This document shows positions 1-64,000 of a DNA stretch of 64,000 nucleotides, in pieces (the stretch's first letter is position 1; every line of letters begins with the position of its first letter). Origin of the DNA: a bacterium. GTDB lineage: Bacteria > Bacillota > Clostridia > Oscillospirales > Oscillospiraceae. A program made the translations under genes and the position numbers. The stretch covers positions 1,710 to 65,709 of the forward strand of contig CAVFTR010000010.1 of assembly GCA_963625685.1 (NCBI GenBank). The letters are read 5' to 3'. Below the pieces are notes generated by a model, which was not told the origin of the DNA, did no database searches, and saw only the letters and a program-made list of their open reading frames with translations.

Positions 1-830
1 TCGACCTGAGAGGACACGACGATGCCGGTCGGGATATGGGTCAGTCTGACGGCGGAGGAGGTCTTGTTGACCTTCTGGCCGCCCGCACCGGAGGAGCGGT
101 ATACGTCCATTTTGATATCCTCGTCGCGCAGCTCGATCTCGTTATCGTCGCTTATCTCGGGCATGACCTCGACTGCGGAGAAGGAGGTGTGGCGGCGGCC
201 GGAGGAGTCGAAGGGCGATATGCGCACGAGACGGTGGATGCCGTGCTCGCTCTTGAGGAAGCCGTAGGCGTTCTCGCCCTCGATCATGATGGTGGCGCTT
301 TTTATGCCGGCCTCGTCGCCGTCAAGATAGTCCATGAGCTTGACGGTGTAGCCGTGGCGCTCGGCCCACATGTTGTACATGCGGTAGAGCATCTGCGTCC
401 AGTCCTGAGCCTCGGTGCCGCCGGCTCCCGCGTGGAAGGTCAAAATAGCGTTATTGGCGTCGTACTCGCCGGTCAGCAGCGTACCCAGGCGCGTCTCCTC
501 GAGCTTCTTTTCAAACGCGGCGTACTCGCTCTGGAGCTCGGGCAGCATCGAGTCGTCGTCCTCCTCGATGGCCATTTCGCACAGCGTCATCAGATCGTCC
601 CAGCCGGAGCAGAGCTTTTCGTAGTTTTCGACCTTGCTCTTGAGCTGCTTTAAGCGCTTCTGCACGCGCTGAGAGTTTTCAACGTCGTTCCAGAAGCCGT
701 CGCGCGCGCTCTGGCCCTCGAGCTCCTCGATCTCCTTTTCGGCGGCCTCGAGGTGCAGCGCCTCGCGCAGCGAGTCGAGCGTCGGCTTCAGGCCGTTGAG
801 TTTTCCCTTATATTCTTCAAATTCTATCAT
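1..830 (-). CDS. prfB: peptide chain release factor 2 (N-terminal ~276 aa; C-terminus runs off the window edge)
   Basis: Minus-strand ORF open to position 1, absent from the ORF track because it is partial. Translation starts MIEFEEYKGKLNGLKP. It contains the RF2 SPF tripeptide (RISPFDS) and GGQ (SSGAGGQKVNKT). RBS GAGGAA lies 8 nt upstream of the ATG at 830-828. Confidence 0.9.
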   Translation of the reverse strand, partial: MIEFEEYKGKLNGLKPTLDSLREALHLEAAEKEIEELEGQSARDGFWNDVENSQRVQKRLKQLKSKVENYEKLCSGWDDLMTLCEMAIEEDDDSMLPELQSEYAAFEKKLEETRLGTLLTGEYDANNAILTFHAGAGGTEAQDWTQMLYRMYNMWAERHGYTVKLMDYLDGDEAGIKSATIMIEGENAYGFLKSEHGIHRLVRISPFDSSGRRHTSFSAVEVMPEISDDNEIELRDEDIKMDVYRSSGAGGQKVNKTSSAVRLTHIPTGIVVSSQV

Positions 831-926
831 TGCGATCATTCCTCAACAAAATTAACTGTAATATTATACACTAAACCGCGGGTCTTGTAAATCTCTTTTT
901 ACCGGCGGCGGAAAAAGCAAAAACAT

Positions 927-955
927 TTGACTTTGATAAGGCCCTGTTCTATATT
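927..955 (+). promoter_or_regulatory. sigma-A-type promoter candidate for the transketolase operon
   Basis: TTGACT (927-932), 17-nt spacer, TATATT (950-955), about 58 nt upstream of the tkt start. Confidence 0.4.
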
Positions 956-1012
956 ATATAGTGATAATTAGGCACGAAAACGAGAAAAAACTATCAAACG
1001 GAGGACAAAAAC

Positions 1013-1846
1013 ATGGCTTTAACTGCCGAGCGCCTCGCCGAGCTCAACGAGCTTTGCAGGCGCTTCAGAATCGACGTTCTGACTGCGATACACGCAGCCC
1101 AATCCGGGCATCCCGGCGGCTCGCTGTCCGTGTGCGAGATACTGACGTATCTGTATCAGGAGCACATGAGCATCGACGCCGGCAGACCCGACGATCCCGA
1201 CCGCGACAGGCTCGTGCTCTCGAAGGGTCACGCGGCCCCGATGCTTTACCGCAATCTCGCGGAGAAGGGCTTCTTCCCTGTCGAGGACATGATGACTCTG
1301 CGCCGCATGGGCGGGCTTGCCGGTCACCCGAGCATGCACACCCCCGGCGTTGAGATGCCCGGAGGCCCGCTCGGTCAGGGCTTCCCCGCCGCTCAGGGCA
1401 TGGCGATGGCGCTCAAGCTCAACGGCTCTCCGGCAAGGGTCTACGCCGTTCTCGGCGACGGCGAGCTCAACGAGGGCGTTATCTGGGAGACCGCGATGAG
1501 CGCTCCTAAGTTTGAGCTGGATAATCTCATTGCGATAGTCGACTATAACAAGGTCCAGCTCGACGGCACGACCGACGAGGTCATGCCTCTGCGCGACCTC
1601 GCGGGCAAGTGGGAGTCCTTCGGCTGGACGGTGCTCGAGTGCGACGGCCACGACCTTGAGGCTCTTGACTTCTGCGTAAGCGTCGCCGACGGCGCTGTCG
1701 GCGCTCCCACCGTCATCATCGCAAACACCGTCAAGGGCAAGGGCGTCTCCTTTATGGAGGGCAAGTCGGCATGGCACGGCAAGGCGATAGACGACGAGAG
1801 CTTCGCAAAGGCGATGGAGGAACTGGGAGGTGCAGTCAATGCCTAA
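1013..1846 (+). CDS. transketolase, N-terminal (TPP-binding) subunit
   Basis: 277 aa with SGHPGGSLS and GDGELNEG TPP motifs. RBS GGAGGA is upstream. Split tkt is typical of Clostridia. Confidence 0.9.
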   Translation: MALTAERLAELNELCRRFRIDVLTAIHAAQSGHPGGSLSVCEILTYLYQEHMSIDAGRPDDPDRDRLVLSKGHAAPMLYRNLAEKGFFPVEDMMTLRRMGGLAGHPSMHTPGVEMPGGPLGQGFPAAQGMAMALKLNGSPARVYAVLGDGELNEGVIWETAMSAPKFELDNLIAIVDYNKVQLDGTTDEVMPLRDLAGKWESFGWTVLECDGHDLEALDFCVSVADGAVGAPTVIIANTVKGKGVSFMEGKSAWHGKAIDDESFAKAMEELGGAVNA

Positions 1847-2774
1847 GCAGATAAGAGAAGTATACGGCTCCGTGCTCGCGGAGCTGGGCGAGACCAATAA
1901 GGACATCGTCGTTCTGGACGCGGACCTGTCCGGCTCTACCAAGAGCGCGATATTCGGCAAGGCCCACCCCGAGCGCTTTTTCAACATGGGCATCGCCGAG
2001 CAGAACATGGTCGCGACGGCGGCCGGCATGGCGGCCTGCGGCAAGATCCCGTTTGTAAACACCTTCACGGTGTTCCTGACCACGCTGGGCCTGCTCTCGG
2101 CGCGCGATCAGATATGCTACGCAAACCTCAACGTCAAATTCGGCGGCGCATACTGCGGCATGTCCGACGCGCTCGACGGCGCGAGCCACCACGCGACCGA
2201 GGACATCGCCTTCATGCGCGCGCTGCCTAATATGAAGGTCATAGCTCCCGCCGACGCCGCGGCGGCACGCTGGGCGACTAAATACGCCGCCGAGACCTAC
2301 GGCCCCATGTACCTGCGCCTGAGCCGCGAGGTATATCCCGACCTGTACGGCGAGGGGGCGAAATTCGAGCTCGGCAGAGGCAGCATCGTCCGCGAGGGCA
2401 GCGACGTCACCGTCATCGCCTGCGGCATAATGGTCCACAAGGCCATCGAGGCCGCCGAGCGTCTCTCCGAGCGCGGCGTTTCCGTGCGCGTTGTCGACAT
2501 GTACTCGATAAAGCCAATAGACCGCGAGCTTATCAAAAAGTGCGCCGGGGAGACGGGCGCCATCGTCTGCGCCGAGGAGCACAATGTCCACGGCGGCCTC
2601 GGCTCGGCCGTTTCCGAGGTCCTGGCGTACTTCGGCTGCGGCGTTCCGACAGAGTTTGTCGGGATCCAGGACACCTTCACGGAGTCGGCGCCCTATAAGG
2701 AGCTGCTGGCCAAATACGGCGTCGACGCCGACGGAGTTATCGCCGGCGTTGAAAAGGTCCTCGCGAGAAAATAA
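1839..2774 (+). CDS. transketolase, C-terminal (pyrimidine-binding) subunit
   Basis: ORF track 1830..2774. I prefer the ATG at 1839, preceded by GGGAGGTG. It overlaps the stop of the N-terminal subunit. Contains FNMGIAEQNMV. Confidence 0.9.
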   Translation: MPKQIREVYGSVLAELGETNKDIVVLDADLSGSTKSAIFGKAHPERFFNMGIAEQNMVATAAGMAACGKIPFVNTFTVFLTTLGLLSARDQICYANLNVKFGGAYCGMSDALDGASHHATEDIAFMRALPNMKVIAPADAAAARWATKYAAETYGPMYLRLSREVYPDLYGEGAKFELGRGSIVREGSDVTVIACGIMVHKAIEAAERLSERGVSVRVVDMYSIKPIDRELIKKCAGETGAIVCAEEHNVHGGLGSAVSEVLAYFGCGVPTEFVGIQDTFTESAPYKELLAKYGVDADGVIAGVEKVLARK

Positions 2775-2812
2775 AATGCAGCGGCCGCGAGCCGGCCGGA
2801 GGAGGACATATC

Positions 2813-3889
2813 ATGAACAGCTTTTTTGCTCCCGGAAGAACAGAGCTGGCCGGAAACCATACCGATCATCAGAAGGGGCGCGTGCTCGCGGCGGCGGTCG
2901 ACAAGGGCATACGCGCATTTGCCGAGCCCAATTTTGACAGCGTCGCGCGCATAAGCTCGGCGGGCTTTCCCGATATGACGATAAGCCTGCTCGATCTGGA
3001 CGTGCACCCGGAGGAGTTCGGCTCCTCGGCGGCTCTCGTGCGCGGCGTCGCCGCCGCCATGTACGATATCGGCGCAAGCTTCGGCGGCTTTGACGCGAGG
3101 CTCGAAAGCGGGCTGACGGCAGGCTCCGGACTGAGCTCCTCGGCGGCCTTCGCGGTGCTCATGTGCAGGATATTCAACGGTCTGTACAACGATAACGCGC
3201 TCGAGGCGCAGGCCATAGCCCGCGTCGCGCAGCAGGCGGAGAATCTGCACTTCGGCAAGCCCTGCGGGCTCATGGATCAGCTCGCCTGCGCTCTGGGCAA
3301 GGCCGTGTACATAGACTTTCTGACCGGCGAGATCGTCCCCGTCAGCGCCGGCTTTTCGCGCATGGGCCTGACCCTGTGCCTCACGGACACCGGCGGCAGC
3401 CACGCGGGGCTCGACACGAGCTATGCGCGCATCCCCGCGGATATGCGCTATATAGCCAGCTTCTTCGGCAAGGAGCTCCTGGGCGAGGTCGACCCCGAGG
3501 AGTTCTACGCCAAGGAGTGGGACACGGCGGACCGTCCCGTGCGCAGGGCAAAGCATTTCTTCGACGAAAACGCCCGCGTACCAAAAATGCGCGACGCGCT
3601 CATCGCCGGCGACGGGGCGGAATACATGCGCCTCATGAACGAGTCCGGCCGCTCGTCGGAAAGGCTCCTGAACAACATCGTGACGAGCGCGACCAACGAC
3701 CGCAAGCTTGAGACGGGTCTGTATCTCAGCTCAAAGCTGCTCGACGGCATCGGAGCGTGGCGCGTCCACGGCGGCGGCTTTGCCGGCTGCGTGCAGGCGC
3801 TCATGCCCTCGGACTTTTTCCCGAAATACAAAAGCAAAATGGAGGAGGCCTTCGGCCCCGGCTCGTGCAATGAGCTGAGGCTGGACTGA
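2813..3889 (+). CDS. GHMP kinase, galactokinase-family protein
   Basis: 358 aa. N-terminal APGRTELAGNHTDH resembles the galactokinase signature. GHMP ATP loop GLSSSAA is present. RBS GGAGGAGGA. Confidence 0.7.
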   Translation: MNSFFAPGRTELAGNHTDHQKGRVLAAAVDKGIRAFAEPNFDSVARISSAGFPDMTISLLDLDVHPEEFGSSAALVRGVAAAMYDIGASFGGFDARLESGLTAGSGLSSSAAFAVLMCRIFNGLYNDNALEAQAIARVAQQAENLHFGKPCGLMDQLACALGKAVYIDFLTGEIVPVSAGFSRMGLTLCLTDTGGSHAGLDTSYARIPADMRYIASFFGKELLGEVDPEEFYAKEWDTADRPVRRAKHFFDENARVPKMRDALIAGDGAEYMRLMNESGRSSERLLNNIVTSATNDRKLETGLYLSSKLLDGIGAWRVHGGGFAGCVQALMPSDFFPKYKSKMEEAFGPGSCNELRLD

Positions 3890-3893
3890 AACA

Positions 3894-4709
3894 ATGAACT
3901 TTTTTGACTCTCTTTCATCGATAAAGCTCGGCGATATCTCTGCAAGCTCCCTGCTCTCGGCGCTTATAGTCTATCTGCTGTGCTATATCGCCATAAAGGT
4001 CCTGTGCAGGGCCTTCGGCAGGATGCTCGACGCGAGCCGTCACCTCGACGCGAGCCTTAAATCCTTCTTCCGCAGCGCGATAAAGGCCGGGCTGTGGACG
4101 ATAGCAGCCATCATAATCGCGGGCGCGCTGGGTATTCCGGTGACGAGCCTCGTCGCGGTGCTGTCTGTCGTCGGCGTTGCGCTGTCGCTGGCTCTGCAGG
4201 GGCTTTTGTCGAACCTCTTTTCCGGCATCACCATTCTGACGACGCATCCGTTCAAGGTCGGCGATTATGTCGAGCTCGGCGGCCACGAGGGCACGGTAAG
4301 GAGCATCGGCCTGTTCTACACCGCCGTTGCGACGAGCGATAACCGCATAGTATACGCGCCCAACGGCAGCGTGACCTCCGGGCAGGTGATAAACCACTCG
4401 GCCGAGGAGCTGCGCCGCGTCATCATCCCGGTCACCGCATCCTACGACAGTGCGACGCAGGACGTGCGCGCAGCCTGCCTCGAGGCGATAGCTATGACCG
4501 GCAAGACGCTCAGCGACCCTGCGCCCTTCGTCGCGATAACGGGCTACGGCAGCAGCTCGATAGAGTACACCGTGCGCGCCTGGTGCCGCTCGGCCGACTA
4601 CTGGGACGTTTACTTTGCGCTCAATGAAAACCTGCGCACGGGCTTTGAGCGGCACGGCGTCGAGATGTGCTACGATCACCTGAACGTGCATCTTGTAAAC
4701 GATAAATAG
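3894..4709 (+). CDS. mechanosensitive ion channel (MscS family)
   Basis: 271 aa with three N-terminal TM helices followed by the MscS beta-domain pattern (FKVGDYVELGGHEGTV). Confidence 0.8.
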   Translation: MNFFDSLSSIKLGDISASSLLSALIVYLLCYIAIKVLCRAFGRMLDASRHLDASLKSFFRSAIKAGLWTIAAIIIAGALGIPVTSLVAVLSVVGVALSLALQGLLSNLFSGITILTTHPFKVGDYVELGGHEGTVRSIGLFYTAVATSDNRIVYAPNGSVTSGQVINHSAEELRRVIIPVTASYDSATQDVRAACLEAIAMTGKTLSDPAPFVAITGYGSSSIEYTVRAWCRSADYWDVYFALNENLRTGFERHGVEMCYDHLNVHLVNDK

Positions 4710-4710
4710 C

Positions 4711-4740
4711 AAAAAAGCACCCCCCCGGGGTGCTTTTTTC
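4711..4740. terminator. bidirectional rho-independent terminator (mscS / spoIIR)
   Basis: AAAAAAGCACCCC-CC-GGGGTGCTTTTTT, with A-tract and T-tract on either side. Confidence 0.7.
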
Positions 4741-5335
4741 ATTTATCCAGCAGCTCCAGGAGCTCGCCCCAGAGCTCGACGAGGCGAAAGCGCAGCTCGC
4801 AGCCGCCGGACTGCGTGATTATGGCGCGCTCCTCGCTGCCGAGCGCCGAAAGCGCCCTGTCCTGCTCCGCGGCGGACAGGCACAGCGGCGGGAATACGAC
4901 GCACCACCAGTTGTGTCCCCCGCCCTGCCCGAGCGTTACGCGCAGGGACTGATACCTCCCCGCCGGCAGCGCAAAGCCCTCGTAGGCGCGCGTGGGGTAA
5001 TACTCGCTGCCGAGCTCGACGCTGACGCTGCGTCCTTCGGCTCTTTGGGCCGCCGCCTCCCGAATATCCGGAAGCTTTTCTCTTATGACGCTCTGCGCGT
5101 CCGCGGCGCTCTCCGCTTCCTCGAGCAGCGGCGTCAGATACTCGAGCACTCCGTCGCGCACGCGCAGCTTGAGCTCCTGCTCGCCCGGCTCGTCCGAGGC
5201 CGCTATGACGTGCAGGCGCACGAGCGAGGAGCTTATCTCCTGCTGCCGTCCCTGCGCCCAGGTACCGACGCACAGAGCGGCGCACAGAGCGCACAGAGCC
5301 GACAGCTCCCAGATCTTCAGTCTGTATTCCTTCAT
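4739..5335 (-). CDS. spoIIR: stage II sporulation protein R
   Basis: 198 aa with a signal peptide, then LVRLHVIAASDEPGEQELKLRVRDGVL, the conserved SpoIIR core. Confidence 0.8.
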   Translation of the reverse strand: MKEYRLKIWELSALCALCAALCVGTWAQGRQQEISSSLVRLHVIAASDEPGEQELKLRVRDGVLEYLTPLLEEAESAADAQSVIREKLPDIREAAAQRAEGRSVSVELGSEYYPTRAYEGFALPAGRYQSLRVTLGQGGGHNWWCVVFPPLCLSAAEQDRALSALGSEERAIITQSGGCELRFRLVELWGELLELLDK

Positions 5336-5407
5336 GAAAAAACCGCCTTTACTATGTAATCACGATCGTGCTTACAGTATCGGCGGCATTTTTCGTTTTT
5401 ATACCTG

Positions 5408-6280
5408 TCAGATATCGATGCGCGGCATTGTTTTCGCCTGAGCGACGCAGCTCCAGTCGCGGCGCAGGGCGCGCACAGAGCTTTCAAGCGCTGCGGTGTC
5501 GTCGTACAGGCCGAACACTGCCGAGCCCGTGCCGGTCATGACGGCTCCCAGCGCGCCGCAGTCGAGCATGACGCTTTTTATGGCGGCTATCTCCTTATGG
5601 CGGCGATCGGGCACGTCCTCAAAGACGTTGTACATCCTCCGCGCTATCTTCGCAAGCTCGCCGGAGCCGAGCAGCTCTATGATTCCCTGAGTATCCGGAT
5701 GGCAGCGCAGCTTCACGCTGTCGAGCCTTCTGAACAGCTCAGGCGTGGAGACGGAAAAATCGGGCTTGCAGACGACGACGCCGCAGTCCGGCAGCGCGGG
5801 CAGCCGCGTGAGCTTTTCTCCGCGCCCGGAGGCGAGCTGAGTCCCTCCGCGGACGCAGAAGGCGACGTCCGAGCCTATGCGCGAGGCAAGCTCCTCGAGC
5901 CGCTGCCCGTCAAGCCCCGTGCCGCACAGCCTGTTGAGCGCGCGCAGCACCGCCGCGGCGTCGCTCGAGCCGCCGGCCATGCCCGCTCCGACCGGTATGC
6001 GCTTTTGCATTTTTATGTGTGCGCCCATGCTTTCGATGCCGCTCTCGGCAAAGAACACGTTCGCGGCGCGCACGGCGAGGTTCCGCTCGTCGCAGGGCAC
6101 GAAGCGCAGATTGCACTCGGCGCGGCTGGGCACGCCCTTTGTCAGCGCAACGCTCACATCGTCGCACAGCGTTATCGTCTGCATGACCATGAGCATGTCG
6201 TGATATCCGTCGGCGCGCTTTCCCGTAACGTCCAGCGAGATATTTATTTTGGCGAAGGCCTTTTCGTTGGTGCTCGTCAT
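5408..6280 (-). CDS. ispE: 4-diphosphocytidyl-2-C-methyl-D-erythritol kinase
   Basis: 290 aa. AKINISLDV..R.DGYH start and GHMP loop PVGAGMAGGSSDAAA. ATGA overlap with the upstream gene's stop. Confidence 0.9.
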   Translation of the reverse strand: MTSTNEKAFAKINISLDVTGKRADGYHDMLMVMQTITLCDDVSVALTKGVPSRAECNLRFVPCDERNLAVRAANVFFAESGIESMGAHIKMQKRIPVGAGMAGGSSDAAAVLRALNRLCGTGLDGQRLEELASRIGSDVAFCVRGGTQLASGRGEKLTRLPALPDCGVVVCKPDFSVSTPELFRRLDSVKLRCHPDTQGIIELLGSGELAKIARRMYNVFEDVPDRRHKEIAAIKSVMLDCGALGAVMTGTGSAVFGLYDDTAALESSVRALRRDWSCVAQAKTMPRIDI

Positions 6281-7506
6281 TTTTCAAAGAAGATGGACAT
6301 CAGCGCGACGCCGGAGTTTACATAGGGACCCTTCTCGCCGCTTTTTTCGGTGTAGGGCAGACCGGCCTTCGTATCGACGCGGCTGTCGTAGAGCATGTAC
6401 GGCACGGGGTCGCCGTCGTGGCCGCGCGTGGAGGTCAGGGTCTTGTGGTCGGACAGAAACAGCAGTCGGTAGTCCCAGCCGCGGGCGCGGAGCTCCGCGT
6501 CCAGCGGGCAGATAAGGCGCGTGTCGAGCCAGCCGATGGCCTCGAGCTTGCCCTCGAGGTCGCCGTTATGCGTGCACTCGTCGGGGGCCTCGACGTGTAC
6601 GGCGGCGAAATCGTGCTCCTCGAGGATGTCCAGCGCCGCCCTTAGCTTGTTTTCGTAGCTTGTGTCCTTTTCGCCGGTAGCGCCCTCGGGGCAGACAAAG
6701 CTCAGGCCCGTGAGCGCGGCGATGCCGTGGCACAGAGGCACCGCGGAGACGACGACGCCGTCGTGACCGGTCTCCCGCCTGAAATCGGGCAGCTTCACAG
6801 CCGTGCCCTCGGCCCAGAACCACACTCCGTTTGCGGGCATTTTGCCCTCGGCGCGCAGCCTTTCGTTCAGGGGGTGATGCTCGAGGATGCGGTTTGCGCA
6901 CTCCATGAGAGAGCGCAGGACGGCGGCGTTATCGCAGCCCGTGGGCAGGATGGGGCCGATCTTCTCGCCGAGGTGATCGTGCGGCGGAGCGAGAACGATG
7001 CCCTTTATATCGGCCTGCGACTGCACGGCGATATGGCGGAACGAGTGGCCGAGATTGACCTTCATCCCCGCCTTCCCGGCAAGGGGCGCAAACTCCGGGT
7101 CGCTGAACAGCGCGGTGACTATCTCGTCGGAGACCTCGCCGTCGATGGAGCCTGCCGAGTGCGACAGGATGCGCTTTTCCTCAAAGGGCATGCCGCCTTC
7201 CTCGTAGGTGACCATGTTGCAGCGGTACGCAACGTCGCCGGCGTTGAGCTTTATGCCCGTCGCCGCGGCCTCGAGAGGCGCTCTGCCGGTATAGTAAAGA
7301 TTCGGGTCGCAGCCGAAGATGGACATTATCGCCGTATCGCTTCCCGCGGGCAGGCCGCGCGGAACGTTCAGCACGCTGCCGACCACGCCGCGGGCGGCGA
7401 GCTCGTCGATAAAGGGCTTTTTCGCGTATTCGAGCGGCGTCAGCCCGCCGAGCTCCGGTACCGGATTGTCGGCCATGCCGTCGCCGATTATGAGGATATA
7501 TTTCAT
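6277..7506 (-). CDS. cofactor-independent phosphoglycerate mutase, ApgM type (family also annotated as alternative homoserine kinase)
   Basis: ORF track 6277..7572. The likely start is the ATG at 7506 (MKYILIIGDGMAD), preceded by AAGGAG. Confidence 0.8.
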   Translation of the reverse strand: MKYILIIGDGMADNPVPELGGLTPLEYAKKPFIDELAARGVVGSVLNVPRGLPAGSDTAIMSIFGCDPNLYYTGRAPLEAAATGIKLNAGDVAYRCNMVTYEEGGMPFEEKRILSHSAGSIDGEVSDEIVTALFSDPEFAPLAGKAGMKVNLGHSFRHIAVQSQADIKGIVLAPPHDHLGEKIGPILPTGCDNAAVLRSLMECANRILEHHPLNERLRAEGKMPANGVWFWAEGTAVKLPDFRRETGHDGVVVSAVPLCHGIAALTGLSFVCPEGATGEKDTSYENKLRAALDILEEHDFAAVHVEAPDECTHNGDLEGKLEAIGWLDTRLICPLDAELRARGWDYRLLFLSDHKTLTSTRGHDGDPVPYMLYDSRVDTKAGLPYTEKSGEKGPYVNSGVALMSIFFEK

Positions 7507-7637
7507 CGTTATCGCTCCTTCGTCTTTGGAATAAGAAACATTATAAAATATCATCGGCCGTTTGAAAAGCACAAACTTGCTTTTTTCGCAGCTTTATGAG
7601 AAAATATTGCTCATCTAAATCTTGTATGGAGAGAGAT

Positions 7638-8528
7638 ATGAGCAAAAAAGTAAGAAAAAGCGATGTAAATAAGCTTGCAAGGTTTGCAAAAAAGCATCCG
7701 CTCGCGGCGCTTATACTGGTTGTTATTGCGGTCGTGGTATGTGCTTGCTCGCCAAAGGGCGGCATCATTGCTCAAGGCGGGGGCCTGTATGTCCACTATA
7801 TAGACGTCGGGCAGGGCGACTCGGAGCTTATATGCTGCGGCGGCGAGTACATGCTCATCGACGCGGGGACGCCCTCGGCTGGCGATACGGTGGTCGAATA
7901 CATAAAGGACCTCGGTATAAAAAAGCTCGACTACGTCGTGTGTACCCACGGTCACGCGGACCACTGCGGCGGCCTCGACGCCGTTATAGAGAGCTTTGAC
8001 GTGGACACGGTCTTCACCTCGCCCTACGCGGGGGACGCATCGGCGTATCTGCGCTTTGTCGAGACCGTCGAGTCTGCGCAGCTCATGCTCGAGACGCCCG
8101 ACAAGGGCGCGAAATACTCTCTGGGCGAGGCGCAGTTTGAGTTCATAGGCCCGCTGGAGGACCACTCGAACGTAAACGACGACAGCCTCGTCATGCGCCT
8201 TGTCTACGGCGATACGAGCTTTCTCTTTACCGGCGACATGACCTCCAAGGCCGAAAAGGAGCTCATCGAGGACGGCGAAAGCGTAAAATGCGACGTGCTC
8301 AAGGTCGGGCATCACGGCTCCTCGGGCTCGAGCTGCTATCAGTTCCTGTACGAGGCAGAGCCCGAGATCGCCGTCATATCCTGCGGCAGGGATAACGACT
8401 ACGGCCACCCGCACGAGGAGACGCTCAGCCGCCTGAGCGATGCCGGAGTGACGGTATACAGGACAGACGAGCTCGGCAGCGTCGTCATATTCAGCGACGG
8501 CATGAAGGCCGAAAGGAGCGCCGCGTGA
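7638..8528 (+). CDS. MBL-fold metallo-hydrolase (ComEC C-terminal-domain-like), membrane anchored
   Basis: ORF track 7596..8528. ATG at 7638 follows GGAGAGAG. N-terminal TM helix, then YIDVGQGDS...HGHADHCGG...KVGHHGS metallo-beta-lactamase motifs. Confidence 0.75.
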   Translation: MSKKVRKSDVNKLARFAKKHPLAALILVVIAVVVCACSPKGGIIAQGGGLYVHYIDVGQGDSELICCGGEYMLIDAGTPSAGDTVVEYIKDLGIKKLDYVVCTHGHADHCGGLDAVIESFDVDTVFTSPYAGDASAYLRFVETVESAQLMLETPDKGAKYSLGEAQFEFIGPLEDHSNVNDDSLVMRLVYGDTSFLFTGDMTSKAEKELIEDGESVKCDVLKVGHHGSSGSSCYQFLYEAEPEIAVISCGRDNDYGHPHEETLSRLSDAGVTVYRTDELGSVVIFSDGMKAERSAA

Positions 8529-9436
8529 GGGATAAGAGCTACTCAAGGGCCATTGCGGCGGCGATAGCCACACAGGTCTTCTGGGGTCTGAGCTTTCTCG
8601 CGTCGAGCATCGGACAGGAGGCATCCTCGCCCTTTGTTCTGATGAGCTACCGCTTCGATATCGCGATAATCGTGCTCACGATCCCGGTGCTGCTCGGCAG
8701 GCAGAGGCTCAGCCTGCGCGGCAAGAGCATAAGGCCGCTGCTCCTGCTCGGCTCTATGGAGCCCTGCCTGTATTTCATCGGCGAGCAGTACGGGCTCAAA
8801 TACTCAAGCTCCGCCTTCTCCGGCATCATGATAGCCGTCATACCCATCGTCACGCTCGTCATGGCGGCGCTGTTTCTCGGGGAAAAGCCGAGCAAAAAGC
8901 AATGGCTGTTCAGCGCGCTGTCGATAAGCGGCATCATCGTCATAACGCTCGCAGAGAGCGGCGGCGGCTCGATAACGTTCAGGGGCGTTGCTCTCCTGTC
9001 CCTCGCCGTCGTGACGGGCTCGGCCTACAGCGTCGTGTCCTGCGGCCTGTCAGCGAAATTTTCCGTGTTCGAGCGGACGTATTTCATGCAGCTGATGGGC
9101 GCGGTGTTCTTCACTGTTCTCGCGCTTATCGAAAACGGCGGCAGCATCGCAGCCGTGCTCGCTCCGGCGGCGAACGCGCGCTTTCTGCTTTCGGCGCTGT
9201 ATCTCGCGCTGGGCGCGTCGGTGGCCGGGTATTCGCTGTTTAACTACGCCGTGTCGCACGCGCCGATGGCAAACGTCATCATTTTTCAGAACCTCACGAC
9301 CATAGTTTCGGTCGCGGCCGGGATATTCATCCTCGGCGAGAGCCTGACGGCCGTCTCGCTCGGCGCGATGCTCGTCGTCCTCATCGGCATCTGGGGCGTT
9401 CAGAAATACCCTCCGGCAGAGCTGCCCGATGAATAA
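8525..9436 (+). CDS. EamA/DMT-family transporter
   Basis: 303 aa with about 10 TM helices in two EamA-like halves. GTG start overlaps the upstream stop (GTGA), with AAAGGAG 8 nt upstream. Confidence 0.8.
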   Translation: MRDKSYSRAIAAAIATQVFWGLSFLASSIGQEASSPFVLMSYRFDIAIIVLTIPVLLGRQRLSLRGKSIRPLLLLGSMEPCLYFIGEQYGLKYSSSAFSGIMIAVIPIVTLVMAALFLGEKPSKKQWLFSALSISGIIVITLAESGGGSITFRGVALLSLAVVTGSAYSVVSCGLSAKFSVFERTYFMQLMGAVFFTVLALIENGGSIAAVLAPAANARFLLSALYLALGASVAGYSLFNYAVSHAPMANVIIFQNLTTIVSVAAGIFILGESLTAVSLGAMLVVLIGIWGVQKYPPAELPDE

Positions 9437-9466
9437 AAAATCTCCCCAAGGGGGAGATTTTTTTAT
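9435..9466. terminator. bidirectional rho-independent terminator
   Basis: AAAAAATCTCCCC-AAG-GGGGAGATTTTTTT. Confidence 0.7.
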
Positions 9467-9963
9467 TCAAGAGGCAGCTGGACTACCTCGATGTCCTTTC
9501 TTCGCGCATAGTTTATGGTGTTCCACGTTCCGCCGCTCATGCCGTCGTAGCAGGCGACGAGGACGCTCGAGCTGTCGACCATGAAGCGGTTTCGTATCGC
9601 CATGCAGGCGGGGCTGTAGCTCTCCGACAGCACGGTGACCTCGTCGCAGCTGTCAAGTATGCGCTCATAGCGGCGGCGGCTGCGCTCGCTCCACCTGTCG
9701 GCCTGGCCTCTGTACGGCACGGCGGCCTGGAGCGTTACGTCCGAATGTATCCTTCTGAGCTTTATGACGGCCTCGGCGCAGTACATATCGCAGCCGAGCG
9801 CCATCCCGCAGATAAAATGCCTTATCCCGGAGTTGTACACGGCGCCCACGACCGCAAAGAGCCTGTCCTTGAATTCGATGCAGCGCGGATCGCTCTCGTC
9901 ATATCCCCATGGCAGCTTCGACGGCCTGTGGCCGGAAAAGCAGCAGCTTTTTCCGTGTTCCAT
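9463..9963 (-). CDS. DUF1273 / SLOG-family (YpsA-like) protein
   Basis: ORF track 9463..10053. The likely start is the ATG at 9963 (MEHGKSCCFSGHRP). It has the CFSGHRP...GMALGCDM pattern of DUF1273. Confidence 0.7.
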   Translation of the reverse strand: MEHGKSCCFSGHRPSKLPWGYDESDPRCIEFKDRLFAVVGAVYNSGIRHFICGMALGCDMYCAEAVIKLRRIHSDVTLQAAVPYRGQADRWSERSRRRYERILDSCDEVTVLSESYSPACMAIRNRFMVDSSSVLVACYDGMSGGTWNTINYARRKDIEVVQLPLE

Positions 9964-10015
9964 AACATCACCGCCTATTATTGTACGGCATATCGCGGAA
10001 AAAGTCAAAAGGCTA

Positions 10016-10043
10016 TTGACATTTTTCTCTGGAGCGCTATAAT
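10016..10043 (+). promoter_or_regulatory. sigma-A promoter of the FMN-riboswitch/ribU unit
   Basis: TTGACA (10016-10021), 16-nt spacer, TATAAT (10038-10043). Confidence 0.6.
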
Positions 10044-10057
10044 GAGGGCACAACCGA

Positions 10058-10175
10058 ATAGGATATCTTCAGGGCAGGGAGCGTTTCCCGACCGGCGGTA
10101 TAGTCCGCGAGCCTTCGGGCATGAACCGGTGTGATTCCGGTACCGACAGTATAGTCTGGATGAAAGAAGATGCAC
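10058..10175 (+). promoter_or_regulatory. FMN riboswitch (RFN element) aptamer
   Basis: AGGATATCTTCAGGGCAGGG...TTCCCGACCGGCGGTATAGTCCGCGAGC...GGTGTGATTCCGGTACCGACAGTATAGTCTGGATGAAAGAAGATG matches the conserved RFN core blocks as I recall them from B. subtilis ribD. P1 is closed by TCTTC/GAAGA. Confidence 0.9.
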
Positions 10176-10190
10176 GCATTGATTTCTTGC

Positions 10191-10228
10191 GTCGCCTGAA
10201 GGATATTTTCTTTCGGGCGACTTTTTTA
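10191..10228 (+). terminator. riboswitch expression-platform terminator
   Basis: GTCGCCTGAAGG-loop-CTTTCGGGCGAC followed by TTTTTT, directly upstream of the RBS GGAGG at 10234. Confidence 0.8.
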
Positions 10229-10246
10229 ATTCCGGAGGTAATATCC

Positions 10247-10999
10247 ATGTCAAAGCTCATCTCTCAGATAGGCGAAAACCTGTCCTTCGTGCTCGAATGT
10301 CTCGGCATATTCGCGGCGCTGTTCGTGCTGGCGCTGCTGTTCGAGCGTCTGGTGATGAAAAACCGCAGAAGGATCGGCAGCACGCATTTTCTCTCCTACA
10401 CTGCCATCTTTTCCGCGATGGCCGGCGTTCTGATGTTCATCGAGATCCCCCTGTTCTTCGCGCCGAGCTTTTACGAGATCGACCTGAGCGAGATCCCCAT
10501 CATGATCTGCACCTTCTACCTCGGCCCCGTGGCGGGCGTGGTAGCCGAGCTTCTCAAGATCATCGTAAAGCTCGTGCTGAAGGGCACGAGCACCGCCTTC
10601 GTCGGCGACTTTGCAAACTTCGTCGTCGGCTGCTCCTTCGTGCTGCCTGCCTCGTGCATCTACCACATGAAAAAGGGCAAGCGCACGGCCCTTATCGGCA
10701 TGATAGCCGGCACCCTCGTCATGACGGTTTTCGGCAGCCTTTTCAACGCCGTGTATCTCCTCCCGACCTTCGCCGAGCTCTTCGGCATGCCCCTTGAGGC
10801 GATAATCAAAATGGGCAGCGATATAAACTCCGCTATAAACAGCGTCTCGACGCTCGTGCTGTTCTGCGTCGTGCCGTTTAACCTCCTGAAGGGCGTCATC
10901 GTGACCGTTCTCACGATGCTGCTGTATAAGCGCATATCCCCGCTGCTGCACAGGGGCGATAAAAAGCTCGCCGAGCGCAGGGCCGCTAAGAGCGAATGA
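10247..10999 (+). CDS. ribU: riboflavin transporter, ECF S-component RibU/FmnP-like
   Basis: ORF track 10121..10999. The real start is the ATG at 10247, after GGAGG. Polytopic membrane protein immediately downstream of the FMN riboswitch. Confidence 0.75.
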   Translation: MSKLISQIGENLSFVLECLGIFAALFVLALLFERLVMKNRRRIGSTHFLSYTAIFSAMAGVLMFIEIPLFFAPSFYEIDLSEIPIMICTFYLGPVAGVVAELLKIIVKLVLKGTSTAFVGDFANFVVGCSFVLPASCIYHMKKGKRTALIGMIAGTLVMTVFGSLFNAVYLLPTFAELFGMPLEAIIKMGSDINSAINSVSTLVLFCVVPFNLLKGVIVTVLTMLLYKRISPLLHRGDKKLAERRAAKSE

Positions 11000-12296
11000 C
11001 CCTCCTCAGCCGCAGCATGCTCAGGGCGAAATTCAGGCACTCGTTGAAATAAATGATGCAGATATAGCCCGTAAGAGCGTACAGCGGCAGCACGCGCCAC
11101 ACGAGCAGCACGCCCAGCAGCGCGTCGAGTATGTTTATCCCCATGCTCCACAGCTGCTGGCCCAGACCCTTCAGGCAGCCGTCGCAGAGCATATCCGTGT
11201 ACATTATCGGGATAAGCGGTGCGAGCAGGCGCAGCAGGCGCCCCGCCTCGGGCGAGGAATAGACCGCGATCCCGAGCCTGTCGGCAAAAACGAATATCAC
11301 AAGGGAGACGGCGAGAGAATAGCCGGCTCCCTTTTTCAGAAGCGAGCGCACCGTGCGGCGTATCCCGTCGTGCTCGCCGCGCATCTGCGCCTCGGTCAGC
11401 TCCGGTATCATCAGCTCGCCGAGCGCCATCAGAAGGCAGGCGGGAAAGGATATTATCGGCATGACCATGCCCTGTATCGTCCCGTAGCCCGACAGCGCCC
11501 TGTCGGCGGAAAAGCCCGCCGAGCGCAGGCCGCGCGGAACGAGCAGATGCTCGAGCGTGGACAGCGCCGAGCGTGCGTAGGCCGAAAACGCCAGCGGCAG
11601 CGCGATGTGCAGCATGCGCGAGGTAAGGCGCAGCCCGCCGGGCGCAGGGCCCGGGCTCCGGCCCCTGTCGGTAATGTAAAACAGCAGCAGCATGAAAAGC
11701 GATATCGCGTCGCCGCAGACCGTGCCGAGCATGACCGCCGAGCAGTTTTTCTCTATATCCCCCTCCGGCGACCGCGAGAGGAAGAAGGCGACGAGCGCGA
11801 TCGTCACGAGCTGCTCGAATAGATGCGTGACCGTCGGCTTCCACACCCTGCCGCAGGCGGTGAAGTAGCCGGAAACGGCGGAGCTGAGCGAGACCATGGG
11901 CATCGCATACGCCATTATGCGCAGCGCCCTGACCGTGCGCGCGTCGCCTATCCACAGGAAGCCTATCGCCTCCGCGCCCGTGCGCAGGAGAAAAAGCGCC
12001 GCCGTGCCGAACGCGAGGCTGTAGACAAAGCATCTGCGCATGGCGCCGCCTATGCCCCCGGCGCGCTCACGGCCTATCTCCTCGGAGACGAGCCGCGTCG
12101 CGGCAAACCTCACGCCGGACACGGCGAAGGTCGTGCACAGAAACGACACCGATACGACGAGCTGATAAAGCCCTATGCCGGCGGAGCCGATGCTCCCGGC
12201 CAGCCACACCTGAAAGGCCATCGAGATCAGGCTCATCAGAAGCGACGAGCCCGTCAGCAGCGCGGTATTCACGATCAGTCTTTTCCTTCTTATCAT
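10986..12296 (-). CDS. MOP-superfamily oligosaccharide flippase, SpoVB-like
   Basis: 436 aa with about 12-14 TM helices. The N-terminus NTALLTGSSLLMSLISMAFQVWLAGSIGSAGIGLYQL is typical of SpoVB/polysaccharide-biosynthesis proteins. Its 3' end overlaps ribU by 14 nt, convergently. Confidence 0.75.
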   Translation of the reverse strand: MIRRKRLIVNTALLTGSSLLMSLISMAFQVWLAGSIGSAGIGLYQLVVSVSFLCTTFAVSGVRFAATRLVSEEIGRERAGGIGGAMRRCFVYSLAFGTAALFLLRTGAEAIGFLWIGDARTVRALRIMAYAMPMVSLSSAVSGYFTACGRVWKPTVTHLFEQLVTIALVAFFLSRSPEGDIEKNCSAVMLGTVCGDAISLFMLLLFYITDRGRSPGPAPGGLRLTSRMLHIALPLAFSAYARSALSTLEHLLVPRGLRSAGFSADRALSGYGTIQGMVMPIISFPACLLMALGELMIPELTEAQMRGEHDGIRRTVRSLLKKGAGYSLAVSLVIFVFADRLGIAVYSSPEAGRLLRLLAPLIPIMYTDMLCDGCLKGLGQQLWSMGINILDALLGVLLVWRVLPLYALTGYICIIYFNECLNFALSMLRLRRVIRS

Positions 12297-12408
12297 ACTG
12301 AAAATGTATGCAAGAAAAATTGTTTATATATGTTGTATTTTTCACAAAGAGTGATATAATATGATCAACGAAGGAAATATTCCTTGAATTTGAATGGGAG
12401 GCGTCATT

Positions 12409-12999
12409 ATGATCATCACGATAGGCAGACAGCACGGTTCAAGCGGCAGAGAGATCGCACGGCTTCTCGCGGAGAGGCTCGGCGTCAAATGCTACGACAA
12501 GGAGATTGTAGACGAGGCGGCAAAGCATTCCGACTTCAGCCGGGAGCTTATAAACGCATACGATGAAAAGCGCATGTCCGCTTTCCTTCTGCATGCCGGC
12601 GGCTACGGTCTGAACGAAAATTTCCGTCTCAACATGGAGGTCGTTTCCGCTCAGTTCGACGCGATCCGCGAGATCGCTTCAAAGGAGGACTGCATCTTCG
12701 TCGGCCGCTGCGCCGATTACGTCCTCAGCGAACGAGAGGATCTGGTCAGCATCTTCATCCTCGGCGATATTGATGCCCGCATCAAGTGCCTCGAGGAGCG
12801 CCAGGGTCTTGACGAGGCCCAGGCCCGCAAGAAGATCAAGGAGGTCGACAAGGACCGCTCCAGCTTCTACAAGTACTACAGCGATCAGCTCTGGGGCGAC
12901 GCGCAGAACTACGATCTGTGCATCAACAGCTCAAAGCTCGGCGTCGAGGGCACCGTCGACGCGATCATGGCGTACATAAAGGCCCGCAAGCTCAAATAA
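12409..12999 (+). CDS. cytidylate-kinase-like family protein (P-loop)
   Basis: ORF track 12394..12999. ATG at 12409 follows GGGAGG. MIITIGRQHGSSGREIA is the characteristic start of this family. Confidence 0.75.
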   Translation: MIITIGRQHGSSGREIARLLAERLGVKCYDKEIVDEAAKHSDFSRELINAYDEKRMSAFLLHAGGYGLNENFRLNMEVVSAQFDAIREIASKEDCIFVGRCADYVLSEREDLVSIFILGDIDARIKCLEERQGLDEAQARKKIKEVDKDRSSFYKYYSDQLWGDAQNYDLCINSSKLGVEGTVDAIMAYIKARKLK

Positions 13000-13014
13000 A
13001 AGCTTGGATCCAAT

Positions 13015-13045
13015 GAAAAAGCTCCCCTGTCGGGGAGCTTTTTTC
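13015..13045. terminator. bidirectional rho-independent terminator
   Basis: AAAAAGCTCCCC-TGTC-GGGGAGCTTTTTT. Confidence 0.7.
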
Positions 13046-13054
13046 ATGCCGTTT

Positions 13055-14221
13055 TCAGAATAAAACTCTCACGCGCAGGACGTCGTCCATGGCGCGGATG
13101 GTGTTTGCCGTGTCCTCCCAGATCTCGTCGTTAAGGTCGATGATCGTGTAGGCGTAGTGCCCGCGGGGCTTGTTTATCATATGCTCGACGTTTATGTTTT
13201 TCTTCGTTATCAGGTCGAGGATGCGGTTTATCATGCCGGGCACGTTGTGGTGGATGACGCACAGGCGGCAGACGCCCATGCGCTCGAGCTTCGCGGCGGG
13301 CAGGTTGACGGAGTTTGTGATATTGCCGTTTTTGAGGTATTCATAGAGCTGCTTTGCCGCCATCTCCGCGCAGCGGTCCTCGCTCTCGGGCGTGCACGCG
13401 CCCAGATGCGGCAGCGCGATGACGTTCTTGCCGCCGAGTATCTTCTCGTTGGGGAAGTCGGTGACGTATTTTGCGACCTTGCCGGACTCGAGCGCCGAAA
13501 GCATCGCGTCGTCGTCGACGACCTCGGCGCGGGACTCGTTTACTATCCTCACGCCGTCGCGCATGGCGGCGAAGGCCTTCGCGTCGAGCATGTGATGGGT
13601 GTCCTCGTTGTAGGGGATGTTGATGCTTATATAATCGCAGCTGCGGAATATCTCGGCGATATCGTCGGCTCTGGAAACGTCGCGCGAGAGCCGCCACGCG
13701 GCGTCGACGGACATGAAGGGGTCGTAGCCGATGACGTTCATATCCAGCGCGAGGCAGGCGTTTGCGACCAGCGCGCCCGTGGCGCCGAGGCCGAGCACGC
13801 CGACGGTCTTGCCCATGAGCTCGGGTCCGGCGAAATTCGACTTTCCCTTTTCAACGAGCGCGGGGATCTTATCGCCCTCGCCGGCGATGCTCTTTACCCA
13901 CTCGATGCTGCCGACAACATCGCGCGAGGCCATGACCATGGAGCACACGGTCTGCTCCTTTACCGCCTCGGCGTTTGCGCCGGGACTGTTGAAAACGACG
14001 ACTCCCAGCTCGGCGTATCTGTCGACCGGAATGTTGTTGTAGCCGGCTCCGGCACGCGCGACCGCCAGGAGCTCGGGGTTGAGCTCATACCCGTGCATGT
14101 CCGCGCTGCGCACGATTATGCCGTCGGGAGCCGCGATATCGGCGCCGATGCTGCAGCCCTTGCCGCGGAGCTTTTCAAGCCCGACGGGCGAGATATTGTT
14201 TATCGTTTTTATGTTATACAT
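13055..14221 (-). CDS. serA: D-3-phosphoglycerate dehydrogenase (with C-terminal ACT domain)
   Basis: 388 aa with NAD fold GVLGLGATG, a 2-hydroxyacid dehydrogenase catalytic region and an ACT-like tail. Co-operonic with serC. Confidence 0.9.
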   Translation of the reverse strand: MYNIKTINNISPVGLEKLRGKGCSIGADIAAPDGIIVRSADMHGYELNPELLAVARAGAGYNNIPVDRYAELGVVVFNSPGANAEAVKEQTVCSMVMASRDVVGSIEWVKSIAGEGDKIPALVEKGKSNFAGPELMGKTVGVLGLGATGALVANACLALDMNVIGYDPFMSVDAAWRLSRDVSRADDIAEIFRSCDYISINIPYNEDTHHMLDAKAFAAMRDGVRIVNESRAEVVDDDAMLSALESGKVAKYVTDFPNEKILGGKNVIALPHLGACTPESEDRCAEMAAKQLYEYLKNGNITNSVNLPAAKLERMGVCRLCVIHHNVPGMINRILDLITKKNINVEHMINKPRGHYAYTIIDLNDEIWEDTANTIRAMDDVLRVRVLF

Positions 14222-15299
14222 TATGCTCTACCTCGAATTTTTTCATATACTCTGCGAGCGCCCTCGCGCCCTCTACGGGCATGGCGTTATATAATGACGC
14301 GCGCATGCCGCCGGTGAGCCTGTGGCCCTTGAGATTCAAAAGCCCCTCGGCCGCGGCCCCCTTTACAAATTCCGCGTCCAGCTCCTCCGAGCCCGTGCGG
14401 AAGGTCACGTTCATATCGCTGCGCGAGCCTCTTTCCGCGTGGGGAATATAAAGCCTGCTGCTGTCGAGCACGTCGTAGATAAGCCCTGCGCGCTCTTTTT
14501 TTATCTCCTGCATCGCGCTCACGCCGCCCATGCCCTCGAGCCAGTCGAGCATGAGCCCGAGCATGTAGATGCACCAACACGGCGGGGTGTTGAGCATGGA
14601 GTCCTTTTTTATGAGCGTATCGTAGCTCATGACCGAGGGGCAGATATCCATCTGACGGCCGGCGAGATCCCTGTCGACGATGACGACCGTGAGTCCGGCG
14701 GGGGCCATGTTCTTCTGCGCCCCGGCGTAGATGAGACCGTAGCGTGAGACGTCCACGGGCCTTGACAGGATATCCGAGGACATGTCGCAGACTATCGTTT
14801 TCCCCTTCGTATCGGGCACCGACTGCCACTCCGTGCCGTAGATGGTGTTGTTCGCGCAGTAGTAAAAATAGCTCGAGCCGTCGCTGAGATCGAGCTGCGG
14901 CGGGATGTAGCTGTGGCCGCGGCCGGCACTTGAGCAGGCTATGTGTACCCTTCCGTACTTTTCGGCCTCCTTTGCCGCAAGGGATGAGAAGTTGCCCGTG
15001 ACGGCGTAGTCGGCGCTGCCGCTCTCTGCCATGAGATTGAGCGGTATCGCCGCAAACTGCAGCGTCGCTCCGCCCTGCAGGAGCAGTATCTCATGACTGT
15101 CGGGCACCTTGAGCGCGGCCCTGAGCTTCCGCTTCGTTTCCGCAAAAATTTCGCCGAACAGTGAACTTCGGTGACTCATCTCCATAACGGACATGCCGCT
15201 GCCCCTGTAATCGCTTATCTCGCTTCCGGCCCTTTTGAGCACGCTCTCCGGCATCATCGACGGGCCTGCCGCAAAATTATAGACCTTTTCTCTTGACAA
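14214..15299 (-). CDS. serC: 3-phosphoserine aminotransferase
   Basis: ORF track 14214..15308 (GTG). I prefer the TTG at 15299, 8 nt after GGAGG. YNFAAGPSMMPE is the start motif. Overlaps serA by 8 nt. Confidence 0.9.
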   Translation of the reverse strand: MSREKVYNFAAGPSMMPESVLKRAGSEISDYRGSGMSVMEMSHRSSLFGEIFAETKRKLRAALKVPDSHEILLLQGGATLQFAAIPLNLMAESGSADYAVTGNFSSLAAKEAEKYGRVHIACSSAGRGHSYIPPQLDLSDGSSYFYYCANNTIYGTEWQSVPDTKGKTIVCDMSSDILSRPVDVSRYGLIYAGAQKNMAPAGLTVVIVDRDLAGRQMDICPSVMSYDTLIKKDSMLNTPPCWCIYMLGLMLDWLEGMGGVSAMQEIKKERAGLIYDVLDSSRLYIPHAERGSRSDMNVTFRTGSEELDAEFVKGAAAEGLLNLKGHRLTGGMRASLYNAMPVEGARALAEYMKKFEVEHNV

Positions 15300-15362
15300 T
15301 GTGAGCACCTCCTGTTCGGTTTTTTGTCATTGTTAAAATTATAGCTATTTTACCGTTCCTTG

Positions 15363-16649
15363 TCAAATGACATTTCCGACTAAAATTCCGTCCGAAACGG
15401 CGTTTATCCTGACATTATGTACTGTTCCGCGCAGGGCCTCGCCCTCGGCGCGCACCTCGAGATAATTGTCGCTGTGGCCCTGCCAGTATGCGCCCTCCCG
15501 CGTTTCAAACAGAACGGGCAGCGTTTTGCCTGCCATGCTCTCGAGAAAGGCGCGGCGCGTTTCGGCGACGACGGCGCGCGCCTGCTTCGAGCGTCTTGCC
15601 TTGGCCGCGCGGTCGATCTGTCCGTCCATCTTGTCCGCCGGAGTGCCCGGGCGGCGCGAGTACGGGAAGATGTGCGCGTCGGAAAACCGCGCCTTTTCAA
15701 GAAAGGCGAGCGTTTCGCGCTGATGCTCCTCCGTCTCGCCGGGAAAGCCCACGATAAGGTCGCAGGTCATGCCGCAGTCGGGAAAATGGCTGCGCAGAAG
15801 CTGCATGGCCTCGTAGAAGCGGGCCGTGTCGTACTTGCGGTTCATGGCCCTGAGCGTCGCGTCGCAGCCCGATTGCAGGGAGAGATGAAAATGCCGGCAC
15901 ACGCTGCCGCAGGCGGCTATTTTCCGGCAGAACTCCTCGGTTATGACGCTCGGCTCTATAGAGCCGAGACGTATGCGCATATGCGGCGCGGCCCCGGCGA
16001 CGGCGCAGACAACGTCGGCAAGGCCGGGCTTTTCGGGCAGGTCGACGCCGTAGGACGCGATCTCGATGCCCGTTATGACAAGCTCGCGGTAGCCCTTTCT
16101 GTCGAGCTCCGCGGCCTGCTGCACCGCCGAGCTCAGCGGCAGGCTGCGCACCCTGCCGCGGGTATATGGGATTATGCAGTACGAGCAGAAGTTTACGCAG
16201 CCGTCCTGTATCTTCAGCAGCGCCCTCGTGTGGCCGGATACCGCGCCCGCCTGAAGCTCCTCGAACACGCGGCGCTCGAAGGGCTTATCGAGCGTCCTCT
16301 CGCCCTCGCCGGTGCTGACCGCCCTTTCGACGGCGTCGACGAGCTTTGCTCTGTCGGCCGTGCCGTAGACTATATCGGCGCCGAGCCTCTGCACGGCGTC
16401 GGGGCTCAGCTGCGAGTAGCAGCCCAGCACCGCCGCGACCGCGCCGGGGTTTTCCTCGCGCAGCCGGTGGATGGCCTGACGCGATTTGCGTCCGGCCTCG
16501 GCGGTGACGGCACAGGTGTTTACGATAACGGCGTCGGCGAGCTCTCCCTCGCGGCAGGGCCTGTGCCCGCGCGAGACGAGCAGCGCCTCTATCGCCTGCG
16601 TCTCATACTGGTTGACCTTGCAGCCGAGAGTGTATATAATGTATCTCAC
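15363..16649 (-). CDS. mtaB: tRNA methylthiotransferase, MtaB/MiaB family (radical SAM)
   Basis: ORF track 15363..16784. The likely start is the GTG at 16649 (VRYIIYTLGCKVNQYE), after GGGAG. Radical-SAM CSYCIIP is present. Confidence 0.85.
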   Translation of the reverse strand: MRYIIYTLGCKVNQYETQAIEALLVSRGHRPCREGELADAVIVNTCAVTAEAGRKSRQAIHRLREENPGAVAAVLGCYSQLSPDAVQRLGADIVYGTADRAKLVDAVERAVSTGEGERTLDKPFERRVFEELQAGAVSGHTRALLKIQDGCVNFCSYCIIPYTRGRVRSLPLSSAVQQAAELDRKGYRELVITGIEIASYGVDLPEKPGLADVVCAVAGAAPHMRIRLGSIEPSVITEEFCRKIAACGSVCRHFHLSLQSGCDATLRAMNRKYDTARFYEAMQLLRSHFPDCGMTCDLIVGFPGETEEHQRETLAFLEKARFSDAHIFPYSRRPGTPADKMDGQIDRAAKARRSKQARAVVAETRRAFLESMAGKTLPVLFETREGAYWQGHSDNYLEVRAEGEALRGTVHNVRINAVSDGILVGNVI

Positions 16650-16676
16650 GAGATCATCTCCCAAGGAGTAAGATAA

Positions 16677-17807
16677 ATGGAAATTTATTTGGATAACGCG
16701 GCGACGACGCGGGTCTGCCCCGAGGCCGCGGACCTTGCGTACAAGGTCATGACCGAGTGCTACGGAAACCCCAGCTCCACGCACACGAAGGGGCGCGAGG
16801 CCAAGATGTATCTGGATGCCGCGCGCGCTCAGACAGCCTCGGCGCTCGGCTGTCAGGCGCAGGAGGTATACTTCACCTCATGCGGCTCGGAGAGCGACGT
16901 CTGGGCGATAACGAAGGGCGCGGAGAGCGCCATAAGACGCGGCAGGCACATCATATCCTCCGCCGTCGAGCACGACGCCGTGCGCAAGACGCTCGCAGAG
17001 CTCGAAGGGCGCGGCTTTGAGGTGACGTATCTTGCGCCGGAAAAGGACGGCTCTGTCTCCGTCGAGGCGGTCAGGGCCGCTCTGCGCGAGGACACGATAC
17101 TCGTAACGCTCATGATGGTAAATAACGAGACAGGCGGCGTGACCGACATTGCCGCGATCGCGAAAATGCTCAGGGCCGGGGGCTCGAAGGCGCTTTTTCA
17201 CACCGACGCCGTTCAGGGCTTCATGAAGGTCCCCTTTTCCGCAAAAAAGCTCGGCGCGGACATGATAAGCATAAGCGGACACAAGATCCATGCGCCGAAG
17301 GGCATAGGCGCATTGTATATCAAAACGGGGGTCAAAATCAAGCCCCTTATCCGCGGCGGCGCCCAGGAGAGCGGCATGCGCGCCGGAACGGAGGCCATGC
17401 CGCAGATAGCGGCCTTCGGCAAGGCGGCGGAGATAGCCTTCGCCGGCATGATGGATAACTGCGGGAAAATGGCTTCCCTGCGCGCACTCGCGGCCGAGAC
17501 CATCTGCGCCGGTATCCCCGAGGCGCTCGTCATCGGCGGCGGCGCTCCGCACATACTGAGCGTATCGCTCCCCGGCTGGCGCAGCGAGGTCCTGATGAAC
17601 TTCCTCGAGGCCGACGGCATTTACGTTTCGCGCTCCTCGGCCTGCAAGAAGGGCGGCCGCAGCCACGTGCTCGAGGCGATGCAGCTTCCCGCGCAGGTCA
17701 TAGACGGCGCCGTGAGGATAAGCTTTTCGCGCTACAGCACCGAGGCCGAGGTCCTCGCCCTGTGCGCCTCCCTCAAGCGCGCGCACGACACGCTCGCGCA
17801 CAGATAA
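16677..17807 (+). CDS. cysteine desulfurase (NifS/IscS class V aminotransferase)
   Basis: 376 aa with the PLP lysine context SISGHKIHAPKG and active-site SSACK. RBS AAGGAG. Confidence 0.85.
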   Translation: MEIYLDNAATTRVCPEAADLAYKVMTECYGNPSSTHTKGREAKMYLDAARAQTASALGCQAQEVYFTSCGSESDVWAITKGAESAIRRGRHIISSAVEHDAVRKTLAELEGRGFEVTYLAPEKDGSVSVEAVRAALREDTILVTLMMVNNETGGVTDIAAIAKMLRAGGSKALFHTDAVQGFMKVPFSAKKLGADMISISGHKIHAPKGIGALYIKTGVKIKPLIRGGAQESGMRAGTEAMPQIAAFGKAAEIAFAGMMDNCGKMASLRALAAETICAGIPEALVIGGGAPHILSVSLPGWRSEVLMNFLEADGIYVSRSSACKKGGRSHVLEAMQLPAQVIDGAVRISFSRYSTEAEVLALCASLKRAHDTLAHR

Positions 17808-17820
17808 CAGCGCAAATTTC

Positions 17821-17855
17821 AAGGCTGCACCGCTTTGGTGCAGCCTTTGTTATTT
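17821..17855. terminator. rho-independent terminator between convergent genes
   Basis: AAGGCTGCACC-GCTTT-GGTGCAGCCTT followed by TGTTATTT. Confidence 0.65.
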
Positions 17856-17865
17856 ACTTTTTGCT

Positions 17866-19158
17866 TTACTTTTTTTCGTCCTCGCTTTTCTTCGGACGGC
17901 GCTTCGGTATGAGCTCCAGCGTTTCCGGGTCTATATGGTCGAGGTTCATATATTCGTTCGCGTCGGTCGGGAGCTTGTGCCGCTCAAGCTTGCGGTCGAT
18001 GAGCATCTCCAGTGCGGTGTAGATGATGACAAAGGCCGGAACGCCCAGCAGCATGCCCCAGAAGCCGAAGATGCCGCCGAACAGGACGATGGAAAACAGC
18101 ACCCAGAAGCCGTTTATGCCGATGGAGGTGCCGAGTATCTTCGGGCCTATGACGTTGCCGTCGAGCTGCTGGAGAACGAATACGAAAATGATGAACCACA
18201 GGCACATCTTCGGGTCGACCAGCAGCACGAGCAGCGCCGAGGGGATAGCTCCGATGAAGGGTCCGAAGAAGGGTATTACGTTCGTGACGCCGACGATGAC
18301 GGATATAAGCAGCGCGTAGGGCATTTTGAGTATCACGCAGCCGATATAGCACAATACACCTATTATCGCGCTGTCGAGCAGCTTTCCGCTTATAAAGCCC
18401 ATGAAGGTCTTGTCCGTGAAGCGGAGGGCCGACATGATATGCTTCGCGCGTACGGGAGAGAAAATGCTGTAGAGTATCTTCCTGTAGTGCGCGATGAAGG
18501 GCTCCTTGTTGTAGAGTATATACACCGAGACGATGATGCCGATGACGACGTTGTAAAGCCCCTTGAGGACGTAGAACACGCCGCTGGTTATGTTCGTCAC
18601 GACGTTTTCCATGCTCGGCAGGAGCGTGTCCGTGCCCCACTTGGTCAGCGCGTCGGTGAGGTTTCCGAATATCTTCGTGGCGTAGCGCTCTATCTCGGGA
18701 TAGTCCTTGAGAAGATTGTCTATCGCCGAGTAGGCCGAGTCGAAGTAGGACGGGCTGTTTGCTATGATGGCCGATATGCTGTCGTATACCTGCGGTACGA
18801 TGAGGTAAAACAGCGCGGTTATTATAAGCAGCATGACGATCTCCGCGAGGATCAGCGCCAGCACCCGCGGCAGCTTGCTGCCCGCCTTTATGCGCTGCTT
18901 TCTGCTGTTTATCCTCGCGACGAGAGGCTTGAAGAGCCTGCGCTCGTACAGCATCATCGACGGGATGAGAAGATATGATATCACAAGGCCCCATATGAAG
19001 GGGCTGAGTATGCCCATGAGCTTGCTCAGGGCCCCGATGACCGTGCCCATGTAATCGATGCCGAAGTAAAACAGGACTCCGCACGCTATCACGGCAAAGG
19101 CCGTCACGCCCCAGCCGATATACTGTGAATATTTATTCTTTTTTTCCAAGGTCCCCAC
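17866..19158 (-). CDS. AI-2E family transporter (PerM/YtvI-like)
   Basis: 430 aa, polytopic, with the conserved C-terminal block GVTNVIPFFGPFIGAIP. The start codon is uncertain (GTG 19158 or TTG 19149). Confidence 0.8.
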   Translation of the reverse strand: MGTLEKKNKYSQYIGWGVTAFAVIACGVLFYFGIDYMGTVIGALSKLMGILSPFIWGLVISYLLIPSMMLYERRLFKPLVARINSRKQRIKAGSKLPRVLALILAEIVMLLIITALFYLIVPQVYDSISAIIANSPSYFDSAYSAIDNLLKDYPEIERYATKIFGNLTDALTKWGTDTLLPSMENVVTNITSGVFYVLKGLYNVVIGIIVSVYILYNKEPFIAHYRKILYSIFSPVRAKHIMSALRFTDKTFMGFISGKLLDSAIIGVLCYIGCVILKMPYALLISVIVGVTNVIPFFGPFIGAIPSALLVLLVDPKMCLWFIIFVFVLQQLDGNVIGPKILGTSIGINGFWVLFSIVLFGGIFGFWGMLLGVPAFVIIYTALEMLIDRKLERHKLPTDANEYMNLDHIDPETLELIPKRRPKKSEDEKK

Positions 19159-19435
19159 CCCCTGTGTTTTTTATATTACTATTTCTTTAACAGTCCGTCA
19201 ATATTTCGTGCGTAAATTCGCCGTAAAAGTTGTTATGTCAACTCCGTTGCTGAATAATATCCGTTCATCCGTGTTGAAAACTCTGTTGAAAATGTTCAAA
19301 ACCCTTGATATTCAATATGTTTTTTCGCCTCAGACAGTAAATGGAGATTCATTTTTTGTCGAATAAAGCATAATCGCGCAACCTGAGCATCATTTCCGGA
19401 GGCAGGCATAAGCTTTAGACGGAGGTGGATGAGCC

Positions 19436-20581
19436 ATGAAAAAACTCTTTTTCGCCGCGCTGGGCCTTGTCCTGCTGACAAGTCCGGTGTACGCAATAGA
19501 CTCGCTTTCCGGCGGCGATATCGGGGTCTCCGCGCCCTCGGCCGTGCTCATGGAGAAGGTGACAGGCCAGGTCATATACGAAAAATCACCGCATGAGAGG
19601 CTCGCTCCGGCGAGCGTTACGAAGGTCATGACGATGCTGCTCATCGTCGAGGCGATAGAGCGCGGCGAGATGAGCCTTGACGACACGGTCACGGCGTCCG
19701 AGCGGGCCGCCTCCTTCGGCGGGAGCTGCGTTTATCTCGAGCAGGGCGAGAAAATGAGCGTCGGCGAGATGCTCAAGTGCATATGCGTGGTCTCGGCAAA
19801 CGACTGCGCCGTGGCAATGGCCGAGCACATGTGCGGAACCGAGCAGGCCTTCGTCTCGCGCATGAACGGGCGTGCGCGAGAGCTCGGGCTCGAGGATACG
19901 CACTTTGAAAACTGCACGGGGCTTTTTGACGATGACGGGCACTACACGAGCGCCTATGACGTCGCCGTCATGAGCCGCGAGCTCATACGTCACGACATGA
20001 TAAAGCAGTACTCGACCATATGGATCGACAGCATACGCGGCGGCCGGTTCGGTCTTTCAAACACGAATAAGCTCGTTTACTATTACGACGGCTGCACGGG
20101 GCTCAAGACCGGCTTCACGGAAAAGGCCATGTACTGCCTTTCGGCCACTGCCGAGCGCGACGGTGTGGAGTATATCGCCGTCGTCATGCACGCCGCCTCC
20201 TCCGATGCACGGAACTCCGACGCGATGGCTCTTTTAAGCTACGCCTTTGCAAACTACCGCCTGCTGCCTCTCAGGTCTCCCGACGTGCTGCCGCCTGTGC
20301 GCGTGAGCCTCGGCGAGGCCGACAGCGTGCAGCCTGTATATGACGGCGCGCAGGCCGCGCTTGTTCCCAAAAGCGGCACGGGAGAAGTGAGCTATGATAT
20401 CCAGCTGCCCGATTCGGTCGCGGCGCCCGTGGCAAGTGGACAGCGGCTTGGAACGCTCAGCATTTCCTCCGGCGGCAGGACGCTTTTTTCCGTTCCGCTC
20501 GTCTCCGACTGCGCCGTCGGCAGGGCGGACTTCGCCTCGACGCTGCTGGAGCTCCTCAAAGGCTACGTGATGCAGGGATGA
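19436..20581 (+). CDS. D-alanyl-D-alanine carboxypeptidase (serine-type, PBP5/DacB/DacF-like)
   Basis: 381 aa with a signal peptide. The SxxK motif is PASVTK. SAN (VSANDC) and KTG (LKTGFT) are also present. Confidence 0.85.
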   Translation: MKKLFFAALGLVLLTSPVYAIDSLSGGDIGVSAPSAVLMEKVTGQVIYEKSPHERLAPASVTKVMTMLLIVEAIERGEMSLDDTVTASERAASFGGSCVYLEQGEKMSVGEMLKCICVVSANDCAVAMAEHMCGTEQAFVSRMNGRARELGLEDTHFENCTGLFDDDGHYTSAYDVAVMSRELIRHDMIKQYSTIWIDSIRGGRFGLSNTNKLVYYYDGCTGLKTGFTEKAMYCLSATAERDGVEYIAVVMHAASSDARNSDAMALLSYAFANYRLLPLRSPDVLPPVRVSLGEADSVQPVYDGAQAALVPKSGTGEVSYDIQLPDSVAAPVASGQRLGTLSISSGGRTLFSVPLVSDCAVGRADFASTLLELLKGYVMQG

Positions 20582-20709
20582 TCGCTCCACTTTTGCGTTC
20601 ATTTTGCAAAAATATCGCGCTGCATCCCCCACCACGACATGTTCTCCTTGCTTTTTCATGCATTGGGTGTATAATATAGGATCATAAATCACCACACGGA
20701 GGGATAATC

Positions 20710-21984
20710 ATGGTCAAGGTCGATCTATCGGGAACTTCCGCGTTTTTTGACCCGGCGGAGCTTGATTTTGCAGCTGCCGCGGCGGCGCACAGAACGCTCG
20801 GCGACAAGAGCGGAGCGGGCAGCGAATTTACCGGCTGGCTCGAGCTTCCGCAGCGCATACGCGACGGCGAGCTCAAGGCGATACTCTCTGCGGCGCAGCG
20901 CATACGCGGCCGCTCGAAGGCGCTCGTCGTTATCGGCATAGGCGGCTCGTATCTCGGCGCGCGCGGCGCGATAGAGCTCCTGCGCCCCGTCCCCTCGGAG
21001 AACGATCCCAGGATATTCTTCGTCGGAAACGGCCTTTCGCCCGACGCGCTGAGCGATACGATCGCGCAGCTCGGCGACGCGGACTTCGATGTAAACGTCA
21101 TATCCAAGTCCGGCACGACGCTCGAGCCGGCGCTGGCCTTCCGCGTTTTCAGAAAAATGCTGCGCGATAGGTACGGCACGGCCGCGAAAAAGCACATCTT
21201 CGCAACGACCGACGCGCATCGCGGCGCGCTCAAGTCCCTGGCCGACGCCGAGGGCTGGGAGTGCTTCGTCGTCCCCGACGACGTGGGCGGCAGATACAGC
21301 GTGCTGTCGGCGGTCGGCCTGCTGCCGATGGCGGTCGCCGGCATAGACATAAAGGCCGTCATAAGCGCCGCCATAGCCGCCTTCAAGGAGCTCGACCTGC
21401 GCTCGCCGGAAAACCCCGCCTGGCAGTACGCGGCGGCAAGGCAGTACCTCTACGGCCACGGCCGCGGCATCGAGATACTCGGCTGCTACGAGCCGTCGTT
21501 CCGCTTCATGGCCGAGTGGTGGAAGCAGCTGTACGGCGAGAGCGAGGGCAAGAACGGCATAGGCATCTTCCCCGCCTCGGTCGAATTCACCGCCGACCTG
21601 CACTCGATGGGCCAGTACATACAGGACGGGCCGCGCACGCTGATGGAGACGGTCGTGCGCTTTGAAAAAGCGCGCAGCAGCGTCTCCGTGCCCTTTGAGA
21701 TGGGCGATCCGGACGGGCTGAACTACCTCGCGGGCAAGGACTATGCGGATATCTGCCGCACGGCATCCGACGCCGTGAAGGCCGCGCACATATCCGGCGG
21801 CGTTCCGAACATCGGCATAAGCGTTCCGGCGCGGGACGAGGCGGGCTTTGCCGAGCTCGTGTGCTTTTTCGAGCTCGCCTGCGCGATCTCCGGCTACATG
21901 TCGGGCGTGAATCCCTTCGACCAGCCCGGCGTCGAGGCCTATAAAAAGAATATGTTCCGCATGCTCGGCAAGCCGGGCACCTGA
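20710..21984 (+). CDS. pgi: glucose-6-phosphate isomerase
   Basis: 424 aa with IGIGGSYLG, SKSGTT and GGRYSV motifs. RBS GGAGGG. Confidence 0.9.
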   Translation: MVKVDLSGTSAFFDPAELDFAAAAAAHRTLGDKSGAGSEFTGWLELPQRIRDGELKAILSAAQRIRGRSKALVVIGIGGSYLGARGAIELLRPVPSENDPRIFFVGNGLSPDALSDTIAQLGDADFDVNVISKSGTTLEPALAFRVFRKMLRDRYGTAAKKHIFATTDAHRGALKSLADAEGWECFVVPDDVGGRYSVLSAVGLLPMAVAGIDIKAVISAAIAAFKELDLRSPENPAWQYAAARQYLYGHGRGIEILGCYEPSFRFMAEWWKQLYGESEGKNGIGIFPASVEFTADLHSMGQYIQDGPRTLMETVVRFEKARSSVSVPFEMGDPDGLNYLAGKDYADICRTASDAVKAAHISGGVPNIGISVPARDEAGFAELVCFFELACAISGYMSGVNPFDQPGVEAYKKNMFRMLGKPGT

Positions 21985-21988
21985 CAGC

Positions 21989-22023
21989 AAAGCGTCGATT
22001 TTCATCGGCGCTTTTATTTTTTA
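21989..22023 (+). terminator. rho-independent terminator of pgi
   Basis: AAAGCGTCGAT-TTTC-ATCGGCGCTTT followed by TATTTTTT. Confidence 0.65.
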
Positions 22024-22117
22024 TTAACACTTTTACTCTTGCTTTACATGCGGAAAAATGTTAATCTTAGTGCAACAGATAACTTAAACCTAACAACTGA
22101 AAAGGAGAGTGATCAAA

Positions 22118-22531
22118 ATGGTTAAGTTGATCATGGGTCTGAAGGGCAGCGGCAAGACCAAGCGTCTGGTCGATCTCGTCCGGGAGGCTGTCGCCATGGA
22201 AAACGGCGACGTTGTCTGCATCGAAAAGGAAAAGAAGCTCACATTCGATATTCCCTATCAGGCCCGTCTTATCGAAGCCGGCTCTTACGACATCGGCTCC
22301 TATGAATTTATAAAGGGCTTCATCTGCGGCCTGCATTCCGGCAACTATGACATAACCCACGTTTTTGTCGATAATTTCTACAAGATCGTAAGCAACAGGG
22401 ACCCCGTGATGTTCGGCGAATTCCTCGACTGGCTCGAGGGCTTCTCGGAGAGAGAAAACATTGAATTTGTTATCAGCGTTTCCGTCGACCCCGATACGGT
22501 CGGCGAGGCTATCAAAAAATATATGATCTGA
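22118..22531 (+). CDS. small P-loop protein of unknown function
   Basis: ORF track 22109..22531. ATG at 22118 follows AAAGGAGAG. Walker A GLKGSGKT is at residues 7-14. I recognise no other motif. Confidence 0.6.
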   Translation: MVKLIMGLKGSGKTKRLVDLVREAVAMENGDVVCIEKEKKLTFDIPYQARLIEAGSYDIGSYEFIKGFICGLHSGNYDITHVFVDNFYKIVSNRDPVMFGEFLDWLEGFSERENIEFVISVSVDPDTVGEAIKKYMI

Positions 22532-22537
22532 ACTGAA

Positions 22538-22572
22538 ATCGGGCGCAGCGGCACGGCTTCGCCCGATTTTTA
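22538..22572 (+). terminator. rho-independent terminator
   Basis: ATCGGGCG-loop-CGCCCGAT followed by TTTTAT. Confidence 0.65.
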
Positions 22573-22605
22573 TGAGGCCGGAATATTTAATGGAGGTGTT
22601 TTACC

Positions 22606-23853
22606 ATGATAATGGATTGCGAAAAATACGTCGGCAAATGCGTCTGCGGCAGAGAGCATGAGCTCGAGACGAAAAAGGTCGTCGTCGAATACGGCGCGAT
22701 AAGCAGCTTCGAGCAGTACATGGCCGATGTCGGCCTTGCCGGCAAAAAGCGTGCCGTTATCTACGACACGGTCATCTACAAGCTCACCGAGGGCAGGCAC
22801 GTCGCCGCCGATCAGGAGATAGTGCTCGAGGCAAACGGCCTTCGCGCCGAGGATACGGTCATCGAGGAGATGATGGAAAAGCTCGACTCCCCCGAGGTCA
22901 TCGTGGCCTACGGCGCGGGCACGATCATGGACTTCGGCCGCTATCCGGCGTACAAGCTCGGCATACCCTTCGTCGCCGTCCCGACCCTCGCCTCCTCCGA
23001 CGGCTTCACGGCGAATATCTGCTCGGCCATTTTAAACGGGCAGAAGAAATCGACCCCGATGTGCGCTCCAGTGCTCGTCGTTGCGGACCTCGATATCATA
23101 AAGGGCGCGCCGGCGCGCCTTATAGCGAGCGGCATAAACGACATCCTCTCGAAGTACATCTCCCTGTTCGACTGGAAGGTCTCGCAGCTCGTCGCGGGCG
23201 AGTACTACTGCCCGATGGTAGCCGAGCTTGCGCAGGAGGCGCTCGACATCATGCGCGAAGCGGCCGATAAATACGCCGCGACCGGCGTTGCCGACCACGA
23301 GGCGATGACCATGGCGCAGATGAAGAGCGGCCTTACGATGCAGCTGCTCAACCACTCGCGCGCGGCCTCGGGCGCCGAGCACCTGATGGCGCACCTTGTC
23401 GAGATGCAGCCGCCGCGCTTTGAAAAGGCCGAGGGCATCCACGGCGAGTGCGTCGGCGTCGGCACCTTCGCCTGCGTAAAGGAATATCACCGCCTGGCCT
23501 CCCTGCCCACGCCCAGGGCAAAGCCCTTTGAGCCTTTAAGCGAGCAGTGGATAAGGGATAAGTTCGGCGACAGGCTCGCGCCGGGCATAATAAAGGAAAA
23601 CGAAAACGACGTGCTCGCGACCTTCGATGCGCAGAGCATCGTCGAGCACTGGGACGAGATACGCGCCATGATAGACAAGATCCCCTCCGTTGAGGAGATG
23701 GAGACGCTCTATAAGGGCTGCGGCGCCAAATATCTGCCCGAGCATATCGGCATAGACCCCGCGCTCGAGCGGGAGATGCTGCCGATATCGGCGGCCATCC
23801 GCAACAGGCTCACCCTCGTGCGCATGCTGCGCGTCCTCGACTTCGGCGAATAA
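22606..23853 (+). CDS. sn-glycerol-1-phosphate dehydrogenase family (AraM/EgsA-like iron-type alcohol dehydrogenase fold)
   Basis: 415 aa with GAGTIMDFGR (GxGxxxD) and VPTLASSDGF motifs typical of G1PDH/AraM. RBS GGAGGTG. Confidence 0.7.
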   Translation: MIMDCEKYVGKCVCGREHELETKKVVVEYGAISSFEQYMADVGLAGKKRAVIYDTVIYKLTEGRHVAADQEIVLEANGLRAEDTVIEEMMEKLDSPEVIVAYGAGTIMDFGRYPAYKLGIPFVAVPTLASSDGFTANICSAILNGQKKSTPMCAPVLVVADLDIIKGAPARLIASGINDILSKYISLFDWKVSQLVAGEYYCPMVAELAQEALDIMREAADKYAATGVADHEAMTMAQMKSGLTMQLLNHSRAASGAEHLMAHLVEMQPPRFEKAEGIHGECVGVGTFACVKEYHRLASLPTPRAKPFEPLSEQWIRDKFGDRLAPGIIKENENDVLATFDAQSIVEHWDEIRAMIDKIPSVEEMETLYKGCGAKYLPEHIGIDPALEREMLPISAAIRNRLTLVRMLRVLDFGE

Positions 23854-23862
23854 TAAGGGCAT

Positions 23863-23898
23863 AAAAAATGCACCGTCAAAACAGACGGTGCATTTTTC
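23863..23898. terminator. bidirectional rho-independent terminator
   Basis: AAAAAATGCACCGTC-AAAACA-GACGGTGCATTTTTC. Confidence 0.75.
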
Positions 23899-23918
23899 AT
23901 TGATTGGGGGGATTTTGA

Positions 23919-24008
23919 TCAGAAGATGATCTTCAGCAGAAGCCAGATAATAGCTGCCTTACCAATCTTCTCATAATCGATCTCGGGAAGCTGCATCTTG
24001 TCGTTCAT
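23919..24008 (-). CDS. 29-aa micro-ORF (MNDKMQLPEIDYEKIGKAAIIWLLLKIIF), hypothetical
   Basis: Below the ORF-track size cutoff. A strong RBS GGAAGGAG lies 7 nt upstream of the ATG. The stop sits 20 nt upstream of the bidirectional terminator. The C-terminal half is hydrophobic. Confidence 0.4.
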   Translation of the reverse strand: MNDKMQLPEIDYEKIGKAAIIWLLLKIIF

Positions 24009-24319
24009 AGTAGTTCTCCTTCCACATATTTTTTCAAGGGGGGGATAGGCCTTTTCGGCCTGCTATCTATAAGGACGGAGAACAAGCCGTAATATTTCAC
24101 ATCAATTAAACTTTTTTTCAAAAATAATTTATTTTTAGAATTTTTGCGGACTTGAGTATGCCTCTCTCACGCTTTTCTTAACGGTGGAAAACACAGCCGC
24201 AAAAGTTAATTTTTTATCTCTGCCTTTTCTATTGCGCCAACCGTTTTTTGGTGATATACTCACTGAAAATATTATATATTTTAACTATTTAAAGCAGAAC
24301 AGAAAGGAGTGCGCAGGAA

Positions 24320-25750
24320 ATGTCAGAGATACATCTTTATTCGACGGCGGCACAGACGGGCAGAAGCCCTCAGACCTCGGAGGAAAGCCGCGCCTTCGAC
24401 ATACTTGCCGCGCAGAAGCGCTACTATGCCTCCGGCGCGACGCGGCCCGTGTCCTTCCGAAAGAAAATGCTCAGGGAGCTCAAAAGGGCTATAATCAAAA
24501 ATGACGAGCTCATATGCAGCGCGCTCATGTCCGATCTGCACAAGCATCCGTATGAGACCTATATGTGCGAGACGGGCCTCGTGCTCGAGGAGATCGAGCA
24601 CCACCTGCGCCATCTGTCGCGCTGGAGCGCAAGGCGGCTCGTCAGACCGTCCATGGCGCAGCTGCCCGGCATCTGCTTCGCCGCTCCCGAGCCCTACGGC
24701 TCGGTGCTCATAATGGCCCCGTGGAACTATCCGATACAGCTCTGCTTCATGCCGCTCATAGGCGCGATATCCTCCGGCAACTGCGCCGTCATAAAGCCCT
24801 CGGCCTATGCGCCCGGCAGCTCGCACGCCGTGCGCACGATAGTGGAAAGCGTGTTCCCTCCCGAATACGTCGCCGTCGTCGAGGGCGGGCGCGAGGAGAA
24901 CAAGGCTCTGCTCGAGGCGGATTTTGACTATATATTCTTCACCGGCAGCGCCGGCGTCGGCCGGAGCGTCATGGAGTCCGCCTCAAGACGGCTCATACCC
25001 GTCACGCTGGAGCTCGGCGGCAAAAGCCCCGTCATCGTCGACGAGACGGCAAACATCCGCCTCGCGGCGCGGAAGATCGCCTTCGGCAAGGTGCTCAACG
25101 CCGGACAGACCTGCGTAGCGCCGGACTATCTTCTCATACATGAGAGCGTCAAGGAGCGCTTTATCGCCGAATACAGAAGGGCGCTCGGCGAGTTTTTCCC
25201 GAACGGGGACATGTCGGACATGGTGCACATAGTCAATGCAAAGCATTTCGAGCGTCTGTGCGGGGTGCTCAGGAGCGGCCGCGCCGAGATAGGCGGCGGG
25301 GCCGATCCCGAAAGCCGCTTCATAGAGCCGACGCTGCTGACCGGACTCGCTCCCGATTCCCCCGCCATGAGCCGCGAGATATTCGGCCCGATACTGCCCG
25401 TTATAGGCTACTCGGAGCTCGACGAATGTATAGAATACATAAACGCAAGGCCAAAGCCGCTGGCGCTGTACCTCTTTTCGCAGAACGCGGCGGCGCAGAA
25501 AAAGCTGCTCGGCTCCTGCTCCTTCGGCGGCGGCTGCATAAACGACACGATAATGCATCTGGCAAACTCCAACGCGGCCTTCGGCGGCGTCGGCGCATCC
25601 GGCATGGGCTCGTACCACGGCAGGCAGAGCTTCGACACCTTCTCGCACTACAGAACGGTGCTCGAGAAGCACTCCCCCGCCGACGTGCCAATAAGATACT
25701 TCCCCTATTCAAAGAAGAAGGCCCTGCTCGCAAGAAAGATACTCGGCTAA
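24320..25750 (+). CDS. NAD(P)-dependent aldehyde dehydrogenase (ALDH3-like)
   Basis: 476 aa with catalytic ELGGKSP and NAGQTCVAPDY motifs. RBS AAAGGAG. Confidence 0.85.
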   Translation: MSEIHLYSTAAQTGRSPQTSEESRAFDILAAQKRYYASGATRPVSFRKKMLRELKRAIIKNDELICSALMSDLHKHPYETYMCETGLVLEEIEHHLRHLSRWSARRLVRPSMAQLPGICFAAPEPYGSVLIMAPWNYPIQLCFMPLIGAISSGNCAVIKPSAYAPGSSHAVRTIVESVFPPEYVAVVEGGREENKALLEADFDYIFFTGSAGVGRSVMESASRRLIPVTLELGGKSPVIVDETANIRLAARKIAFGKVLNAGQTCVAPDYLLIHESVKERFIAEYRRALGEFFPNGDMSDMVHIVNAKHFERLCGVLRSGRAEIGGGADPESRFIEPTLLTGLAPDSPAMSREIFGPILPVIGYSELDECIEYINARPKPLALYLFSQNAAAQKKLLGSCSFGGGCINDTIMHLANSNAAFGGVGASGMGSYHGRQSFDTFSHYRTVLEKHSPADVPIRYFPYSKKKALLARKILG

Positions 25751-25752
25751 TG

Positions 25753-25781
25753 AAAAAAGCACCCTTTGGGTGCTTTTTTCA
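25753..25781. terminator. bidirectional rho-independent terminator
   Basis: AAAAAAGCACCC-TTT-GGGTGCTTTTTT. Confidence 0.75.
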
Positions 25782-26618
25782 TCTTTTTCTCAGGTTTTCG
25801 AGCAGCTCGTAGGGGGCGGCGAGCTCGCCGCCGATGCCGCTGCCGAGGTGGATATGGGGCTTGTTTTTGCCGTGCCAGTCGCTGCCGGCGGTCGGGCACA
25901 GGCCGTATTTTTCCGCGGCGTCGAGATAATGCGCGACGACCTCGGGCGAGTAGCCGGAGTAGTAGCACTCAAGCCCCTCGACGCCGCAGGCGACGGCGCG
26001 CTCCATGAGCTCGGTAAAGCGCTCGGGCGTGAGCTTGTACTGCCGCGGGTGCGCGATAACGGGCCTGCCGCCGGCCGAGCGGATGAGCTCCGCCGCGTCC
26101 TCTACGCTCAAAAAGTGGCGGCGGATATAATATTTGCAGCCGGGGTCGAGCAGGTGCTCAAAGGCGTCCTGCACGCTTTCGGCAAGGCCCTGCTCAACGA
26201 GGCACAGCGCGAAATGCGGCCTGCCGATGGTGGAGCCGGGGTGCCTTGCCTGAAGCTCGTCGAGATCGATCCTCAGCCCGTCGCGGGCGAGCATGTCCAC
26301 CATTTTTCTGTTGCGCTCGTCGCGGTCGCGCACTATCCAGTCGAGCACCGGCGGCAGCTTTTTTGAGTTCACGTCGAGGTCGTAGCCGAGCATGTGCACC
26401 TCCCTGCCGTACCAGCCGCAGCCGAGCTCGATGCCGGGGACTATCTCGACGCCGTGCTCGAGCCCCGCTGTGCGCGCCTCGGCGACGCCGTTTACGCTGT
26501 CGTGGTCGGTTATGGCAATGGCCCGCAGGCCGAGCTCGCGGGCACAGCGCACCGTATCGGCCGGAGTTTCCGAGCCGTCGGATATATTCGTATGAACGTG
26601 AAGGTCAATTTCTCTCAC
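25779..26618 (-). CDS. PHP-domain phosphoesterase
   Basis: 279 aa. MREIDLHVHTNISDGS is the PHP motif I. Later ITDHD and HP motifs are present. Confidence 0.8.
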   Translation of the reverse strand: MREIDLHVHTNISDGSETPADTVRCARELGLRAIAITDHDSVNGVAEARTAGLEHGVEIVPGIELGCGWYGREVHMLGYDLDVNSKKLPPVLDWIVRDRDERNRKMVDMLARDGLRIDLDELQARHPGSTIGRPHFALCLVEQGLAESVQDAFEHLLDPGCKYYIRRHFLSVEDAAELIRSAGGRPVIAHPRQYKLTPERFTELMERAVACGVEGLECYYSGYSPEVVAHYLDAAEKYGLCPTAGSDWHGKNKPHIHLGSGIGGELAAPYELLENLRKR

Positions 26619-27883
26619 TTTTTTATCGTCTCCATTATCTTTTCAGCCTCGTCATAAATTTTCCGCGCGTCCTCGCCGATGAAAAATTCGCCGTTTTCGT
26701 ACAGGATGCGGCCGTTTACCATCGTAAGTCGCACGTTTTCCTTGCTTCCTGCGTACACGAGGTTCTTTGCGATGTTGTTTATCGGGCGCATGTTCGGGCG
26801 GCTGAGGTCGATCACGGCAATATCCGCCTTTTTCCCGACGGCGATGCCGTCGCAGCGGTCAAGTCCCATCGCCCTCGCGCCGCCTGTGCAGGCGGCCTCG
26901 AGCACGCGGTGTGCATCCACCGCCGAGGCGTCGCCCTCGCGGTATTTTGCGAGCACGCTCACAAGATACATCTCGCGGAACATGTCCAGGGCGTTATTTG
27001 AGCCCGCGCCGTCGGTGCCGATGGCAAGGGCTATGCCCTCGTCGAGAAAGCGCTTTACCGGCGCTATGCCGCTTGCGAGCTTGAGGTTGGAGGCCGGGTT
27101 CAGGACCGCCGTCAGGCCGCGGCGCCTGAATATCGCGATATCCTCCTGGCTCATATGCACGCAGTGGAACGCGCCGCCGCCGTAGTCGTACATGCCGAGG
27201 CTGTCGAAAAGCGCCGTCGGCGTCATGCCGTAGCGCTCGACGCAGCCGCGCACCTCGGAGGCCGTCTCCGAGGAGTGGACGAACATGGGCTCCTTATATT
27301 TCTGCACGAGCCGCGCGACAAACTGCATGCGCTCCATGCTCGTCGTATACTCTGCGTGAAAGCCCAGGCGGTATGAGATGAGCTCGTGCGTTTTGTTATA
27401 TTTCAGGAACTTCTCCTCCAGCAGCGTATAGTCGCTGTCGAAGTTGTTCATATCGCCGCAGAGCACGGCGCGAAAGCCGGAGTCTATGCAGGCGGAGACG
27501 AAGGCGTCGTTGTGAAAATACATGTCAAAGCAGCTCGTTATGCCGCTTGAGAGATATTCCATGACGGCAAGGCGCGTCATGACATACAGCCCGTCGGGGC
27601 TGAGGCGCGCCTCCCTCGGCCAGACCTGCTCGCTGAGCCATTTATCCAGCGGCATATCGTCGGCAAGAGAGCGCAGGAAGGTCATGCCCGAGTGCGTGTG
27701 CGCGTTTTTAAAGCCCGGTATGAGCAGGTCGCCGCGGAGATCTATCTCACGCTCAAACTCCGGCAGGCGTCCGGGGGCGGCTCCGACATGGCATATCTCT
27801 CCGCCGTCCGTCCATACCTCGGCCTCCGATATCACGGCCTCCGGCGCAAAGCTCAGCACCCGTCCGTTATAGAAGCGTATCAT
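26615..27883 (-). CDS. amidohydrolase, MtaD-like (5-methylthioadenosine/S-adenosylhomocysteine deaminase family)
   Basis: 422 aa with metal-binding PGFKNAHTH, plus later HCVH and GTDG motifs. 4-nt overlap with the PHP gene. Confidence 0.75.
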   Translation of the reverse strand: MIRFYNGRVLSFAPEAVISEAEVWTDGGEICHVGAAPGRLPEFEREIDLRGDLLIPGFKNAHTHSGMTFLRSLADDMPLDKWLSEQVWPREARLSPDGLYVMTRLAVMEYLSSGITSCFDMYFHNDAFVSACIDSGFRAVLCGDMNNFDSDYTLLEEKFLKYNKTHELISYRLGFHAEYTTSMERMQFVARLVQKYKEPMFVHSSETASEVRGCVERYGMTPTALFDSLGMYDYGGGAFHCVHMSQEDIAIFRRRGLTAVLNPASNLKLASGIAPVKRFLDEGIALAIGTDGAGSNNALDMFREMYLVSVLAKYREGDASAVDAHRVLEAACTGGARAMGLDRCDGIAVGKKADIAVIDLSRPNMRPINNIAKNLVYAGSKENVRLTMVNGRILYENGEFFIGEDARKIYDEAEKIMETIKK

Positions 27884-27897
27884 TCGTTCATCCTCGT

Positions 27898-29238
27898 CTA
27901 TTCCCAGAATTTTTTGCCGCCGAGCCTTTTTACGAGCCTCGCTCTGAGCTCCAGCATGGCGGTGTAGGTCGGCAGGATGAAGATGCTGTTCTCCTCATCC
28001 AGCAGGTATTTTATAAGTTTATCATAATTCTTGCAGAATTTACAGGGTATTTTTTCGCGCGCGAGCCTTTTTCCCGCAGCGTCGGCGCGGTCGCCGCAGA
28101 CATAGGCGCGCTTTACGCTGCCGCGGCGGGAGAGCATGCCGAAATCCGCCTCGTCGAGCCAGGAGATATCCGTCCCGTCGGCCGTGCGGTCGTTTATCGC
28201 AAGTACGAGCGTCTTATCGCCCTTTTCGCGGCAGAGCTCGCCTATCGTCTGGTCCGCGGCGGCCGTGTTTTTTATGAGTATCATCCTCGCGCCGCATCTG
28301 CCGAGCGGGAAGCGCTCCATCCTGCCGAAGCCGCAGTCAAAGCTGCGCGCGGCGTCCGCCGCCTCTGCAAGCGATATCCCGTCCGTCACCGCGGCGGCGG
28401 CAGCTCCCGCTGCGTTATAGACGTTGTATAGCCCCGGGAGCGCCGGAGCGCACAGCGCTTTCTCGTCTCCCCTGCGCAGGACGAAGCTCCCGTCGGGCAG
28501 CACGCCCCCGGCGGCGATATCGGGCCGTGAGCGCGCAAAGCCGCAGGAGCAGGAAAAGCTGCCGAGGCTCGCGTAGCTCAGGCCGCCGTAAACGAGCCTG
28601 CCGCCGCAGACCGGACAGCTATCGTCCTCGCCGCTGCCGACGCGCTGTCTTTTGTGCTCGGACAGGCCGTAGTACACGGTCTCGTTCTGACACAGGCGCG
28701 CTATGCTCGCCGCCATGGGGCAGTCGGCGTTTATGACCGCCGTCGTTTCCGGAGACGAGCGCAGGCCCTCGGCTATGCAGTCGCGGGGCCTCGCGAGCGT
28801 GCCGTAGCGGTCGAGCTGATCGCGGAAGAGGTTCGTCACGAGCAGCACTCGCGGCCTCATTCCGCCCAGCGCGAGCCGGCACGCGGCCTCGTCGCACTCA
28901 ATGACGGCGCTTTCGCATTTAACGCCGCCTGTAAGCCTGAGGTTTGATATGAGCGCCGCCGTCACGCCCGGCAGGAGATTTGCGCCCGAGCGGTTTGCGC
29001 ACACGCTTTTGCCCGCGTTTTGCAGCGCGCGCTCTATCATGCGGCACGAGGTCGTTTTGCCGTTTGTACCCGTGACGGCGATGATATCGACGTCTTTCGC
29101 GGCAAACGCCAAGATGCCGGGGCATATCCTCAGCGCCAGCGCGCCGGGGAGCGAGGTCGCGCCGAGGCCAAAAAGGCGCAACAAGCAGTGCGTGGCCTTA
29201 CAGACCACGCACGCAAAAAATATCATGAGCTTTTTCAA
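27898..29238 (-). CDS. murT: Mur-ligase-family protein MurT (lipid II isoglutaminyl synthase subunit)
   Basis: 446 aa with the Mur ligase P-loop AVTGTNGKTT, the MurT-type Cys-rich ribbon CPVCGG...CSCG and a DUF1727-like C-terminus. Its TTG start abuts the glmS stop. Confidence 0.8.
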   Translation of the reverse strand: MKKLMIFFACVVCKATHCLLRLFGLGATSLPGALALRICPGILAFAAKDVDIIAVTGTNGKTTSCRMIERALQNAGKSVCANRSGANLLPGVTAALISNLRLTGGVKCESAVIECDEAACRLALGGMRPRVLLVTNLFRDQLDRYGTLARPRDCIAEGLRSSPETTAVINADCPMAASIARLCQNETVYYGLSEHKRQRVGSGEDDSCPVCGGRLVYGGLSYASLGSFSCSCGFARSRPDIAAGGVLPDGSFVLRRGDEKALCAPALPGLYNVYNAAGAAAAAVTDGISLAEAADAARSFDCGFGRMERFPLGRCGARMILIKNTAAADQTIGELCREKGDKTLVLAINDRTADGTDISWLDEADFGMLSRRGSVKRAYVCGDRADAAGKRLAREKIPCKFCKNYDKLIKYLLDEENSIFILPTYTAMLELRARLVKRLGGKKFWE

Positions 29239-31077
29239 TTATTCGACAGTCACCGACTTTGCAAGATTTCTGGGCTTATCGATATCGCAGCCGCGCAGCA
29301 GCGCAACATAGTACGCGAAAAGCTGGAGCGGCACAACGCCCAGAGAAGGCTGAAGTATCGTGTGTGTCTCGGGAACGGCCATGACGTTCTCCACGGTCTT
29401 TTTCATCTCGGAAACATTGTTCTCGGTCGTGAGCGCGAGTACGTCCGCGCCGCGGGCCTGCACCTCGACGACATTGCTCATCGCCTTGTCGAAAAGCGGC
29501 TCGTAGGTGCACAGAGCGATGACGAGCGTCCCGTCCTCTATCAGCGATATGGTGCCGTGCTTGAGCTCGCCCGAGGCGTAGGCCTCGGAGTGGATGTAGG
29601 ATATCTCCTTGAGCTTCAGCGAGCCCTCGAGCCCCATGGCGTAGTCGAGGTTGCGGCCGATGAAGAACACGGAGCTGTGGTTGAAGTAGTTCGACGCGAA
29701 GTGCTTGATATCCTCTATATTCTCAAGCATCTGCTCCATCTTGCCGGGCAGGCGCAGGATCTCCTCTATGATCTCCTCGTACTGCTTCTGGCTGACCGTG
29801 CCGAGCGCGTCGGCAAAGCAGAGCCCCAGCATATCCAGCAGCACGAGCTGGGTGCTGTAGGCCTTGGTCGTCGCAACGGCGATCTCGGGCCCGGCCCAGG
29901 TGTAGAGCACATCGTCCGACTCCCTGGCTATGGAGCTGCCGACGACGTTGACTATCGAGAGTATATGCGCGCCTCTGGCCTTGGCCTCGCGCAGCGCCGC
30001 CATCGTGTCGAGCGTTTCGCCCGACTGGCTGATGACGATGACAAGGCTCTTATCGTCGACGAGCGGGTCACAGTAGCGGAATTCCGAGGCGAGGCAGACC
30101 TCGACCGGCTTGCGCATGAGTCGCTCGAGATTATACTTGCCCACCACACCGACATGATATGACGAGCCGCAGGCGATTATGAATATGCGGCTGACGTCCT
30201 TTATCTGCTCAGCGTCGAATTTGAGGTCGTCGAACACTATGCGGTTATCGCGTATGCGGCTGAAGGCCGTCTTTCGGATCGCCTCGGGCTGCTCCATTAT
30301 CTCCTTGAGCATGAAGTGGGCGTAGCCGCCCTTTTCAGCCGCGGAGACGTCCCAGTCTATCGTGTGGTGCTCCTTTTCGATGGGCTGCTCCATGGCGTTG
30401 TAAAAGCGCACGCCGTCGGCCGACACGACGGCTACCTCGCCGTCCTCCATGTACGATACGTCGCGCGTGTGCTTTATGATGGCCGTCACGTCGCTGGCTA
30501 TGTAATTGCTGCCCTCGCCGTAGCCGATGAGCAGCGGCGCGTCCTTGCGCGCTGCGATGAAGTGCTCCGGCTCGTCGACGCAGAGTATGCCCAGAGCATA
30601 CGCGCCCTCGATGCGGCGCAGCACGCGGAACACGGCCTCGAGCGCGTTGCCGCACTCGGCGTAATAAAACGCCGTGAGCTGCGTCACGACCTCGGTATCC
30701 GTCTCGGATATGAAGGTATAGCCCTGGGAGAGGAGAAAATCGCGCAGCTCGACATAGTTTTCGATTATGCCGTTGTGGACGAGCGCTATCTTCCCGTCGC
30801 CGCTCAGATGGGGGTGGGCGTTTATGTCGTTGGGCTCGCCGTGCGTTGCCCAGCGCGTGTGGCCGATGCCGATGCAGCCCTCGATGCTCCCGCCGCCCTG
30901 GATCATATCGCGCAGCACCTTGAGGCGGCCCTTGGATTTTTTGAGCTGAAGCTTCCTTTCGGAGGACAGGACCGCGATGCCGGCCGAGTCATAGCCGCGG
31001 TATTCCAGTCTTTCCAGACCGTCGAGCAGTATGGGGACCGCCTGCTCGCTTCCTACAAAGCCAACTATTCCGCACAT
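29239..31077 (-). CDS. glmS: glutamine--fructose-6-phosphate aminotransferase
   Basis: ORF track 29239..31101. The true start is the ATG at 31077, giving the obligatory N-terminal MCGIVG. Two SIS domains. C-terminal KSVTVE. Confidence 0.95.
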   Translation of the reverse strand: MCGIVGFVGSEQAVPILLDGLERLEYRGYDSAGIAVLSSERKLQLKKSKGRLKVLRDMIQGGGSIEGCIGIGHTRWATHGEPNDINAHPHLSGDGKIALVHNGIIENYVELRDFLLSQGYTFISETDTEVVTQLTAFYYAECGNALEAVFRVLRRIEGAYALGILCVDEPEHFIAARKDAPLLIGYGEGSNYIASDVTAIIKHTRDVSYMEDGEVAVVSADGVRFYNAMEQPIEKEHHTIDWDVSAAEKGGYAHFMLKEIMEQPEAIRKTAFSRIRDNRIVFDDLKFDAEQIKDVSRIFIIACGSSYHVGVVGKYNLERLMRKPVEVCLASEFRYCDPLVDDKSLVIVISQSGETLDTMAALREAKARGAHILSIVNVVGSSIARESDDVLYTWAGPEIAVATTKAYSTQLVLLDMLGLCFADALGTVSQKQYEEIIEEILRLPGKMEQMLENIEDIKHFASNYFNHSSVFFIGRNLDYAMGLEGSLKLKEISYIHSEAYASGELKHGTISLIEDGTLVIALCTYEPLFDKAMSNVVEVQARGADVLALTTENNVSEMKKTVENVMAVPETHTILQPSLGVVPLQLFAYYVALLRGCDIDKPRNLAKSVTVE

Positions 31078-31149
31078 AAGCATAATTTCCTTTCGGATCA
31101 ATATTTCGTTCTATTGATCAGCATTATACCAGTTTATGTCCGCATTTGC

Positions 31150-31186
31150 AAGAAAGCAGGCCGCCGAAGAGCCCCGGCGGCCTGCC
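31150..31186 (-). terminator. terminator downstream of azlD
   Basis: On the minus strand, GCAGGCCGCCGG-loop-CGGCGGCCTGC is followed by TTTCTT. Confidence 0.55.
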
Positions 31187-31200
31187 AATTTTGTAAACTT

Positions 31201-31533
31201 TTAAAAAACGAGCTGCACGAGCAGCATGTAAACGAGCGTTCCGCCGCCGACCGACAGCAGCAGGCTTTCCTTCCATTCGTAGCTCAAAACGACGAAAAGC
31301 GCCGCAATGAGCTCCGGAACGCCGTGCGAGCCGGTGAAAACGGGCGTATTTTTAAAGCAGTAGACCACCAGCAGGCCCATGAGCGCCGGCGGCAGCACGC
31401 GCCCGAGATATTTTATAAACTCCGGGGTCTCCCTCTTCCCCGAGAAGGCCAGAAACGGCAGCCAGCGCGATATCTGCGTGCCGGCCGTTATGGCGAGGAT
31501 GATCACGAGCGTCTGAATAACATTTAGCCTCAC
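31201..31533 (-). CDS. azlD: branched-chain amino acid exporter small subunit AzlD
   Basis: 110 aa with 3-4 TM helices. 4-nt overlap with azlC upstream. Confidence 0.8.
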   Translation of the reverse strand: MRLNVIQTLVIILAITAGTQISRWLPFLAFSGKRETPEFIKYLGRVLPPALMGLLVVYCFKNTPVFTGSHGVPELIAALFVVLSYEWKESLLLSVGGGTLVYMLLVQLVF

Positions 31534-32228
31534 AGTCTGTTCCTCCCCAGCCAGAAAATAAGCAGCAGCGCGATGAGCGCCGGAATGAGAAACACCGTCG
31601 GACCGAAGATAATGCGCGCCGCGAGAGTAACGGCGACGCCGATAAGGCAGGCCGGGCGCTTGTCCCTATCCTTCCACTGCTGGAGGAAGAACACTATAAA
31701 CAGCGCGTTGAGCGCAAAATCAAGGCCCGTCGTGTCGAAGCTTATCAGTTTGCCGAGCATGCCGCCGGCGGCTGTGAGGACGGCCCAGTAGATATACAGC
31801 AGCAGGGTCTGTCCGAAGTAAAAATAGCGCCGCTCCATGCCCTCGGGGGCGTCGGTCGCAACGGCCAGCGTGAAGGGCTCGTCGGCCAGCGCGTAGACGA
31901 GAAAGGGCTTGAACGGCTGCGTGTCCTTATATTTTTCAAGCAGCGCCAGACCGTAAAAGGTGTGCCGGAAATTGACGAAATAGCTCATCACGAGCATCTG
32001 CACGGGGTCAAAGCCCGCCGCCATCATCGGCACCGCCACTATCTGCATGCCGCCGCAGAAGCATATGAGCGAAAACAGCATCGTCCACAGCGGCCCGTAG
32101 CCGGCCTCCTCCATCAGAACGCCGTAGGTCAGAGCGACGAATATCCAGCCGAAGAATATCGGCACGGTGGACGGGAACGCGGCCCTTATCCCTCGCAGTA
32201 TCTCTTTTATCTCCGTTTTTTTCTTCAT
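31530..32228 (-). CDS. azlC: AzlC-family branched-chain amino acid exporter
   Basis: 232 aa, polytopic, with the classic azlC-azlD pairing. Confidence 0.85.
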   Translation of the reverse strand: MKKKTEIKEILRGIRAAFPSTVPIFFGWIFVALTYGVLMEEAGYGPLWTMLFSLICFCGGMQIVAVPMMAAGFDPVQMLVMSYFVNFRHTFYGLALLEKYKDTQPFKPFLVYALADEPFTLAVATDAPEGMERRYFYFGQTLLLYIYWAVLTAAGGMLGKLISFDTTGLDFALNALFIVFFLQQWKDRDKRPACLIGVAVTLAARIIFGPTVFLIPALIALLLIFWLGRNRL

Positions 32229-32230
32229 GA

Positions 32231-32262
32231 TTTTAAAAAGGCGCAGTCATTATGACTGCGCC
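32231..32262 (-). terminator. rho-independent terminator of secG
   Basis: On the minus strand, GGCGCAGTCA-TAA-TGACTGCGCC is followed by TTTTTAAAA. Confidence 0.7.
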
Positions 32263-32281
32263 ATGCCTTTTTTATATGTTA

Positions 32282-32518
32282 TCAGATGAGGTTCAGGACG
32301 AGCGTGAGGACGACGAAGACGATCGCGAACCACTTGGTGGCCTTTGCGAGCTTTGCATCCAGAGACTTCGCCTTGCCCTTGCTCAGGAAGGTCTCCGCGC
32401 CGCCGGCGATAGCGCCGGAAAGGCCCGCGCTCTTGCCGCTCTGAAGAAGAACGACGACGGTGACGGCCAGGCCGGACAGGAGCTGGAGGATGGTGAGAAC
32501 AATTTTAACAGCGTTCAT
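32282..32518 (-). CDS. secG: preprotein translocase subunit SecG
   Basis: 78 aa with two TM helices flanking LLQSGKSAGLSGAIAGG. Confidence 0.9.
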   Translation of the reverse strand: MNAVKIVLTILQLLSGLAVTVVVLLQSGKSAGLSGAIAGGAETFLSKGKAKSLDAKLAKATKWFAIVFVVLTLVLNLI

Positions 32519-32608
32519 TTATATTCGATCCTTTCGATTTTGTCGTATTAGCCTATATACTATAACATAGTGATTTTTAAATTACAAGAAAAATTTACGC
32601 CAATTTTT

Positions 32609-33922
32609 TCACCAGACCTGCCAGCGGAGCAGAAAGGCGGTGAAATACGCGGTAAAGGCCGCCGCGGAGAGCGCGAGCAGCGCTGTCTCCGCGCGCTTAT
32701 CTTCGCTCAGCAGCGCCAGGGCCGCCGGGAGCGCGAAGACCGCCGCGAGATATCTCGGCGCGCTCAGAAGCCAGGTCGCGCCGACCGTGACGGCAAAGCA
32801 GGCGATAAAATACGCCGTGTACGACGCGCGAAGCCGCTTTGCGGCGAGTATCATGACGCACAGCGCGCAAAGCTGCGCCAGCAGATTCGGCAGCCACAGT
32901 CCCCAGAGCAGCGCGGCGCTGCCTTTTGCCGCGGAGAGGGCGTTTTCGGTCTGATACGCGGCGGTGCCGAAAAACCAGCCGAGCTGCTGATACCAGTGCT
33001 CGCGCTGATACTCCATGAACTTGAAGGCGTCGCCCGCGACGGCGTAATTGATAAGGCAGTAGGCCGCAAAGCCGAGCGGCGCCGCGATAAGCGTCAGGTA
33101 CTCCCTCGCCCTTGCGCGCCTGTGCGTTAGCTCAAGGAGCAGCGGCACGACGAGCAGCAGGCCCGGCGAGCGCGTGAAGGCCGCGTATGCGCCCGCAAGA
33201 CTGCCGGAGACGAGCCTGCCGCGCCGGATGAGATACAGGCTCGACAGGGTACACAGCATGAAAAGGCTCTCCGACATGGGGGCGGCGAAGAAAAAGGCCG
33301 CGGGGCAGAGCGCGAAAAAGCGCACGGCGCGCAGGGCTGTATCGTCCGGCATATCGAGGCGCAGGAGCTTATAGAGCATGACGCCGGAGCCGGCAAAGCA
33401 CAGTGCGGAGACCAGAAGCCCCGCGGCGAGCTCGTTTTCGACAAAATTCGACACAAGGCGCACCGCGACGGGGTAGCCCGGCAGGAAAACGAGCTGCACG
33501 AGCCTGTCCACGGAGCCCTCGGAGAGGTACCAGTCGCGGGCGATATCCATGTAATGCTGACTGTCGGTGCACAGCCAGAAGCTTATATAGCCGCCGGGAG
33601 ACTCGTCATAGCCGAGAAGGGCGCGCAGCGCATAGCCGAGGGCGAGGATGCCCGCGTCCCATATGAGGATGAGCGTGAATATCCTTGCGCACAGGCTGCC
33701 GTCTGCCGCTTCGAGCGTCTCGGGCGCGCCCTTCCGCAGAAAGGCGCACAGCGGGGAGACAAAGCGCAGGCACAGCGCGAGCATGAGCCCCGCGCTGAGC
33801 ACAGCCGCGAGATAGCCCGCTGCGGAATAGCTGCTGTGCGCGCACCAGAGGGCGAACACCGCCGCCAGCGCCGCCGTTCCGAGGGCGGCTATGAGCTTTT
33901 CGGGAAAGGCGTCGTTTATCAT
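32609..33922 (-). CDS. polytopic membrane protein, GT-C-fold glycosyltransferase-like (PIG-V/PMT_2-like)
   Basis: 437 aa with at least 10 TM helices. A DSQHYMDIARDWY-type loop follows TM helices as in GT-C mannosyltransferase-like proteins. ATGA overlap with the upstream RM gene's stop. The functional call is tentative. Confidence 0.5.
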   Translation of the reverse strand: MINDAFPEKLIAALGTAALAAVFALWCAHSSYSAAGYLAAVLSAGLMLALCLRFVSPLCAFLRKGAPETLEAADGSLCARIFTLILIWDAGILALGYALRALLGYDESPGGYISFWLCTDSQHYMDIARDWYLSEGSVDRLVQLVFLPGYPVAVRLVSNFVENELAAGLLVSALCFAGSGVMLYKLLRLDMPDDTALRAVRFFALCPAAFFFAAPMSESLFMLCTLSSLYLIRRGRLVSGSLAGAYAAFTRSPGLLLVVPLLLELTHRRARAREYLTLIAAPLGFAAYCLINYAVAGDAFKFMEYQREHWYQQLGWFFGTAAYQTENALSAAKGSAALLWGLWLPNLLAQLCALCVMILAAKRLRASYTAYFIACFAVTVGATWLLSAPRYLAAVFALPAALALLSEDKRAETALLALSAAAFTAYFTAFLLRWQVW

Positions 33923-34945
33923 GTGGCTGCGCCGTCCTCCGTCATCTGTTTATATAATTTCATGAGCTCGGCAACGCATTTGCTTTCGGTCGTATCCCTG
34001 ACCGAAAAGCCGTAGGCCTGCATGACCGCCTTGTCGTTTTGCTGGTGGGCCCGCCGCAGCTCCGGCGGCATGGTGACCTCGTCGTAGAGGTCGGCGAGGC
34101 TGCACTCGGGATACAGCGCTCTCGCGTCAAGTATCGCCTGCGCGGTCTGCTCTATCCTTGCTTTCTGCTCCTCCGTCGGCGACGGCCAGGGGAAATTGTT
34201 GTAGACGATATCTTTTGAATATTGGTAACGCATTTCAAGTCTGCCGCAGACCGCCCTCATCCAAGCATTATGAACATTAGATGACAGTATGCCAAAATCG
34301 AACAGGGTAGCATTAGGGATTATAAGAGCACTTCCATTAACAATAATGTCCGGCTCAACATAACAAATGGGAATATATCTGCGATTTTCAGATGAAACTT
34401 TCGGAATTGCAATCATAGGCGTATTTGGCTGTCTAATCTCTCCAAAAATTGCAGGCGTATCTGCAAGCGCCAATGTTTGTGGTCTCTTGCTTGATTTTCT
34501 AAACTCAGCCACTTTTTTGATTCGCTCGACAACGAATCGTGATTGTTTTATTTCTTTGGGAGATTTTCCACCAAGCCAAAGGCACCATCTTTCCTTAGAT
34601 TGAAGCAACTCCGCGCCGCCAGCATATCGACGGACAAATTTAATGTTCTCTGGATTTTCTTTTAAAAGTTCTTCCAGCGCTTCTTTATCTAAAATCAAGT
34701 GTCCATCATCTATAGGCATGCTTCCATAATAAATAGGAAGCACATCACAAATCGGTCTGCTTCGATTTGCAATCAACACCGATGGTGCATCGACAAGATA
34801 CGGATTTATATTGTCGGCATTAACAACTCTGTCAGACGTAAAAATTCTTTTGGGAATACCGTTATTTCCAACGCTAAAGCCAACAATAACACAATGAACA
34901 TGCGCCTTTTCGCTGGCCTCGCTGTCCCAGCGGAAGGTGCGGTGG
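33919..34945 (-). CDS. MmeI-family type IIL restriction-modification enzyme, C-terminal fragment (TRD plus C-terminal domain), out of frame with the N-terminal fragment
   Basis: ORF track gives 33919..34779, but the frame stays open upstream to about 34962. From 34944 it reads HRTFRWDSEASEKAHVHCVIVGF...NINPYL...RWCLWL...SSENRRYIPI...RLEMRYQYS...NNFPWP. I recognise these as MmeI-family C-terminal blocks. Confidence 0.8.
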
Positions 34946-36707
34946 CAAAGTCGATGTGTACATTAACTGAATATAGCTGTCGCCAAAGAATAGGAACCTG
35001 CTCACCTTGTGTAATAGAGTTTGTTGACACAAAAGCTGCACAAATAGAAGTATTTTGCATCAACATAGCAGCTTTCATGTACCATCCTGTCACATAATCA
35101 AGGTTGCCTACTCCTTTGGCTTTCTTATCGAACAAAGCCATCAGCTCCGCTTTTTGCTCTTTCGTCTGTTCCTTCTTTCCCACGAACGGCGGGTTGCCCA
35201 TGATGTACGACAGCCCGGCCTTGGGCACGACGCTCTCCCAGTCCATGCGCAGAGCGTTGCCCTCGACGATGTTGGCGTTGGTTTTCAGCGGCAGGAAGTC
35301 GAGCTGCATGAGCACGATGCTCTCGGTCTCCTTCATCATCTGGCTCTCCGCTATCCACAGCGCCGTCTTCGCGACGGTAACGGCAAAGTCGTTTATCTCT
35401 ATGCCGTGAAACTGCCGGATGGAGACCTGGATGGGGCTCCAGTCCGAGTCGCCGAATACTATCTGGTCGTGCTGAAGCTCGCGCAGGACGTCGTTTTCTA
35501 TCCTGCGCAGGCTGATATAGGTCTCGGTCAGGAAGTTGCCCGAGCCGCAGGCGGGGTCTAAAAACGACAGCGAGGCCAGCTTCCTCTGAAAGGCCTTCAA
35601 GCGGCTCTCGCGCGTTTTCGCGACCGCGACGGCGCATATATCGTCAAGCTCCGCCCTCAGAGAGTCGAGGAAAAGCGGGTCGATGACCTTGTGGATGTTC
35701 TCTATCGAGGTGTAGTGCATGCCGCCGCTGCGCCGCGTCTCGGGGTTTAGGGTGCTTTCAAACACCGCGCCGAAGATGGTGGGGCTTATCTCCGACCAGT
35801 CGAAGCCGTCGCTCGCGCGGCTGAGCAGCAGCTCGCGTATATCGTCGGTGAAGGGCGGTATCTCGATGTCCTCGTCGGCGAACAGGCCGCCGTTCACATA
35901 GGGAAAGGCCGCAAGCTCCGGCGAATCGTCCCTGAGATAGGGGTCGCGCTCGGAAACGGGCGTGTCGAGCGTTCTGAACAGCTCGATGAGCGCACGGCGC
36001 AGCCGCCGCGCGTCAAACTGCGCGAGATAGTCGTGGAACATGCCGTGGCGGCCGAAGACCTCCGCGTCCTCGGCATAAAGGCAGAAAACAAGGCGCACGC
36101 ACAGCACGTTCAGGCTCTTCATCGCGCGCTCGCTCTCAGGGTCCGCGTACTGCGCGGCCAGCGCGTCGTATAAAAGCCCGACTATCCGGCCCGCGGCAAT
36201 GGATACCTCCATCTCGCGCTTTAAATGCTCGCTGCCGCTGTCGACCAGAAATTGCAGGCGGTAGTACTCGCGCTCCAGGTCCTCGAGCCGTATCTCCTCC
36301 GGCTCGCCGCCGGGGCGCTCCATGTCGTAGACGTGGAAGGTGCTGAAGTTGCAGGTCACGACCCAGCGCGGATGCTGCGACAGCGGCAGCTCCGTTATGT
36401 AGCGCTTTGCCTGCTGGAATGGGTTTAGCATCGAGCCGTCCGACTGGCGTATCGGCTTTTTGAGGTCCTTGCCCAGCCCCTTCTGCTCGATGAGCACCTT
36501 CGTCGAGGGTATCGAGCCGTCGATGAAGCTCGTGTGGTCAAGGTGTACCTGCTCCTCAAAGGAGATGAACTGCTCGGGGTGCTCCACGCCGTATACGTCG
36601 CGCAGCAGCGACAGCCAGAACGCCTGGCTCTCGCCCTTCTCGTAGCCCTTTCCCCTCCAGTATTCCGCAAAGCGCTTCGCCGCTTCCTGCTGCCTTACAT
36701 TGTTCAT
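34806..36707 (-). CDS. MmeI-family type IIL restriction-modification enzyme, N-terminal fragment (PD-ExK nuclease plus gamma-class N6A methyltransferase), terminated by a frameshift
   Basis: 633-aa ORF. Nuclease motif FIDGSIPSTKVLIEQKG (D-x9-E-x-K). SAM motif FLDPACGSGNF. Catalytic NPPF (GNPPFVG). After ...HIDFA the translation becomes nonsense until the stop at 34806. Confidence 0.85.
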   Translation of the reverse strand: MNNVRQQEAAKRFAEYWRGKGYEKGESQAFWLSLLRDVYGVEHPEQFISFEEQVHLDHTSFIDGSIPSTKVLIEQKGLGKDLKKPIRQSDGSMLNPFQQAKRYITELPLSQHPRWVVTCNFSTFHVYDMERPGGEPEEIRLEDLEREYYRLQFLVDSGSEHLKREMEVSIAAGRIVGLLYDALAAQYADPESERAMKSLNVLCVRLVFCLYAEDAEVFGRHGMFHDYLAQFDARRLRRALIELFRTLDTPVSERDPYLRDDSPELAAFPYVNGGLFADEDIEIPPFTDDIRELLLSRASDGFDWSEISPTIFGAVFESTLNPETRRSGGMHYTSIENIHKVIDPLFLDSLRAELDDICAVAVAKTRESRLKAFQRKLASLSFLDPACGSGNFLTETYISLRRIENDVLRELQHDQIVFGDSDWSPIQVSIRQFHGIEINDFAVTVAKTALWIAESQMMKETESIVLMQLDFLPLKTNANIVEGNALRMDWESVVPKAGLSYIMGNPPFVGKKEQTKEQKAELMALFDKKAKGVGNLDYVTGWYMKAAMLMQNTSICAAFVSTNSITQGEQVPILWRQLYSVNVHIDFATAPSAGTARPAKRRMFIVLLLALALEITVFPKEFLRLTELLMPTI

Positions 36708-36736
36708 GCTCCACCTCGTGCCTCGTCATTTTTTCC

Positions 36737-36765
36737 ATGATACCATGATATCCCGCCTTTTTCAA
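36737..36765 (-). promoter_or_regulatory. promoter candidate of the MmeI-family gene
   Basis: On the minus strand, TTGAAA (36765-36760), 17-nt spacer, TATCAT (36742-36737) with TG 1 nt upstream. RBS GAGGTGGAG precedes the ATG at 36707. Confidence 0.45.
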
Positions 36766-36768
36766 CGC

Positions 36769-36802
36769 AAAAACAGGGCGGCCGCGGCCGCCCTGTTTTT
36801 TT
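36769..36802. terminator. bidirectional rho-independent terminator
   Basis: AAAAACAGGGCGGC-CGCG-GCCGCCCTGTTTTTTT. Confidence 0.75.
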
Positions 36803-36809
36803 GCTCCGT

Positions 36810-36911
36810 TTACTTGAAATACTCGAAGAACTCCTTGATCGCTCCGATGGCTATCTTTGCAGCCTCGTCAGCGTCGGCCTTGTCGAGAATGTCAAGAATG
36901 ATGTCCCACAT
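36810..36911 (-). CDS. 33-aa micro-ORF (MWDIILDILDKADADEAAKIAIGAIKEFFEYFK), hypothetical
   Basis: Below the ORF-track cutoff. RBS GGAGGAA is 6 nt upstream of the ATG. The stop is 8 nt from the strong terminator at 36769-36802. Predicted acidic amphipathic helix. Confidence 0.4.
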   Translation of the reverse strand: MWDIILDILDKADADEAAKIAIGAIKEFFEYFK

Positions 36912-37000
36912 GGTTTTTTCCTCCTTCTTTGCAGATTCAATTTCCTTGCTCCATGATCCACTTTAAAGGAGAAATATTAAAATAACATTAGAAAGTTAGT

Positions 37001-38069
37001 CTATTTATTTGCAATAGCTTTAGAAACTTTAAAATAGTGTATCGCCATGAGCACGATGAACACGCTGCTGCAATAGCCGAATATGGGGTAGACGACGCCG
37101 ATTAGGTCGCCGAAGCCGAAGAGGCTGCCGAGGAACATGCACAGGGCGCACAGCGCGGTGAAGGGCTTTCTGCCCCGCGTTATGCGCTCGCTCTTCGCCG
37201 CGAGCATGCTCACGAAGGCCACGAGGCTCGAAAGCGCCGTGCCGAACATCGCAAGCAGCAGCAGTACGCCGTAGATATAGCCCCATGCAGCGCCGCGGCT
37301 CTGCGCCAGGGCGAGCATCGGCAGCTCCGCCGAGGCGGTCTCGGGCGCGGCGGAGACGGATACGAGCACGCTGCCGGCTATGATCAGCAGCACGCAGGCG
37401 CCGACCGCGATGCCGCCGACCGCGGCTTTTCTGCTGTTTACATACGGGCCGAGCGGCGCGATCATGGCGATGCTGCCGAATACGTTATAGCAGGCAAAGC
37501 TCACCGCCGCGACGAGCCACGAGCTCATCAGCGGATTGCTGCCGCCGGCCGATTCCGGCAGGACGACGCCGTTTGCGCACACGCTCATGACGCCGAAGAC
37601 GAGCGTTACGACCGACAGCACCGGCACCGTGGCCGAGAAGGCCGAGACCATGCCCGAAAAGCCCGCCAGCGATACCATCGCGACGAGCGTGACGAATACC
37701 GCCGAGCCTACAAACGGCGCAAGGCCGAACAGCTGGCTCAGAAGCGCGCCTATGCCGGCGGACATGATCGTACCCACGCCGAACAGGAACAGCAGCTCCA
37801 GTATCAGGACCGCGCAGCGCAGCAGCGGCACGTTCCAGCACACGACGAGCCTGTCGATCTCGCGCAGCCCCGTGAGCCTGCCCAGCAGGATCATCACGAC
37901 GCCCGTTAAAAACAGCAGGCCCACGGCTATCAGCAGTCCGGCGGCGCCCTTCGCGCCGAAGGAGCCGAAAAACTGCCACAGCTCCTGTCCGGAGACGTAG
38001 CCGGCTCCCAGAAAGCAGCCGGCAAACGCCAGCCCCAGATTGAAGCATCCTATTTTTTTGATAGCGCAT
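37001..38069 (-). CDS. YkvI-family membrane protein, reading frame interrupted in an A7 run near the 5' end
   Basis: ORF track 37001..37924 (GTG). The same frame upstream encodes ...IGCFNLGLAFAGCFLGAGYVSGQELWQFF, the conserved YkvI N-terminal GAG..SGQE motif, with no canonical start. An ATG at 38069 (MRYQK) is in another frame. Removing one A from the A7 run (plus-strand T7 at 38053-38059) joins them. Confidence 0.7.
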
Positions 38070-38121
38070 CAACGCCTTTCTTGTTTACTTGAAAATATGC
38101 GCGCGCCGGGGTATAATCATC

Positions 38122-38763
38122 TCAGCTCTGCCCCTCGGCGAATTGGCAGACCGGACGCAGTGTGCAGCGCTCGCAGCCGGGCCTTCGCGCGGTGCAGACG
38201 GCGCGGCCGTGCAGCACGATGCGGTGGCAGAAGTCGGAGCTCTTCTCCGGCGGGAGGCAGGAGCGCAGCTCGCGCTCGATCTTTTCGGGCTCCTTCAGTC
38301 CGTCGACGAGACCCAGGCGGTTGGATATGCGTATGCAGTGCGTGTCCACGACGACCGAGCCGGGCAGTCTGAATATATCGCCGAGGATGAGGTTGGCGGT
38401 CTTGCGCCCGACGCCGGGCAGCTTCAGCAGCTCGTCCATGCTCCCCGGCACCCTGCCGCCGAAATCACGCACGAGCATCTGCGCGGCGGCGACGATATCG
38501 CGGGCCTTGGCCCTGTAAAAGCCGCAGGAGCGCACGTATCGCTCGACCTCGGTCACCTCGGCCGCGGCAAAGCTCCCGAGCGTCGGGAAGCGCTCAAACA
38601 GCGCCGGCGTTATCTCGTTTACGCGCGCGTCGGTGCACTGCGCGGCAAGCCGCACGGAGAACAGGAGCTCATAGTCCTTTTTATAATCGAGCGTGCAGTC
38701 GGCGAGGGGGTAGGCCTCCTCCAGCAGCCGCACTATCTCCGAAACCTGCTGCTTTGTGCGCAT
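38122..38763 (-). CDS. nth: endonuclease III
   Basis: ORF track 38122..38979. The real start is the ATG at 38763, after GAGGTGA. HhH-GPD motif LPGVGRKTANL and C-terminal 4Fe-4S ligands C-x6-C-x2-C-x5-C are present. Confidence 0.9.
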   Translation of the reverse strand: MRTKQQVSEIVRLLEEAYPLADCTLDYKKDYELLFSVRLAAQCTDARVNEITPALFERFPTLGSFAAAEVTEVERYVRSCGFYRAKARDIVAAAQMLVRDFGGRVPGSMDELLKLPGVGRKTANLILGDIFRLPGSVVVDTHCIRISNRLGLVDGLKEPEKIERELRSCLPPEKSSDFCHRIVLHGRAVCTARRPGCERCTLRPVCQFAEGQS

Positions 38764-38854
38764 ATATATCACCTCTTCACGGTATTTTAACACATACTCG
38801 GCCGCCGCGCCACAGCAAATGCGGCCGGGCTCAAAATTTTCCGGAGGAAAACAC

Positions 38855-40114
38855 ATGTACAAGCCTCTTGCAGACGAAATAAGGCCGCGCAGCCTCGACG
38901 ATGTGGTCGGCCAGAAGCATATCCTCGGCAGCCGCGGCCTGCTGCGCCGCATAGTCGAGAGCGGCAGCGTTCCGAACATGATATTCTACGGCCCCTCTGG
39001 TACGGGCAAGACCACGGTCGCGCGCATAATCGCGGAGAAAACGAACCGCACGCTGCGCAAGCTCAACGCCACGACCGCCGGACTTTCGGATATCAAGGAG
39101 ATCATCGCCGAGCTCGACACGCTGCTGACCCCCGGCGGCGTGCTGCTGTACCTCGACGAGATACAGTATTTCAATAAAAAGCAGCAGCAGTCGCTGCTGG
39201 AGTTTATCGAGGACGGGCGCATAACGCTGATCGCCTCGACGACGGAGAACCCGTATTTCTGCGTGTTCGGCGCTATCCTCAGCCGCTCGACGGTGTTTGA
39301 GTTCAAGCCGGTAACGCCCGAAGAGGCAGAGCCGGCCGTGCTGCGCGCGTTCAGCATGCTCGCCGAACGCGAGGGCCTGTCTCCGGAGCTCGAGCCGGGC
39401 GTTGTACAGCGGATAAGCCGCTCCTGCGGCGGCGACGTGCGCAAGGCCCTAAACGCCGTGGAGCTGCTGTTTTCCGCCGCCGAGCGCGATGGGGACAGGC
39501 TGATAATAAGCCTCGCGGATGCCGATACCGTCACGCAGAAAAGCGCGATGCGCTACGACCGTGACGGCGACGAGCACTTTGACGCGCTGTCGGCGCTGAT
39601 GAAATCGCTGCGCGGCTCGGACCCGGACGCCGCGCTGCACTATCTTGCTCGGCTGCTGGAGGCCGGAGATCTTGTCGGAGCCTGCCGCAGACTGCTGTGC
39701 TCTGCCAGCGAGGATATAGGCCTTGCCTATCCGCAGGCGGTGCCCATCGTCAAGGCCTGCGTGGACTCGGCTCTGCAGCTCGGTCTGCCCGAGGCACGGC
39801 TCCCGCTCGCCGAGGCGGCTATCTTCCTTGCGACCGCGCCGAAGTCGAACAGCGTCGTCATGGCCATAGACGCCGCGATAGGCGACGTGCGCGCCGGTAA
39901 GAGCGGCCCGCCGCCGCGCGAGCTTCAGAACGTACACGCCGACGGCACGGGCTTTGAGCGCGAGCAGGGCTATAAATACCCGCACAGCTACCCTAAGCAC
40001 TGGGTGCGCCAGCAATACCTGCCGGACGCGCTCAAGGGGGCGCGCTACTACGATTACGGCGACAACAAGCTTGAGCAGACAGCCAGAAAATACTGGGACG
40101 AGATAAAAAAGTGA
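38855..40114 (+). CDS. rarA: replication-associated recombination protein A (AAA+ ATPase RarA/MgsA)
   Basis: ORF track 38756..40114. ATG at 38855 follows GGAGGAA. Contains PLADEIRPRSLDDVVGQ, Walker A GPSGTGKTT and the C-terminal MgsA block YKYPH. Confidence 0.9.
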   Translation: MYKPLADEIRPRSLDDVVGQKHILGSRGLLRRIVESGSVPNMIFYGPSGTGKTTVARIIAEKTNRTLRKLNATTAGLSDIKEIIAELDTLLTPGGVLLYLDEIQYFNKKQQQSLLEFIEDGRITLIASTTENPYFCVFGAILSRSTVFEFKPVTPEEAEPAVLRAFSMLAEREGLSPELEPGVVQRISRSCGGDVRKALNAVELLFSAAERDGDRLIISLADADTVTQKSAMRYDRDGDEHFDALSALMKSLRGSDPDAALHYLARLLEAGDLVGACRRLLCSASEDIGLAYPQAVPIVKACVDSALQLGLPEARLPLAEAAIFLATAPKSNSVVMAIDAAIGDVRAGKSGPPPRELQNVHADGTGFEREQGYKYPHSYPKHWVRQQYLPDALKGARYYDYGDNKLEQTARKYWDEIKK

Positions 40115-40124
40115 GGTGCAGATC

Positions 40125-40313
40125 ATGCCGATGGACATACGTGTCGGCGACGTGCTGACGATGAAAAAGGCGCACCCCTGCGGCGAAAAGCGCTGGCAGG
40201 TGCTGCGCATCGGCGCGGACTTCAAGCTCCGCTGCCTCGGCTGCGGCCGCGAGGTCATGGGCCCGCGCAGTAAATTCGAGAAGAATATACGGGACATAAG
40301 CCGCGCTGAATGA
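40125..40313 (+). CDS. DUF951-family small protein
   Basis: About 62 aa. MPMDIRVGDVLTMKKAHPCGEKRWQVLRIGADFKLRCLGCGR is the typical DUF951 pattern. RBS GAGGTG. Confidence 0.7.
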   Translation: MPMDIRVGDVLTMKKAHPCGEKRWQVLRIGADFKLRCLGCGREVMGPRSKFEKNIRDISRAE

Positions 40314-40378
40314 GCTGAAAAAACCGCACCCCCGATACCGGTCATCCGGCGTCGGGGGTGCATTCTTATGAGCTCAGA

Positions 40379-41542
40379 TCACTTTATATGGTTTACAACA
40401 TCCGCCCACTGCTTTGTGCGTGTGTACAGGGACTCGAGAATAGCATATTCTCTTGTGGTATGATTCCACTCGCCCTGGATGCCGCAGCTGCACAGGGACG
40501 GCACGCCGGCTATTACGGCGTAGGCCGCATCCGAGGAGCCGCCGATATGCTTGAGCGGGAAGTCGCCGAAGCCGTCCTCCACGCAGATATCGTGGACCTT
40601 CCGGTACAGTTCCATGACGCTCTCGGTGCACTCAAAGGGCAGCATCTCCATCTGATATTCCATGGTGGTCGTCGTGCCTTCGATATAGGTCTTCGCCGCA
40701 ATCTCCTCGATCTTTTTCTTTACCTTCTGCATTTCTTCGACAGAGGTCGCGCGCACGTCAAACGTCGCCTCCGCGTGGGCCGGAAACGCGCCGAAGTTCG
40801 TGCCGCCGTGGATGACGTCGACGCAGACCGTGGTGCCGACGTCGAGATTCGTAAGTGCCTGAATATCGCTGACCTTTCTGCACAGCTCTGCGATCGCGTT
40901 TCTGCCGCGTGCAAAGTCGTTTCCGGCATGTGCAGAGACGCCCTCGACATACAGCGCCACCTCGGTCTTGCCCTTACGGGAAACACAGAGGTCGCCGCCA
41001 GGCAGACCGGTTTCCATATTGAGCATGAACTCGCCGCCGCGGCAGAATTCCTCGAACTGAGCCGCGGTATTGCCGTACTTGTGCAGCTTCTCTTCATCGG
41101 GAGCAAAGCAGATCTTGAGCGGACGGCCCTCATAGCCGATCTCCTTGAGTGCCTTGCAGACATACAGCGCGATAACGATGCCGCCTTTCATATCCAGAAC
41201 GCCGGGGCCGTGGACCTTGCCCTCCTCGTCGATCTCGAAGCCGCAGGGGAAGGAGCCGGGTTTGTGAACGGTATCCATGTGGCCGCCGAATATGATGGGC
41301 TTGCCCGGACGGTCCTCTCCGAGGATGCCGGTGAGCATGTCGCCGCTTTCATCCGTGCCGACATCGCTCAGCCTGCAGCTGAAGCCGACTTCCTCGAACA
41401 GTTCCATAAGCATCCTGCCCATGGCGCGCACATCCTCCGGGGCGCTGTGGTAGCTCTCCTGCAGGATGACCCTGCGGTAGGTCTCAAGCATCTCCTCTCT
41501 GTGGGACTCGACATATGCGTTTATTTTTTCAAGATCAGTCAT
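40379..41542 (-). CDS. M20-family metallopeptidase (carboxypeptidase G2 / ArgE-DapE-ACY1-like)
   Basis: 387 aa with metal ligands in GGHMDTV, GPGVLDMKGG and APDEE. Last gene of the GRE operon. Confidence 0.85.
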   Translation of the reverse strand: MTDLEKINAYVESHREEMLETYRRVILQESYHSAPEDVRAMGRMLMELFEEVGFSCRLSDVGTDESGDMLTGILGEDRPGKPIIFGGHMDTVHKPGSFPCGFEIDEEGKVHGPGVLDMKGGIVIALYVCKALKEIGYEGRPLKICFAPDEEKLHKYGNTAAQFEEFCRGGEFMLNMETGLPGGDLCVSRKGKTEVALYVEGVSAHAGNDFARGRNAIAELCRKVSDIQALTNLDVGTTVCVDVIHGGTNFGAFPAHAEATFDVRATSVEEMQKVKKKIEEIAAKTYIEGTTTTMEYQMEMLPFECTESVMELYRKVHDICVEDGFGDFPLKHIGGSSDAAYAVIAGVPSLCSCGIQGEWNHTTREYAILESLYTRTKQWADVVNHIK

Positions 41543-41572
41543 TGCGTTTTCCTCCTTCTATTGTAATTGATA

Positions 41573-42757
41573 TTACAGTATCTTTGAGATAAAATTCGCC
41601 AGCACGACGGAAAGCAGGGTAACATTCGTAAAGCCGGCGATGACATAGGCCGTTCCGAGCTTTTCGGAAATATGATCGCGTTCTGCATCGGTCTTGCCGA
41701 CAGCGATGGCGATCTCGTCGGAAATCAGCTGCGTACCTGGATAACCGATCATCTGGCACATTGCAATGCCCAGTGAAAGGCTTTTTGAACCGCATATCCT
41801 CCACAGCGGAGTAAAGCGGAAGGCCAGGACCAGGATGATCATGACGAACGCAAATATAACGAGCGCGTTGAAACCGATGACAGGGATCTCCGAAATGTCG
41901 ATTTTCGCCAGCGAAGGGATCATAGTGATCATGGTAAGGAAGCTGAAGAAGCCGACCGACTTCGAGTTGTCTCTCAGGAAGTGGCTGGGGACGAGGCCCA
42001 AATTCCTTGCCGCGATGCCGAGGATCATGCTCCACATCGTCTGGCCGATCCATCCGTTGGTGGCGTTGCCCAGAAGATACGCCAGGAAAACGAGCGTACC
42101 CGCGATCGCAAGGCAGACAAAGTTGCTGTAAAAGTGTATGTGCTTCTGCCAGAACAGCAGCTTCTCCTCGCCCTTTTCGGATTTGGACTCGGTTTCCGCG
42201 CTGTGATCCCGCTTGCTGTACTCCTCCATCAGCTGATTTGCGTACTTAAGGCCGCCGTTGGAGGCAGGGAGCGTGGCGACAAGCTTCTGCGTGGCATAGA
42301 TGAACGTAGCCAGCGCCGCGCAAGTCGGAAGTCCGACGTTTTCGGCCGCCGTCACCATGGTATTTGCCGCGACGACGCCGCCGGCGATTACCGGCATGCT
42401 GACGAGGGCCGACTCTCTTCCGATGATCGGAATAGCTATCGCGCAGCCCAGCACCGCCAGAAGCAGAGAGATCGTCGCCGTGAGAACGGTGCGCCATTCT
42501 TTTTTGAGCTCCGCCAGGCCGACGCTGCTGCCCATATCGACAAGGAGAAATTGCAGTCCTATTCCGGTCACGTAGGTCAGGTTTGCGGTAGTACAGATAT
42601 CGTCGGGGATAGCATGGGTCAGAAACAGGACCAGAAAAGTCGCCATGATGACAAACATCGTAGACACTTTTGCCTTCGTCAGCACCCCGATGATATCTCC
42701 GAAGGCGAATACCAGCAGGATGATGAACAGGGCTCCAAACGTTGTCAGATTCGTCAT
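41573..42757 (-). CDS. polytopic membrane protein, putative transporter (family not recognised)
   Basis: 394 aa. Two blocks of about 5-6 TM helices are separated by a charged loop (EEYSKRDHSAETESKSEKGEEK). Located 30 nt upstream of the M20 gene. Confidence 0.55.
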   Translation of the reverse strand: MTNLTTFGALFIILLVFAFGDIIGVLTKAKVSTMFVIMATFLVLFLTHAIPDDICTTANLTYVTGIGLQFLLVDMGSSVGLAELKKEWRTVLTATISLLLAVLGCAIAIPIIGRESALVSMPVIAGGVVAANTMVTAAENVGLPTCAALATFIYATQKLVATLPASNGGLKYANQLMEEYSKRDHSAETESKSEKGEEKLLFWQKHIHFYSNFVCLAIAGTLVFLAYLLGNATNGWIGQTMWSMILGIAARNLGLVPSHFLRDNSKSVGFFSFLTMITMIPSLAKIDISEIPVIGFNALVIFAFVMIILVLAFRFTPLWRICGSKSLSLGIAMCQMIGYPGTQLISDEIAIAVGKTDAERDHISEKLGTAYVIAGFTNVTLLSVVLANFISKIL

Positions 42758-42795
42758 ATCTTTATCCTCTGAATCAGTTGCTCTGTGCTTTTATC

Positions 42796-43284
42796 TTACA
42801 TAAGGCCCATAAGGACAAGGATGAGCCGCATCAGCAGCATGCCGATAACGGAATCGAAGATCGGGACGAGGAGCATCAGCGGCTGCCTCTTGGACTCGAC
42901 GCCGCAGACCAGAACTATTCTGGAGAAGTGGCCGATCAGTGTGCCCATCAGCATGCAGGGAATGATCAGGATCGTACACTGTGCAGCGGTCAGAATGCCC
43001 TCACCGAACAGCGAGGCAGCTGCGGCAGCGCCGGCAGCCTTGGAGAAGAACGCCGACAGCAGAACGGCCGAGGCCTCGCCGGGAAGTCCGAACACGCGCA
43101 TAACAGGTCCAAAAACTACGGCCAGAATGTCCATAAGGCCGGTCAGGGTCAGAAACTGCATGACGACATAGCCGAGGATCATGGAAGGAAGAACAGTCTC
43201 GACGCCGATGTAGAAGCCTCTCTTCGCGCCGCCGAGGAAAACGTCGATAATGGGTTTTTTCTTGGTGTTTGCAGCTTCAGACAT
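42796..43284 (-). CDS. YjiG/SpmB-like nucleoside-recognition-domain membrane protein
   Basis: 162 aa. The start pattern IDVFLGGAKRGFYIGVETVLPSM is typical of YjiG/SpmB-type proteins. Located 2 nt after the YjiH-like gene. Confidence 0.65.
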   Translation of the reverse strand: MSEAANTKKKPIIDVFLGGAKRGFYIGVETVLPSMILGYVVMQFLTLTGLMDILAVVFGPVMRVFGLPGEASAVLLSAFFSKAAGAAAAASLFGEGILTAAQCTILIIPCMLMGTLIGHFSRIVLVCGVESKRQPLMLLVPIFDSVIGMLLMRLILVLMGLM

Positions 43285-43286
43285 GA

Positions 43287-43922
43287 TTAAGCCTCCTTAT
43301 TTTTCTTCTCTTCGAGAGTCAGGACAAGTCTTACAAGGTTCGCGCCCAGTATTTTGCAGAAGAACAGGACGACGATAACGGGACCGGCGGCGAAGAGGAT
43401 GATGGGAAGCAGCGCCGCCTGCGTGTTCATGGTGTTGAGAACGACCGCTGAACCGGCATACTGATATGCCGCGAAAATGGCGCGTTCCTTCTCGGTGAGC
43501 TTGCCTTCGTTGTAGAGGTCTCTGGTCATGACAGAGCCGACGTCGGAGCTGGTAAAGGAGGAAACGAATGCGATGCCGCACTCACCGGGGATACCGAGCA
43601 CCGGCCTGAGGATGGGGGTGAAGAGCTTGACGCCGGCGTCAATGGCTCCCAGCTGGGTGACGACGTCGATGATGGCGACTGCAAAGGCGATCGCGGGGAT
43701 CAGGCTGAGCGCCTGCATCATACCCTCTCTTGCGCCTGCGCCGCCCTTGCCGATGAAGTTCTGTCCGCTCTCACCTATCGTTCCCCAGGAGCCGACCAGG
43801 TTGGAGAAGTCCAGAGCCTGCAGCGGGCCGTCGACATTTTTCAGAACGCCCGAGAACATGATACAAAGGACGAGCAGCGCCAGCCAGCCTTTGATGCCTA
43901 CTTTGTTTTCTTTCTGTTCCAT
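43287..43922 (-). CDS. YjiH/SpmA-like nucleoside-recognition-domain membrane protein
   Basis: ORF track 43287..43991. The likely start is the ATG at 43922, after GAGGT. Polytopic, paired with the YjiG-like gene. Confidence 0.65.
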   Translation of the reverse strand: MEQKENKVGIKGWLALLVLCIMFSGVLKNVDGPLQALDFSNLVGSWGTIGESGQNFIGKGGAGAREGMMQALSLIPAIAFAVAIIDVVTQLGAIDAGVKLFTPILRPVLGIPGECGIAFVSSFTSSDVGSVMTRDLYNEGKLTEKERAIFAAYQYAGSAVVLNTMNTQAALLPIILFAAGPVIVVLFFCKILGANLVRLVLTLEEKKNKEA

Positions 43923-44016
43923 AGTGTACCTCAATCCTTTTTTATTATAATCATTTACACTTAACGCTGCCGCAGGCGGAAGCGCTTGCATACAGTTTTT
44001 CCGACGGAGGGAGTTC

Positions 44017-44913
44017 TCAGCGGAAATCCGCGAGCTCGACTCCCTCTTCCGCGACGATCTTCCTTAAATGCTCCATCTCCTCGGCGGAGGGACGGTAGAA
44101 CTGCTCGCTCCGGTATGGCCGGCCTATCGCTTCGTACTTTATCATCCCGAAGCTGTGATACGGCAGGAGCTCCATCCTCGCCTTCGGGATATTGGCATGC
44201 ACGAACGCGGCGGAGCGGCGGATATTGTCCTCGTCATTATTTACGCCGCCGATTACCGGGATGCGTATCACGGCCTCGCCAGGCAGCTTTTCGAGTCTTT
44301 TCATGTTCTCCAGTATCTTTTCATTGGCAAGGCCCGTATATTTTTTGTGGACCGCGCTGTCGATATGCTTGAGATCCATGAAGATCAGGTCCATCCGCTC
44401 CAGTGACTGCCTGACCGTCTCGAACTCGAAATATCCGCTGGTCTCGATCGTCATGCCGTAGCCCATGTCGTATATATGCTCTGTCAGATAGTTCAGAAAT
44501 TCCGGCTGACCGGTGGCTTCGCCGCCCGAAAAGGTGATGCCGCCGCCGCTCATTGCGTAGAACAGGCGGTGCTTCTGAACAGACTCCAGTATCTCATCGG
44601 CGTCGACCTCATACACCATAAAGCAGCGTGCATTTGTCGGGCAGACCTCGGTGCACCTGCCGCAGGCAATGCATTTATCGCGCTTCTCGTTGAGGTTTAT
44701 GCCTATGCCCTGCGGGCACACGGCCGCGCATTTGCCGCAGCCGATGCACTTGCGCTGATGCCAGCCGACCAGCGCTCTGCGGCTGAAGCCCTCGGGATTT
44801 GAGCACCATTTGCAGCGGAGCGGGCATCCGGCGAGAAATATGGTCGTCCGGATGCCGTTTCCGTCGTTGACGGAAAAGGGCTGCAGCTGCATTACATAGC
44901 CTTTTACGCTCAT
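44017..44913 (-). CDS. glycyl-radical enzyme activating protein (radical SAM, with two auxiliary 4Fe-4S motifs)
   Basis: 298 aa with radical-SAM CPLRCKWC, plus CIGCGKCAAVCP and CIACGRCTEVCP. Its start overlaps the GRE stop (TGATG). Confidence 0.9.
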   Translation of the reverse strand: MSVKGYVMQLQPFSVNDGNGIRTTIFLAGCPLRCKWCSNPEGFSRRALVGWHQRKCIGCGKCAAVCPQGIGINLNEKRDKCIACGRCTEVCPTNARCFMVYEVDADEILESVQKHRLFYAMSGGGITFSGGEATGQPEFLNYLTEHIYDMGYGMTIETSGYFEFETVRQSLERMDLIFMDLKHIDSAVHKKYTGLANEKILENMKRLEKLPGEAVIRIPVIGGVNNDEDNIRRSAAFVHANIPKARMELLPYHSFGMIKYEAIGRPYRSEQFYRPSAEEMEHLRKIVAEEGVELADFR

Positions 44914-47285
44914 CAGAACTCTCCGTGCGCGTTTCTTGCCATGATGGAATCCTGCATTTCCCTGGAGAGATTAGTGAACTGTGCCGAGTAGCCGGCGACG
45001 CGGACCAGAAGGCTCCTGTATTTCTCGGGGTTTTTCTGTGCGTCGGCCAGCACCTCGTTGGAGATGCAGTTGAACTGCACATGGAAGCCGCCGAGCGCGA
45101 AATACGACTGGAGCATCGCGCCCAGATTCGCGCGGCCTCTCCTGGTCGCGACAAGATCGTGATTGAGCCGCAGGTTCAGCAGAGTTCCGCCGCTGTGGAT
45201 ATCGTGCTCCATCTTCGCGGCGCTGCGAAGCGCTGCAAGGCAGGTCGATGTGTCCGAGCCGGTGTAGGGCGAAACGCCCTCGTTGATCGGATCCCTTGCG
45301 CGGCGGCCGTCCGGAGTCGCTCCCAGCACCTTGCCGGTAGGCAGGTAGTTGGAGATGCCCATGAAGGCCGTCACGAAGTGATTGCCGTACAGGTCCTTAT
45401 AGCCGGTGACCTCCGAATAGAAGAACTCCTCCAGCAGCCTCGCGATGGAATCGACGTAATCGTCGTCGTTGCCGTACTTGGGGCAGGCCAGCGCCTCCTG
45501 TCTGAGCTGCTCATAGCCCTCCCAATTGGCGTCGATCGCATCAATGATGTCCGAAAGCGTATATTTCTTTTCTTCAAAAACGAGTTTTTTGATGACCGCC
45601 AGAGCGTTTGCGGTAACTGACAGACCGACGCCGGTGAACACGGGCCCGATATTGTACTTTGCTCCGCCGTCCACAAGATCCCTGCCGTTTTTCATGCAGT
45701 ACTCGTTGCATACGGACATGAACGGACGGTGGCCGATCTCTCTGTGTATCTCCTGTGCGGTGACAAGAGAGATGACGCCCTGCTTTACAAGATAGCCGAA
45801 CTGCTTTTTCCATGCCTCGACGATCTCGTCAACGGACGTAAAGGTCCTGGGATCCTTTTCGGGAACGGATACCTGCTCGTTTGACAGGCGGCTCCTTCCT
45901 TCGTTGAGCGCAAACTCAAGAGCGGCGGCAAAGCTGATGCTCGCAGCGGAGGTCCACTGGAAGGTCTTTCTGGAGTGGGGCACGACACAGCCGCAGTTGT
46001 TCCAGTCCTTCGCGTCCTTTGGCTCGTAGCCGAGGTTTGAAAGCATCTGGTAGCCCGTGCGGTCGCCGTGGATCGCGGGGAAGCCGCAGCCGGTGGATAC
46101 GAGCTCCGTGACTGCCTCCATGAACTCGGGCGGGCAGTCAGGATGGATACGGCAGCTGAGCGTGGGCTGATGCGTCATGCACTCTCTGGTCGCCTGAAGC
46201 GCCATATAGGATATCGTGTTGGTCGCATCCGTGCCGTCGACCTTTGTGCCGCCGATCGTCAGGTTCTCGAAGTTTGTATAACCGGCGAAGAAGCCGGCGG
46301 TGTTCTTGGAAATGGTCCAGGCCCACTCGGAATACTTCAGCCACAGGCACTCGACATACTCGAGTGCTGAATCGTAATCGATCCTTCCGGCCTTCAGGTC
46401 CGCCTCGTAATAGGGATACATATACTGGTCAAAGCGGCCGGGGTTCCATGCCAGGGGATTTTCGGAAATGATGCCGCCCAGCTGTACGAACCACACGAAC
46501 TGTATCGCCTCGCGGAAGCTCTTTGGCGGGTTTGCGGGAACAGCGGCGCATATCCGCGCTATCTCCCCGAGCTCGGCCTTTCTCTTCGGGTCGTTCTCGG
46601 CAGCGGCCATTTCCGCCGCCTTTTCGGAATAACGGCGGCCGAGCGCCATCATGCCGTCGGCGATCAGGATAGCCGATCTGTAGAAATCTATCTTCTTTTT
46701 CTCCTCGGGGATAGCCTCGTTAAGGCCGCTTATATATTCCTCGGCCTCCTTTTTGATGCCCGCGTAGCCCTTCGGCAGCAGCACGTCGATATAGTCGGCG
46801 GATATCTCGCCAATGCCGTTTCTCCACTTGGAGTCGGTGTCAAGAAATCCGGTATCGACGCCGATCTTCCTGGTCGCCTCTGAGGTGCGCGCAAGGAAGG
46901 CTTCCTCGACGCTTTTGCCCTTCCAGTAGGGGAAGATGTTCTCGCGTATAAATTTTGTCTGCTCGGGCGTTACATCGTACGGGTCCTGTCCCCTCTCCGG
47001 GAACGTGTCGATCTCGTCATTGATCCACAGCCAGCCGAATTCCGGCGTCAGGATCGCACATTTGCGGTATTCGCCGCTCGTGCCGACGACGAGCTCGCCC
47101 TCCCATATATTCACCGACAGCTCATTGCAGGTGTCCTTGAAGGCCTGTGCGACACGTATAATGTGAGGAAGTCCTTCGGTCCTCTGAAAGGATTTCGTCC
47201 AGCTCCACGCTCTTTCGTAAGAGATATGCGGCTTTGTATTGACATAATTTTGACGGATCTTTTCCACTCTTTCCGTGATGGCCAT
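44913..47285 (-). CDS. glycyl radical enzyme, PFL2/glycerol-dehydratase-like family, substrate unknown
   Basis: ORF track 44913..47369. The likely start is the ATG at 47285 (MAITERVEKIRQNY), giving 790 aa. C-terminal glycyl-radical motif RVAGYS (Gly765). Cys loop NNCGCVVPH (Cys431/Cys433). Confidence 0.9.
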   Translation of the reverse strand: MAITERVEKIRQNYVNTKPHISYERAWSWTKSFQRTEGLPHIIRVAQAFKDTCNELSVNIWEGELVVGTSGEYRKCAILTPEFGWLWINDEIDTFPERGQDPYDVTPEQTKFIRENIFPYWKGKSVEEAFLARTSEATRKIGVDTGFLDTDSKWRNGIGEISADYIDVLLPKGYAGIKKEAEEYISGLNEAIPEEKKKIDFYRSAILIADGMMALGRRYSEKAAEMAAAENDPKRKAELGEIARICAAVPANPPKSFREAIQFVWFVQLGGIISENPLAWNPGRFDQYMYPYYEADLKAGRIDYDSALEYVECLWLKYSEWAWTISKNTAGFFAGYTNFENLTIGGTKVDGTDATNTISYMALQATRECMTHQPTLSCRIHPDCPPEFMEAVTELVSTGCGFPAIHGDRTGYQMLSNLGYEPKDAKDWNNCGCVVPHSRKTFQWTSAASISFAAALEFALNEGRSRLSNEQVSVPEKDPRTFTSVDEIVEAWKKQFGYLVKQGVISLVTAQEIHREIGHRPFMSVCNEYCMKNGRDLVDGGAKYNIGPVFTGVGLSVTANALAVIKKLVFEEKKYTLSDIIDAIDANWEGYEQLRQEALACPKYGNDDDYVDSIARLLEEFFYSEVTGYKDLYGNHFVTAFMGISNYLPTGKVLGATPDGRRARDPINEGVSPYTGSDTSTCLAALRSAAKMEHDIHSGGTLLNLRLNHDLVATRRGRANLGAMLQSYFALGGFHVQFNCISNEVLADAQKNPEKYRSLLVRVAGYSAQFTNLSREMQDSIMARNAHGEF

Positions 47286-47326
47286 TTTCGTTCTTCCTTT
47301 CCTGATCAAATAATGATCCCATTCTC

Positions 47327-47400
47327 GGTTGTGCAGAAACCGCGCTTTTTTGTGCGTTATATTGCACAACCAACATACTGCATCGTCATAAATAAGTCAA
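47327..47400 (-). promoter_or_regulatory. GRE-operon promoter plus repeated TGCACAA operator-like motif
   Basis: On the minus strand, TTGACT (47400-47395), 17-nt spacer, TATGTT (47377-47372). Immediately downstream is GGTTGTGCAatataacGCACAAaaaagcgcggtttcTGCACAACC (47371-47327), containing three motif copies and a 9-bp outer inverted repeat. Confidence 0.5.
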
Positions 47401-47484
47401 GCTGCTTTTCGATCTCTTTGATAATTTTAGGTAATACTAACATATGTGAAGTAGGCAATTTGGTGAAATTGACATATCAGGGCA

Positions 47485-47527
47485 TAATAAAACCGGGGCC
47501 GCAGCGGAAATTTCTGTGCAGTCCCGG
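47485..47527 (-). terminator. terminator candidate downstream of the XRE-cupin regulator
   Basis: On the minus strand, an imperfect GC hairpin CCGGGACTGCACAG...CGCTGCGGCCCCGG is followed by TTTTATTAT. Confidence 0.45.
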
Positions 47528-47561
47528 CTATATTCCGGTGCAGTATAGTGTTCAGATTTGC

Positions 47562-48128
47562 TTAGTCCTTATAAACCACGATGTTGACCAGCGTCGTCGT
47601 TTTATCGCTCGAATTGTGGTACATATGGGGCTGATCGGCTGCGAAGGAGATCGCGCTGCCGGGCTGTACCTCATACTTCTGTGCACCGACGAACAGCTCC
47701 AGTGTGCCCCCGAAGACGATCAGATATTCCATCGTACCTGCGGCGTGAGGCTCCGAGCTGCTGGAGGCGCCGGGGTCGAGCTCGATGTAAAGCATCTCAA
47801 AGGGCCTGTCTGCGCTGACGGGGAAATAGGGATACAGGCGCATGAGCTTATCCTCGCTCTGCATCATGTCGACATTTTCCTTGCCGACGAGCATGACGCT
47901 TTCCTGGCCGTGCTCGATCAGGGATGTGAACGGAACATGCAGGCCGGACGCGATCTTCCAGAGAGTAGAAACAGACGTATTGGTCTCAGCGCGCTCTATC
48001 TGGCCGATCATGCTCTTGCTGACTCCTGAAAGTGCGGCGAGCTGATCCATGCTTAGCTTCTGCCTCTCACGGAAGGTTTTCAAGTTGTGTGCGATGATCC
48101 CACAGACATAATCTGCATTTTCTTTCAT
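47562..48128 (-). CDS. XRE-family HTH transcriptional regulator with C-terminal cupin domain
   Basis: 188 aa. The HTH is QLAALSGVSKSMIGQIERAETNTSVSTLWKIA. The C-terminal beta-barrel region is PuuR-like in architecture. Confidence 0.85.
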   Translation of the reverse strand: MKENADYVCGIIAHNLKTFRERQKLSMDQLAALSGVSKSMIGQIERAETNTSVSTLWKIASGLHVPFTSLIEHGQESVMLVGKENVDMMQSEDKLMRLYPYFPVSADRPFEMLYIELDPGASSSSEPHAAGTMEYLIVFGGTLELFVGAQKYEVQPGSAISFAADQPHMYHNSSDKTTTLVNIVVYKD

Positions 48129-48365
48129 TTCGGGGCTCCTTATGCGTTTGAAAATCGCGTTTTTTAGATTTTTGTTGATTTTTGATTATACCATATATCC
48201 GAGATAAATCAATAGTCAGCTGAGGCTTGTGCATTAAAAAAGGCATAAGGAGAACTGTTTTTCTCTGTGTAAATATTGGTTTTGCAGTAAATATATGCCG
48301 CTGCTGTCCGTAAGAAGCGGCCATGCGTCAGCATCGCGCTGCTGCATGGCCGTTTTTTGTGCGTA

Positions 48366-48833
48366 TTACTTTTTCTCGTCGTCGGAGCCGGTGTCGAACT
48401 CGAGCTCCGCGTCGCATTTGGGACAGCGGATGGAGCCGAAATCGAGGTCCTCCTCGAAGACGGTTATCGTCTCGCCGCACTTGGGGCAGGTCACCTCGTA
48501 CTCCTGCACATCGCCGCAGGAGGAGCAGCAGCCCGTGCACGGCGGCAGCTCGCCGTCGTCGTCCTCGTCCTCATAATCGGCGCCGCCGAAGCCGCAGCCG
48601 CAGTCGTCAGACTCGCCGATGCAGAGGTCCTCGAGGTATTCCATGTCCTCGTTTATGTCGTTGATGCTGTCGGAAAGGTCCTTGGCATGGGCGTCAACCG
48701 CCTCGATATCCCCGGCCATGGTCTCGAGCACATCGATCACGGCGAGCATGAGCTTGCCCTCGCTTGTACTGTCATTTATGCCGAGGCCGTCCGCAAGGCC
48801 CTTGAGATATGCTACTTTTTCACTTACTGTCAT
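48366..48833 (-). CDS. acidic zinc-ribbon protein of unknown function
   Basis: 155 aa. The N-terminal helical domain is followed by an Asp/Glu-rich linker and paired CPKCG...CPKCD ribbons. RBS AAGGAG. Confidence 0.6.
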   Translation of the reverse strand: MTVSEKVAYLKGLADGLGINDSTSEGKLMLAVIDVLETMAGDIEAVDAHAKDLSDSINDINEDMEYLEDLCIGESDDCGCGFGGADYEDEDDDGELPPCTGCCSSCGDVQEYEVTCPKCGETITVFEEDLDFGSIRCPKCDAELEFDTGSDDEKK

Positions 48834-49092
48834 TAATTATCTCCTTTTTTGGCGGCGTCTTTTCGATGGCGCAGCCGCATTGTGCCGATACGATCTTTGC
48901 GTTATCCCGACCGGCAGTTGCGGTGAAAACCGCGGCATAGAGTGCGGCGCAGTTTTTGAGATGCTGCATAAACATTGCATCGCACTCACGGGACGCGAAA
49001 CGTTCTTATTTATGCCATTGTTTCGATACCGTGCCGCCGCAATGAACGTATAAATACAGCCTTAATACGCCTCTAAAAAAGCGCCATTAAAA

Positions 49093-49656
49093 TCACTTGG
49101 AGCGGCTGAGGTACTCGCCGGTACGGGTGTCTATCTGGATCTTCTCGCCGGGCTCGATGAAGAGCGGCACCTTGACCTCCGCGCCGGTCTCGAGCGTCGC
49201 GGGCTTGGTCGCGTTGGTCGCGGTGTTGCCTGCAAAGCCGGGGTCGGTGTCGGTGACGACGAGGTCGACGAAGAAGGGCGGCTCGACGTTGAAGACCTTG
49301 CCCTTGTAGGAGTAGATGGTGCACTCCATATTTTCCTTTACGAACTTGAAGCTGTCTCCGAGGTTGGACTCGTCGACGGGCTCGAGCTCATAGGTCTCGG
49401 GGTCCATGAAGTAATAGAGGCTGCCGTCGTTGTAGCTGTATTCCATGGTCTTGCGCTCGACGGTTGCGGTCTCGAACTTTGCGGTGGGGTTAAAGGAAGT
49501 CTCGGTGACTGCGCCGGTGATGACGTTCTTCATCTTGGTGCGGACGAAGGCCGCGCCCTTGCCGGGCTTGACGTGCTGGAAGGAAACGACCTGCATGACC
49601 TGGCCGTCCATCTCAAAGGTAACACCGTTTCTGAAATCACCTGCTGTAATAGGCAT
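49093..49656 (-). CDS. efp: elongation factor P
   Basis: 187 aa with [19 protein letters not shown] containing the conserved modified Lys loop. Confidence 0.95.
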
Positions 49657-49740
49657 AATGGATTGTCCTCCTATGTGAAGTCTAAAATTGATTTGTCTAT
49701 AGCCTTATTAGTCTACATTATATTGCGCCATATTGCAAGA

Positions 49741-50001
49741 TTATTTTCTCTTTTTGCTCTTATTTTCCTTATCCGGCGCGTCATTTTCGCGTTTTCCGGT
49801 GCGTTTTTCAAACGCTATCTGGAACATATAGACCATCATGGCCAGCACGCCGATTATGTACAGTATGTTCCGCAGCCCCGCCGGGAAGTTCGGAATGAAG
49901 CTCTGAAGCAGCGCGGTCACGCACACCACGATGAAGCCGATGTACAGAAACGGCGTCAGCGACAGGTCGAATTTTTTCTTTTTCTTGTTTCCCTTTGCCA
50001 T
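49741..50001 (-). CDS. small membrane protein, hypothetical
   Basis: 86 aa with Lys-rich ends and two TM helices. RBS GAGGGAGAG. Confidence 0.5.
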   Translation of the reverse strand: MAKGNKKKKKFDLSLTPFLYIGFIVVCVTALLQSFIPNFPAGLRNILYIIGVLAMMVYMFQIAFEKRTGKRENDAPDKENKSKKRK

Positions 50002-50014
50002 TGTTTCTCTCCCT

Positions 50015-51085
50015 CTATAAAATTATCAGTTCCTTGCTCGCCTTCGTTATGTTCTCGCAGCCGCCCTCGCTCAGGATGAGCACGTCCTCGATGCGCACGC
50101 CGAATTTTCCGGGCAGATATATGCCGGGCTCTGCCGATATCACGGCTCCGTCGGGCATCGGTGCCGTCGCCGATGGCGCGGCGGCCGGGCTCTCGTGGAT
50201 ATAAAGCCCCAGCGAGTGGCCGAAGCTGTGCCCGAAATACTCGCCGTAGCCCGCGCCGTCGATAACGCGCCGCGCAGCGCCGTCTATCTCCGCGCCCGTG
50301 ACTCCCGCCGCGGCCCTTTCTATGCCCGCGAGCTGGGCGCGCAGGACGATATCGTAGACGTTTTTCATCTCGTCGGCAGCATGGCCGACGGCGACGGTTC
50401 GCGTCATGTCCGAGCAGTAGCCGTCCTTTTTGCAGCCGAAATCCATCGTAACAAAATCGCCCTCCCGCACGACGGCGTCCGAGGGCACGCCGTGCGGCAT
50501 GCTCGTGTTCGTTCCCGTGAGAGCGATGGGCTCGAAGCTGTTGCCCTCGCCGCCGTGCTTTAAAAGCCTGTAGCTTATCTCGGCGGCGATATCGCGCTCC
50601 GTGACGCCGGGTCGGATGATGTGCAGAACGTCGTCGAGCGCCTTTTCCGCTATCGCCTGGGCGCGGCGCATGCTGCGCTTTTCCGCCTCGTCCTTCGAGG
50701 CGCGCAGGCTGTTGAACAGGCTCTGGCAGGGCCGAAGCTGTACTCCCAGCGCCTTCTGCCAGGCGAGATAGGCCCCGTGCGGGAGTGAAAACTCCTCCGC
50801 GCCGGGCATCGTCACCCCGCACTCGGCCATCGCCTCGCGCACGAGCTCTGTAAGGCGCCTGCCCGAGCCGAACATGCGCAGCTTTATATCGCTCGAAACG
50901 CTTCGCTGCGCGGCCTCCATATAGCGCGAGTCGGTGAACAGGAACGCTTCGTCGAGCGTCACGAGCACCGCGCCGTCGGTGAAGGGAACGCCCGTCGCAT
51001 AGCGCTGGTTCAATTCATCCGTTATCAGCACCGCGTCGAGGCCGAGGTCGATGAGCCCTCCGCGGATCTTCGCAAGTCTTTCCAT
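50015..51085 (-). CDS. pepP: Xaa-Pro aminopeptidase (M24B)
   Basis: 356 aa with M24 metal ligands in DFGC..DGYCSDMTRT, HSFGHSLG and EPG. Shows the classic pepP-efp linkage. Confidence 0.9.
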   Translation of the reverse strand: MERLAKIRGGLIDLGLDAVLITDELNQRYATGVPFTDGAVLVTLDEAFLFTDSRYMEAAQRSVSSDIKLRMFGSGRRLTELVREAMAECGVTMPGAEEFSLPHGAYLAWQKALGVQLRPCQSLFNSLRASKDEAEKRSMRRAQAIAEKALDDVLHIIRPGVTERDIAAEISYRLLKHGGEGNSFEPIALTGTNTSMPHGVPSDAVVREGDFVTMDFGCKKDGYCSDMTRTVAVGHAADEMKNVYDIVLRAQLAGIERAAAGVTGAEIDGAARRVIDGAGYGEYFGHSFGHSLGLYIHESPAAAPSATAPMPDGAVISAEPGIYLPGKFGVRIEDVLILSEGGCENITKASKELIIL

Positions 51086-51094
51086 ACGCTGTCC

Positions 51095-52276
51095 TCAGAA
51101 GTTCCTGACCTCGTCGCCTTCGAGCGCCCAGGTGAATTTTTCGAGCTCGTCGGTCGAATCGGAGGTCAGGAGATCGACCAGCAGTATCGTGCCGTCCTTG
51201 CCGCTCTGGAATATGCCGCGGATGACCCGGGTCCCGTCGGCGAGCTCATAGGACACGGCGATGTTCGGCATAACGTCGGGGATGTAGCTTATGACCTCCA
51301 CGCCCTCACCGCTGGTGAGATAGTTGCGCTGCCACAGCGTGCGGCTTTCGGTGTAGACCTTGACGTTGTACACGGTCTCCTCGGCCGAGAGCACGACGCT
51401 CTGCCCCTCGGCGTCGACCGTCACGGTGTCGAGGATATTGAGGCTGTTTCTGTCTATCGTAAAGCCGTTGTCGGCGAGGATCAGGCCGTTGTCGCCCTCG
51501 TAGTCGACCGGCGCAAGGTCCATGCTCAAAAACTCCTCAAGCGCGGAGTACGGGATCTCGAACAGCAGCACGCCGCAGCTGTAGGGCGCGATGTCATAGG
51601 GATTTGCGTACACGACGAGGCCCGTGTCGTTTAGGTACCAGTTGCTGCCCGAGTCGACGAGCGCGCCTATCGAGCCCTCGAGGTCGTCAAAGAAGATGCT
51701 TTCGCCGTTTTCCTTGTATTCGTCTCCGGCGGCGAGGCCGATGACGTAGTTTTTGATGAAGGTCTTGAGCTGCTCCTCGTTCTTTGCGATATCCGCAAGG
51801 CTCAGCAGAGCGCCGCTGTCGGAGTCGTAGCTGCGGCTTATGCGCGTAAAGTCGGCGTGCAGGCCGCCGTTATCCTGCGAGACGTCGAACACGACGCTCA
51901 GCGCGCGCGTATCGCAGCGCGTGACGCTCGGCGTGCAGTAGTAGCTCAGCTCGATGATCTCGCCCTCTGGCTGATCGGCGGCGACGCGCTTCGTGCGCTC
52001 GGCGTCGGCGCGGAACCTGACGTAGAGCTCTGCAAGAGACGCGTTTATGCGCTCGGCCGCGTGCTCGTCCTTCGAGCTTATCTGAGCCACGCCCAGGCTC
52101 TGCTTATAGTATGCGCTGCCGTCGGCGTCGCTGAGCTGCTCGTCTGTAAAGCTGTAGCTTGCCATCATGTCAAACTGCGGCACCGGCGTGCGCTTTTCAA
52201 AATCAATGCCGTGCTGACACGCACACAGACAAAACAGCATCGCACAGCAGAGCAGCGCTGAAATAATCCTCTTCAT
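51095..52276 (-). CDS. lipoprotein with DUF3298/DUF4163-like (RsiV-type) domains
   Basis: ORF track 51095..52303. The likely start is the ATG at 52276 (MKRIISALLCCAMLFCLCAC lipobox). The domain call is tentative. Confidence 0.6.
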   Translation of the reverse strand: MKRIISALLCCAMLFCLCACQHGIDFEKRTPVPQFDMMASYSFTDEQLSDADGSAYYKQSLGVAQISSKDEHAAERINASLAELYVRFRADAERTKRVAADQPEGEIIELSYYCTPSVTRCDTRALSVVFDVSQDNGGLHADFTRISRSYDSDSGALLSLADIAKNEEQLKTFIKNYVIGLAAGDEYKENGESIFFDDLEGSIGALVDSGSNWYLNDTGLVVYANPYDIAPYSCGVLLFEIPYSALEEFLSMDLAPVDYEGDNGLILADNGFTIDRNSLNILDTVTVDAEGQSVVLSAEETVYNVKVYTESRTLWQRNYLTSGEGVEVISYIPDVMPNIAVSYELADGTRVIRGIFQSGKDGTILLVDLLTSDSTDELEKFTWALEGDEVRNF

Positions 52277-52394
52277 TGCTTTCACCTTTCTCACGGGTGT
52301 CAAAAGGCTTCATAATGTTAACAGACTGCTAACAAAGCCTTGAAACACAAGAGTTTTGCACACTTTCAACATAGTTGTCAACACATTATGTAAA

Positions 52395-52982
52395 TCATTT
52401 ATCCCCGCTGCTCAGGAAGCCCTTTATGCCGCTGAAGCAGTACGTATCCAGAACGTAGGCCACGCGCTCTGGCTCCTCCTTCATGCCGTTATCCAGCCAG
52501 TACTTTACTACGGTCGATATCGAGGATACCAGAAGCCCCTTGAGGCACTCTGTCATCTGCCCGCTCAGCTCGCCCAGGACGAGTATCTCCTGCTCGAGAT
52601 AGGCGTCGGCGTGGCGGCGTATCACCTTTAGCATGGCGTCGTGATCGCCGTATGGTCCGGCAAAGACGCGGCAGAGCTCCTCGTTTTCCTTGAGAAGGCG
52701 CAGAGTCTGGAGCGAGTTGAGGCGATTGACGCCTGTCTCGCGCATTCTCCGCTCCATGGCCTCGGACAGCTGCTCCTCGAGGCTCTGCTTGAGCTCGTAG
52801 GGGTCCGAGTAGTGCGCGTAAAAGGTGCCGCGGTTTATATCCGCCTCGCGGCAGATCTCCGTAACGCTTATCTTTTCGATCGGCTTTTCGGCGAGCAGCC
52901 GCAGGAAGCCGTCCCTGATCGCCTGCTTTGTGTATCTCACGCGCCTGTCTTCTTTTTTCGGTCTGACTTTCTCCACGTTCAT
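52395..52982 (-). CDS. TetR/AcrR-family transcriptional regulator
   Basis: About 195 aa with an N-terminal TetR HTH (ISVTEICREADINRGTFYAHY). Confidence 0.85.
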   Translation of the reverse strand: MNVEKVRPKKEDRRVRYTKQAIRDGFLRLLAEKPIEKISVTEICREADINRGTFYAHYSDPYELKQSLEEQLSEAMERRMRETGVNRLNSLQTLRLLKENEELCRVFAGPYGDHDAMLKVIRRHADAYLEQEILVLGELSGQMTECLKGLLVSSISTVVKYWLDNGMKEEPERVAYVLDTYCFSGIKGFLSSGDK

Positions 52983-53137
52983 CACGTTCCTTATAATATT
53001 TTATCTGTAAAACATTTTACTATACATCCGTCCGGAAATCAACACCGTGTTTTCTTGGAGGTGCATTGACGCATATTGTGTAAGCCCGGTACCGAGGCTT
53101 CGATACCGGGCTTACGGAGATAAACATCAGACTGTCA

Positions 53138-53296
53138 TTAAAGCTTTACATTGCGCCGCTGCGAATCGTAGACCTTATTGAGCAGGGGACGGACGCCGTA
53201 GTACAGCAGCTTGTTGTCGAGATTGAACCAGTATATGAGCATGCTTGCGGGAATAACGCTCAGCATGCCGATGAGAAGCTTCCTTTTCATATGCAT
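53138..53296 (-). CDS. 52-aa single-TM peptide, translationally coupled to the dehydratase-family gene
   Basis: Below the ORF-track cutoff. The ATG overlaps the upstream stop (TGATG at 53298-53294). Sequence MHMKRKLLIGMLSVIPASMLIYWFNLDNKLLYYGVRPLLNKVYDSQRRNVKL. Confidence 0.45.
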   Translation of the reverse strand: MHMKRKLLIGMLSVIPASMLIYWFNLDNKLLYYGVRPLLNKVYDSQRRNVKL

Positions 53297-54819
53297 CACC
53301 ATCCTTCGTAATCGTCAAAGTCAACGAGGCTCGCGTCGAGCGGCTCCTCCTGCAGGACGGCGCTCATATACTCGGAGAACTGCCTGCGCATCTCGTTGCG
53401 GCTTATGGTGCGGTGGTCGAACATGTCGTTCTGCACCCAGACTAGGTGCTTATGCTTGTCCCTGGCCTGATCGTTCACTACGCCGGCCAGGCCCATCGCG
53501 CCCTTGCAGGTGATATCGTCGTAGACGAGCACGATATCGCAGTTAAACCTCTCCGCCTCGTCCCAGACCTCGAGCAGATGCTGATATCCGCCGGTGAGGT
53601 GGCGGCGCATGACGCCGCGCTCGTAGTTATGCGCGATGCCGATGAGCGCCGCGTCGAGATCGTCCTCGGGGATGATGACATTGCCGGAGAACATGTCCAT
53701 CTGCGCGGCGACGAGAACGCCCCAGCAGTTGTACGCCCAGGTGTTGAAGTCGATATAGTAGCAGCCCGGGCCGCCCCAGGTTATCATGCGGTGGCGCGCC
53801 TTGTCGAAGCTGACGACCTTGTTCCTGTACGCCTTTTCGGCGATCCTGAGCGCCTTCTTCGCGGTCTTGTCGATATAGGGGATGCTGCCGCCGGAGAAGG
53901 TGAAGTAGAAGGCGTGAAACAGCGGCGAGATGACGTGGCCGAAGGCCGAGTACTTCGTCTTTGCGTACTCCCAGACCTCGAACTCATTGCGCGCCTCCCT
54001 GTTGTGCTGCTTTATGATCTTGAAGAAGGCCTCCTCGTCGAATCTTTCGCCCGTCGTGTCCTCGATGAATTTTATGGTCTCCTTCATCTGCGCCAGGGCG
54101 TACTTGTCGGTCGCCTCGTCCTCCCAACGCATGGGTATGCCGGCCACGGTCGTGGGGATGGTGACGCGGCGCTCTATGAGCTGGCTGTTCATGGTCGAGG
54201 AGTCGCAGGGCATGTTGTTTGTTATAAGGCAGGCGCCGATCTGCGGATAGTCGTCGTTTATCGCAACGCCGGCGGCGTTCGCGCTCAGGCGGCAGGAGTC
54301 GGCGGGCAGGCCGACGTTTTCCATGATATCCATGTAAAACGGGGCGAGGTTCTGATCCATGTAGGTGCCCAGCAGTCCCTGCAGAACTTCGAGCGGCAGA
54401 GCCTTGAGCCTGGGAAAGCCCGCGACTATCTCGGGACACATGGTCTGCTCGAGCATTACGAATTTGTCCGCGTATTCCGTGTCACCGAAGCGGCGGTCGC
54501 CCTTCATGCTGTCGGCGAGCATGCCGGTCGTGCCCTTCATGATGGCGTGCATCTGCGTGTGCGAAACGCGCAGCGCGGGGCCGCGCATGCCGGCAGTGCA
54601 TTTATCGACCATGTGCAGCGCGCCGATATAGCCGCCGAACCAGCGGTATTCGAACAGTCCCTTTACTATGCGCACCGGCGATTTTGCCGCGAACTGCGCC
54701 AGTATACCGAGATTTATCGCCCACTGGGTGTAGTCATAGAAGGTGTCCTTCAGGCCGCGCCACTCGCGGTGCTTTGCGATGCCGCTTCCCTTGTAAAAGC
54801 GTTTTGCCTCGTTTGCCAT
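53296..54819 (-). CDS. 2-hydroxyacyl-CoA dehydratase / benzoyl-CoA reductase BcrBC-family protein (alpha-like, with ~130-aa N-terminal extension)
   Basis: 507 aa. The family core starts around FVMLEQTMCPEIVAGF and has conserved Cys contexts ADSCRLS, NMPCDSS and ITCKGA. Its start overlaps the upstream stop (TAATG). Confidence 0.75.
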   Translation of the reverse strand: MANEAKRFYKGSGIAKHREWRGLKDTFYDYTQWAINLGILAQFAAKSPVRIVKGLFEYRWFGGYIGALHMVDKCTAGMRGPALRVSHTQMHAIMKGTTGMLADSMKGDRRFGDTEYADKFVMLEQTMCPEIVAGFPRLKALPLEVLQGLLGTYMDQNLAPFYMDIMENVGLPADSCRLSANAAGVAINDDYPQIGACLITNNMPCDSSTMNSQLIERRVTIPTTVAGIPMRWEDEATDKYALAQMKETIKFIEDTTGERFDEEAFFKIIKQHNREARNEFEVWEYAKTKYSAFGHVISPLFHAFYFTFSGGSIPYIDKTAKKALRIAEKAYRNKVVSFDKARHRMITWGGPGCYYIDFNTWAYNCWGVLVAAQMDMFSGNVIIPEDDLDAALIGIAHNYERGVMRRHLTGGYQHLLEVWDEAERFNCDIVLVYDDITCKGAMGLAGVVNDQARDKHKHLVWVQNDMFDHRTISRNEMRRQFSEYMSAVLQEEPLDASLVDFDDYEGW

Positions 54820-56015
54820 TACATCTTACCTCCCTGAAGCTTCTTTATCTCGATGCTCTCGACAAAGGCCTGGAAGCGTGTGCGCAGCTGGCCTGCCGAT
54901 GCCATCGTGTATTCCTTCTCGACGCCGATGCAGGGTATGCCCTCGACCTCGTTCATATCGTGTACGCCCATGACGCGCTCGTAGCTCCAGAACTCGCAGA
55001 ACTTCATCTGGAGGTACAGGATGCCGTCGGCGTCATAGTCCTTGACAAGCTGCTTGAGATAGCTTCGGCGCTGGAGCTGCTTTTCCTTATTCATGAAGCG
55101 CGGGCACTCGCTCGTGGATAGATAGTGCCGCGCAGCGGCCGTGAGCGCGCTCTCGCCGTCGCGTATCTCTATCTGCTCCCTGCCGGGCAGCGAGCCGTAG
55201 CAGTAGCGGTCGGCCACGACGTACGCGCCGCAGTCCTCCAGGAGCTTTGTAAACGCCGGATCGTCTACCTCCGAGCCCGTGACGACGATGCGCGCGCGGT
55301 AATTGGGCTTGGGGTCGACCCTGCGCTTTCTGACCTCCCTGAGCGTCTCCTCGAGCTTGTCCTTTATAAGATACTGCGGGCAGCACTCGGAAACGAGCTG
55401 GATGACGTGGAACTCATAGCTCGTTATCGGCGGGTTTGGGAGCTTGCGCAGGTCGCCGAGCTCTGTTATGATGCGGCAGATCTCGTTGTGCTCCTCTATG
55501 GCCTTTCTTATCGCCCCGTCGGAGATATCGACGCCGTAGACACGCTCCAGCGGCTCGAGAATGTACTTTCTGAGCTGATTTTCATAATGCTCGTAGGCGG
55601 CCTTCGTGGTCACAAAGGGCACGTCCATCATGCTCATGAAAAACCTCGGGTTCTGCTCCTTTACGAGCCCCATGATGTCAAAATACTCATGTGCGCGGTG
55701 CATCATCTGGCAGGTCTCGGACGAGAACATGGCCGACAGGAAGTTGTAGCCGCCCTCCATGCTGCGCTCGAGCACGCTGCGCGTGAAGGGACAGGTCTTG
55801 TTTGTCATATAGTATGTGCCGATATCGGTGTTGGCCGTCCCCGGGGCGCGCAGGCGCACAGAGAAGCAGCCGCCGAGATTGAGCAGTACCTCGGGCACGA
55901 AATAGCAGGTGTAGCCCAGAGCAAGCCTTCCCTCCCCGGAGGCCTGCTTTACCAGCTCGTTATTCGCGTCCTGGAGCAGGTCTTCAAAATAGATGAGGTG
56001 CTTTAAGTCTTTCAT
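54819..56015 (-). CDS. 2-hydroxyacyl-CoA dehydratase-family protein (beta-like)
   Basis: 398 aa with LALGYTCYFVPEVLLNLGGCFSVRL, typical of the HgdB/HadC-type N-terminus. RBS GAGGAGGA. Confidence 0.75.
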   Translation of the reverse strand: MKDLKHLIYFEDLLQDANNELVKQASGEGRLALGYTCYFVPEVLLNLGGCFSVRLRAPGTANTDIGTYYMTNKTCPFTRSVLERSMEGGYNFLSAMFSSETCQMMHRAHEYFDIMGLVKEQNPRFFMSMMDVPFVTTKAAYEHYENQLRKYILEPLERVYGVDISDGAIRKAIEEHNEICRIITELGDLRKLPNPPITSYEFHVIQLVSECCPQYLIKDKLEETLREVRKRRVDPKPNYRARIVVTGSEVDDPAFTKLLEDCGAYVVADRYCYGSLPGREQIEIRDGESALTAAARHYLSTSECPRFMNKEKQLQRRSYLKQLVKDYDADGILYLQMKFCEFWSYERVMGVHDMNEVEGIPCIGVEKEYTMASAGQLRTRFQAFVESIEIKKLQGGKM

Positions 56016-56061
56016 TGTATCCTCCTCGTATCCTCTTTATGTTTTACGGGCTCCGAAGCCC

Positions 56062-56108
56062 GTGAATAATCACGATGAAATATTATCACATGGATATTTT
56101 TATGTCAA
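56062..56108 (-). promoter_or_regulatory. promoter of the dehydratase-family operon with GntR-type half-palindrome
   Basis: On the minus strand, TTGACA (56108-56103), 17-nt spacer, TAATAT (56085-56080). Then comes GTGATTATTCAC (56073-56062), a near-perfect palindrome related to the 56181-56196 site. Confidence 0.5.
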
Positions 56109-56139
56109 TAAAGAACGGCCTGCCGCGCGGCGCAAAATC

Positions 56140-56196
56140 TTGACAAGAGCAAAAAAATCCTGCATAATGTCCCTGTGATGGTGATTGATCAATCAC
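56140..56196 (+). promoter_or_regulatory. promoter of the GntR gene plus perfect 16-bp palindromic operator
   Basis: TTGACA (56140-56145), 17-nt spacer, CATAAT (56163-56168). Then GTGATTGATCAATCAC (56181-56196), which fits the GntR-family GT-Nx-AC operator pattern. Confidence 0.55.
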
Positions 56197-56220
56197 AAGT
56201 CTGTACGGGCGGTAATAATT

Positions 56221-56943
56221 ATGGCGTTTGAAAAGATAAGCATCCCCTCGGCGAAGGAGTGCTTTTTTGAGAGCATAAAATCCAAGATACTGACAGGCGA
56301 ACTCGCACCGGGGCAGAAGCTGCCGTCCGAGCGCGAGCTTGCCGAGAGCACGGGGATAAACCAGTCGGCGATACACCTCGCGATAAAGGACCTTGAGCGC
56401 ACGGGCTTTCTGAGCGTCGCTGCGCGCCACGGCACCTATGTCGCCGACTACATGGCCAGCGGCAGCTATGAAACGCTGCACGAGATACTGCGCTCGGGCG
56501 AGGGATACATGACCCGAGAGCGCGTCGTTGCGCTCGTCGAGACGCGAAACGCCGTCGAGGGCGGAGCGCTCATACGCCTTGCGGCCTCGCACACCGAGGA
56601 GGATATCCGTATCCTTGAGGACTGTATCGAAAACTTCAGGGCTGCGCGCGGCCGGGGGCTCGGCGCGGACGAGCTCGGCGCGATGACCAAGGATTTTCAC
56701 TATCTCATCTGCAAATTGAGCGGCAACGAGGTGTTCATACTGCTGATGAACTCCTTTGCCGAGATATCGCATGGGCTCTGGCGGCACTGTGCCGGACACT
56801 GGGGGCTCGAGGGGCTCATAGCGCAGAGCGAACACATAGTCGCGCTCATAAAGGCCGGACGCGGCCTTGACGCGCAGGTCTATATCACCGAAAAATTCAA
56901 CGAATACGTCCGCGACTGCGGCATTGTTTTGGAGGCGCATTGA
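56221..56943 (+). CDS. GntR-family transcriptional regulator (FadR subfamily, FCD domain)
   Basis: ORF track 56185..56943. The likely start is the ATG at 56221 (MAFEKISIP). Winged HTH LPSERELAESTGINQSAIHLAIKDLE is followed by an all-helical C-domain. Confidence 0.85.
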   Translation: MAFEKISIPSAKECFFESIKSKILTGELAPGQKLPSERELAESTGINQSAIHLAIKDLERTGFLSVAARHGTYVADYMASGSYETLHEILRSGEGYMTRERVVALVETRNAVEGGALIRLAASHTEEDIRILEDCIENFRAARGRGLGADELGAMTKDFHYLICKLSGNEVFILLMNSFAEISHGLWRHCAGHWGLEGLIAQSEHIVALIKAGRGLDAQVYITEKFNEYVRDCGIVLEAH

Positions 56944-57022
56944 GGCATTCGCGGATACATATATTGCCGGTGTCCGGTTCGGAAGCTGCCGCTAATCCGT
57001 GTGTTAAACCAAAATACATATG

Positions 57023-57066
57023 AAAAAAGACAGCCTAGGCTTAAAAAGTCTTGGCTGTCTTTTCTG
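57023..57066. terminator. bidirectional rho-independent terminator
   Basis: AAAAAAGACAGCC-loop-GGCTGTCTTTTCT. Confidence 0.7.
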
Positions 57067-57242
57067 CATTTGATATTTATTTCAGTTCCGGGCATGATAA
57101 GTTTCTTACGGGGGAGAACCGAAATTTTGCACTGAATCGGCACGATCTCAACGGGCGCGGAAGATCACGGTTTATGCCATTATCCCGAACCGGGCGACCG
57201 CGATCACCGTATCCGCAGCTGCGTCGATTCGCCGCCAAAAAA

Positions 57243-58751
57243 TCACTTCAGGAGGCCCTTGACGAGACCCTTGTCGGTTTTCCGGACGTGCTTGAAGACC
57301 TCCTCGAAGCGGTTGAGGGCTTCGTCGATGATCTCGGGCGTGTCGGCCAGGGAGGTGTACAGGCGGCTGCCGGCGAGGGTGACTATGCCGTTTGCCATGT
57401 AGGCCGCGCCCATGCGCTCCATGGAATCCTTGCGCACGTACATCATGTCCTTGTTGCGCAGCAGGCCGACCGCGGACTTGACAAAGCAGTTTGACGAGAA
57501 GTCGAAGCTCATTGCACCGGTGCACTCGAGGTGGACGATGGAGCCCTGGTTGTATGCCACGAAGGGCAGGCCGTAGCGCCCGATGAGCTCCTTGAGTCCG
57601 TCGCAGAGCCTGTCGCCCATCTTTCCGGCGACCTCGCAGGCGTTGGTGCGCTCGATCTCCTGAATGGCGGTGTAGCCGGCGAGGCAGGACAGGGGGTTGG
57701 CCGCCAGAGTGCCGCCGACGTATGCTCTGTGCTTGCCGGTCGCAAGGCCGGCCGCCATGAGCTGAGCGTACTCTCTCTTGCCGCCGACGCCGCCGGCCGC
57801 GGGATAGCCGCCCGCGACGATCTTGCCGAACACGGTCAGGTCGGGAACGACGTCGAAGTAGCCCTGAGCGCCGGAGAGCGCGACGCGGAAGCCGGTGACG
57901 ACCTCGTCGAATATCATCAGCGCGCCGTACCTGTCGCACAGTGCGCGCACGCCCTTGTTGTAGTCGTGGGCGACGGGTCGGGTGCCGCTCTCGGGGCCGA
58001 CGGGCTCGACGATGACGGCCGCTGTGCCGCCGAGGAGCTTATTGCGCTTGAGCACGTGCTCGAGCATGTTCAGGTCGTTCGGGCGCACCTCATCGGTCGT
58101 GCCGTAGCAGCCGTGGGGGATGCCGTGCGACTCGAGCAGCGCGCGGCTGCCGGGTATCTTCAGGCCGTAGACCATCTGGTCCGACCAGCCGTGGTACGCG
58201 CCGCCTATCTTGATGACGCGCTTGTTGCCCGTTGCGATGCGCGCTATGCGCAGGGAGGCCATGACCGCCTCGGTGCCGGAGCCGAGCATGCGGAACATCT
58301 CGACGTTGGGCATGTGCCTGTTTATCTCGCGCGCGATGAGCATTTCGGACTCGTGCAGAAGGCCCGTTACGGGGCCGCACTCGTTGAGAAGCCCGATGAC
58401 CTTCTCGCGGATGACGGGGTAGTTGCTGCCGAGGATGGTCGGACCGCCGGCCTGGAGGAAGTCGATGTACTTGTTGCCGTCCTTGTCGTAGAGGTAAGCG
58501 CCGTCCGCCTTTGCCATGCACATGGGGAAGGGCTTGTTGAAGGCGAGGTTGTGCTGAACGCCGCCGGGGATATATTTCTGCGACTCCTCGTAGACCGCTC
58601 TGGAGGCGGTACACTTTTCGTCGTAGTACTTCATGATGACGTCCCTGTAATACTCGTCGGAGACCTCCCATATGGGCTGGCTGGTCAGCGCCTTGAGCTT
58701 TGCGTTGATCTCGTTGGGATCGTCCCATCTGCTTATTGCACAGTTATTCAT
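57243..58751 (-). CDS. class III PLP-dependent aminotransferase-fold enzyme, glutamate-1-semialdehyde 2,1-aminomutase-like, with ~55-aa N-terminal extension
   Basis: 502 aa with YIPGGVQHN, GSGTEAVMASLRIAR, IFDEVVTGFR and the PLP-Lys context FGKIVAGGYP. Confidence 0.8.
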   Translation of the reverse strand: MNNCAISRWDDPNEINAKLKALTSQPIWEVSDEYYRDVIMKYYDEKCTASRAVYEESQKYIPGGVQHNLAFNKPFPMCMAKADGAYLYDKDGNKYIDFLQAGGPTILGSNYPVIREKVIGLLNECGPVTGLLHESEMLIAREINRHMPNVEMFRMLGSGTEAVMASLRIARIATGNKRVIKIGGAYHGWSDQMVYGLKIPGSRALLESHGIPHGCYGTTDEVRPNDLNMLEHVLKRNKLLGGTAAVIVEPVGPESGTRPVAHDYNKGVRALCDRYGALMIFDEVVTGFRVALSGAQGYFDVVPDLTVFGKIVAGGYPAAGGVGGKREYAQLMAAGLATGKHRAYVGGTLAANPLSCLAGYTAIQEIERTNACEVAGKMGDRLCDGLKELIGRYGLPFVAYNQGSIVHLECTGAMSFDFSSNCFVKSAVGLLRNKDMMYVRKDSMERMGAAYMANGIVTLAGSRLYTSLADTPEIIDEALNRFEEVFKHVRKTDKGLVKGLLK

Positions 58752-59199
58752 GCTCGTGATTCTCCTTTTCCTGTTTTTTCTTGGCTATATCATTGGTATC
58801 CTTGCTGTTGCGGTAGACTACGAAGTTGTCCCACAGATATTCGAGGGAGAGGTTGAGCGCCATGTTGATGGCCAGCACGGCGTATTCGTTCCAGCCGTGT
58901 ATATCGGCGAGGAAATGCTCGTTCCAGATCGTAAACGGCGCGAAGGGCGCGTAGAACAGGAACACGAGAAGCATCGCCTTGGGCACGTTCTCCGCGCTCT
59001 GGAAGGTGAATTTCCTGTTGAAGGTGAAGTTCCACAGGACGCTCAGGACGAGCGCTATGGTGTAGCACACCCAGTGGCCGGGGATCTTGATGACCTCCTC
59101 GCAGAGGATCATCGCAACGGTCTCGATTATGCCTGCCGAGGCGGAAAAAAGAACGAATTTCAGGACTCTGGCGGTCTCTTTCTTCTTCTCCGTTTTCAT
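58744..59199 (-). CDS. GtrA-family membrane protein
   Basis: 151 aa with 4 TM helices and WNFTFNRKFTF, the GtrA signature. 8-nt overlap with the downstream gene. Confidence 0.75.
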   Translation of the reverse strand: MKTEKKKETARVLKFVLFSASAGIIETVAMILCEEVIKIPGHWVCYTIALVLSVLWNFTFNRKFTFQSAENVPKAMLLVFLFYAPFAPFTIWNEHFLADIHGWNEYAVLAINMALNLSLEYLWDNFVVYRNSKDTNDIAKKKQEKENHEHE

Positions 59200-59202
59200 A
59201 TG

Positions 59203-60213
59203 TCATCCCTTTCTCTTTGAATATTTCTTCTTATAGACAAAGCGCATGAGCGCCGTGTCGGCGGTGTTGAGCTTCACCCTCGAGCCGAGGTTTGAGCTGT
59301 GCAGGGCGCACAGCGCGGATTTCTCGGTCAGAAGCCGCAGCGCCTCGCGGTCGTCGGGATCGTCTGCCGTGACGACGGCTCCGACGCCGCGCACGAACAC
59401 CGCATCGCGTTTTTTCAGCGCCTTGACTATCCTTTTCGGCCTTGCCCTGACGCAGGAGACCTGCGAGCCGAGCATCTGCGCCATATCGTCAAGCTGGGCG
59501 TACAGCGTTCTGCCTCTGTTTGCCCACATGACGGCGCAGTCTCCGCCGCTGAGCTCCGCCGTGGGCAGCTCCGCCCTGACGGCGTTCATGAGCGCGGCCG
59601 TTTTGCTCTCGGAAAGACGCCGGGGCGCGTCCTTTGCGATGCACAGGCTGCGGCGGCAGATATCCTCGAGCAGCTGCACGCGCTCCATGGCCTGCTTTTT
59701 GTCCTTTCCGCAGACGACAACGCCGTGGTTTACCATGAACACGGTGTGCGCGCCCGTCTGCATCGCGGCGCGTACCGCGTTTTTGAGCTTTTTCATGCCG
59801 GGCAGGCCGTACCCTGCCTTTGCAATGCCGCCGAGAGCCTCCCTTTCGGCCTGCGTTATATCCATGCTCTCAAAGCCCGCCAGGCCGAGCGCCGAGGCGC
59901 AGCTCTGATGCGTGTGGATAACGAAGCCGACCTCCGGGAACAGCTCGTATGCCGCGGCGTGAACTCCCTTTTCGCTCGAGGGCTTGCGCCGGCCCTCCCA
60001 TTTCATCGTCTCAAGCTCGACGCAGGCTATGTCCTCCGGCGTCGTTTTGAGGTAGTCCAGGCCGCTCGGGGTGATGAGAAAATGCTTCCCGTCAAGACGG
60101 CAGCTGACGTTGCCCCAGGTCCTCGCGACAAGGCCGGTCTTCAAAAGCTCGCGGCCGGTGCCGCATATGAGCTCTCTTGCCATGCTTTCTTCCACGCTCA
60201 TGCCCTCCTTCAA
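59203..60213 (-). CDS. class II aldolase/adducin-family protein with an extra C-terminal partial repeat
   Basis: 336-aa ORF. The start is uncertain (TTG 60213, ATG 60201 or GTG 60195). Contains GNVSCRL...ITPSG...HTHQ motifs. Residues from about 220 to 336 resemble a second, truncated aldolase half. Confidence 0.75.
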   Translation of the reverse strand: MKEGMSVEESMARELICGTGRELLKTGLVARTWGNVSCRLDGKHFLITPSGLDYLKTTPEDIACVELETMKWEGRRKPSSEKGVHAAAYELFPEVGFVIHTHQSCASALGLAGFESMDITQAEREALGGIAKAGYGLPGMKKLKNAVRAAMQTGAHTVFMVNHGVVVCGKDKKQAMERVQLLEDICRRSLCIAKDAPRRLSESKTAALMNAVRAELPTAELSGGDCAVMWANRGRTLYAQLDDMAQMLGSQVSCVRARPKRIVKALKKRDAVFVRGVGAVVTADDPDDREALRLLTEKSALCALHSSNLGSRVKLNTADTALMRFVYKKKYSKRKG

Positions 60214-61799
60214 TTATTGAGTGCGGCAAAGTTCTTTTTGTTCGCCGCGTAAAGATTTTTGAATACCCCGTAGTTTCTGTCGTAAAGCGCCCTGTTTTCG
60301 GCGTTGGGCTCATACCTGCTCTCGGCCTTTATCAGCGCGCCGGCCTCCGACAGGCTGCCGATGCGGCCGCTTCCGACCGCGACGAGCATCGCGGCGCCCA
60401 CGGCGCCCACGTCCTTGGTCGAGGCGACGGTCTCGACCGTGCGCCCCGTCACGTCGGCGAGTATCTGGCAGGTCACGCGTGACAGCGCGCCGCCGCCGAC
60501 AAAGCGCAGCGTATCGGCCGTTTTTATCTTCTTATCCTCACATTCAAGCATCCATCTGAGGTGATAGCATATGCCCTCGAGCACGGCCCGGAGCATCTCC
60601 GTCTTGCCGGTGTCGAGCCTTATGTTGAAGAACATGCCCGCCGCTTTGGGGTCCTCGAAGGGACAGCGGTTGCCGTGCAGCCAGGGGGTGAATATCACGC
60701 CGCCCGCGCCGGGGGCTATCTTCTCGATGGTATCGGTCATGTAGTCGTACAGGCTTTCGTATATGCTCTCCTCGCTCTCGGCGACGTTTATTTTTTTTAG
60801 GTAGACGCCGATTTCGTCGAGCACGAGGTGCTCCTTTACCCACTCGAAGCATTTTCCGGCCGTCTCCATCTCGGCGAAGTAATTGTACCTGCCCTCCTGA
60901 GCGCCGACGATGCCGGCGATCATGGCGTTTATATCGACCTCCTGCCTGTCGATGACCGTTGAGACCCAGCCGGAGGTGCCGGAATATATGTGCGTCTGGC
61001 CGAGCTCCGTGCAGCCGGCTCCGACGCCTATGAGCGTCGCGTCGCCGCCGCCGCCGTAGACCGGCGTTCCCGCCGCAAGGCCGAGCTCGCGCGAGGCCCT
61101 TTCGCTGAGCGGCCCGACGACGTCGGTACACTCGACTATCTCCGGCAGATGCTCCGGCTCAACGCCGTACATGTCGCACAGCGCCCTGCTCCAGCAGCCC
61201 TTTCCCGGGCGGCTGTCGTACAGGAAGGTCGAATACGCCGAGTCTCGCGTCATGACCGCCCTTCCCGTGCAGCGGCAGATGAGATACTCCTTCACGTCGA
61301 GCCACTTGTATATTTTTTTATAGGTCTCCGGCTCGTTTTTCTGCACCCATTTGTACTTCCACAGCGGGTCCTTTACGCTCGTGGACGCAGCGTGCGTCCT
61401 GACAAGGCTTTTTAAGAGCATCCCGGCGTTCACGCCCGAGACGGTGACGCCGTGGCTCTGACATTCGGCAAACTCCTTCCCCGCGCGCTGATCCATATAG
61501 CTCATCGGCCGGCGCAGGGCCTCTCCCCTTTCGTCGACCAGCACGAGCCCCTGCATCTGCGAGCAGAAGGATATGCCCTCTATCGCCTTCGGCTCGACTC
61601 CCGTTTTCTCGATGAGGCGGCGCGTGCTTTTTTTCATGGCCTCCCACCACTCGTCCGCGTCCTGCTCCGCTCCGCCGTCGGGCATTATATAAAGCCCGTA
61701 GCCCTCATACTCGCCGGAGCACAGCCTGAGCGTTTCGCCGAGCTCGAAAAGGCAGGTCTTTACGCCCGTCGTTCCGATATCATACGCGATAACATACAT
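60210..61799 (-). CDS. FGGY-family carbohydrate kinase
   Basis: 529 aa with N-terminal YVIAYDIGTTGVKT, plus later GGGDA and FVGGGA motifs. Confidence 0.85.
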   Translation of the reverse strand: MYVIAYDIGTTGVKTCLFELGETLRLCSGEYEGYGLYIMPDGGAEQDADEWWEAMKKSTRRLIEKTGVEPKAIEGISFCSQMQGLVLVDERGEALRRPMSYMDQRAGKEFAECQSHGVTVSGVNAGMLLKSLVRTHAASTSVKDPLWKYKWVQKNEPETYKKIYKWLDVKEYLICRCTGRAVMTRDSAYSTFLYDSRPGKGCWSRALCDMYGVEPEHLPEIVECTDVVGPLSERASRELGLAAGTPVYGGGGDATLIGVGAGCTELGQTHIYSGTSGWVSTVIDRQEVDINAMIAGIVGAQEGRYNYFAEMETAGKCFEWVKEHLVLDEIGVYLKKINVAESEESIYESLYDYMTDTIEKIAPGAGGVIFTPWLHGNRCPFEDPKAAGMFFNIRLDTGKTEMLRAVLEGICYHLRWMLECEDKKIKTADTLRFVGGGALSRVTCQILADVTGRTVETVASTKDVGAVGAAMLVAVGSGRIGSLSEAGALIKAESRYEPNAENRALYDRNYGVFKNLYAANKKNFAALNN

Positions 61800-61845
61800 T
61801 TTCTTTCATCTCTCCATATATTTAATTTTTACCTGACCATTTTAG

Positions 61846-62478
61846 CTAACTTCCTATTTTCAGCGCATTCTTCACGAAGCGCATGAAGCACTCGGTCATT
61901 TTCTCCGTATCGTCCGCGATGTCCTCGCCGCAGAATATCCTCATACGCTCGGAGTAATAATCGCAGCTGTAGGAAAACTGGAGCATCATGAACAGGTTAT
62001 CGAGGAAAAACGCGAAAAGCCTCGGGTCGAGCCCGGGGTCGACGGCTCCCGCAGCGCGGGCGTTCTCCAGAAGCGCCGAATAGACCCGCGCCGTGCGGCC
62101 CTCTATCTCGCGGGCGAGCTCCTTTGCGTACTTCTTGCAGCCGCCGGAGGATATCTCGTTGTACATCGCGTTGTGATTCTTATGCTCCCTTGCGTGGACC
62201 GCGAGGGCGGAAACTATGCTCCTTATGCCCGACTCTATATCCGTCTCGTGCGAAACGGCCTCTGTGAGCACCGCGTCGAGAAGGTCGAGCGAATGGCGCA
62301 CGCAGGCCAAAAAGAAGCTGTCCTTGTCGCCGAAATATTTATATATGACACCGACGGAAACGCCGGCCTTCTTTGCTATCACGTTTATGTTCGCACCGTC
62401 AATGCCGCGCTCGGCAAACTCGTCGATGCCGGTCTCTAAGATGAGCGTTTTCGCCCTGTCGTCAAGCTTTTTATACAT
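61846..62478 (-). CDS. TetR/AcrR-family transcriptional regulator
   Basis: 210 aa with the HTH NINVIAKKAGVSVGVIYKYF. Located 46 nt upstream of the kinase gene with no terminator between them. Confidence 0.85.
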   Translation of the reverse strand: MYKKLDDRAKTLILETGIDEFAERGIDGANINVIAKKAGVSVGVIYKYFGDKDSFFLACVRHSLDLLDAVLTEAVSHETDIESGIRSIVSALAVHAREHKNHNAMYNEISSGGCKKYAKELAREIEGRTARVYSALLENARAAGAVDPGLDPRLFAFFLDNLFMMLQFSYSCDYYSERMRIFCGEDIADDTEKMTECFMRFVKNALKIGS

Positions 62479-62503
62479 GATCCCGCCTCCGTCGCTTCGT
62501 GTC

Positions 62504-62560
62504 GTGAGCGGCGGCTCACAAGTTGCGTATATTATACTCCCGCGATCCCTGCCGCGTCAA
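62504..62560 (-). promoter_or_regulatory. promoter of the TetR-kinase operon with downstream palindrome
   Basis: On the minus strand, TTGACG (62560-62555), 18-nt spacer, TATAAT (62536-62531). Then GTGAGC-N4-GCTCAC (62519-62504) lies between the -10 element and the RBS GGAGG. Confidence 0.5.
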
Positions 62561-62659
62561 TGCTTTTTGCGGATTTTTATTCCATGCTTCATATAAAAGA
62601 TATGTAAACATTGACACCCGTTTTTTTGTACGCTAATATCGGAATACAGGAGGTGTGAT

Positions 62660-62902
62660 ATGAAAAAGAGCTTCATATCCGGAATGCTGCTCACGCTCTG
62701 CAGCCTGTGCGCGTGCTCCAAAACGCCGCCGGAGGAGAGGTCGGTGAGCATCGCCGGGGAAAGCTTCGGCCTTTACCTGAGCGGCAAATGCACGGTCGGG
62801 GAGCTGTATTACACATATAACGGCGGCAATATCTTCGGTGAGGGCGCTTCAAAACCCGCTTATGATATTATTTATGGGATAGAAAATTATTTGAATGTGT
62901 GA
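62660..62902 (+). CDS. small lipoprotein, hypothetical
   Basis: 80 aa with the lipobox LCSLCAC, RBS AGGAGGTG, and TTGACA-17-TAATAT upstream. Confidence 0.5.
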   Translation: MKKSFISGMLLTLCSLCACSKTPPEERSVSIAGESFGLYLSGKCTVGELYYTYNGGNIFGEGASKPAYDIIYGIENYLNV

Positions 62903-62965
62903 GATCTGAGCTCAAAAGCGGTGTATATAAGTGAAAAGGTAAATTTGAAAGCGAGGTGAAAGCTG

Positions 62966-63526
62966 ATGGATGACTCAAGGATAGTCCAGTTGTACTGGGA
63001 CAGAAGCGAGCAGGCAATACCTGCTACTGCCGCCAAATACGGAAGCTACTGTGCCTCGATCGCAAAGAACATACTCGGCAGCAATGAGGACGCAGAGGAG
63101 TGTGTCAACGATACATACATGAGCGCGTGGAACGCCATGCCGCCGCACAGGCCAAATATTTTGTCAGCCTTCCTCGGAAAGATCACAAGAAACCTTTCGA
63201 TCAAACGATACAGGCACAATACTGCCGGCAAACGTGGCGGTGGCGAGCTGCCGGTGGTTCTGGATGAGCTTTCCGACTTGGTATCCGGCAAGGACGATGT
63301 GGAGCAGGAGTTCAGCCGCAAGGAGCTGGTAAACGCAATTGATGCTTTTCTGGATACACTTTCTCCGGAAAAACGGAGTATTTTCATTAGCCGATACTGG
63401 TATACCGACAGCATTTCAGAGATCGCTGAGCGGCACGGAATGAATGCCGGCGCTGTATCAATGACGCTTAACCGCCTCCGCTTTAAATTACACCACTACC
63501 TTTCAGAAAGGGGTTTTGAACTGTGA
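62966..63526 (+). CDS. RNA polymerase sigma-70-family (ECF-type) sigma factor
   Basis: 186 aa with region 2 (EDAEECVNDTYMSAWN) and region 4 HTH (ISEIAERHGMNAGAVSMTLNRLRFKL). Confidence 0.85.
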   Translation: MDDSRIVQLYWDRSEQAIPATAAKYGSYCASIAKNILGSNEDAEECVNDTYMSAWNAMPPHRPNILSAFLGKITRNLSIKRYRHNTAGKRGGGELPVVLDELSDLVSGKDDVEQEFSRKELVNAIDAFLDTLSPEKRSIFISRYWYTDSISEIAERHGMNAGAVSMTLNRLRFKLHHYLSERGFEL

Positions 63527-64000
63527 CAAGCGAGAAATTATATGAGATCCTCGGCGATATCAGCGATAAGCGTGTCGAAGAGGCAAGGGACTGCCACAAG
63601 GCCAAAAAACCTGTCTGGCTCAAACGGAGCGCTGCGGCTGCTTGTCTGTGCCTTGTGGCCGCAGGTGTTTTATACGGCATTAATTCTCAGCTGAGGCAGT
63701 ATGTTGTCAGCAATGACATTCCCGTGTATTCCGCTGCCGAATACAGCGACAGCATTTCGTCTGCCGATGTTACGCCCGAACAGGCCGACCGTCTGGCAGC
63801 CGCGAACAAAATTCACAGCACATTGGCCGCTCAAAATTATGAGTGGTACGGCGGCTGCTGCTATGATTTTGATAATGACGGAATCATGGTCGGCTTAACG
63901 GAGGCATCTGACAGCAACATAGAAGCTGTGCTGGCCCATACGGGAGATACGGCCGTTCAGTTCTTCGAATGCGAATATTCCTATCGGTATCTTGAAGAGC
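63523..64000 (+). CDS. putative anti-sigma factor / membrane protein (partial, runs off the window)
   Basis: GTG at 63523 overlaps the sigma gene's stop (GTGA). It reads VTSEKLYEILGDISDKRVEEA..., then a TM helix AAAACLCLVAAGVLY. It is open to the window end and is not in the ORF track because it is unterminated. Confidence 0.5.
   Translation, partial: MTSEKLYEILGDISDKRVEEARDCHKAKKPVWLKRSAAAACLCLVAAGVLYGINSQLRQYVVSNDIPVYSAAEYSDSISSADVTPEQADRLAAANKIHSTLAAQNYEWYGGCCYDFDNDGIMVGLTEASDSNIEAVLAHTGDTAVQFFECEYSYRYLEE

Follow-up and report, generated by a model that had tools for sequence, protein, structure and literature searches.

Gene content, spacing and signals of the locus

The locus examined here raises the question of what a glycyl radical enzyme (GRE) does when its gene is encoded together with those of several membrane proteins and a putative amide hydrolase, and which compound such a set of genes would process. 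The window (the whole stretch of 64,000 nt that was analysed) comes from a gut Oscillospiraceae bacterium and contains a seven-gene unit, entirely on the minus strand, that is built around the GRE. As the first-pass annotation had described, the genes run in the order XRE-cupin regulator, GRE, activase, YjiH-like protein, YjiG-like protein, 394-aa membrane protein and CPG2-like M20 hydrolase, and the spacing it gave was reproduced throughout: the GRE stop codon overlaps the activase start codon (TGATG, with base 44913 common to both), and the gaps that follow are 94, 2, 38 and 30 nt. The 94-nt gap is obtained with the YjiH start at Met24 (43922), which is favoured because the alignment with E. 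coli YjiH begins at residue 25. No convincing internal terminator was found in the unit, again in agreement with the annotation; the minus-strand terminator-like matches inside it were only 5-pair stems in coding sequence, in numbers not above those of shuffled sequence, and an Rfam search found no element. The next gene, encoding RarA (38756-40114, plus strand), is convergent with the M20 gene, and the unit therefore ends at the latter; between the two lies a weak terminator-like hairpin (40172-40193, minus strand) with an 8-pair stem (3 G-C pairs) and a T-run. From their spacing, the genes of the unit may be co-transcribed.

The 188-aa XRE-cupin transcription regulator (47562-48128, minus strand) combines HTH_3 (52.5 bits) and Cupin_2 (47.8 bits) domains and has 1Y9Q as its best PDB match. 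It is PuuR-like but scores below the PuuR cut-off (47.5 against 211). The regulator gene had been credited with its own terminator, and RNA folding of positions 47470-47565 did return a plausible candidate (47482-47534, minus strand), a hairpin with the stem GCCGGG.CUGCA.../...UGCGG.CCCGGU followed by the U-tract UUUUAUUAU; the folding energy of this 96-nt stretch was not statistically exceptional, however (z = -1.26). A consensus scan gave a sigma-70-like promoter candidate (TTGACT, 17 nt, TATGTT; 9/12 matches) at 47372-47400 on the minus strand, and the TTGACTTA block at this site is kept in a second locus, L007. Comparison of the window with L007 also revealed an almost fully conserved block of about 20 nt around an operator-like palindrome, TTGTGCAATATAACGCACAA, with the core GTGCnnTATAnnGCAC (47350-47369, minus strand). 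When 1.69 Mb were searched for this site at up to one mismatch there were 11 matches, nine of which, in eight loci, fall within 700 nt upstream of a GRE of the clade described below; the palindrome precedes the GRE or its regulator in the window and in seven further loci. This palindrome, which follows closely on the candidate GRE promoter, is probably the site to which the XRE-cupin regulator binds.

A clade of glycyl radical enzymes without the CXE glutamate

The GRE (790 aa; 44913-47288, minus strand) matches the PFL-like (677 bits) and Gly_radical (108 bits) families and starts at an ATG at 47288 behind the ribosome-binding site AGGAAG. Its apparatus is complete, with Gly765 in the glycyl motif RVAGYS, the catalytic Cys434 and, in an AF2 model with a pLDDT of 88.7, an eliminase-type fold. 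The adjoining 298-aa radical SAM activating enzyme (44017-44913, minus strand; TIGR02494, 311.6 bits against a cut-off of 174) carries a CX3CX2C motif and two ferredoxin-like motifs.

[quoted passage not shown] The Cys loop of the present enzyme reads GCVVP, not GCVEP, a point that the first-pass annotation had missed. Val436, which stands in place of the glutamate, is invariant in 58 clade members, as is the loop W[NS]NCGCVVPH.RK as a whole, and all sequences with 39% identity or less have GCVE. The CXE motif is kept by all GRE eliminases and isomerases according to a review (PMC13450708). The clade is discrete: its members show 51-100% identity, after which identity drops to 39% or less without intermediates, and the enzyme falls into a separate cluster when sequences are clustered at 50%. 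It missed all of the NCBIfam functional (equivalog) cut-offs, scoring 710 against 1050 for CutC (TIGR04394), 543 against 1100 for HypD and 138 against 994 for PFL. The view that it lies outside every characterised group is thus upheld, and in the literature we found neither a paper describing this clade nor a described pathway with this gene composition. By sequence, the clade is an uncharacterised sister clade of CutC that is both tight and widespread.

CutC, whose activase is CutD, is the closest relative by sequence (38.8% identity, 586-614 bits) and by structure (Foldseek on the AF2 model, TM 0.97, rmsd 1.7 Å), and the two share the Gly and Cys loops, the equivalents of CutC Phe395 and Thr502, and a ferredoxin-like insert in the activase. 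It is nevertheless very improbable that the GRE is a CutC-type lyase of choline or another quaternary amine, or another known eliminase with a variant motif. By alignment, not coordinates, the residues with which CutC binds choline are replaced: Glu491, which is essential in CutC, is Val in the GRE, and Y208, D216 and Y506 have become Ser, Glu and Ser, respectively. In addition, no microcompartment or aldehyde-processing (aldehyde dehydrogenase) genes were seen in the region of the window examined. Among the 253 clade-invariant positions, those specific to the clade include D150, D152, K154, R156, E161, H438, R440, R521 and H698, and the pocket loops, placed by alignment and not by coordinates, appear to have been remodelled, with numerous acidic and basic residues that do not vary. 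From the loss of the CXE glutamate and these charged loops we infer a substrate that is small, acidic or zwitterionic, and of amino-acid type, and a reaction that would not proceed by 1,2-elimination with the help of a glutamate.

The M20 hydrolase and the membrane proteins

The last gene of the unit encodes a CPG2-like M20 metallo-amidohydrolase of 387 aa (40379-41542, minus strand) with Peptidase_M20 and M20_dimer domains and no signal peptide. Its best PDB match is CPG2 (1CG2, 87 bits), and the residues presumed to bind metal or to act in catalysis (H88, D117, E150, E151, E177 and H361) do not vary among 12 GRE-linked homologues. With 166-168 bits where about 350 are required, the protein falls short of every functional cut-off, and its 90% cluster has one member named 'glutamate carboxypeptidase' by one source. 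The YgeY cut-off was likewise missed (71.5 against 321).

The YjiH-like membrane protein (43287-43991, minus strand, with the probable start noted above) and the YjiG-like membrane protein (42796-43284, minus strand; PRK10519, 178.9 bits against a cut-off of 111) both have a Gate domain and are 40% and 35% identical to E. coli YjiH and YjiG, respectively; no function assigned to YjiHG was found in the literature up to 2026. The 394-aa polytopic membrane protein (41573-42757, minus strand) matched no Pfam family, even with the threshold relaxed to E = 10, and belongs to a family of about 330 proteins, few of them named and those called hypothetical. Its AF2 model (pLDDT 81.6) has the 2-hydroxycarboxylate transporter CitS as best Foldseek match (TMq 0.59, E = 2e-4), a moderate match from which we predict a CitS-like carboxylate-transporter fold.

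Conservation of the neighbourhood across genomes

Neighbourhoods were counted in 40 well-flanked, species-level clade loci, with M20 scored within 10 kb. The activase adjoins the GRE in all 40 and an XRE-cupin regulator homologue in 23, so that the GRE and its activase form the invariant core, usually with the regulator and the conserved GTGCnnTATAnnGCAC site, whereas this M20 was found in 8/40 and YjiHG in 5/40. In no more than about 20% of species is a clade GRE accompanied by the M20, YjiHG and 394-aa protein genes, with about 80% of loci devoid of M20 within 10 kb. Seen from the hydrolase, the pairing of yjiHG with a peptidase, which the first-pass annotation had noted as recurring at this locus, is common, being present in 35 of 79 M20-anchored loci; about 75% of well-flanked M20 loci lack a GRE, as do most M20-YjiHG modules. 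The full gene set proposed in the first-pass annotation is therefore not a conserved feature of these GREs, and the accessory genes are better described as an optional feeder than as an obligatory part of the pathway. The association itself does recur in distant members in shuffled order: M20, usually with YjiHG, the 394-aa protein or a DUF5058 pair, lies beside clade GREs in at least eight gene orders from Oscillospiraceae, Negativicutes and Bacteroidaceae, across three phyla and down to 51% GRE identity. In one locus (L092; GRE 60% and accessory proteins 53-73% identical) the accessory genes lie upstream of the GRE, and further examples include L087/L088, Negativicutes and Bacteroidaceae loci and metagenome loci.

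These counts bear on whether the GRE-activase and M20-transporter genes are independent units brought together by chance in this lineage. Each module is found alone far more often than both together, and the GRE-activase pair looks mobile, an 81% identical pair lying beside an integrase and primase island in Treponema. We nonetheless give chance adjacency little credence, given the recurrence just described, the intergenic gaps of 2-94 nt without a good terminator, and the finding that all of the GREs beside this M20 subfamily (11/11) belong to the one clade; co-location in 8/40 loci also far exceeds the figure of about 1% that we would roughly expect of a family present in one to three copies per genome and scored within 10 kb. 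The coupling is facultative, because about 80% of clade loci lack M20 and about 75% of M20 loci lack a GRE, and it could reflect a general clustering of amino-acid catabolic genes.

Enzymes that flank the GRE, or take its place beside M20, include IlvA, IlvE, DpaL, DsdA, an N-acylamino-acid-racemase type enzyme, RidA and PFOR, all of them with amino acids or 2-oxo acids as substrates. In other lineages the GRE-activase pair ends an ilv/leu operon, follows aspartate kinase, or adjoins an AEC transporter and an aldolase-like PLP enzyme, contexts that are not obviously explained by one substrate. The E. coli tdc operon comprises the dehydratase TdcB, the transporter TdcC, the GRE TdcE (2-ketobutyrate formate-lyase), the RidA protein TdcF and a serine dehydratase, and it likewise places a GRE among amino-acid uptake and deamination genes; RidA, PFOR and dehydratase genes flank clade members in some lineages. 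The window GRE might by analogy act on a 2-oxo acid such as pyruvate or 2-oxobutyrate, either as a PFL/TdcE analogue or as an aldehyde-forming radical decarboxylase, with M20 and the transporters merely delivering amino acids that other enzymes deaminate first. Neighbours that make or consume 2-oxo acids in various lineages, among them IlvA and IlvE directly upstream of the GRE in some (gaps of 15-31 nt), D-serine and diaminopropionate ammonia-lyases, and RidA with PFOR, speak for such a role, as does an invariant second Cys two residues before Cys434 (CGC). That extra Cys, however, is also present in the outgroup L060, which retains the glutamate, and the eliminase-type GRE, by fold and by sequence, has C-G-C where the PFL-type TdcE has an adjacent Cys-Cys pair. 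With PFL the most distant PDB match (118 bits), its NCBIfam model far from reached and the unit of the window lacking any deaminase or aminotransferase, we consider a 2-oxo-acid substrate unlikely.

Proposed role of the unit

On balance, and by a modest measure, we favour a regulated catabolic unit of two modules in which a feeder for uptake and amide hydrolysis would provide a GRE of non-canonical chemistry with its substrate, acidic or zwitterionic and of amino-acid type. The first module would be a conserved, horizontally mobile core of XRE-cupin regulator, GRE and radical SAM activase. The second, optional module would consist of the two-part YjiH/YjiG membrane protein, the CitS-fold carboxylate transporter and M20, the transporters importing an amide-linked precursor or its products; as candidates, the precursor might be an amino acid in N-acylated or N-carbamoylated form, or else a dipeptide, and may contain an acidic residue. 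The cytoplasmic, presumably di-zinc M20 would then free the compound that the GRE converts, and the product of the GRE appears to enter 2-oxo-acid metabolism in other lineages.

Both the substrate class and the order of steps, with M20 ahead of the GRE, are read from these comparisons. The reverse order, in which the amide-linked compound would reach the GRE intact and M20 would hydrolyse the product of the GRE, had already been raised in the first-pass annotation and would suit a pocket that is larger than that of CutC (two Tyr to Ser changes and Glu to Val), rich in charged invariant residues and possibly able to fit a dipeptide-sized ligand. Many clade members, however, consist of regulator, GRE and activase only, with no hydrolase nearby, which argues that the substrate and product of the GRE need no dedicated hydrolase, and we regard hydrolysis after the radical step as rather improbable. 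The clade and its recurrent uptake and M20 partners offer a concrete target for new anaerobic radical chemistry.

Comparison with known systems

After CutC, the next-best relatives of the GRE are the hydroxyproline-type dehydratases HypD (594 bits), HpyG (8ID1, 503 bits) and HpzG (8IOF, 480 bits), the substrates of which are amino acids; the species from which HpyG derives, Intestinibacter bartlettii, has a member of the present clade as well. These enzymes keep the CXE motif, the glutamate of which hydrogen-bonds the leaving hydroxyl, whereas the clade has Val and a different pocket. In E. coli K-12, yjiH, yjiG and iadA are contiguous, in agreement with the first-pass annotation, and this locus resembles that of the window in that the order of the orthologous YjiH and YjiG genes is preserved and an amide hydrolase gene is linked to them. 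It differs in that IadA belongs to the amidohydrolase superfamily and the window hydrolase to M20, and the window adds the GRE, its activase and the CitS-fold transporter. The AbgAB-AbgT system for p-aminobenzoyl-glutamate uptake and M20 hydrolysis likewise pairs a carboxylate-type transporter with a cytoplasmic M20, and AbgT, DpaL and Amidohydro_3 proteins adjoin this M20 subfamily in GRE-less loci. In the YgeY-YgeX pair of anaerobic urate breakdown, an M20 ureido-hydrolase is followed by a diaminopropionate ammonia-lyase that consumes the released amino acid; unlike in either of these systems, the consuming enzyme at the present locus is a GRE.

Organisation of the GRE unit

ORF listing and translation reproduced the minus-strand gene map of the first-pass annotation. 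The XRE-cupin regulator gene (47562-48128; HTH_3 and cupin sensor domains) is followed by the gene for the 790 aa glycyl radical enzyme (GRE; 44913-47288), which starts at an ATG at 47288 with AGGAAG upstream and encodes PFL-like and Gly_radical domains, and by the gene for its radical-SAM activating enzyme (activase; 44017-44913), base 44913 being common to the activase ATG and the GRE TGA. Downstream lie a YjiH-like gene (43287-43991), a YjiG-like gene (42796-43284) after a gap of 2 nt, the gene for a 394-aa polytopic membrane protein (41573-42757) after 38 nt, and an M20 hydrolase gene (40379-41542; Peptidase_M20 and M20_dimer domains) after 30 nt. Similarity to E. coli YjiH begins at Met24 (43922) of the YjiH-like protein, and a start at this codon matches the 94-nt gap that had been reported between the GRE-activase pair and the YjiH-like gene. 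The domain assignments of the unit's proteins, made with Pfam and NCBIfam, are firm. We place the end of the unit at the M20 gene because the neighbouring RarA/MgsA ATPase gene (38756-40114, plus strand) is convergent with it.

The reported absence of internal terminators was borne out, as the coding-strand candidates within the unit are 5-pair stems inside CDS and are not above shuffled-sequence frequency. RNA folding placed a hairpin and then UUUUAUUAU directly 3′ of the XRE-cupin regulator gene. An Rfam search found no element in the unit, and no riboswitch or T-box that would name a ligand was found in it or in 13 related loci. Elsewhere in the window, an MmeI-family type IIL restriction-modification gene (33919-36707, minus strand) is split into two ORFs, one (34806-36707) encoding MmeI_N, a helicase spacer and a methyltransferase domain cut at position 228 of 259, and the other (33919-34779) the MmeI target-recognition and C-terminal domains; either the gene is a frameshifted pseudogene or the split reflects a sequencing error. 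For a 307-aa polytopic membrane protein (37001-37924, minus strand) Pfam gave no match even at E = 10, and its likeness to the amino-acid carrier AgcS was faint.

Placement of the GRE among known enzymes

The window GRE belongs to the PFL-like superfamily (PF02901, 676.9 bits; PF01228, 108.1 bits; RVAGYS with Gly765), its Cys434 aligns with the catalytic Cys489 of CutC, and its cognate radical-SAM activase scores 311.6 on TIGR02494 (cut-off 174). Its best PDB matches were the CutC catalytic domain (604-614 bits; 697 bits summed for the long Klebsiella pneumoniae form), HpyG (594 bits) and glycerol dehydratase (518 bits), with 38.8% identity to K. pneumoniae CutC over 786 residues. An AlphaFold2 model (pLDDT 88.7, pTM 0.90) superposed onto CutC with a TM-score of 0.97 and an rmsd of 1.7 Å, so that the predicted fold is the canonical eliminase-type GRE barrel; the lowest-confidence segments (about 150-160, 330-340, 440-450, 640-650 and 670-680) mostly overlap stretches specific to the clade described below. 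In fold and cofactor the GRE-activase pair is ordinary.

The window GRE fell below every NCBIfam functional (equivalog) cut-off, including those for CutC (710 vs 1050), HpsG (596 vs 1000) and HypD (543 vs 1100), and also missed that of the PFL2-3/PFL2-glycerol-dehydratase subfamily (624.1 vs 678.2). It does not fit the pyruvate and 2-ketobutyrate formate-lyases either: the loop, C432-G-C434, lacks adjacent cysteines and TIGR01255 scored 138.3 against 994.2. The arylacetate decarboxylase models were equally distant (indoleacetate 377.5 vs 1100; 4-hydroxyphenylacetate 340.7 vs 1150), and between GRE and activase there is no small-subunit gene like that of 4-hydroxyphenylacetate decarboxylase. 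As regards the known 1,2-eliminases and isomerases, the CXE motif is absent (C434-V435-V436) and the family HMM cut-offs were missed. Choline in CutC is reportedly bound by Asp216, Tyr208, Tyr506 and Glu491; in a pairwise alignment CutC Tyr208, Asp216, Glu491 and Tyr506 correspond to Ser153, Glu161, Val436 and Ser450 of the window GRE, whereas Phe395 and Thr502 are retained. On motif, pocket residues and HMM cut-offs we rejected CutC or another known eliminase.

A clade with an altered catalytic loop

The altered loop is shared by a sharply delimited clade. A scan of one genome per species recovered 57 loci with a GRE 51-95% identical to that of the window, the next identities being 39% or less, and library clustering at 50% identity reduced it to one cluster plus fragments, with CutC as the next representatives at 35-38%. 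All 58 clade sequences covering the loop read W[NS]NCGCVVPH.RK, with Val436 invariant, whereas every outgroup sequence with a readable loop has GCVE. The glutamate of CXE is kept and hydrogen-bonded to substrate in all six C-O eliminases, CutC, the three C-S lyases and the three isomerases, and is essential in CutC and IslA (PMC13450708, a review of June 2026). By the same review CXE is common to every member of the eliminase and isomerase group (GD, PD, HypD, HpyG, CutC, IslA, HpsG, HplG, YbiW and PflD).

Across the clade 253 of 791 positions are invariant, and those that are rare in the outgroup include D150, D152, S153, K154, W155, R156, E161, E276, H373, H407, C432, H438, R440, R521, D632, E670 and H698. 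From sequence comparison we infer that the pocket is enlarged and strongly polar, so as to suit a ligand that is zwitterionic or acidic, and that the chemistry is independent of substrate-hydroxyl deprotonation. No description of a GRE clade with this loop was found in the literature searched; articles on GREs with M20 enzymes or with 2-aminobutyrate did not describe the clade, and a urate-pathway paper named GREs in its reference list only.

Among the loci fetched for comparison (L-numbers), L055, L058 and L061 have their clade GRE divided between two ORFs, which may be due to frameshifts or assembly errors. The activases of L026, L027, L031, L042, L050, L059, L072 and L092 are apparently 246-257 aa long, compared with 298 aa in the window, and seemingly lack the ferredoxin-like insert, most of these lengths coming from crude ORF calls.

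Regulator and operator-like site

The regulator has the HTH_3 plus cupin architecture and scored below the PuuR equivalog cut-off (47.5 vs 211). Between the window and L007, a 95% relative, the block TGGTTGTGCAATATAA(C/T)GCACA is almost fully conserved directly downstream of the candidate promoter, while the rest of the spacer has diverged. The core of this block is the palindrome GTGCnnTATAnnGCAC, and the candidate operator of the regulator is TTGTGCAATATAACGCACAA. With at most one mismatch the palindrome occurs 11 times in 1.69 Mb of fetched DNA, and nine of these sites precede a clade GRE or its regulator by no more than 700 nt. The loci concerned belong to an Oscillospiraceae MAG, Anaerotignum, Sedimentibacter, an uncultured Clostridia MAG, Anaerovoracaceae, Veillonellaceae and Synergistaceae. 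Such a distribution is good evidence that regulator and operator form a conserved pair at clade loci, and the regulator is predicted to bind the palindrome.

We also noted a second perfect 9-nt inverted repeat at 47327-47371, GGTTGTGCA and TGCACAACC, 27 nt apart, which could be a second operator or a 5′-UTR hairpin; one arm is common to the operator-like palindrome and the other is not conserved in L007. In L087 a PhdYeFM/ParE toxin-antitoxin pair (7037-7659) lies between the XRE-cupin regulator and the GRE.

Gene neighbourhood of clade GREs

Neighbours were counted at the 40 species-level loci whose flanks reached 5 kb or more upstream and 6 kb or more downstream. The activase was present at all 40 and an XRE-cupin regulator near the GRE at 23, with a GntR regulator at seven; an M20 gene of the window subfamily was found at 8/40, M20D at 3/40, YjiH/YjiG at 5/40, the 394-aa protein at 2/40, IlvA at 7/40 and IlvE at 6/40. 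The full neighbourhood described in the first-pass annotation is therefore not general to clade GREs.

Several lineages carry the core genes in other surroundings. The genome of Clostridium sp. MD294 has the three core genes only, and in Anaerotignum they are followed by an AEC-family transporter, an aldolase-like PLP enzyme and a B3_4 protein. In Mogibacterium/Anaerovoracaceae the GRE-activase pair is linked to branched-chain or aspartate-family amino-acid genes, either closing a leuA-leuCD-leuB-ilvA-ilvE cluster, 15-31 nt after ilvE, or lying 15-29 nt after an aspartate kinase gene; the rumen loci L010-L013, L048 and L049 (about 1900-13300), L008 and L009 show a leuA-leuC-leuD-leuB-AAA-ilvA-ilvE string before the pair, or aspartate kinase directly before it. 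LeuA/LeuC/LeuB-like genes near the Anaerotignum lactatifermentans GRE (463, 642 and 332 aa) lie on the opposite strand, and because of strand and sizes we did not equate them with the Mogibacterium operon; they may be citrate-branch enzymes. In Treponema the XRE-GRE-activase set lies by an integrase/primase island, with an ABC transporter and a LacI-type regulator coming next; on contigs L001, L002 and L089 (about 1-7700) it adjoins integrase, D5-type primase and AbiEii genes. The Treponema GRE is 81% identical to that of the window and the regulator only 37%, and the sequences point to horizontal transfer of the GRE-activase pair (Treponema/Oscillospiraceae).

RidA was set aside as a recurrent partner since it occurs at one locus only. 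A divergent PLP enzyme of the threonine-aldolase family adjoins the GRE in Anaerotignum (L003/L004, 14747-16477, with B3_4) and Anaeroglobus (L055, 8650-9684), the two being 52% identical. The tRNA-editing-like neighbours, YbaK-like in L088 (12880-13353) and L119 and B3_4 in Anaerotignum, are each confined to a single lineage and were kept as hints only; together with the PLP enzyme they may hint at a non-proteinogenic amino-acid product.

Recurrent linkage to a hydrolase-transporter module

The earlier observation is confirmed and its interpretation partly supported. The linkage of the GRE to the M20, YjiHG and 394-aa genes is real and recurs in at least eight gene orders. Where the M20 gene adjoins a clade GRE, it is mostly accompanied by YjiH/YjiG, the 394-aa protein or a DUF5058 pair. 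The window order, XRE then GRE-activase-YjiH-YjiG-394-M20, is shared with L007, L014 and L093-L098, while L092 has YjiH-YjiG-M20-394-M20-GRE-activase, its GRE being 60% and its accessory proteins 53-73% identical. Sporomusaceae, Pelosinus and Lucifera loci, L163 and L164 have GntR-GRE-activase-M20-YjiH-YjiG followed by PFOR or a second M20 gene, and L111 and L112 have XRE-M20-YjiH-YjiG-GRE. A YjiH-YjiG-M20-DUF5058-partner string is convergent with GRE-activase-XRE in L126 and L127. The order XRE-GRE-activase-HTH protein-DUF5058-partner-M20-394 is found in L087, L088 and L119, with the M20 46% and the 394-aa homologue 49% identical; L052 and L128 have GRE-activase-M20, and the genes are divergent in a Bacteroidaceae genome (L047). 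We did not count the Clostridium difficile-like locus L038 as linkage, its 394-aa homologue and M20D lying 6 kb away with ZIP-transporter and LytTR two-component genes between.

An independent metagenome scan anchored on M20 (79 loci) found YjiH beside the M20 gene at 35, YjiG at 31, the 394-aa protein at 12 and a GRE at 11, and all 11 of these GREs carry CGCVVPH. By chance, we roughly expect a gene family present once to three times in a genome to have a member within 10 kb of a given gene in about 1% of cases; the observed 20%, the shuffled gene orders and the spread over three phyla argue for a functional M20-GRE linkage. The hydrolase-transporter feeder is recurrent but facultative.

Accessory proteins

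The YjiH- and YjiG-like proteins are 40% and 35% identical to their E. coli counterparts, both have Gate domains, and the YjiG-like protein scores 178.9 on PRK10519 (cut-off 111), which identifies them as a YjiH/YjiG Gate pair. The yjiH-yjiG-iadA arrangement of E. coli K-12, as given in the first-pass annotation, is correct; the literature on yjiG/yjiH gave no functional information. The M20 protein (PF01546 and PF07687, no signal peptide) is distantly CPG2-like (87 bits to CPG2) and falls below functional cut-offs (PRK06133, 166.3 vs 349; PRK07338, 168.5 vs 357), and a protein in its 90% cluster is listed by one source as 'glutamate carboxypeptidase'. The putative di-zinc and catalytic residues H88, D117, E150, E151, E177 and H361 are invariant, and we take them to correspond to the metal and catalytic ligands of CPG2.

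The 394-aa protein had no Pfam match at E = 10 and none in NCBIfam, and belongs to a family of about 330 members without a Pfam domain, the few named ones being called hypothetical. The top eight Foldseek matches of its model (pLDDT 81.6) were all the Na+/citrate symporter CitS (TMq 0.58-0.60, E = 2e-4), and on this structural likeness we read it as a putative carboxylate or acidic-amino-acid carrier. Where its relatives are encoded away from a GRE, their neighbours are an M20 gene with an AEC-family transporter and gamma-glutamyltranspeptidase, or gamma-glutamyltranspeptidase with an L-serine dehydratase subunit. The M20 modules that lack a GRE have instead AbgT or DcuC-like transporters, Amidohydro_3, IlvA-like enzymes or diaminopropionate ammonia-lyase; in L044 a D-serine ammonia-lyase and two N-acylamino-acid-racemase/OSBS-type proteins accompany the GRE and M20 genes, and in L056 YjiG is followed by PFOR and RidA. 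A common theme of these loci may be uptake and hydrolysis of an amide-linked amino-acid conjugate followed by conversion towards a 2-oxo acid, the GRE apparently sitting in the position of the consuming enzyme.

Proposed function and comparison with known GREs

We lean modestly towards a mechanism of two modules, a core of regulator, GRE and activase and a feeder of YjiH, YjiG, 394-aa protein and M20 hydrolase. The cupin domain would sense a small ligand and the regulator would act at the palindrome to control the GRE promoter; uptake of an amide-linked compound of acidic or amino-acid type, or a swap of substrate against product, would fall to YjiHG and the CitS-fold carrier, and the M20 enzyme would free a molecule from that compound. 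The activated GRE would then abstract a hydrogen atom via Cys434 and complete the transformation without a hydroxyl-deprotonating glutamate, with His438, Glu161, Cys432 and an Arg/Lys cluster as alignment-derived candidates for catalysis or binding. As substrate, an acidic amino acid (Glu or Asp), then a beta-functionalised or D-amino acid, then a 2-oxo acid come to mind in that order, each a long shot taken singly.

As the clade lacks a residue deemed essential to the mechanism of its relatives, its reaction is probably new. A bolder and rather doubtful proposal is that the CGCVVPH clade performs a reaction type new to GREs, a radical conversion that needs no base and acts on a common amino acid, acidic or beta-functionalised, or on the corresponding 2-oxo acid. 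Examples would be omega-decarboxylation (glutamate to 2-aminobutyrate or aspartate to alanine) coupled to precursor/product exchange by the CitS-fold protein, or a radical isomerisation or C-C cleavage. The hints for it, none decisive, are the lost general-base glutamate, the charged pocket, the carboxylate-transporter partner, the position after ilvA-ilvE or aspartate kinase, PFOR and RidA downstream, and tRNA-editing-like proteins in two lineages.

GREs carry out difficult anaerobic chemistry that shapes metabolites of relevance to the host, among them trimethylamine, p-cresol, skatole and sulfite, from which H2S is made. Unannotated GRE clades are already known to exist, and according to the 2026 review whole clades remain untested; the present one is prevalent, highly conserved, mechanistically anomalous and directly testable. 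Gut and rumen metagenomes commonly contain it, some 90% clusters having hundreds of members or occurring on more than 100 contigs, and CGCVVPH is a clean sequence signature for it. Among its cultured carriers are Anaerotignum lactatifermentans DSM 14214, Intestinibacter bartlettii DSM 16795, Sedimentibacter hydroxybenzoicus DSM 7310, Terrisporobacter petrolearius JCM 19845, Anaeroglobus geminatus F0357, Lucifera butyrica and Clostridium sp. MD294. The conserved regulator and operator could report the inducer, the linked hydrolase and transporters restrict the choice of substrate to amide-linked compounds of acidic or amino-acid type, and the linkage gives a first functional context to the orphan YjiH/YjiG and to an unannotated CitS-fold transporter family. 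The clade has a changed catalytic motif, its own regulator and operator and a facultative but recurrent feeder, and it is the nearest relative of the drug target CutC; if the proposed new reaction type were correct, it would constitute, in bacteria common in the human gut and rumen, a new GRE class beside the formate-lyases, decarboxylases, X-succinate synthases, eliminases and isomerases.

Follow-up and report, generated by a model that had tools for sequence, protein, structure and literature searches.

The window, that is, the whole stretch of 64,000 nucleotides analysed, carries on its minus strand an operon consisting of genes for a glycyl radical enzyme (GRE), its activase, two Gate-domain proteins, a further membrane protein and an M20 amidohydrolase. 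The features of the locus are as follows:

47562–48128, minus strand: HTH_3 plus Cupin_2 (PuuR-like) regulator upstream of the GRE gene (Pfam; 29 of the 53 family locus groups contain it)
47372–47400, minus strand: promoter-like TTGACT-17-TATGTT 5' of the GRE gene (consensus match only)
44913–47285, minus strand: GRE gene, 790 amino acids, PFL-like barrel plus Gly_radical domain (translation, Pfam, CutC match, AF2/Foldseek)
44017–44913, minus strand: GRE-activating radical SAM enzyme, 298 amino acids (NCBIfam TIGR02494, 311.6 bits against a cut-off of 174)
43287–43991 and 42796–43284, minus strand: two Gate-domain (YjiH/YjiG-like) membrane proteins, a putative transporter pair (Pfam PF07670; the second also NCBIfam PRK10519, 178.9 bits)
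41573–42757, minus strand: polytopic membrane protein of 394 amino acids (translation; in 4 family locus groups; no match in Pfam, NCBIfam or PDB)
40379–41542, minus strand: M20A metallo-amidohydrolase resembling carboxypeptidase G2, encoded at the end of the operon (PF01546, PF07687; nearest solved structure CPG2, 1e-23, full length)
40172–40193, minus strand: terminator-like hairpin and T-run downstream of the M20 gene (consensus match only)

Besides the regulator, annotated genes nearby encode EF-P, an M24 peptidase, RarA and Nth. An ORF at 39449–40363 (minus strand) was considered as a seventh operon gene and rejected, as it is an Arg-rich antisense ORF within the RarA/MgsA gene. An Rfam scan revealed no riboswitch near the operon, the sole match being an FMN riboswitch 35 kb away. 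Public sequencing runs yielded nothing usable concerning expression, the matches being coded DNA and contig holders and host-type RNA runs.

The GRE reading frame starts with an ATG at 47285, immediately preceded by the purine-rich, Shine-Dalgarno-like GGAAAGGAAG, and ends with a TGA at 44915–44913 on the minus strand, giving a product of 790 residues. It matches PF02901 (4.5e-203) and PF01228 (3.9e-31), and its best solved relative is CutC (phmmer, 2e-208). An AF2 model calculated from a 101-sequence alignment reached a pLDDT of 95.9 and a Foldseek TM score of 0.98 against CutC; a shallow set of 78–93% identical homologues gave a pLDDT of 58 and was discarded. Pfam, AF2 and Foldseek agree on the architecture of the superfamily, a ten-stranded PFL-like barrel followed by a C-terminal glycyl radical domain. 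Two elements within the gene are central to what follows:

44985–45002, minus strand: glycyl radical motif R762-V-A-G765-Y-S767 (translation, model hairpin, CutC alignment)
45972–46001, minus strand: Cys finger loop N429-N-C431-G-C433-V-V435-P-H437-S438 (codons, alignment, model hairpin, invariance)

The glycyl radical motif conforms to R-V-x-G-[FWY], sits on a hairpin formed by residues 760–762 and 767–769 in the AF2 model, is invariant in the family and places G765 on CutC G821. The dedicated activase contains C30-x3-C34-x2-C37 (CX3CX2C) together with a pair of ferredoxin-type Cys motifs. The beginning of its gene overlaps the stop codon of the GRE gene, such that the two are translationally coupled, and tblastn finds it adjoining the GRE gene in 51 of 53 locus groups. 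Taken together, fold, Gly loop, Cys loop and activase gene show that the protein belongs to the PFL-like branch of the GRE superfamily.

With its preceding residue, the Cys loop reads W428-N-N-C431-G-C433-V-V435-P-H437. Its codons run from N429 (46001–45999), N430 (45998–45996), C431 (TGC, 45995–45993) and G432 (45992–45990) through C433 (TGT, 45989–45987), V434 (45986–45984) and V435 (GTG, 45983–45981) to P436 (45980–45978), H437 (45977–45975) and S438 (45974–45972). These positions bear out the numbering C431/C433/V435 proposed earlier from the DNA; the interval then given for the loop, 45975–45998, encodes N430 to H437 (NCGCVVPH) only, with NNCGCVVPHS spanning 45972–46001. Alignment with CutC (MGCVEPQ), HpyG (8ID1) and HpzG (8IOF, both CGCVE) requires no gap before or within the loop, the sole gap being one residue after H437. 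C433 falls on CutC C489, C431 falls on Met487 of the same enzyme, and in the model (pLDDT 95.9) residues 429–431 and 435–437 form a beta-hairpin with G432-C433-V434 at its tip, where the catalytic Cys of a GRE is located. The loop had thus been correctly assigned, as opposed to a GCxE motif aligning elsewhere; C433 is the putative thiyl radical Cys and V435 occupies the position of the CXE glutamate.

The central claim of the sequence-only reading, valine at the position of the loop Glu, is therefore confirmed by alignments to sequences of crystal structures and by a model that superposes on CutC. Instead of C-x-E the protein has C433-V434-V435, and, as had also been stated, it contains neither CXE nor the Cys-Cys pair of PFL. 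The residues given there for comparison (glycerol dehydratase C433/E435, CutC C489/E491, HPAD C503/E505, and HypD and IslA) agree with the literature, according to which CXE is kept in all eliminases and isomerases and a two-Cys motif is known only in PFL and TdcE (2026 GRE review). Two traits that had been presented as setting the protein apart proved to be more widespread. Two cysteines separated by glycine are also present in HpyG and HpzG, which are dehydratases of the ordinary kind (C-G-C-V-E). Glu at Cys+2 is missing as well from about 30 of the 150 clusters, formed at 50% identity, that lie nearest to the family; these uncharacterised GREs carry Q, H, T, S, N, A, G, R, D or Y instead.

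This comparison bears directly on a mechanism in which C431 acts together with C433, be it as a second thiyl or covalent site as in PFL, as a redox partner or as a hydrogen donor on the opposite face. C431 is invariant, lies opposite V435 on the modelled hairpin and corresponds to a Met that was part of the largest QM region in a QM/MM study of CutC, i.e., near the substrate. However, HpyG and HpzG share C-G-C and yet perform ordinary C-x-E dehydratase chemistry, the PFL pair is adjacent (C418-C419), with C418 aligning with G432 and not with C431, and conservation of C431 is little informative because the whole loop is invariant. We consider a two-cysteine mechanism improbable.

The invariance extends far beyond this genome. 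All of the approximately 60 family loci, which come from several phyla and share 51–95% identity, encode CGCVVPH, and the motif is unchanged in 45 of 45 distinct family proteins (51–95% identity) as well as in the 120 top-ranking homologues from the database; the survey of homologues that had been suggested thus found it in every family member examined. V435 is kept across 61 distinct DNA contexts in which GTA, GTT, GTG and GTC are all used, so that the valine is neither a sequencing error nor a one-off, and the synonymous variation at this codon points to purifying selection. A single base change would convert GTG to GAG. A degenerate, non-catalytic GRE homologue or an artefact at codon 435 might be suspected from a few interrupted family copies elsewhere, namely in Terrisporobacter petrolearius (in-frame TGA), an Acholeplasmataceae MAG (in-frame TAA) and Anaeroglobus geminatus (frameshift), but this is contradicted by 204 invariant positions out of 790, among them G765, C433 and the whole pocket, by the codon variation at V435 and by the adjacent activase, and it must be judged extremely improbable.

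In a neighbor-joining distance tree, calculated without support values, the family is monophyletic and is placed among eliminases; its successive sister groups all carry C-x-E, which indicates that the loss of Glu is derived. The nearest neighbours outside the family (at most 39% identity) are C-x-E proteins as well. No NCBIfam model covers the protein, whose scores remain under the threshold of each equivalog and also of the PFL2 subfamily model. Searches of the literature revealed no characterised GRE of the CGCVVPH type, nor does the 2026 GRE review name any C-V-V enzyme. A preprint on a metallo-bile-salt hydrolase turned out to be unrelated to the family. Invariant loop, monophyly and the lack of any PDB or NCBIfam representative thus agree with the earlier suggestion of a discrete conserved clade without a characterised member.

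Might the protein nonetheless be a known enzyme that scores badly, such as a divergent choline TMA-lyase or a diol, glycerol or hydroxyproline dehydratase? CutC (5FAU, 5A0U) is its top match in PDB and NCBIfam and its closest relative overall (37–39% identity, TM 0.98, rmsd 1.2–1.4 Å over about 790 columns), the two folds being nearly superimposable. The Gly loop, the G-C of the Cys loop, an acidic side chain at the position of D216 and the possession of its own PFL2-type activase are common to both. On the other hand, the protein reaches 710 bits against a cut-off of 1050 for the CutC equivalog TIGR04394, and of the choline-binding and catalytic residues Y208, D216, T334, E491, T502, Y506 and F395 only T502 and F395 are kept, so that choline-binding D216, Y208, Y506 and T334 are all replaced along with catalytic E491. 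Glu491 has been shown by mutagenesis to be catalytically essential in CutC (2026 GRE review), and in HypD the E436Q exchange abolishes activity (PMC7077986). A known activity is therefore very improbable.

HpyG and HpzG, N-methyl-cis-4-hydroxyproline dehydratases, give the closest match locally, in the region of the Cys loop (34–37% identity, TM 0.97–0.98); both start with C-G-C-V and continue with Glu where the family has Val, and this Glu437 hydrogen-bonds the substrate (2026 GRE review). The source of HpyG, Intestinibacter bartlettii, also encodes a member of the CGCVVPH family. Fold and length are shared with the B12-independent dehydratases of glycerol (GD, 1R8W), propanediol (PD, 5I2G/9RCO) and hydroxyproline (HypD, 6VXC) at 32–36% identity, and the thiyl Cys has a near-identical number (GD C433, HypD C434). 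In HypD, two essential residues, His160 and the loop's Glu436, are 2.5 Å apart (PMC7077986). The pair His160/Glu436 has become E160/V435 in our protein, and HypD D278 has become Leu or a neighbouring residue, this last equivalence resting on residue numbering.

More distant GREs demonstrate, by analogy, that glycyl radical chemistry can proceed without Glu at Cys+2. PFL and TdcE have adjacent cysteines, whereas our protein has G432-C433 and an extra Cys at position -2; PFL binds CoA and is far away in sequence (3e-33; 138 bits against a cut-off of 994 for TIGR01255). X-succinate synthases lack the Cys-loop Glu and do not perform eliminations; they are distant (TutD 3e-86, MasD 2.8e-89) and possess small accessory subunits, in contrast to our locus, where no small ORFs lie between the GRE and activase genes. 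Arylacetate decarboxylases (HPAD, IAD, PAD, AAD) are matched with partial coverage and far below threshold (NF033715, 340 versus 1150 bits; NF033718, 377 versus 1100 bits), and HPAD itself is distant (3.5e-67). In PAD, the thiyl Cys is Cys482, which places Gln484 at Cys+2, and Gln484 has been reported to be essential. None of PFL/TdcE, X-succinate synthases and PAD has a valine at Cys+2 in a CutC-like pocket. The valine in place of the relatives' Glu probably signifies new or differently assisted chemistry.

For residues in or near the pocket, the following codons were located:

46806–46808, minus strand: E160 (GAG; CutC alignment, invariant in 45 of 45 family sequences)
46827–46832, minus strand: S152-K153, aligned with CutC Y208-H209 (within an invariant D-x-D-S-K-W-R just before strand beta1)

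Compared with CutC, the pocket shows the changes Y208 to S152, Y506 to S449, T334 to L278, E491 to V435, D216 to E160 and M487 to C431, while CutC F389, F395 (F339 here), T502 (T445 here) and I700 are retained. New here is that invariant E160 on strand beta1 is the sole carboxylate left in the canonical pocket; no other aligned CutC pocket position carries one. It aligns with CutC D216 at the beta1 site, a common point of substrate contact (IslA Q193, HypD H160 and the CutC D216 equivalent; PMC8473560), and the residue found there is polar and acidic, of a type seen in few relatives. In a comparison of 142 sequences, 79 of the approximately 97 C-x-E relatives have His at position 160, V435 is paired with E160 in 11 of 11 family members, and Glu160 occurs in just one other cluster without the loop Glu, so that proteins lacking the loop Glu do not generally show such a 'swap'. 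Judging from homologous crystal structures only, E160 may reach the substrate or the vacated Glu site. The sequence-only reading had envisaged a general base supplied from elsewhere, and for this role E160 is a candidate. Near the thiyl Cys, the pocket wall is invariant and of hydrophobic character (V435, L278, C431, M642, I644), and the pocket as a whole appears to be larger than that of CutC and more hydrophobic on its Cys-loop side.

The interpretation we favour, and to which we would assign about an even chance of being right, is an active GRE family that arose from the CutC/dehydratase C-x-E lineage, exchanged its loop Glu for an invariant Val and may rely on assistance by E160, with an amine-type substrate as a guess. 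The activase would generate the radical on G765, from which C433 would be oxidised to the thiyl radical, and C433 would then abstract hydrogen from the substrate, a small polar molecule held in the enlarged pocket. Any proton transfer or charge pairing would be mediated by invariant E160 on strand beta1 and not by the Cys loop; elsewhere this site is occupied by a His contacting the loop Glu (in most C-x-E relatives) or by an Asp pairing with an ammonium group (in CutC). If the substrate is, as we guess, of the amine or amino-acid type, E160 would bind or deprotonate its nitrogen. Chemically, this would amount to an elimination or to a ring or chain cleavage for which no hydroxyl-directed base is needed, and the product radical would finally regain a hydrogen from C433. 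The earlier proposal of a mechanistically distinct subclass remains a reasonable hypothesis.

Alternatively, E160 may serve for binding only, and the family may be a new GRE class with base-free radical chemistry, i.e., isomerisation (mutase or epimerase), C-C cleavage or decarboxylation, or addition. This would suit the invariant hydrophobic lining on the thiyl-Cys side and the fact that PFL and X-succinate synthases, which do not catalyse eliminations, manage without the loop Glu. The same Glu is retained in all eliminases and isomerases (2026 GRE review). Neither microcompartment shell nor aldehyde dehydrogenase genes were found in the GRE neighbourhood, which differs in this respect from the cut cluster with its shell and aldehyde-processing genes and from many other aldehyde-forming eliminases. 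Against base-free chemistry, the family branches from within the C-x-E enzymes and has CutC as its closest match (TM 0.98, 38% identity), it keeps two components of the CutC polar network, T445 (T502 in CutC) and an acid at the position of D216, and the operon lacks accessory subunits of the X-succinate synthase type. We regard this alternative as rather unlikely. Returning to E160, we tentatively suggest, as a possibility well short of probable, that the family catalyses a new class of GRE reaction, in which a CutC-like fold without a Cys-loop carboxylate acts on an amine or amino-acid-type metabolite, either by nitrogen-directed elimination with the acid/base function moved to E160 or as a true isomerase, mutase or epimerase. 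In some lineages, the M20 hydrolase might release this metabolite from an N-acyl-glutamate-like or peptide conjugate.

Information about the genetic environment was collected by tblastn from 10-kb neighbourhoods in 53 locus groups, because clustering of longest ORFs had picked antisense ORFs in some loci (in one cluster, c34, the antisense of M20). The question of whether the loop co-occurs with the operon received a divided answer: the unit of regulator, GRE and activase is conserved, and stands alone at many loci, but the remaining context is heterogeneous. The Gate pair lies beside the GRE gene in 7 locus groups. An orthologue of the M20A protein is found within 10 kb in 11 groups from distant taxa, and an M20A (CPG2-like) or M20D gene in 14 of 53 (Oscillospiraceae, Negativicutes, Bacteroidaceae); M20 linkage is thus a feature of a minority of loci. 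Loci with an amidohydrolase often also encode a membrane transporter, the type of which differs between lineages. In the proposed pathway, the substrate would be imported through such lineage-specific transporters, and at about a quarter of the loci the neighbouring M20 amidohydrolase would free it from an N-acyl or peptide conjugate.

Other substrates were considered, namely taurine or another beta-substituted ethylamine, glutamate, and a betaine without hydroxyl group, as was a keto-acid formate-lyase-like reaction prompted by ilvA and ilvE in Mogibacterium-type genomes. There, ilvA/ilvE/leuBD are neighbours of the GRE gene, a linkage confined to that one lineage, and a threonine-aldolase-like gene lies nearby in two lineages; these neighbours indicate no single direction. 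Genes for the handling of sulfite or CoA are absent from the conserved neighbourhood.

GREs are responsible for host-relevant reactions in the gut, such as the formation of TMA from choline, of H2S precursors, of p-cresol and of skatole, and new GRE functions have mostly emerged from sequence clusters with active sites unlike the known ones. An exchange this strictly conserved, at a position whose residue is reported to be essential in both CutC and HypD, poses a testable question: can a CutC-type scaffold work without the loop Glu, and what replaces it? There is also a practical side, since surveys of TMA potential by sequence similarity could miscount the family because its best database match is CutC; E491V, D216E, Y208S and Y506S provide a simple filter separating the two. 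Cultured carriers include Intestinibacter bartlettii DSM 16795, Anaerotignum lactatifermentans, Clostridium sp. MD294, Sedimentibacter hydroxybenzoicus and Lucifera butyrica. Gut and rumen metagenomes commonly contain the family, one 90%-identity cluster having been found on 130 contigs and other family clusters of this kind comprising hundreds to more than 1000 member sequences.

The longest minus-strand open reading frame spanning the site where the sequence-only reading had reported Val instead of Glu two residues after the catalytic cysteine runs from 47369 to 44913 in the ORF listing of the window. Translation from the ATG at 47285, which has a Shine-Dalgarno-like stretch (GGAAAGGAAG) on its 5' side, yields a protein of 790 residues with a full PFL-like domain (Pfam, 4.5e-203), a glycine-radical domain (3.9e-31) and the C-terminal sequence R762-V-A-G765-Y-S. 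Among sequences of solved structures, this glycyl radical enzyme (GRE) best matches choline trimethylamine-lyase (CutC, 2e-208), the N-methyl-cis-4-hydroxyproline dehydratase HpyG (8ID1, 6e-177) and glycerol dehydratase (GD, 2.6e-154), with further matches to HpzG (8IOF), propanediol dehydratase (PD, 9RCO) and hydroxyproline dehydratase (HypD). No NCBIfam model reached its curated cut-off for the protein (CutC 710 versus 1050, PFL2 subfamily 624 versus 678), and the public names of its homologues are generic ('glycyl radical protein', 'formate C-acetyltransferase/glycerol dehydratase family'). Codon-by-codon translation placed the Cys loop as follows:

46001-45999, minus strand, N429 codon
45995-45993, minus strand, C431 codon
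45992-45990, minus strand, G432 codon
45989-45987, minus strand, C433 codon (putative thiyl-radical Cys)
45986-45984, minus strand, V434 codon
45983-45981, minus strand, V435 codon, GTG
45980-45978, minus strand, P436 codon
45977-45975, minus strand, H437 codon
45974-45972, minus strand, S438 codon

The interval 45975-45998 indeed lies in the Cys loop, its codons reading NCGCVVPH, and the residue numbers originally given for C431, C433 and V435 are correct when counted from ATG 47285. In an alignment of a 77-residue fragment, DWNNCGCVVPH of the GRE stands against DYCLMGCVEPQ of Klebsiella pneumoniae CutC, NWNPCGCVETN of HpyG and DWTPCGCVETN of HpzG, without gaps before and across the loop and with one 1-residue gap after H437. 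Full-length alignment to D. alaskensis CutC, whose numbering was verified at Y208, D216, T334, F389, F395, T502 and Y506, pairs C433 with C489 and V435 with E491. An AlphaFold2 model (101-sequence alignment as input, mean pLDDT 95.9) predicts a hairpin of strands 429-431 and 435-437 with G432-C433-V434 at its tip, and places G765 on a second hairpin (760-762/767-769). Foldseek superposes this model on CutC (TM 0.98, rmsd 1.2-1.4 Å, about 790 columns) and on PD, GD, HpzG, HpyG and HypD (TM 0.96-0.98), so that the sequence alignment is in effect a structural one. Given the ungapped alignment to crystal-structure sequences and the modelled hairpin, the loop had been assigned correctly, and a G-C-x-E motif aligned nowhere else.

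Since the Val codon GTG is one base apart from the Glu codon GAG, a single read error needed to be excluded. The 120 top-ranking database homologues, at 78-93% identity, without exception keep WNNCGCVVPH, and a search through GTDB with each species represented by one genome retrieved about 55 loci with 51-95% identity, all of which, where the loop is readable, encode W-[NS]-N-C-G-C-V-V-P-H; this answers the question, posed with the initial observation, of how widely CGCVVP is shared. The closest locus stems from Oscillospiraceae/Dysosmobacter (95% identity), and others occur in Mogibacterium, Anaerovoracaceae, Anaerotignum, Sedimentibacter, Intestinibacter bartlettii, Terrisporobacter, a Clostridioides difficile assembly, Megasphaera, Anaeroglobus, Pelosinus, Lucifera, Bacteroidaceae, Synergistaceae and Deltaproteobacteria. 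Four different codons specify V435 in 61 distinct DNA contexts: GTT (19), GTA (18), GTG (18) and GTC (6); the flanking codons likewise differ synonymously. The 45 distinct full-length family proteins share 204 invariant positions out of 790, the entire Cys loop among them; below the family, identity falls sharply to 39% or less, and other loop sequences start there. Translation, alignments and conservation thus uphold the Glu-less loop with Val at Cys+2. A few interrupted orthologues in other genomes could be cited for a non-functional enzyme or a read error, but this conservation contradicts both and makes them hardly credible. The interrupted orthologues, which are pseudogenes or assembly errors, carry an in-frame TGA at the invariant D383 position (Terrisporobacter petrolearius JCM 19845), an in-frame TAA at Y591 (an Acholeplasmataceae MAG) and a frameshift near residue 264 (Anaeroglobus geminatus F0357).

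A neighbour-joining distance tree of 142 sequences, calculated without support values, shows the family as monophyletic with successive sister groups that are all C-x-E, which points to a derived loss of Glu within the eliminase-type radiation. C-x-E had been named as the rule for characterised eliminases and decarboxylases, and a 2026 review (Drennan and Andorfer laboratories) bears this out: the motif is kept in all six C-O eliminases, CutC, three C-S lyases and three isomerases, its Glu is hydrogen-bonded to the substrate in eliminases, lyases and isomerases, and Glu491 of CutC is catalytically essential by mutagenesis. HPAD and IAD also have Glu at this position, and E436Q abolishes HypD activity (PMC7077986). 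According to the IAD structure paper, the Glu carboxylate of CXE enzymes additionally hydrogen-bonds Cys-loop backbone amides. Literature and structure searches found no Val at Cys+2 among characterised or solved GREs. The C-G-C arrangement, also stressed in the sequence-only reading, is present but not distinctive, because HpyG and HpzG share it as C-G-C-V-E, with Glu where the family has Val, and perform ordinary dehydratase chemistry. The identical C-G-C in these two enzymes weakens a two-Cys mechanism with participation of C431, which we consider improbable; C431 aligns with CutC Met487, near the active site, and not with PFL Cys418. When relatives were clustered at 50% identity, roughly 30 of the 150 nearest representatives carried a residue other than Glu at Cys+2, namely Q, H, T, S, N, A, G, R, D or Y. 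Uncharacterised GREs already include many Glu-less loops, of which the family is a well-defined, abundant example.

Active-site residues of CutC listed in a QM/MM study were transferred to the GRE through the full-length D. alaskensis alignment. Y208, H209, D216, T334, F389 and F395 correspond to S152, K153, E160, L278, F333 and F339, and M487, C489, E491, T502, Y506, L698 and I700 to C431, C433, V435, T445, S449, M642 and I644. Of these residues only S449 varies among the 45 family proteins (S, N or T); the rest are invariant. Compared with CutC, the family retains both Phe, the Thr and the Ile, is hydrophobic beside the thiyl Cys (V435, L278) and has Ser in place of both Tyr, which suggests a roomier pocket. 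With the choline-binding and catalytic residues replaced and scores under curated thresholds, it is very unlikely that a known activity is present in disguise. E160 is the one carboxylate left among the mapped positions. It lies on strand beta1, at a common substrate-contacting site (IslA Q193, CutC D216, HypD H160; PMC8473560); in HypD, H160 is 2.5 Å from E436 (PMC7077986). In the 142-sequence alignment, C-x-E occurs with His in this column in 79 cases, and V435 is paired with E160 in every family member. Judged by these homologous crystal structures, E160 would be the obvious candidate for any acid/base or charge-pairing role vacated by the loop Glu. A cluster representative 34% identical to the GRE (P0164) has the loop V-G-C-T-Q-P-H, sharing the P-H after the loop with the family, and is the sole other Glu-less relative in that alignment to carry a beta1 Glu; it may stand for a second lineage whose active site is arranged similarly.

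We see an even chance that a normal GRE relay operates in this CutC-like pocket: the G765 radical would generate the C433 thiyl, which would abstract hydrogen from the substrate and later return it, while E160 would have taken over proton or charge handling from the Cys loop, and the group handled would be other than the hydroxyl acted on by C-x-E enzymes. The main alternative, possible if rather unlikely, is carboxylate-free chemistry, for example isomerase, mutase or epimerase activity, cleavage of a C-C bond or an addition. From the original proposal of a mechanistically distinct subclass, a distinct, conserved, uncharacterised clade without the catalytic Glu stands, and its chemistry may be either new or differently assisted. 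The family is a target for enzyme discovery, and cultured carriers exist.

The GRE gene is accompanied by the following features:

48128-47562, minus strand, HTH_3 and Cupin_2 regulator upstream of the GRE (Pfam)
47400-47372, minus strand, promoter-like site ahead of the GRE (consensus match)
44913-44017, minus strand, PFL2-type GRE-activating enzyme (TIGR02494, 311.6 bits versus cut-off 174), start overlapping the GRE stop
43991-43287 and 43284-42796, minus strand, two Gate-domain (YjiH/YjiG-like) membrane proteins (Pfam/NCBIfam)
42757-41573, minus strand, 394-residue polytopic membrane protein without Pfam, NCBIfam or PDB match
41542-40379, minus strand, M20 metallohydrolase, closest solved relative carboxypeptidase G2 (1e-23)
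40193-40172, minus strand, terminator-like hairpin after the M20 gene (consensus match)

The operon genes lie head to tail with gaps of at most 38 bases, and the activase carries C30-x3-C34-x2-C37 and two ferredoxin-like Cys motifs. An Arg-rich ORF of 304 residues directly after the M20 gene (39449-40363, minus strand) was rejected as an apparent operon member; it is antisense to RarA/MgsA (38756-40114, plus strand), has no family or structure match and is thus probably not a gene. Loci were grouped at 95% identity, and the neighbourhoods of the resulting 53 groups, 40 of them with usable flanks, were compared by tblastn over as much as 10 kb to either side of the GRE. Co-occurrence of the loop with this operon holds for the activase (51 of 53) and is partial for the rest: an M20A orthologue is found in 11 groups (Oscillospiraceae, Veillonellaceae/Sporomusaceae, Bacteroidaceae), the Gate pair in seven and the HTH-cupin regulator in 29, with a GntR regulator in eight others. 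Three further groups have an M20D amidohydrolase, two a threonine-aldolase-like PLP enzyme and two enolase-superfamily racemase/epimerase-like genes. Downstream genes encode an SBP_bac_1 ABC transporter and a LacI regulator in Treponema and a Mem_trans permease in Anaerotignum; Clostridium sp. MD294 has regulator, GRE and activase only. No microcompartment shell or aldehyde dehydrogenase genes were seen beside the GRE in the family loci examined. We read the functional unit as one regulated enzyme plus activase working on a small imported molecule, which a sizeable minority of lineages probably release from an N-acyl or peptide conjugate; our guess is a substrate of amine or amino-acid type.

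In Mogibacterium/Anaerovoracaceae (L009-L014, L049, L050) the GRE-activase pair lies directly 3' of leuD-leuB-DUF815-ilvA-ilvE or an aspartate kinase gene, an unexplained tie to threonine, 2-oxobutyrate and branched-chain amino-acid genes. The threonine-aldolase-like gene adjoins the GRE in Anaerotignum (L006) and Anaeroglobus (L056). The 394-residue membrane protein is kept beside the GRE in Dysosmobacter-type loci and also in that of C. difficile HC132, and may therefore represent an unannotated transporter family.

Elsewhere in the window, an HGD-D (2-hydroxyacyl-CoA dehydratase-like) gene pair near a class-III aminotransferase gene (53296-54819, 54819-56015 and 57243-58751, all minus strand), adjoined by a TetR regulator (52395-52985), is another oxygen-sensitive radical-type enzyme system; no activator gene for it was identified in the window. 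A type IIL restriction-modification enzyme of the MmeI family is divided over two consecutive minus-strand ORFs (33919-34779 and 34806-36707), one with MmeI_N, helicase spacer and methyltransferase and the other with MmeI_TRD and MmeI_C; as 27 bases separate them, the gene may be interrupted or a two-part variant. One riboswitch was found:

10061-10175, plus strand, FMN riboswitch (Rfam RF00050, 105.5 bits)

It stands directly 5' of an ECF-transporter S-component gene (PF12822, ORF 10121-10999, plus strand), presumably for a riboflavin transporter, and because the listed start at 10121 overlaps the aptamer, the gene itself probably begins further 3'.
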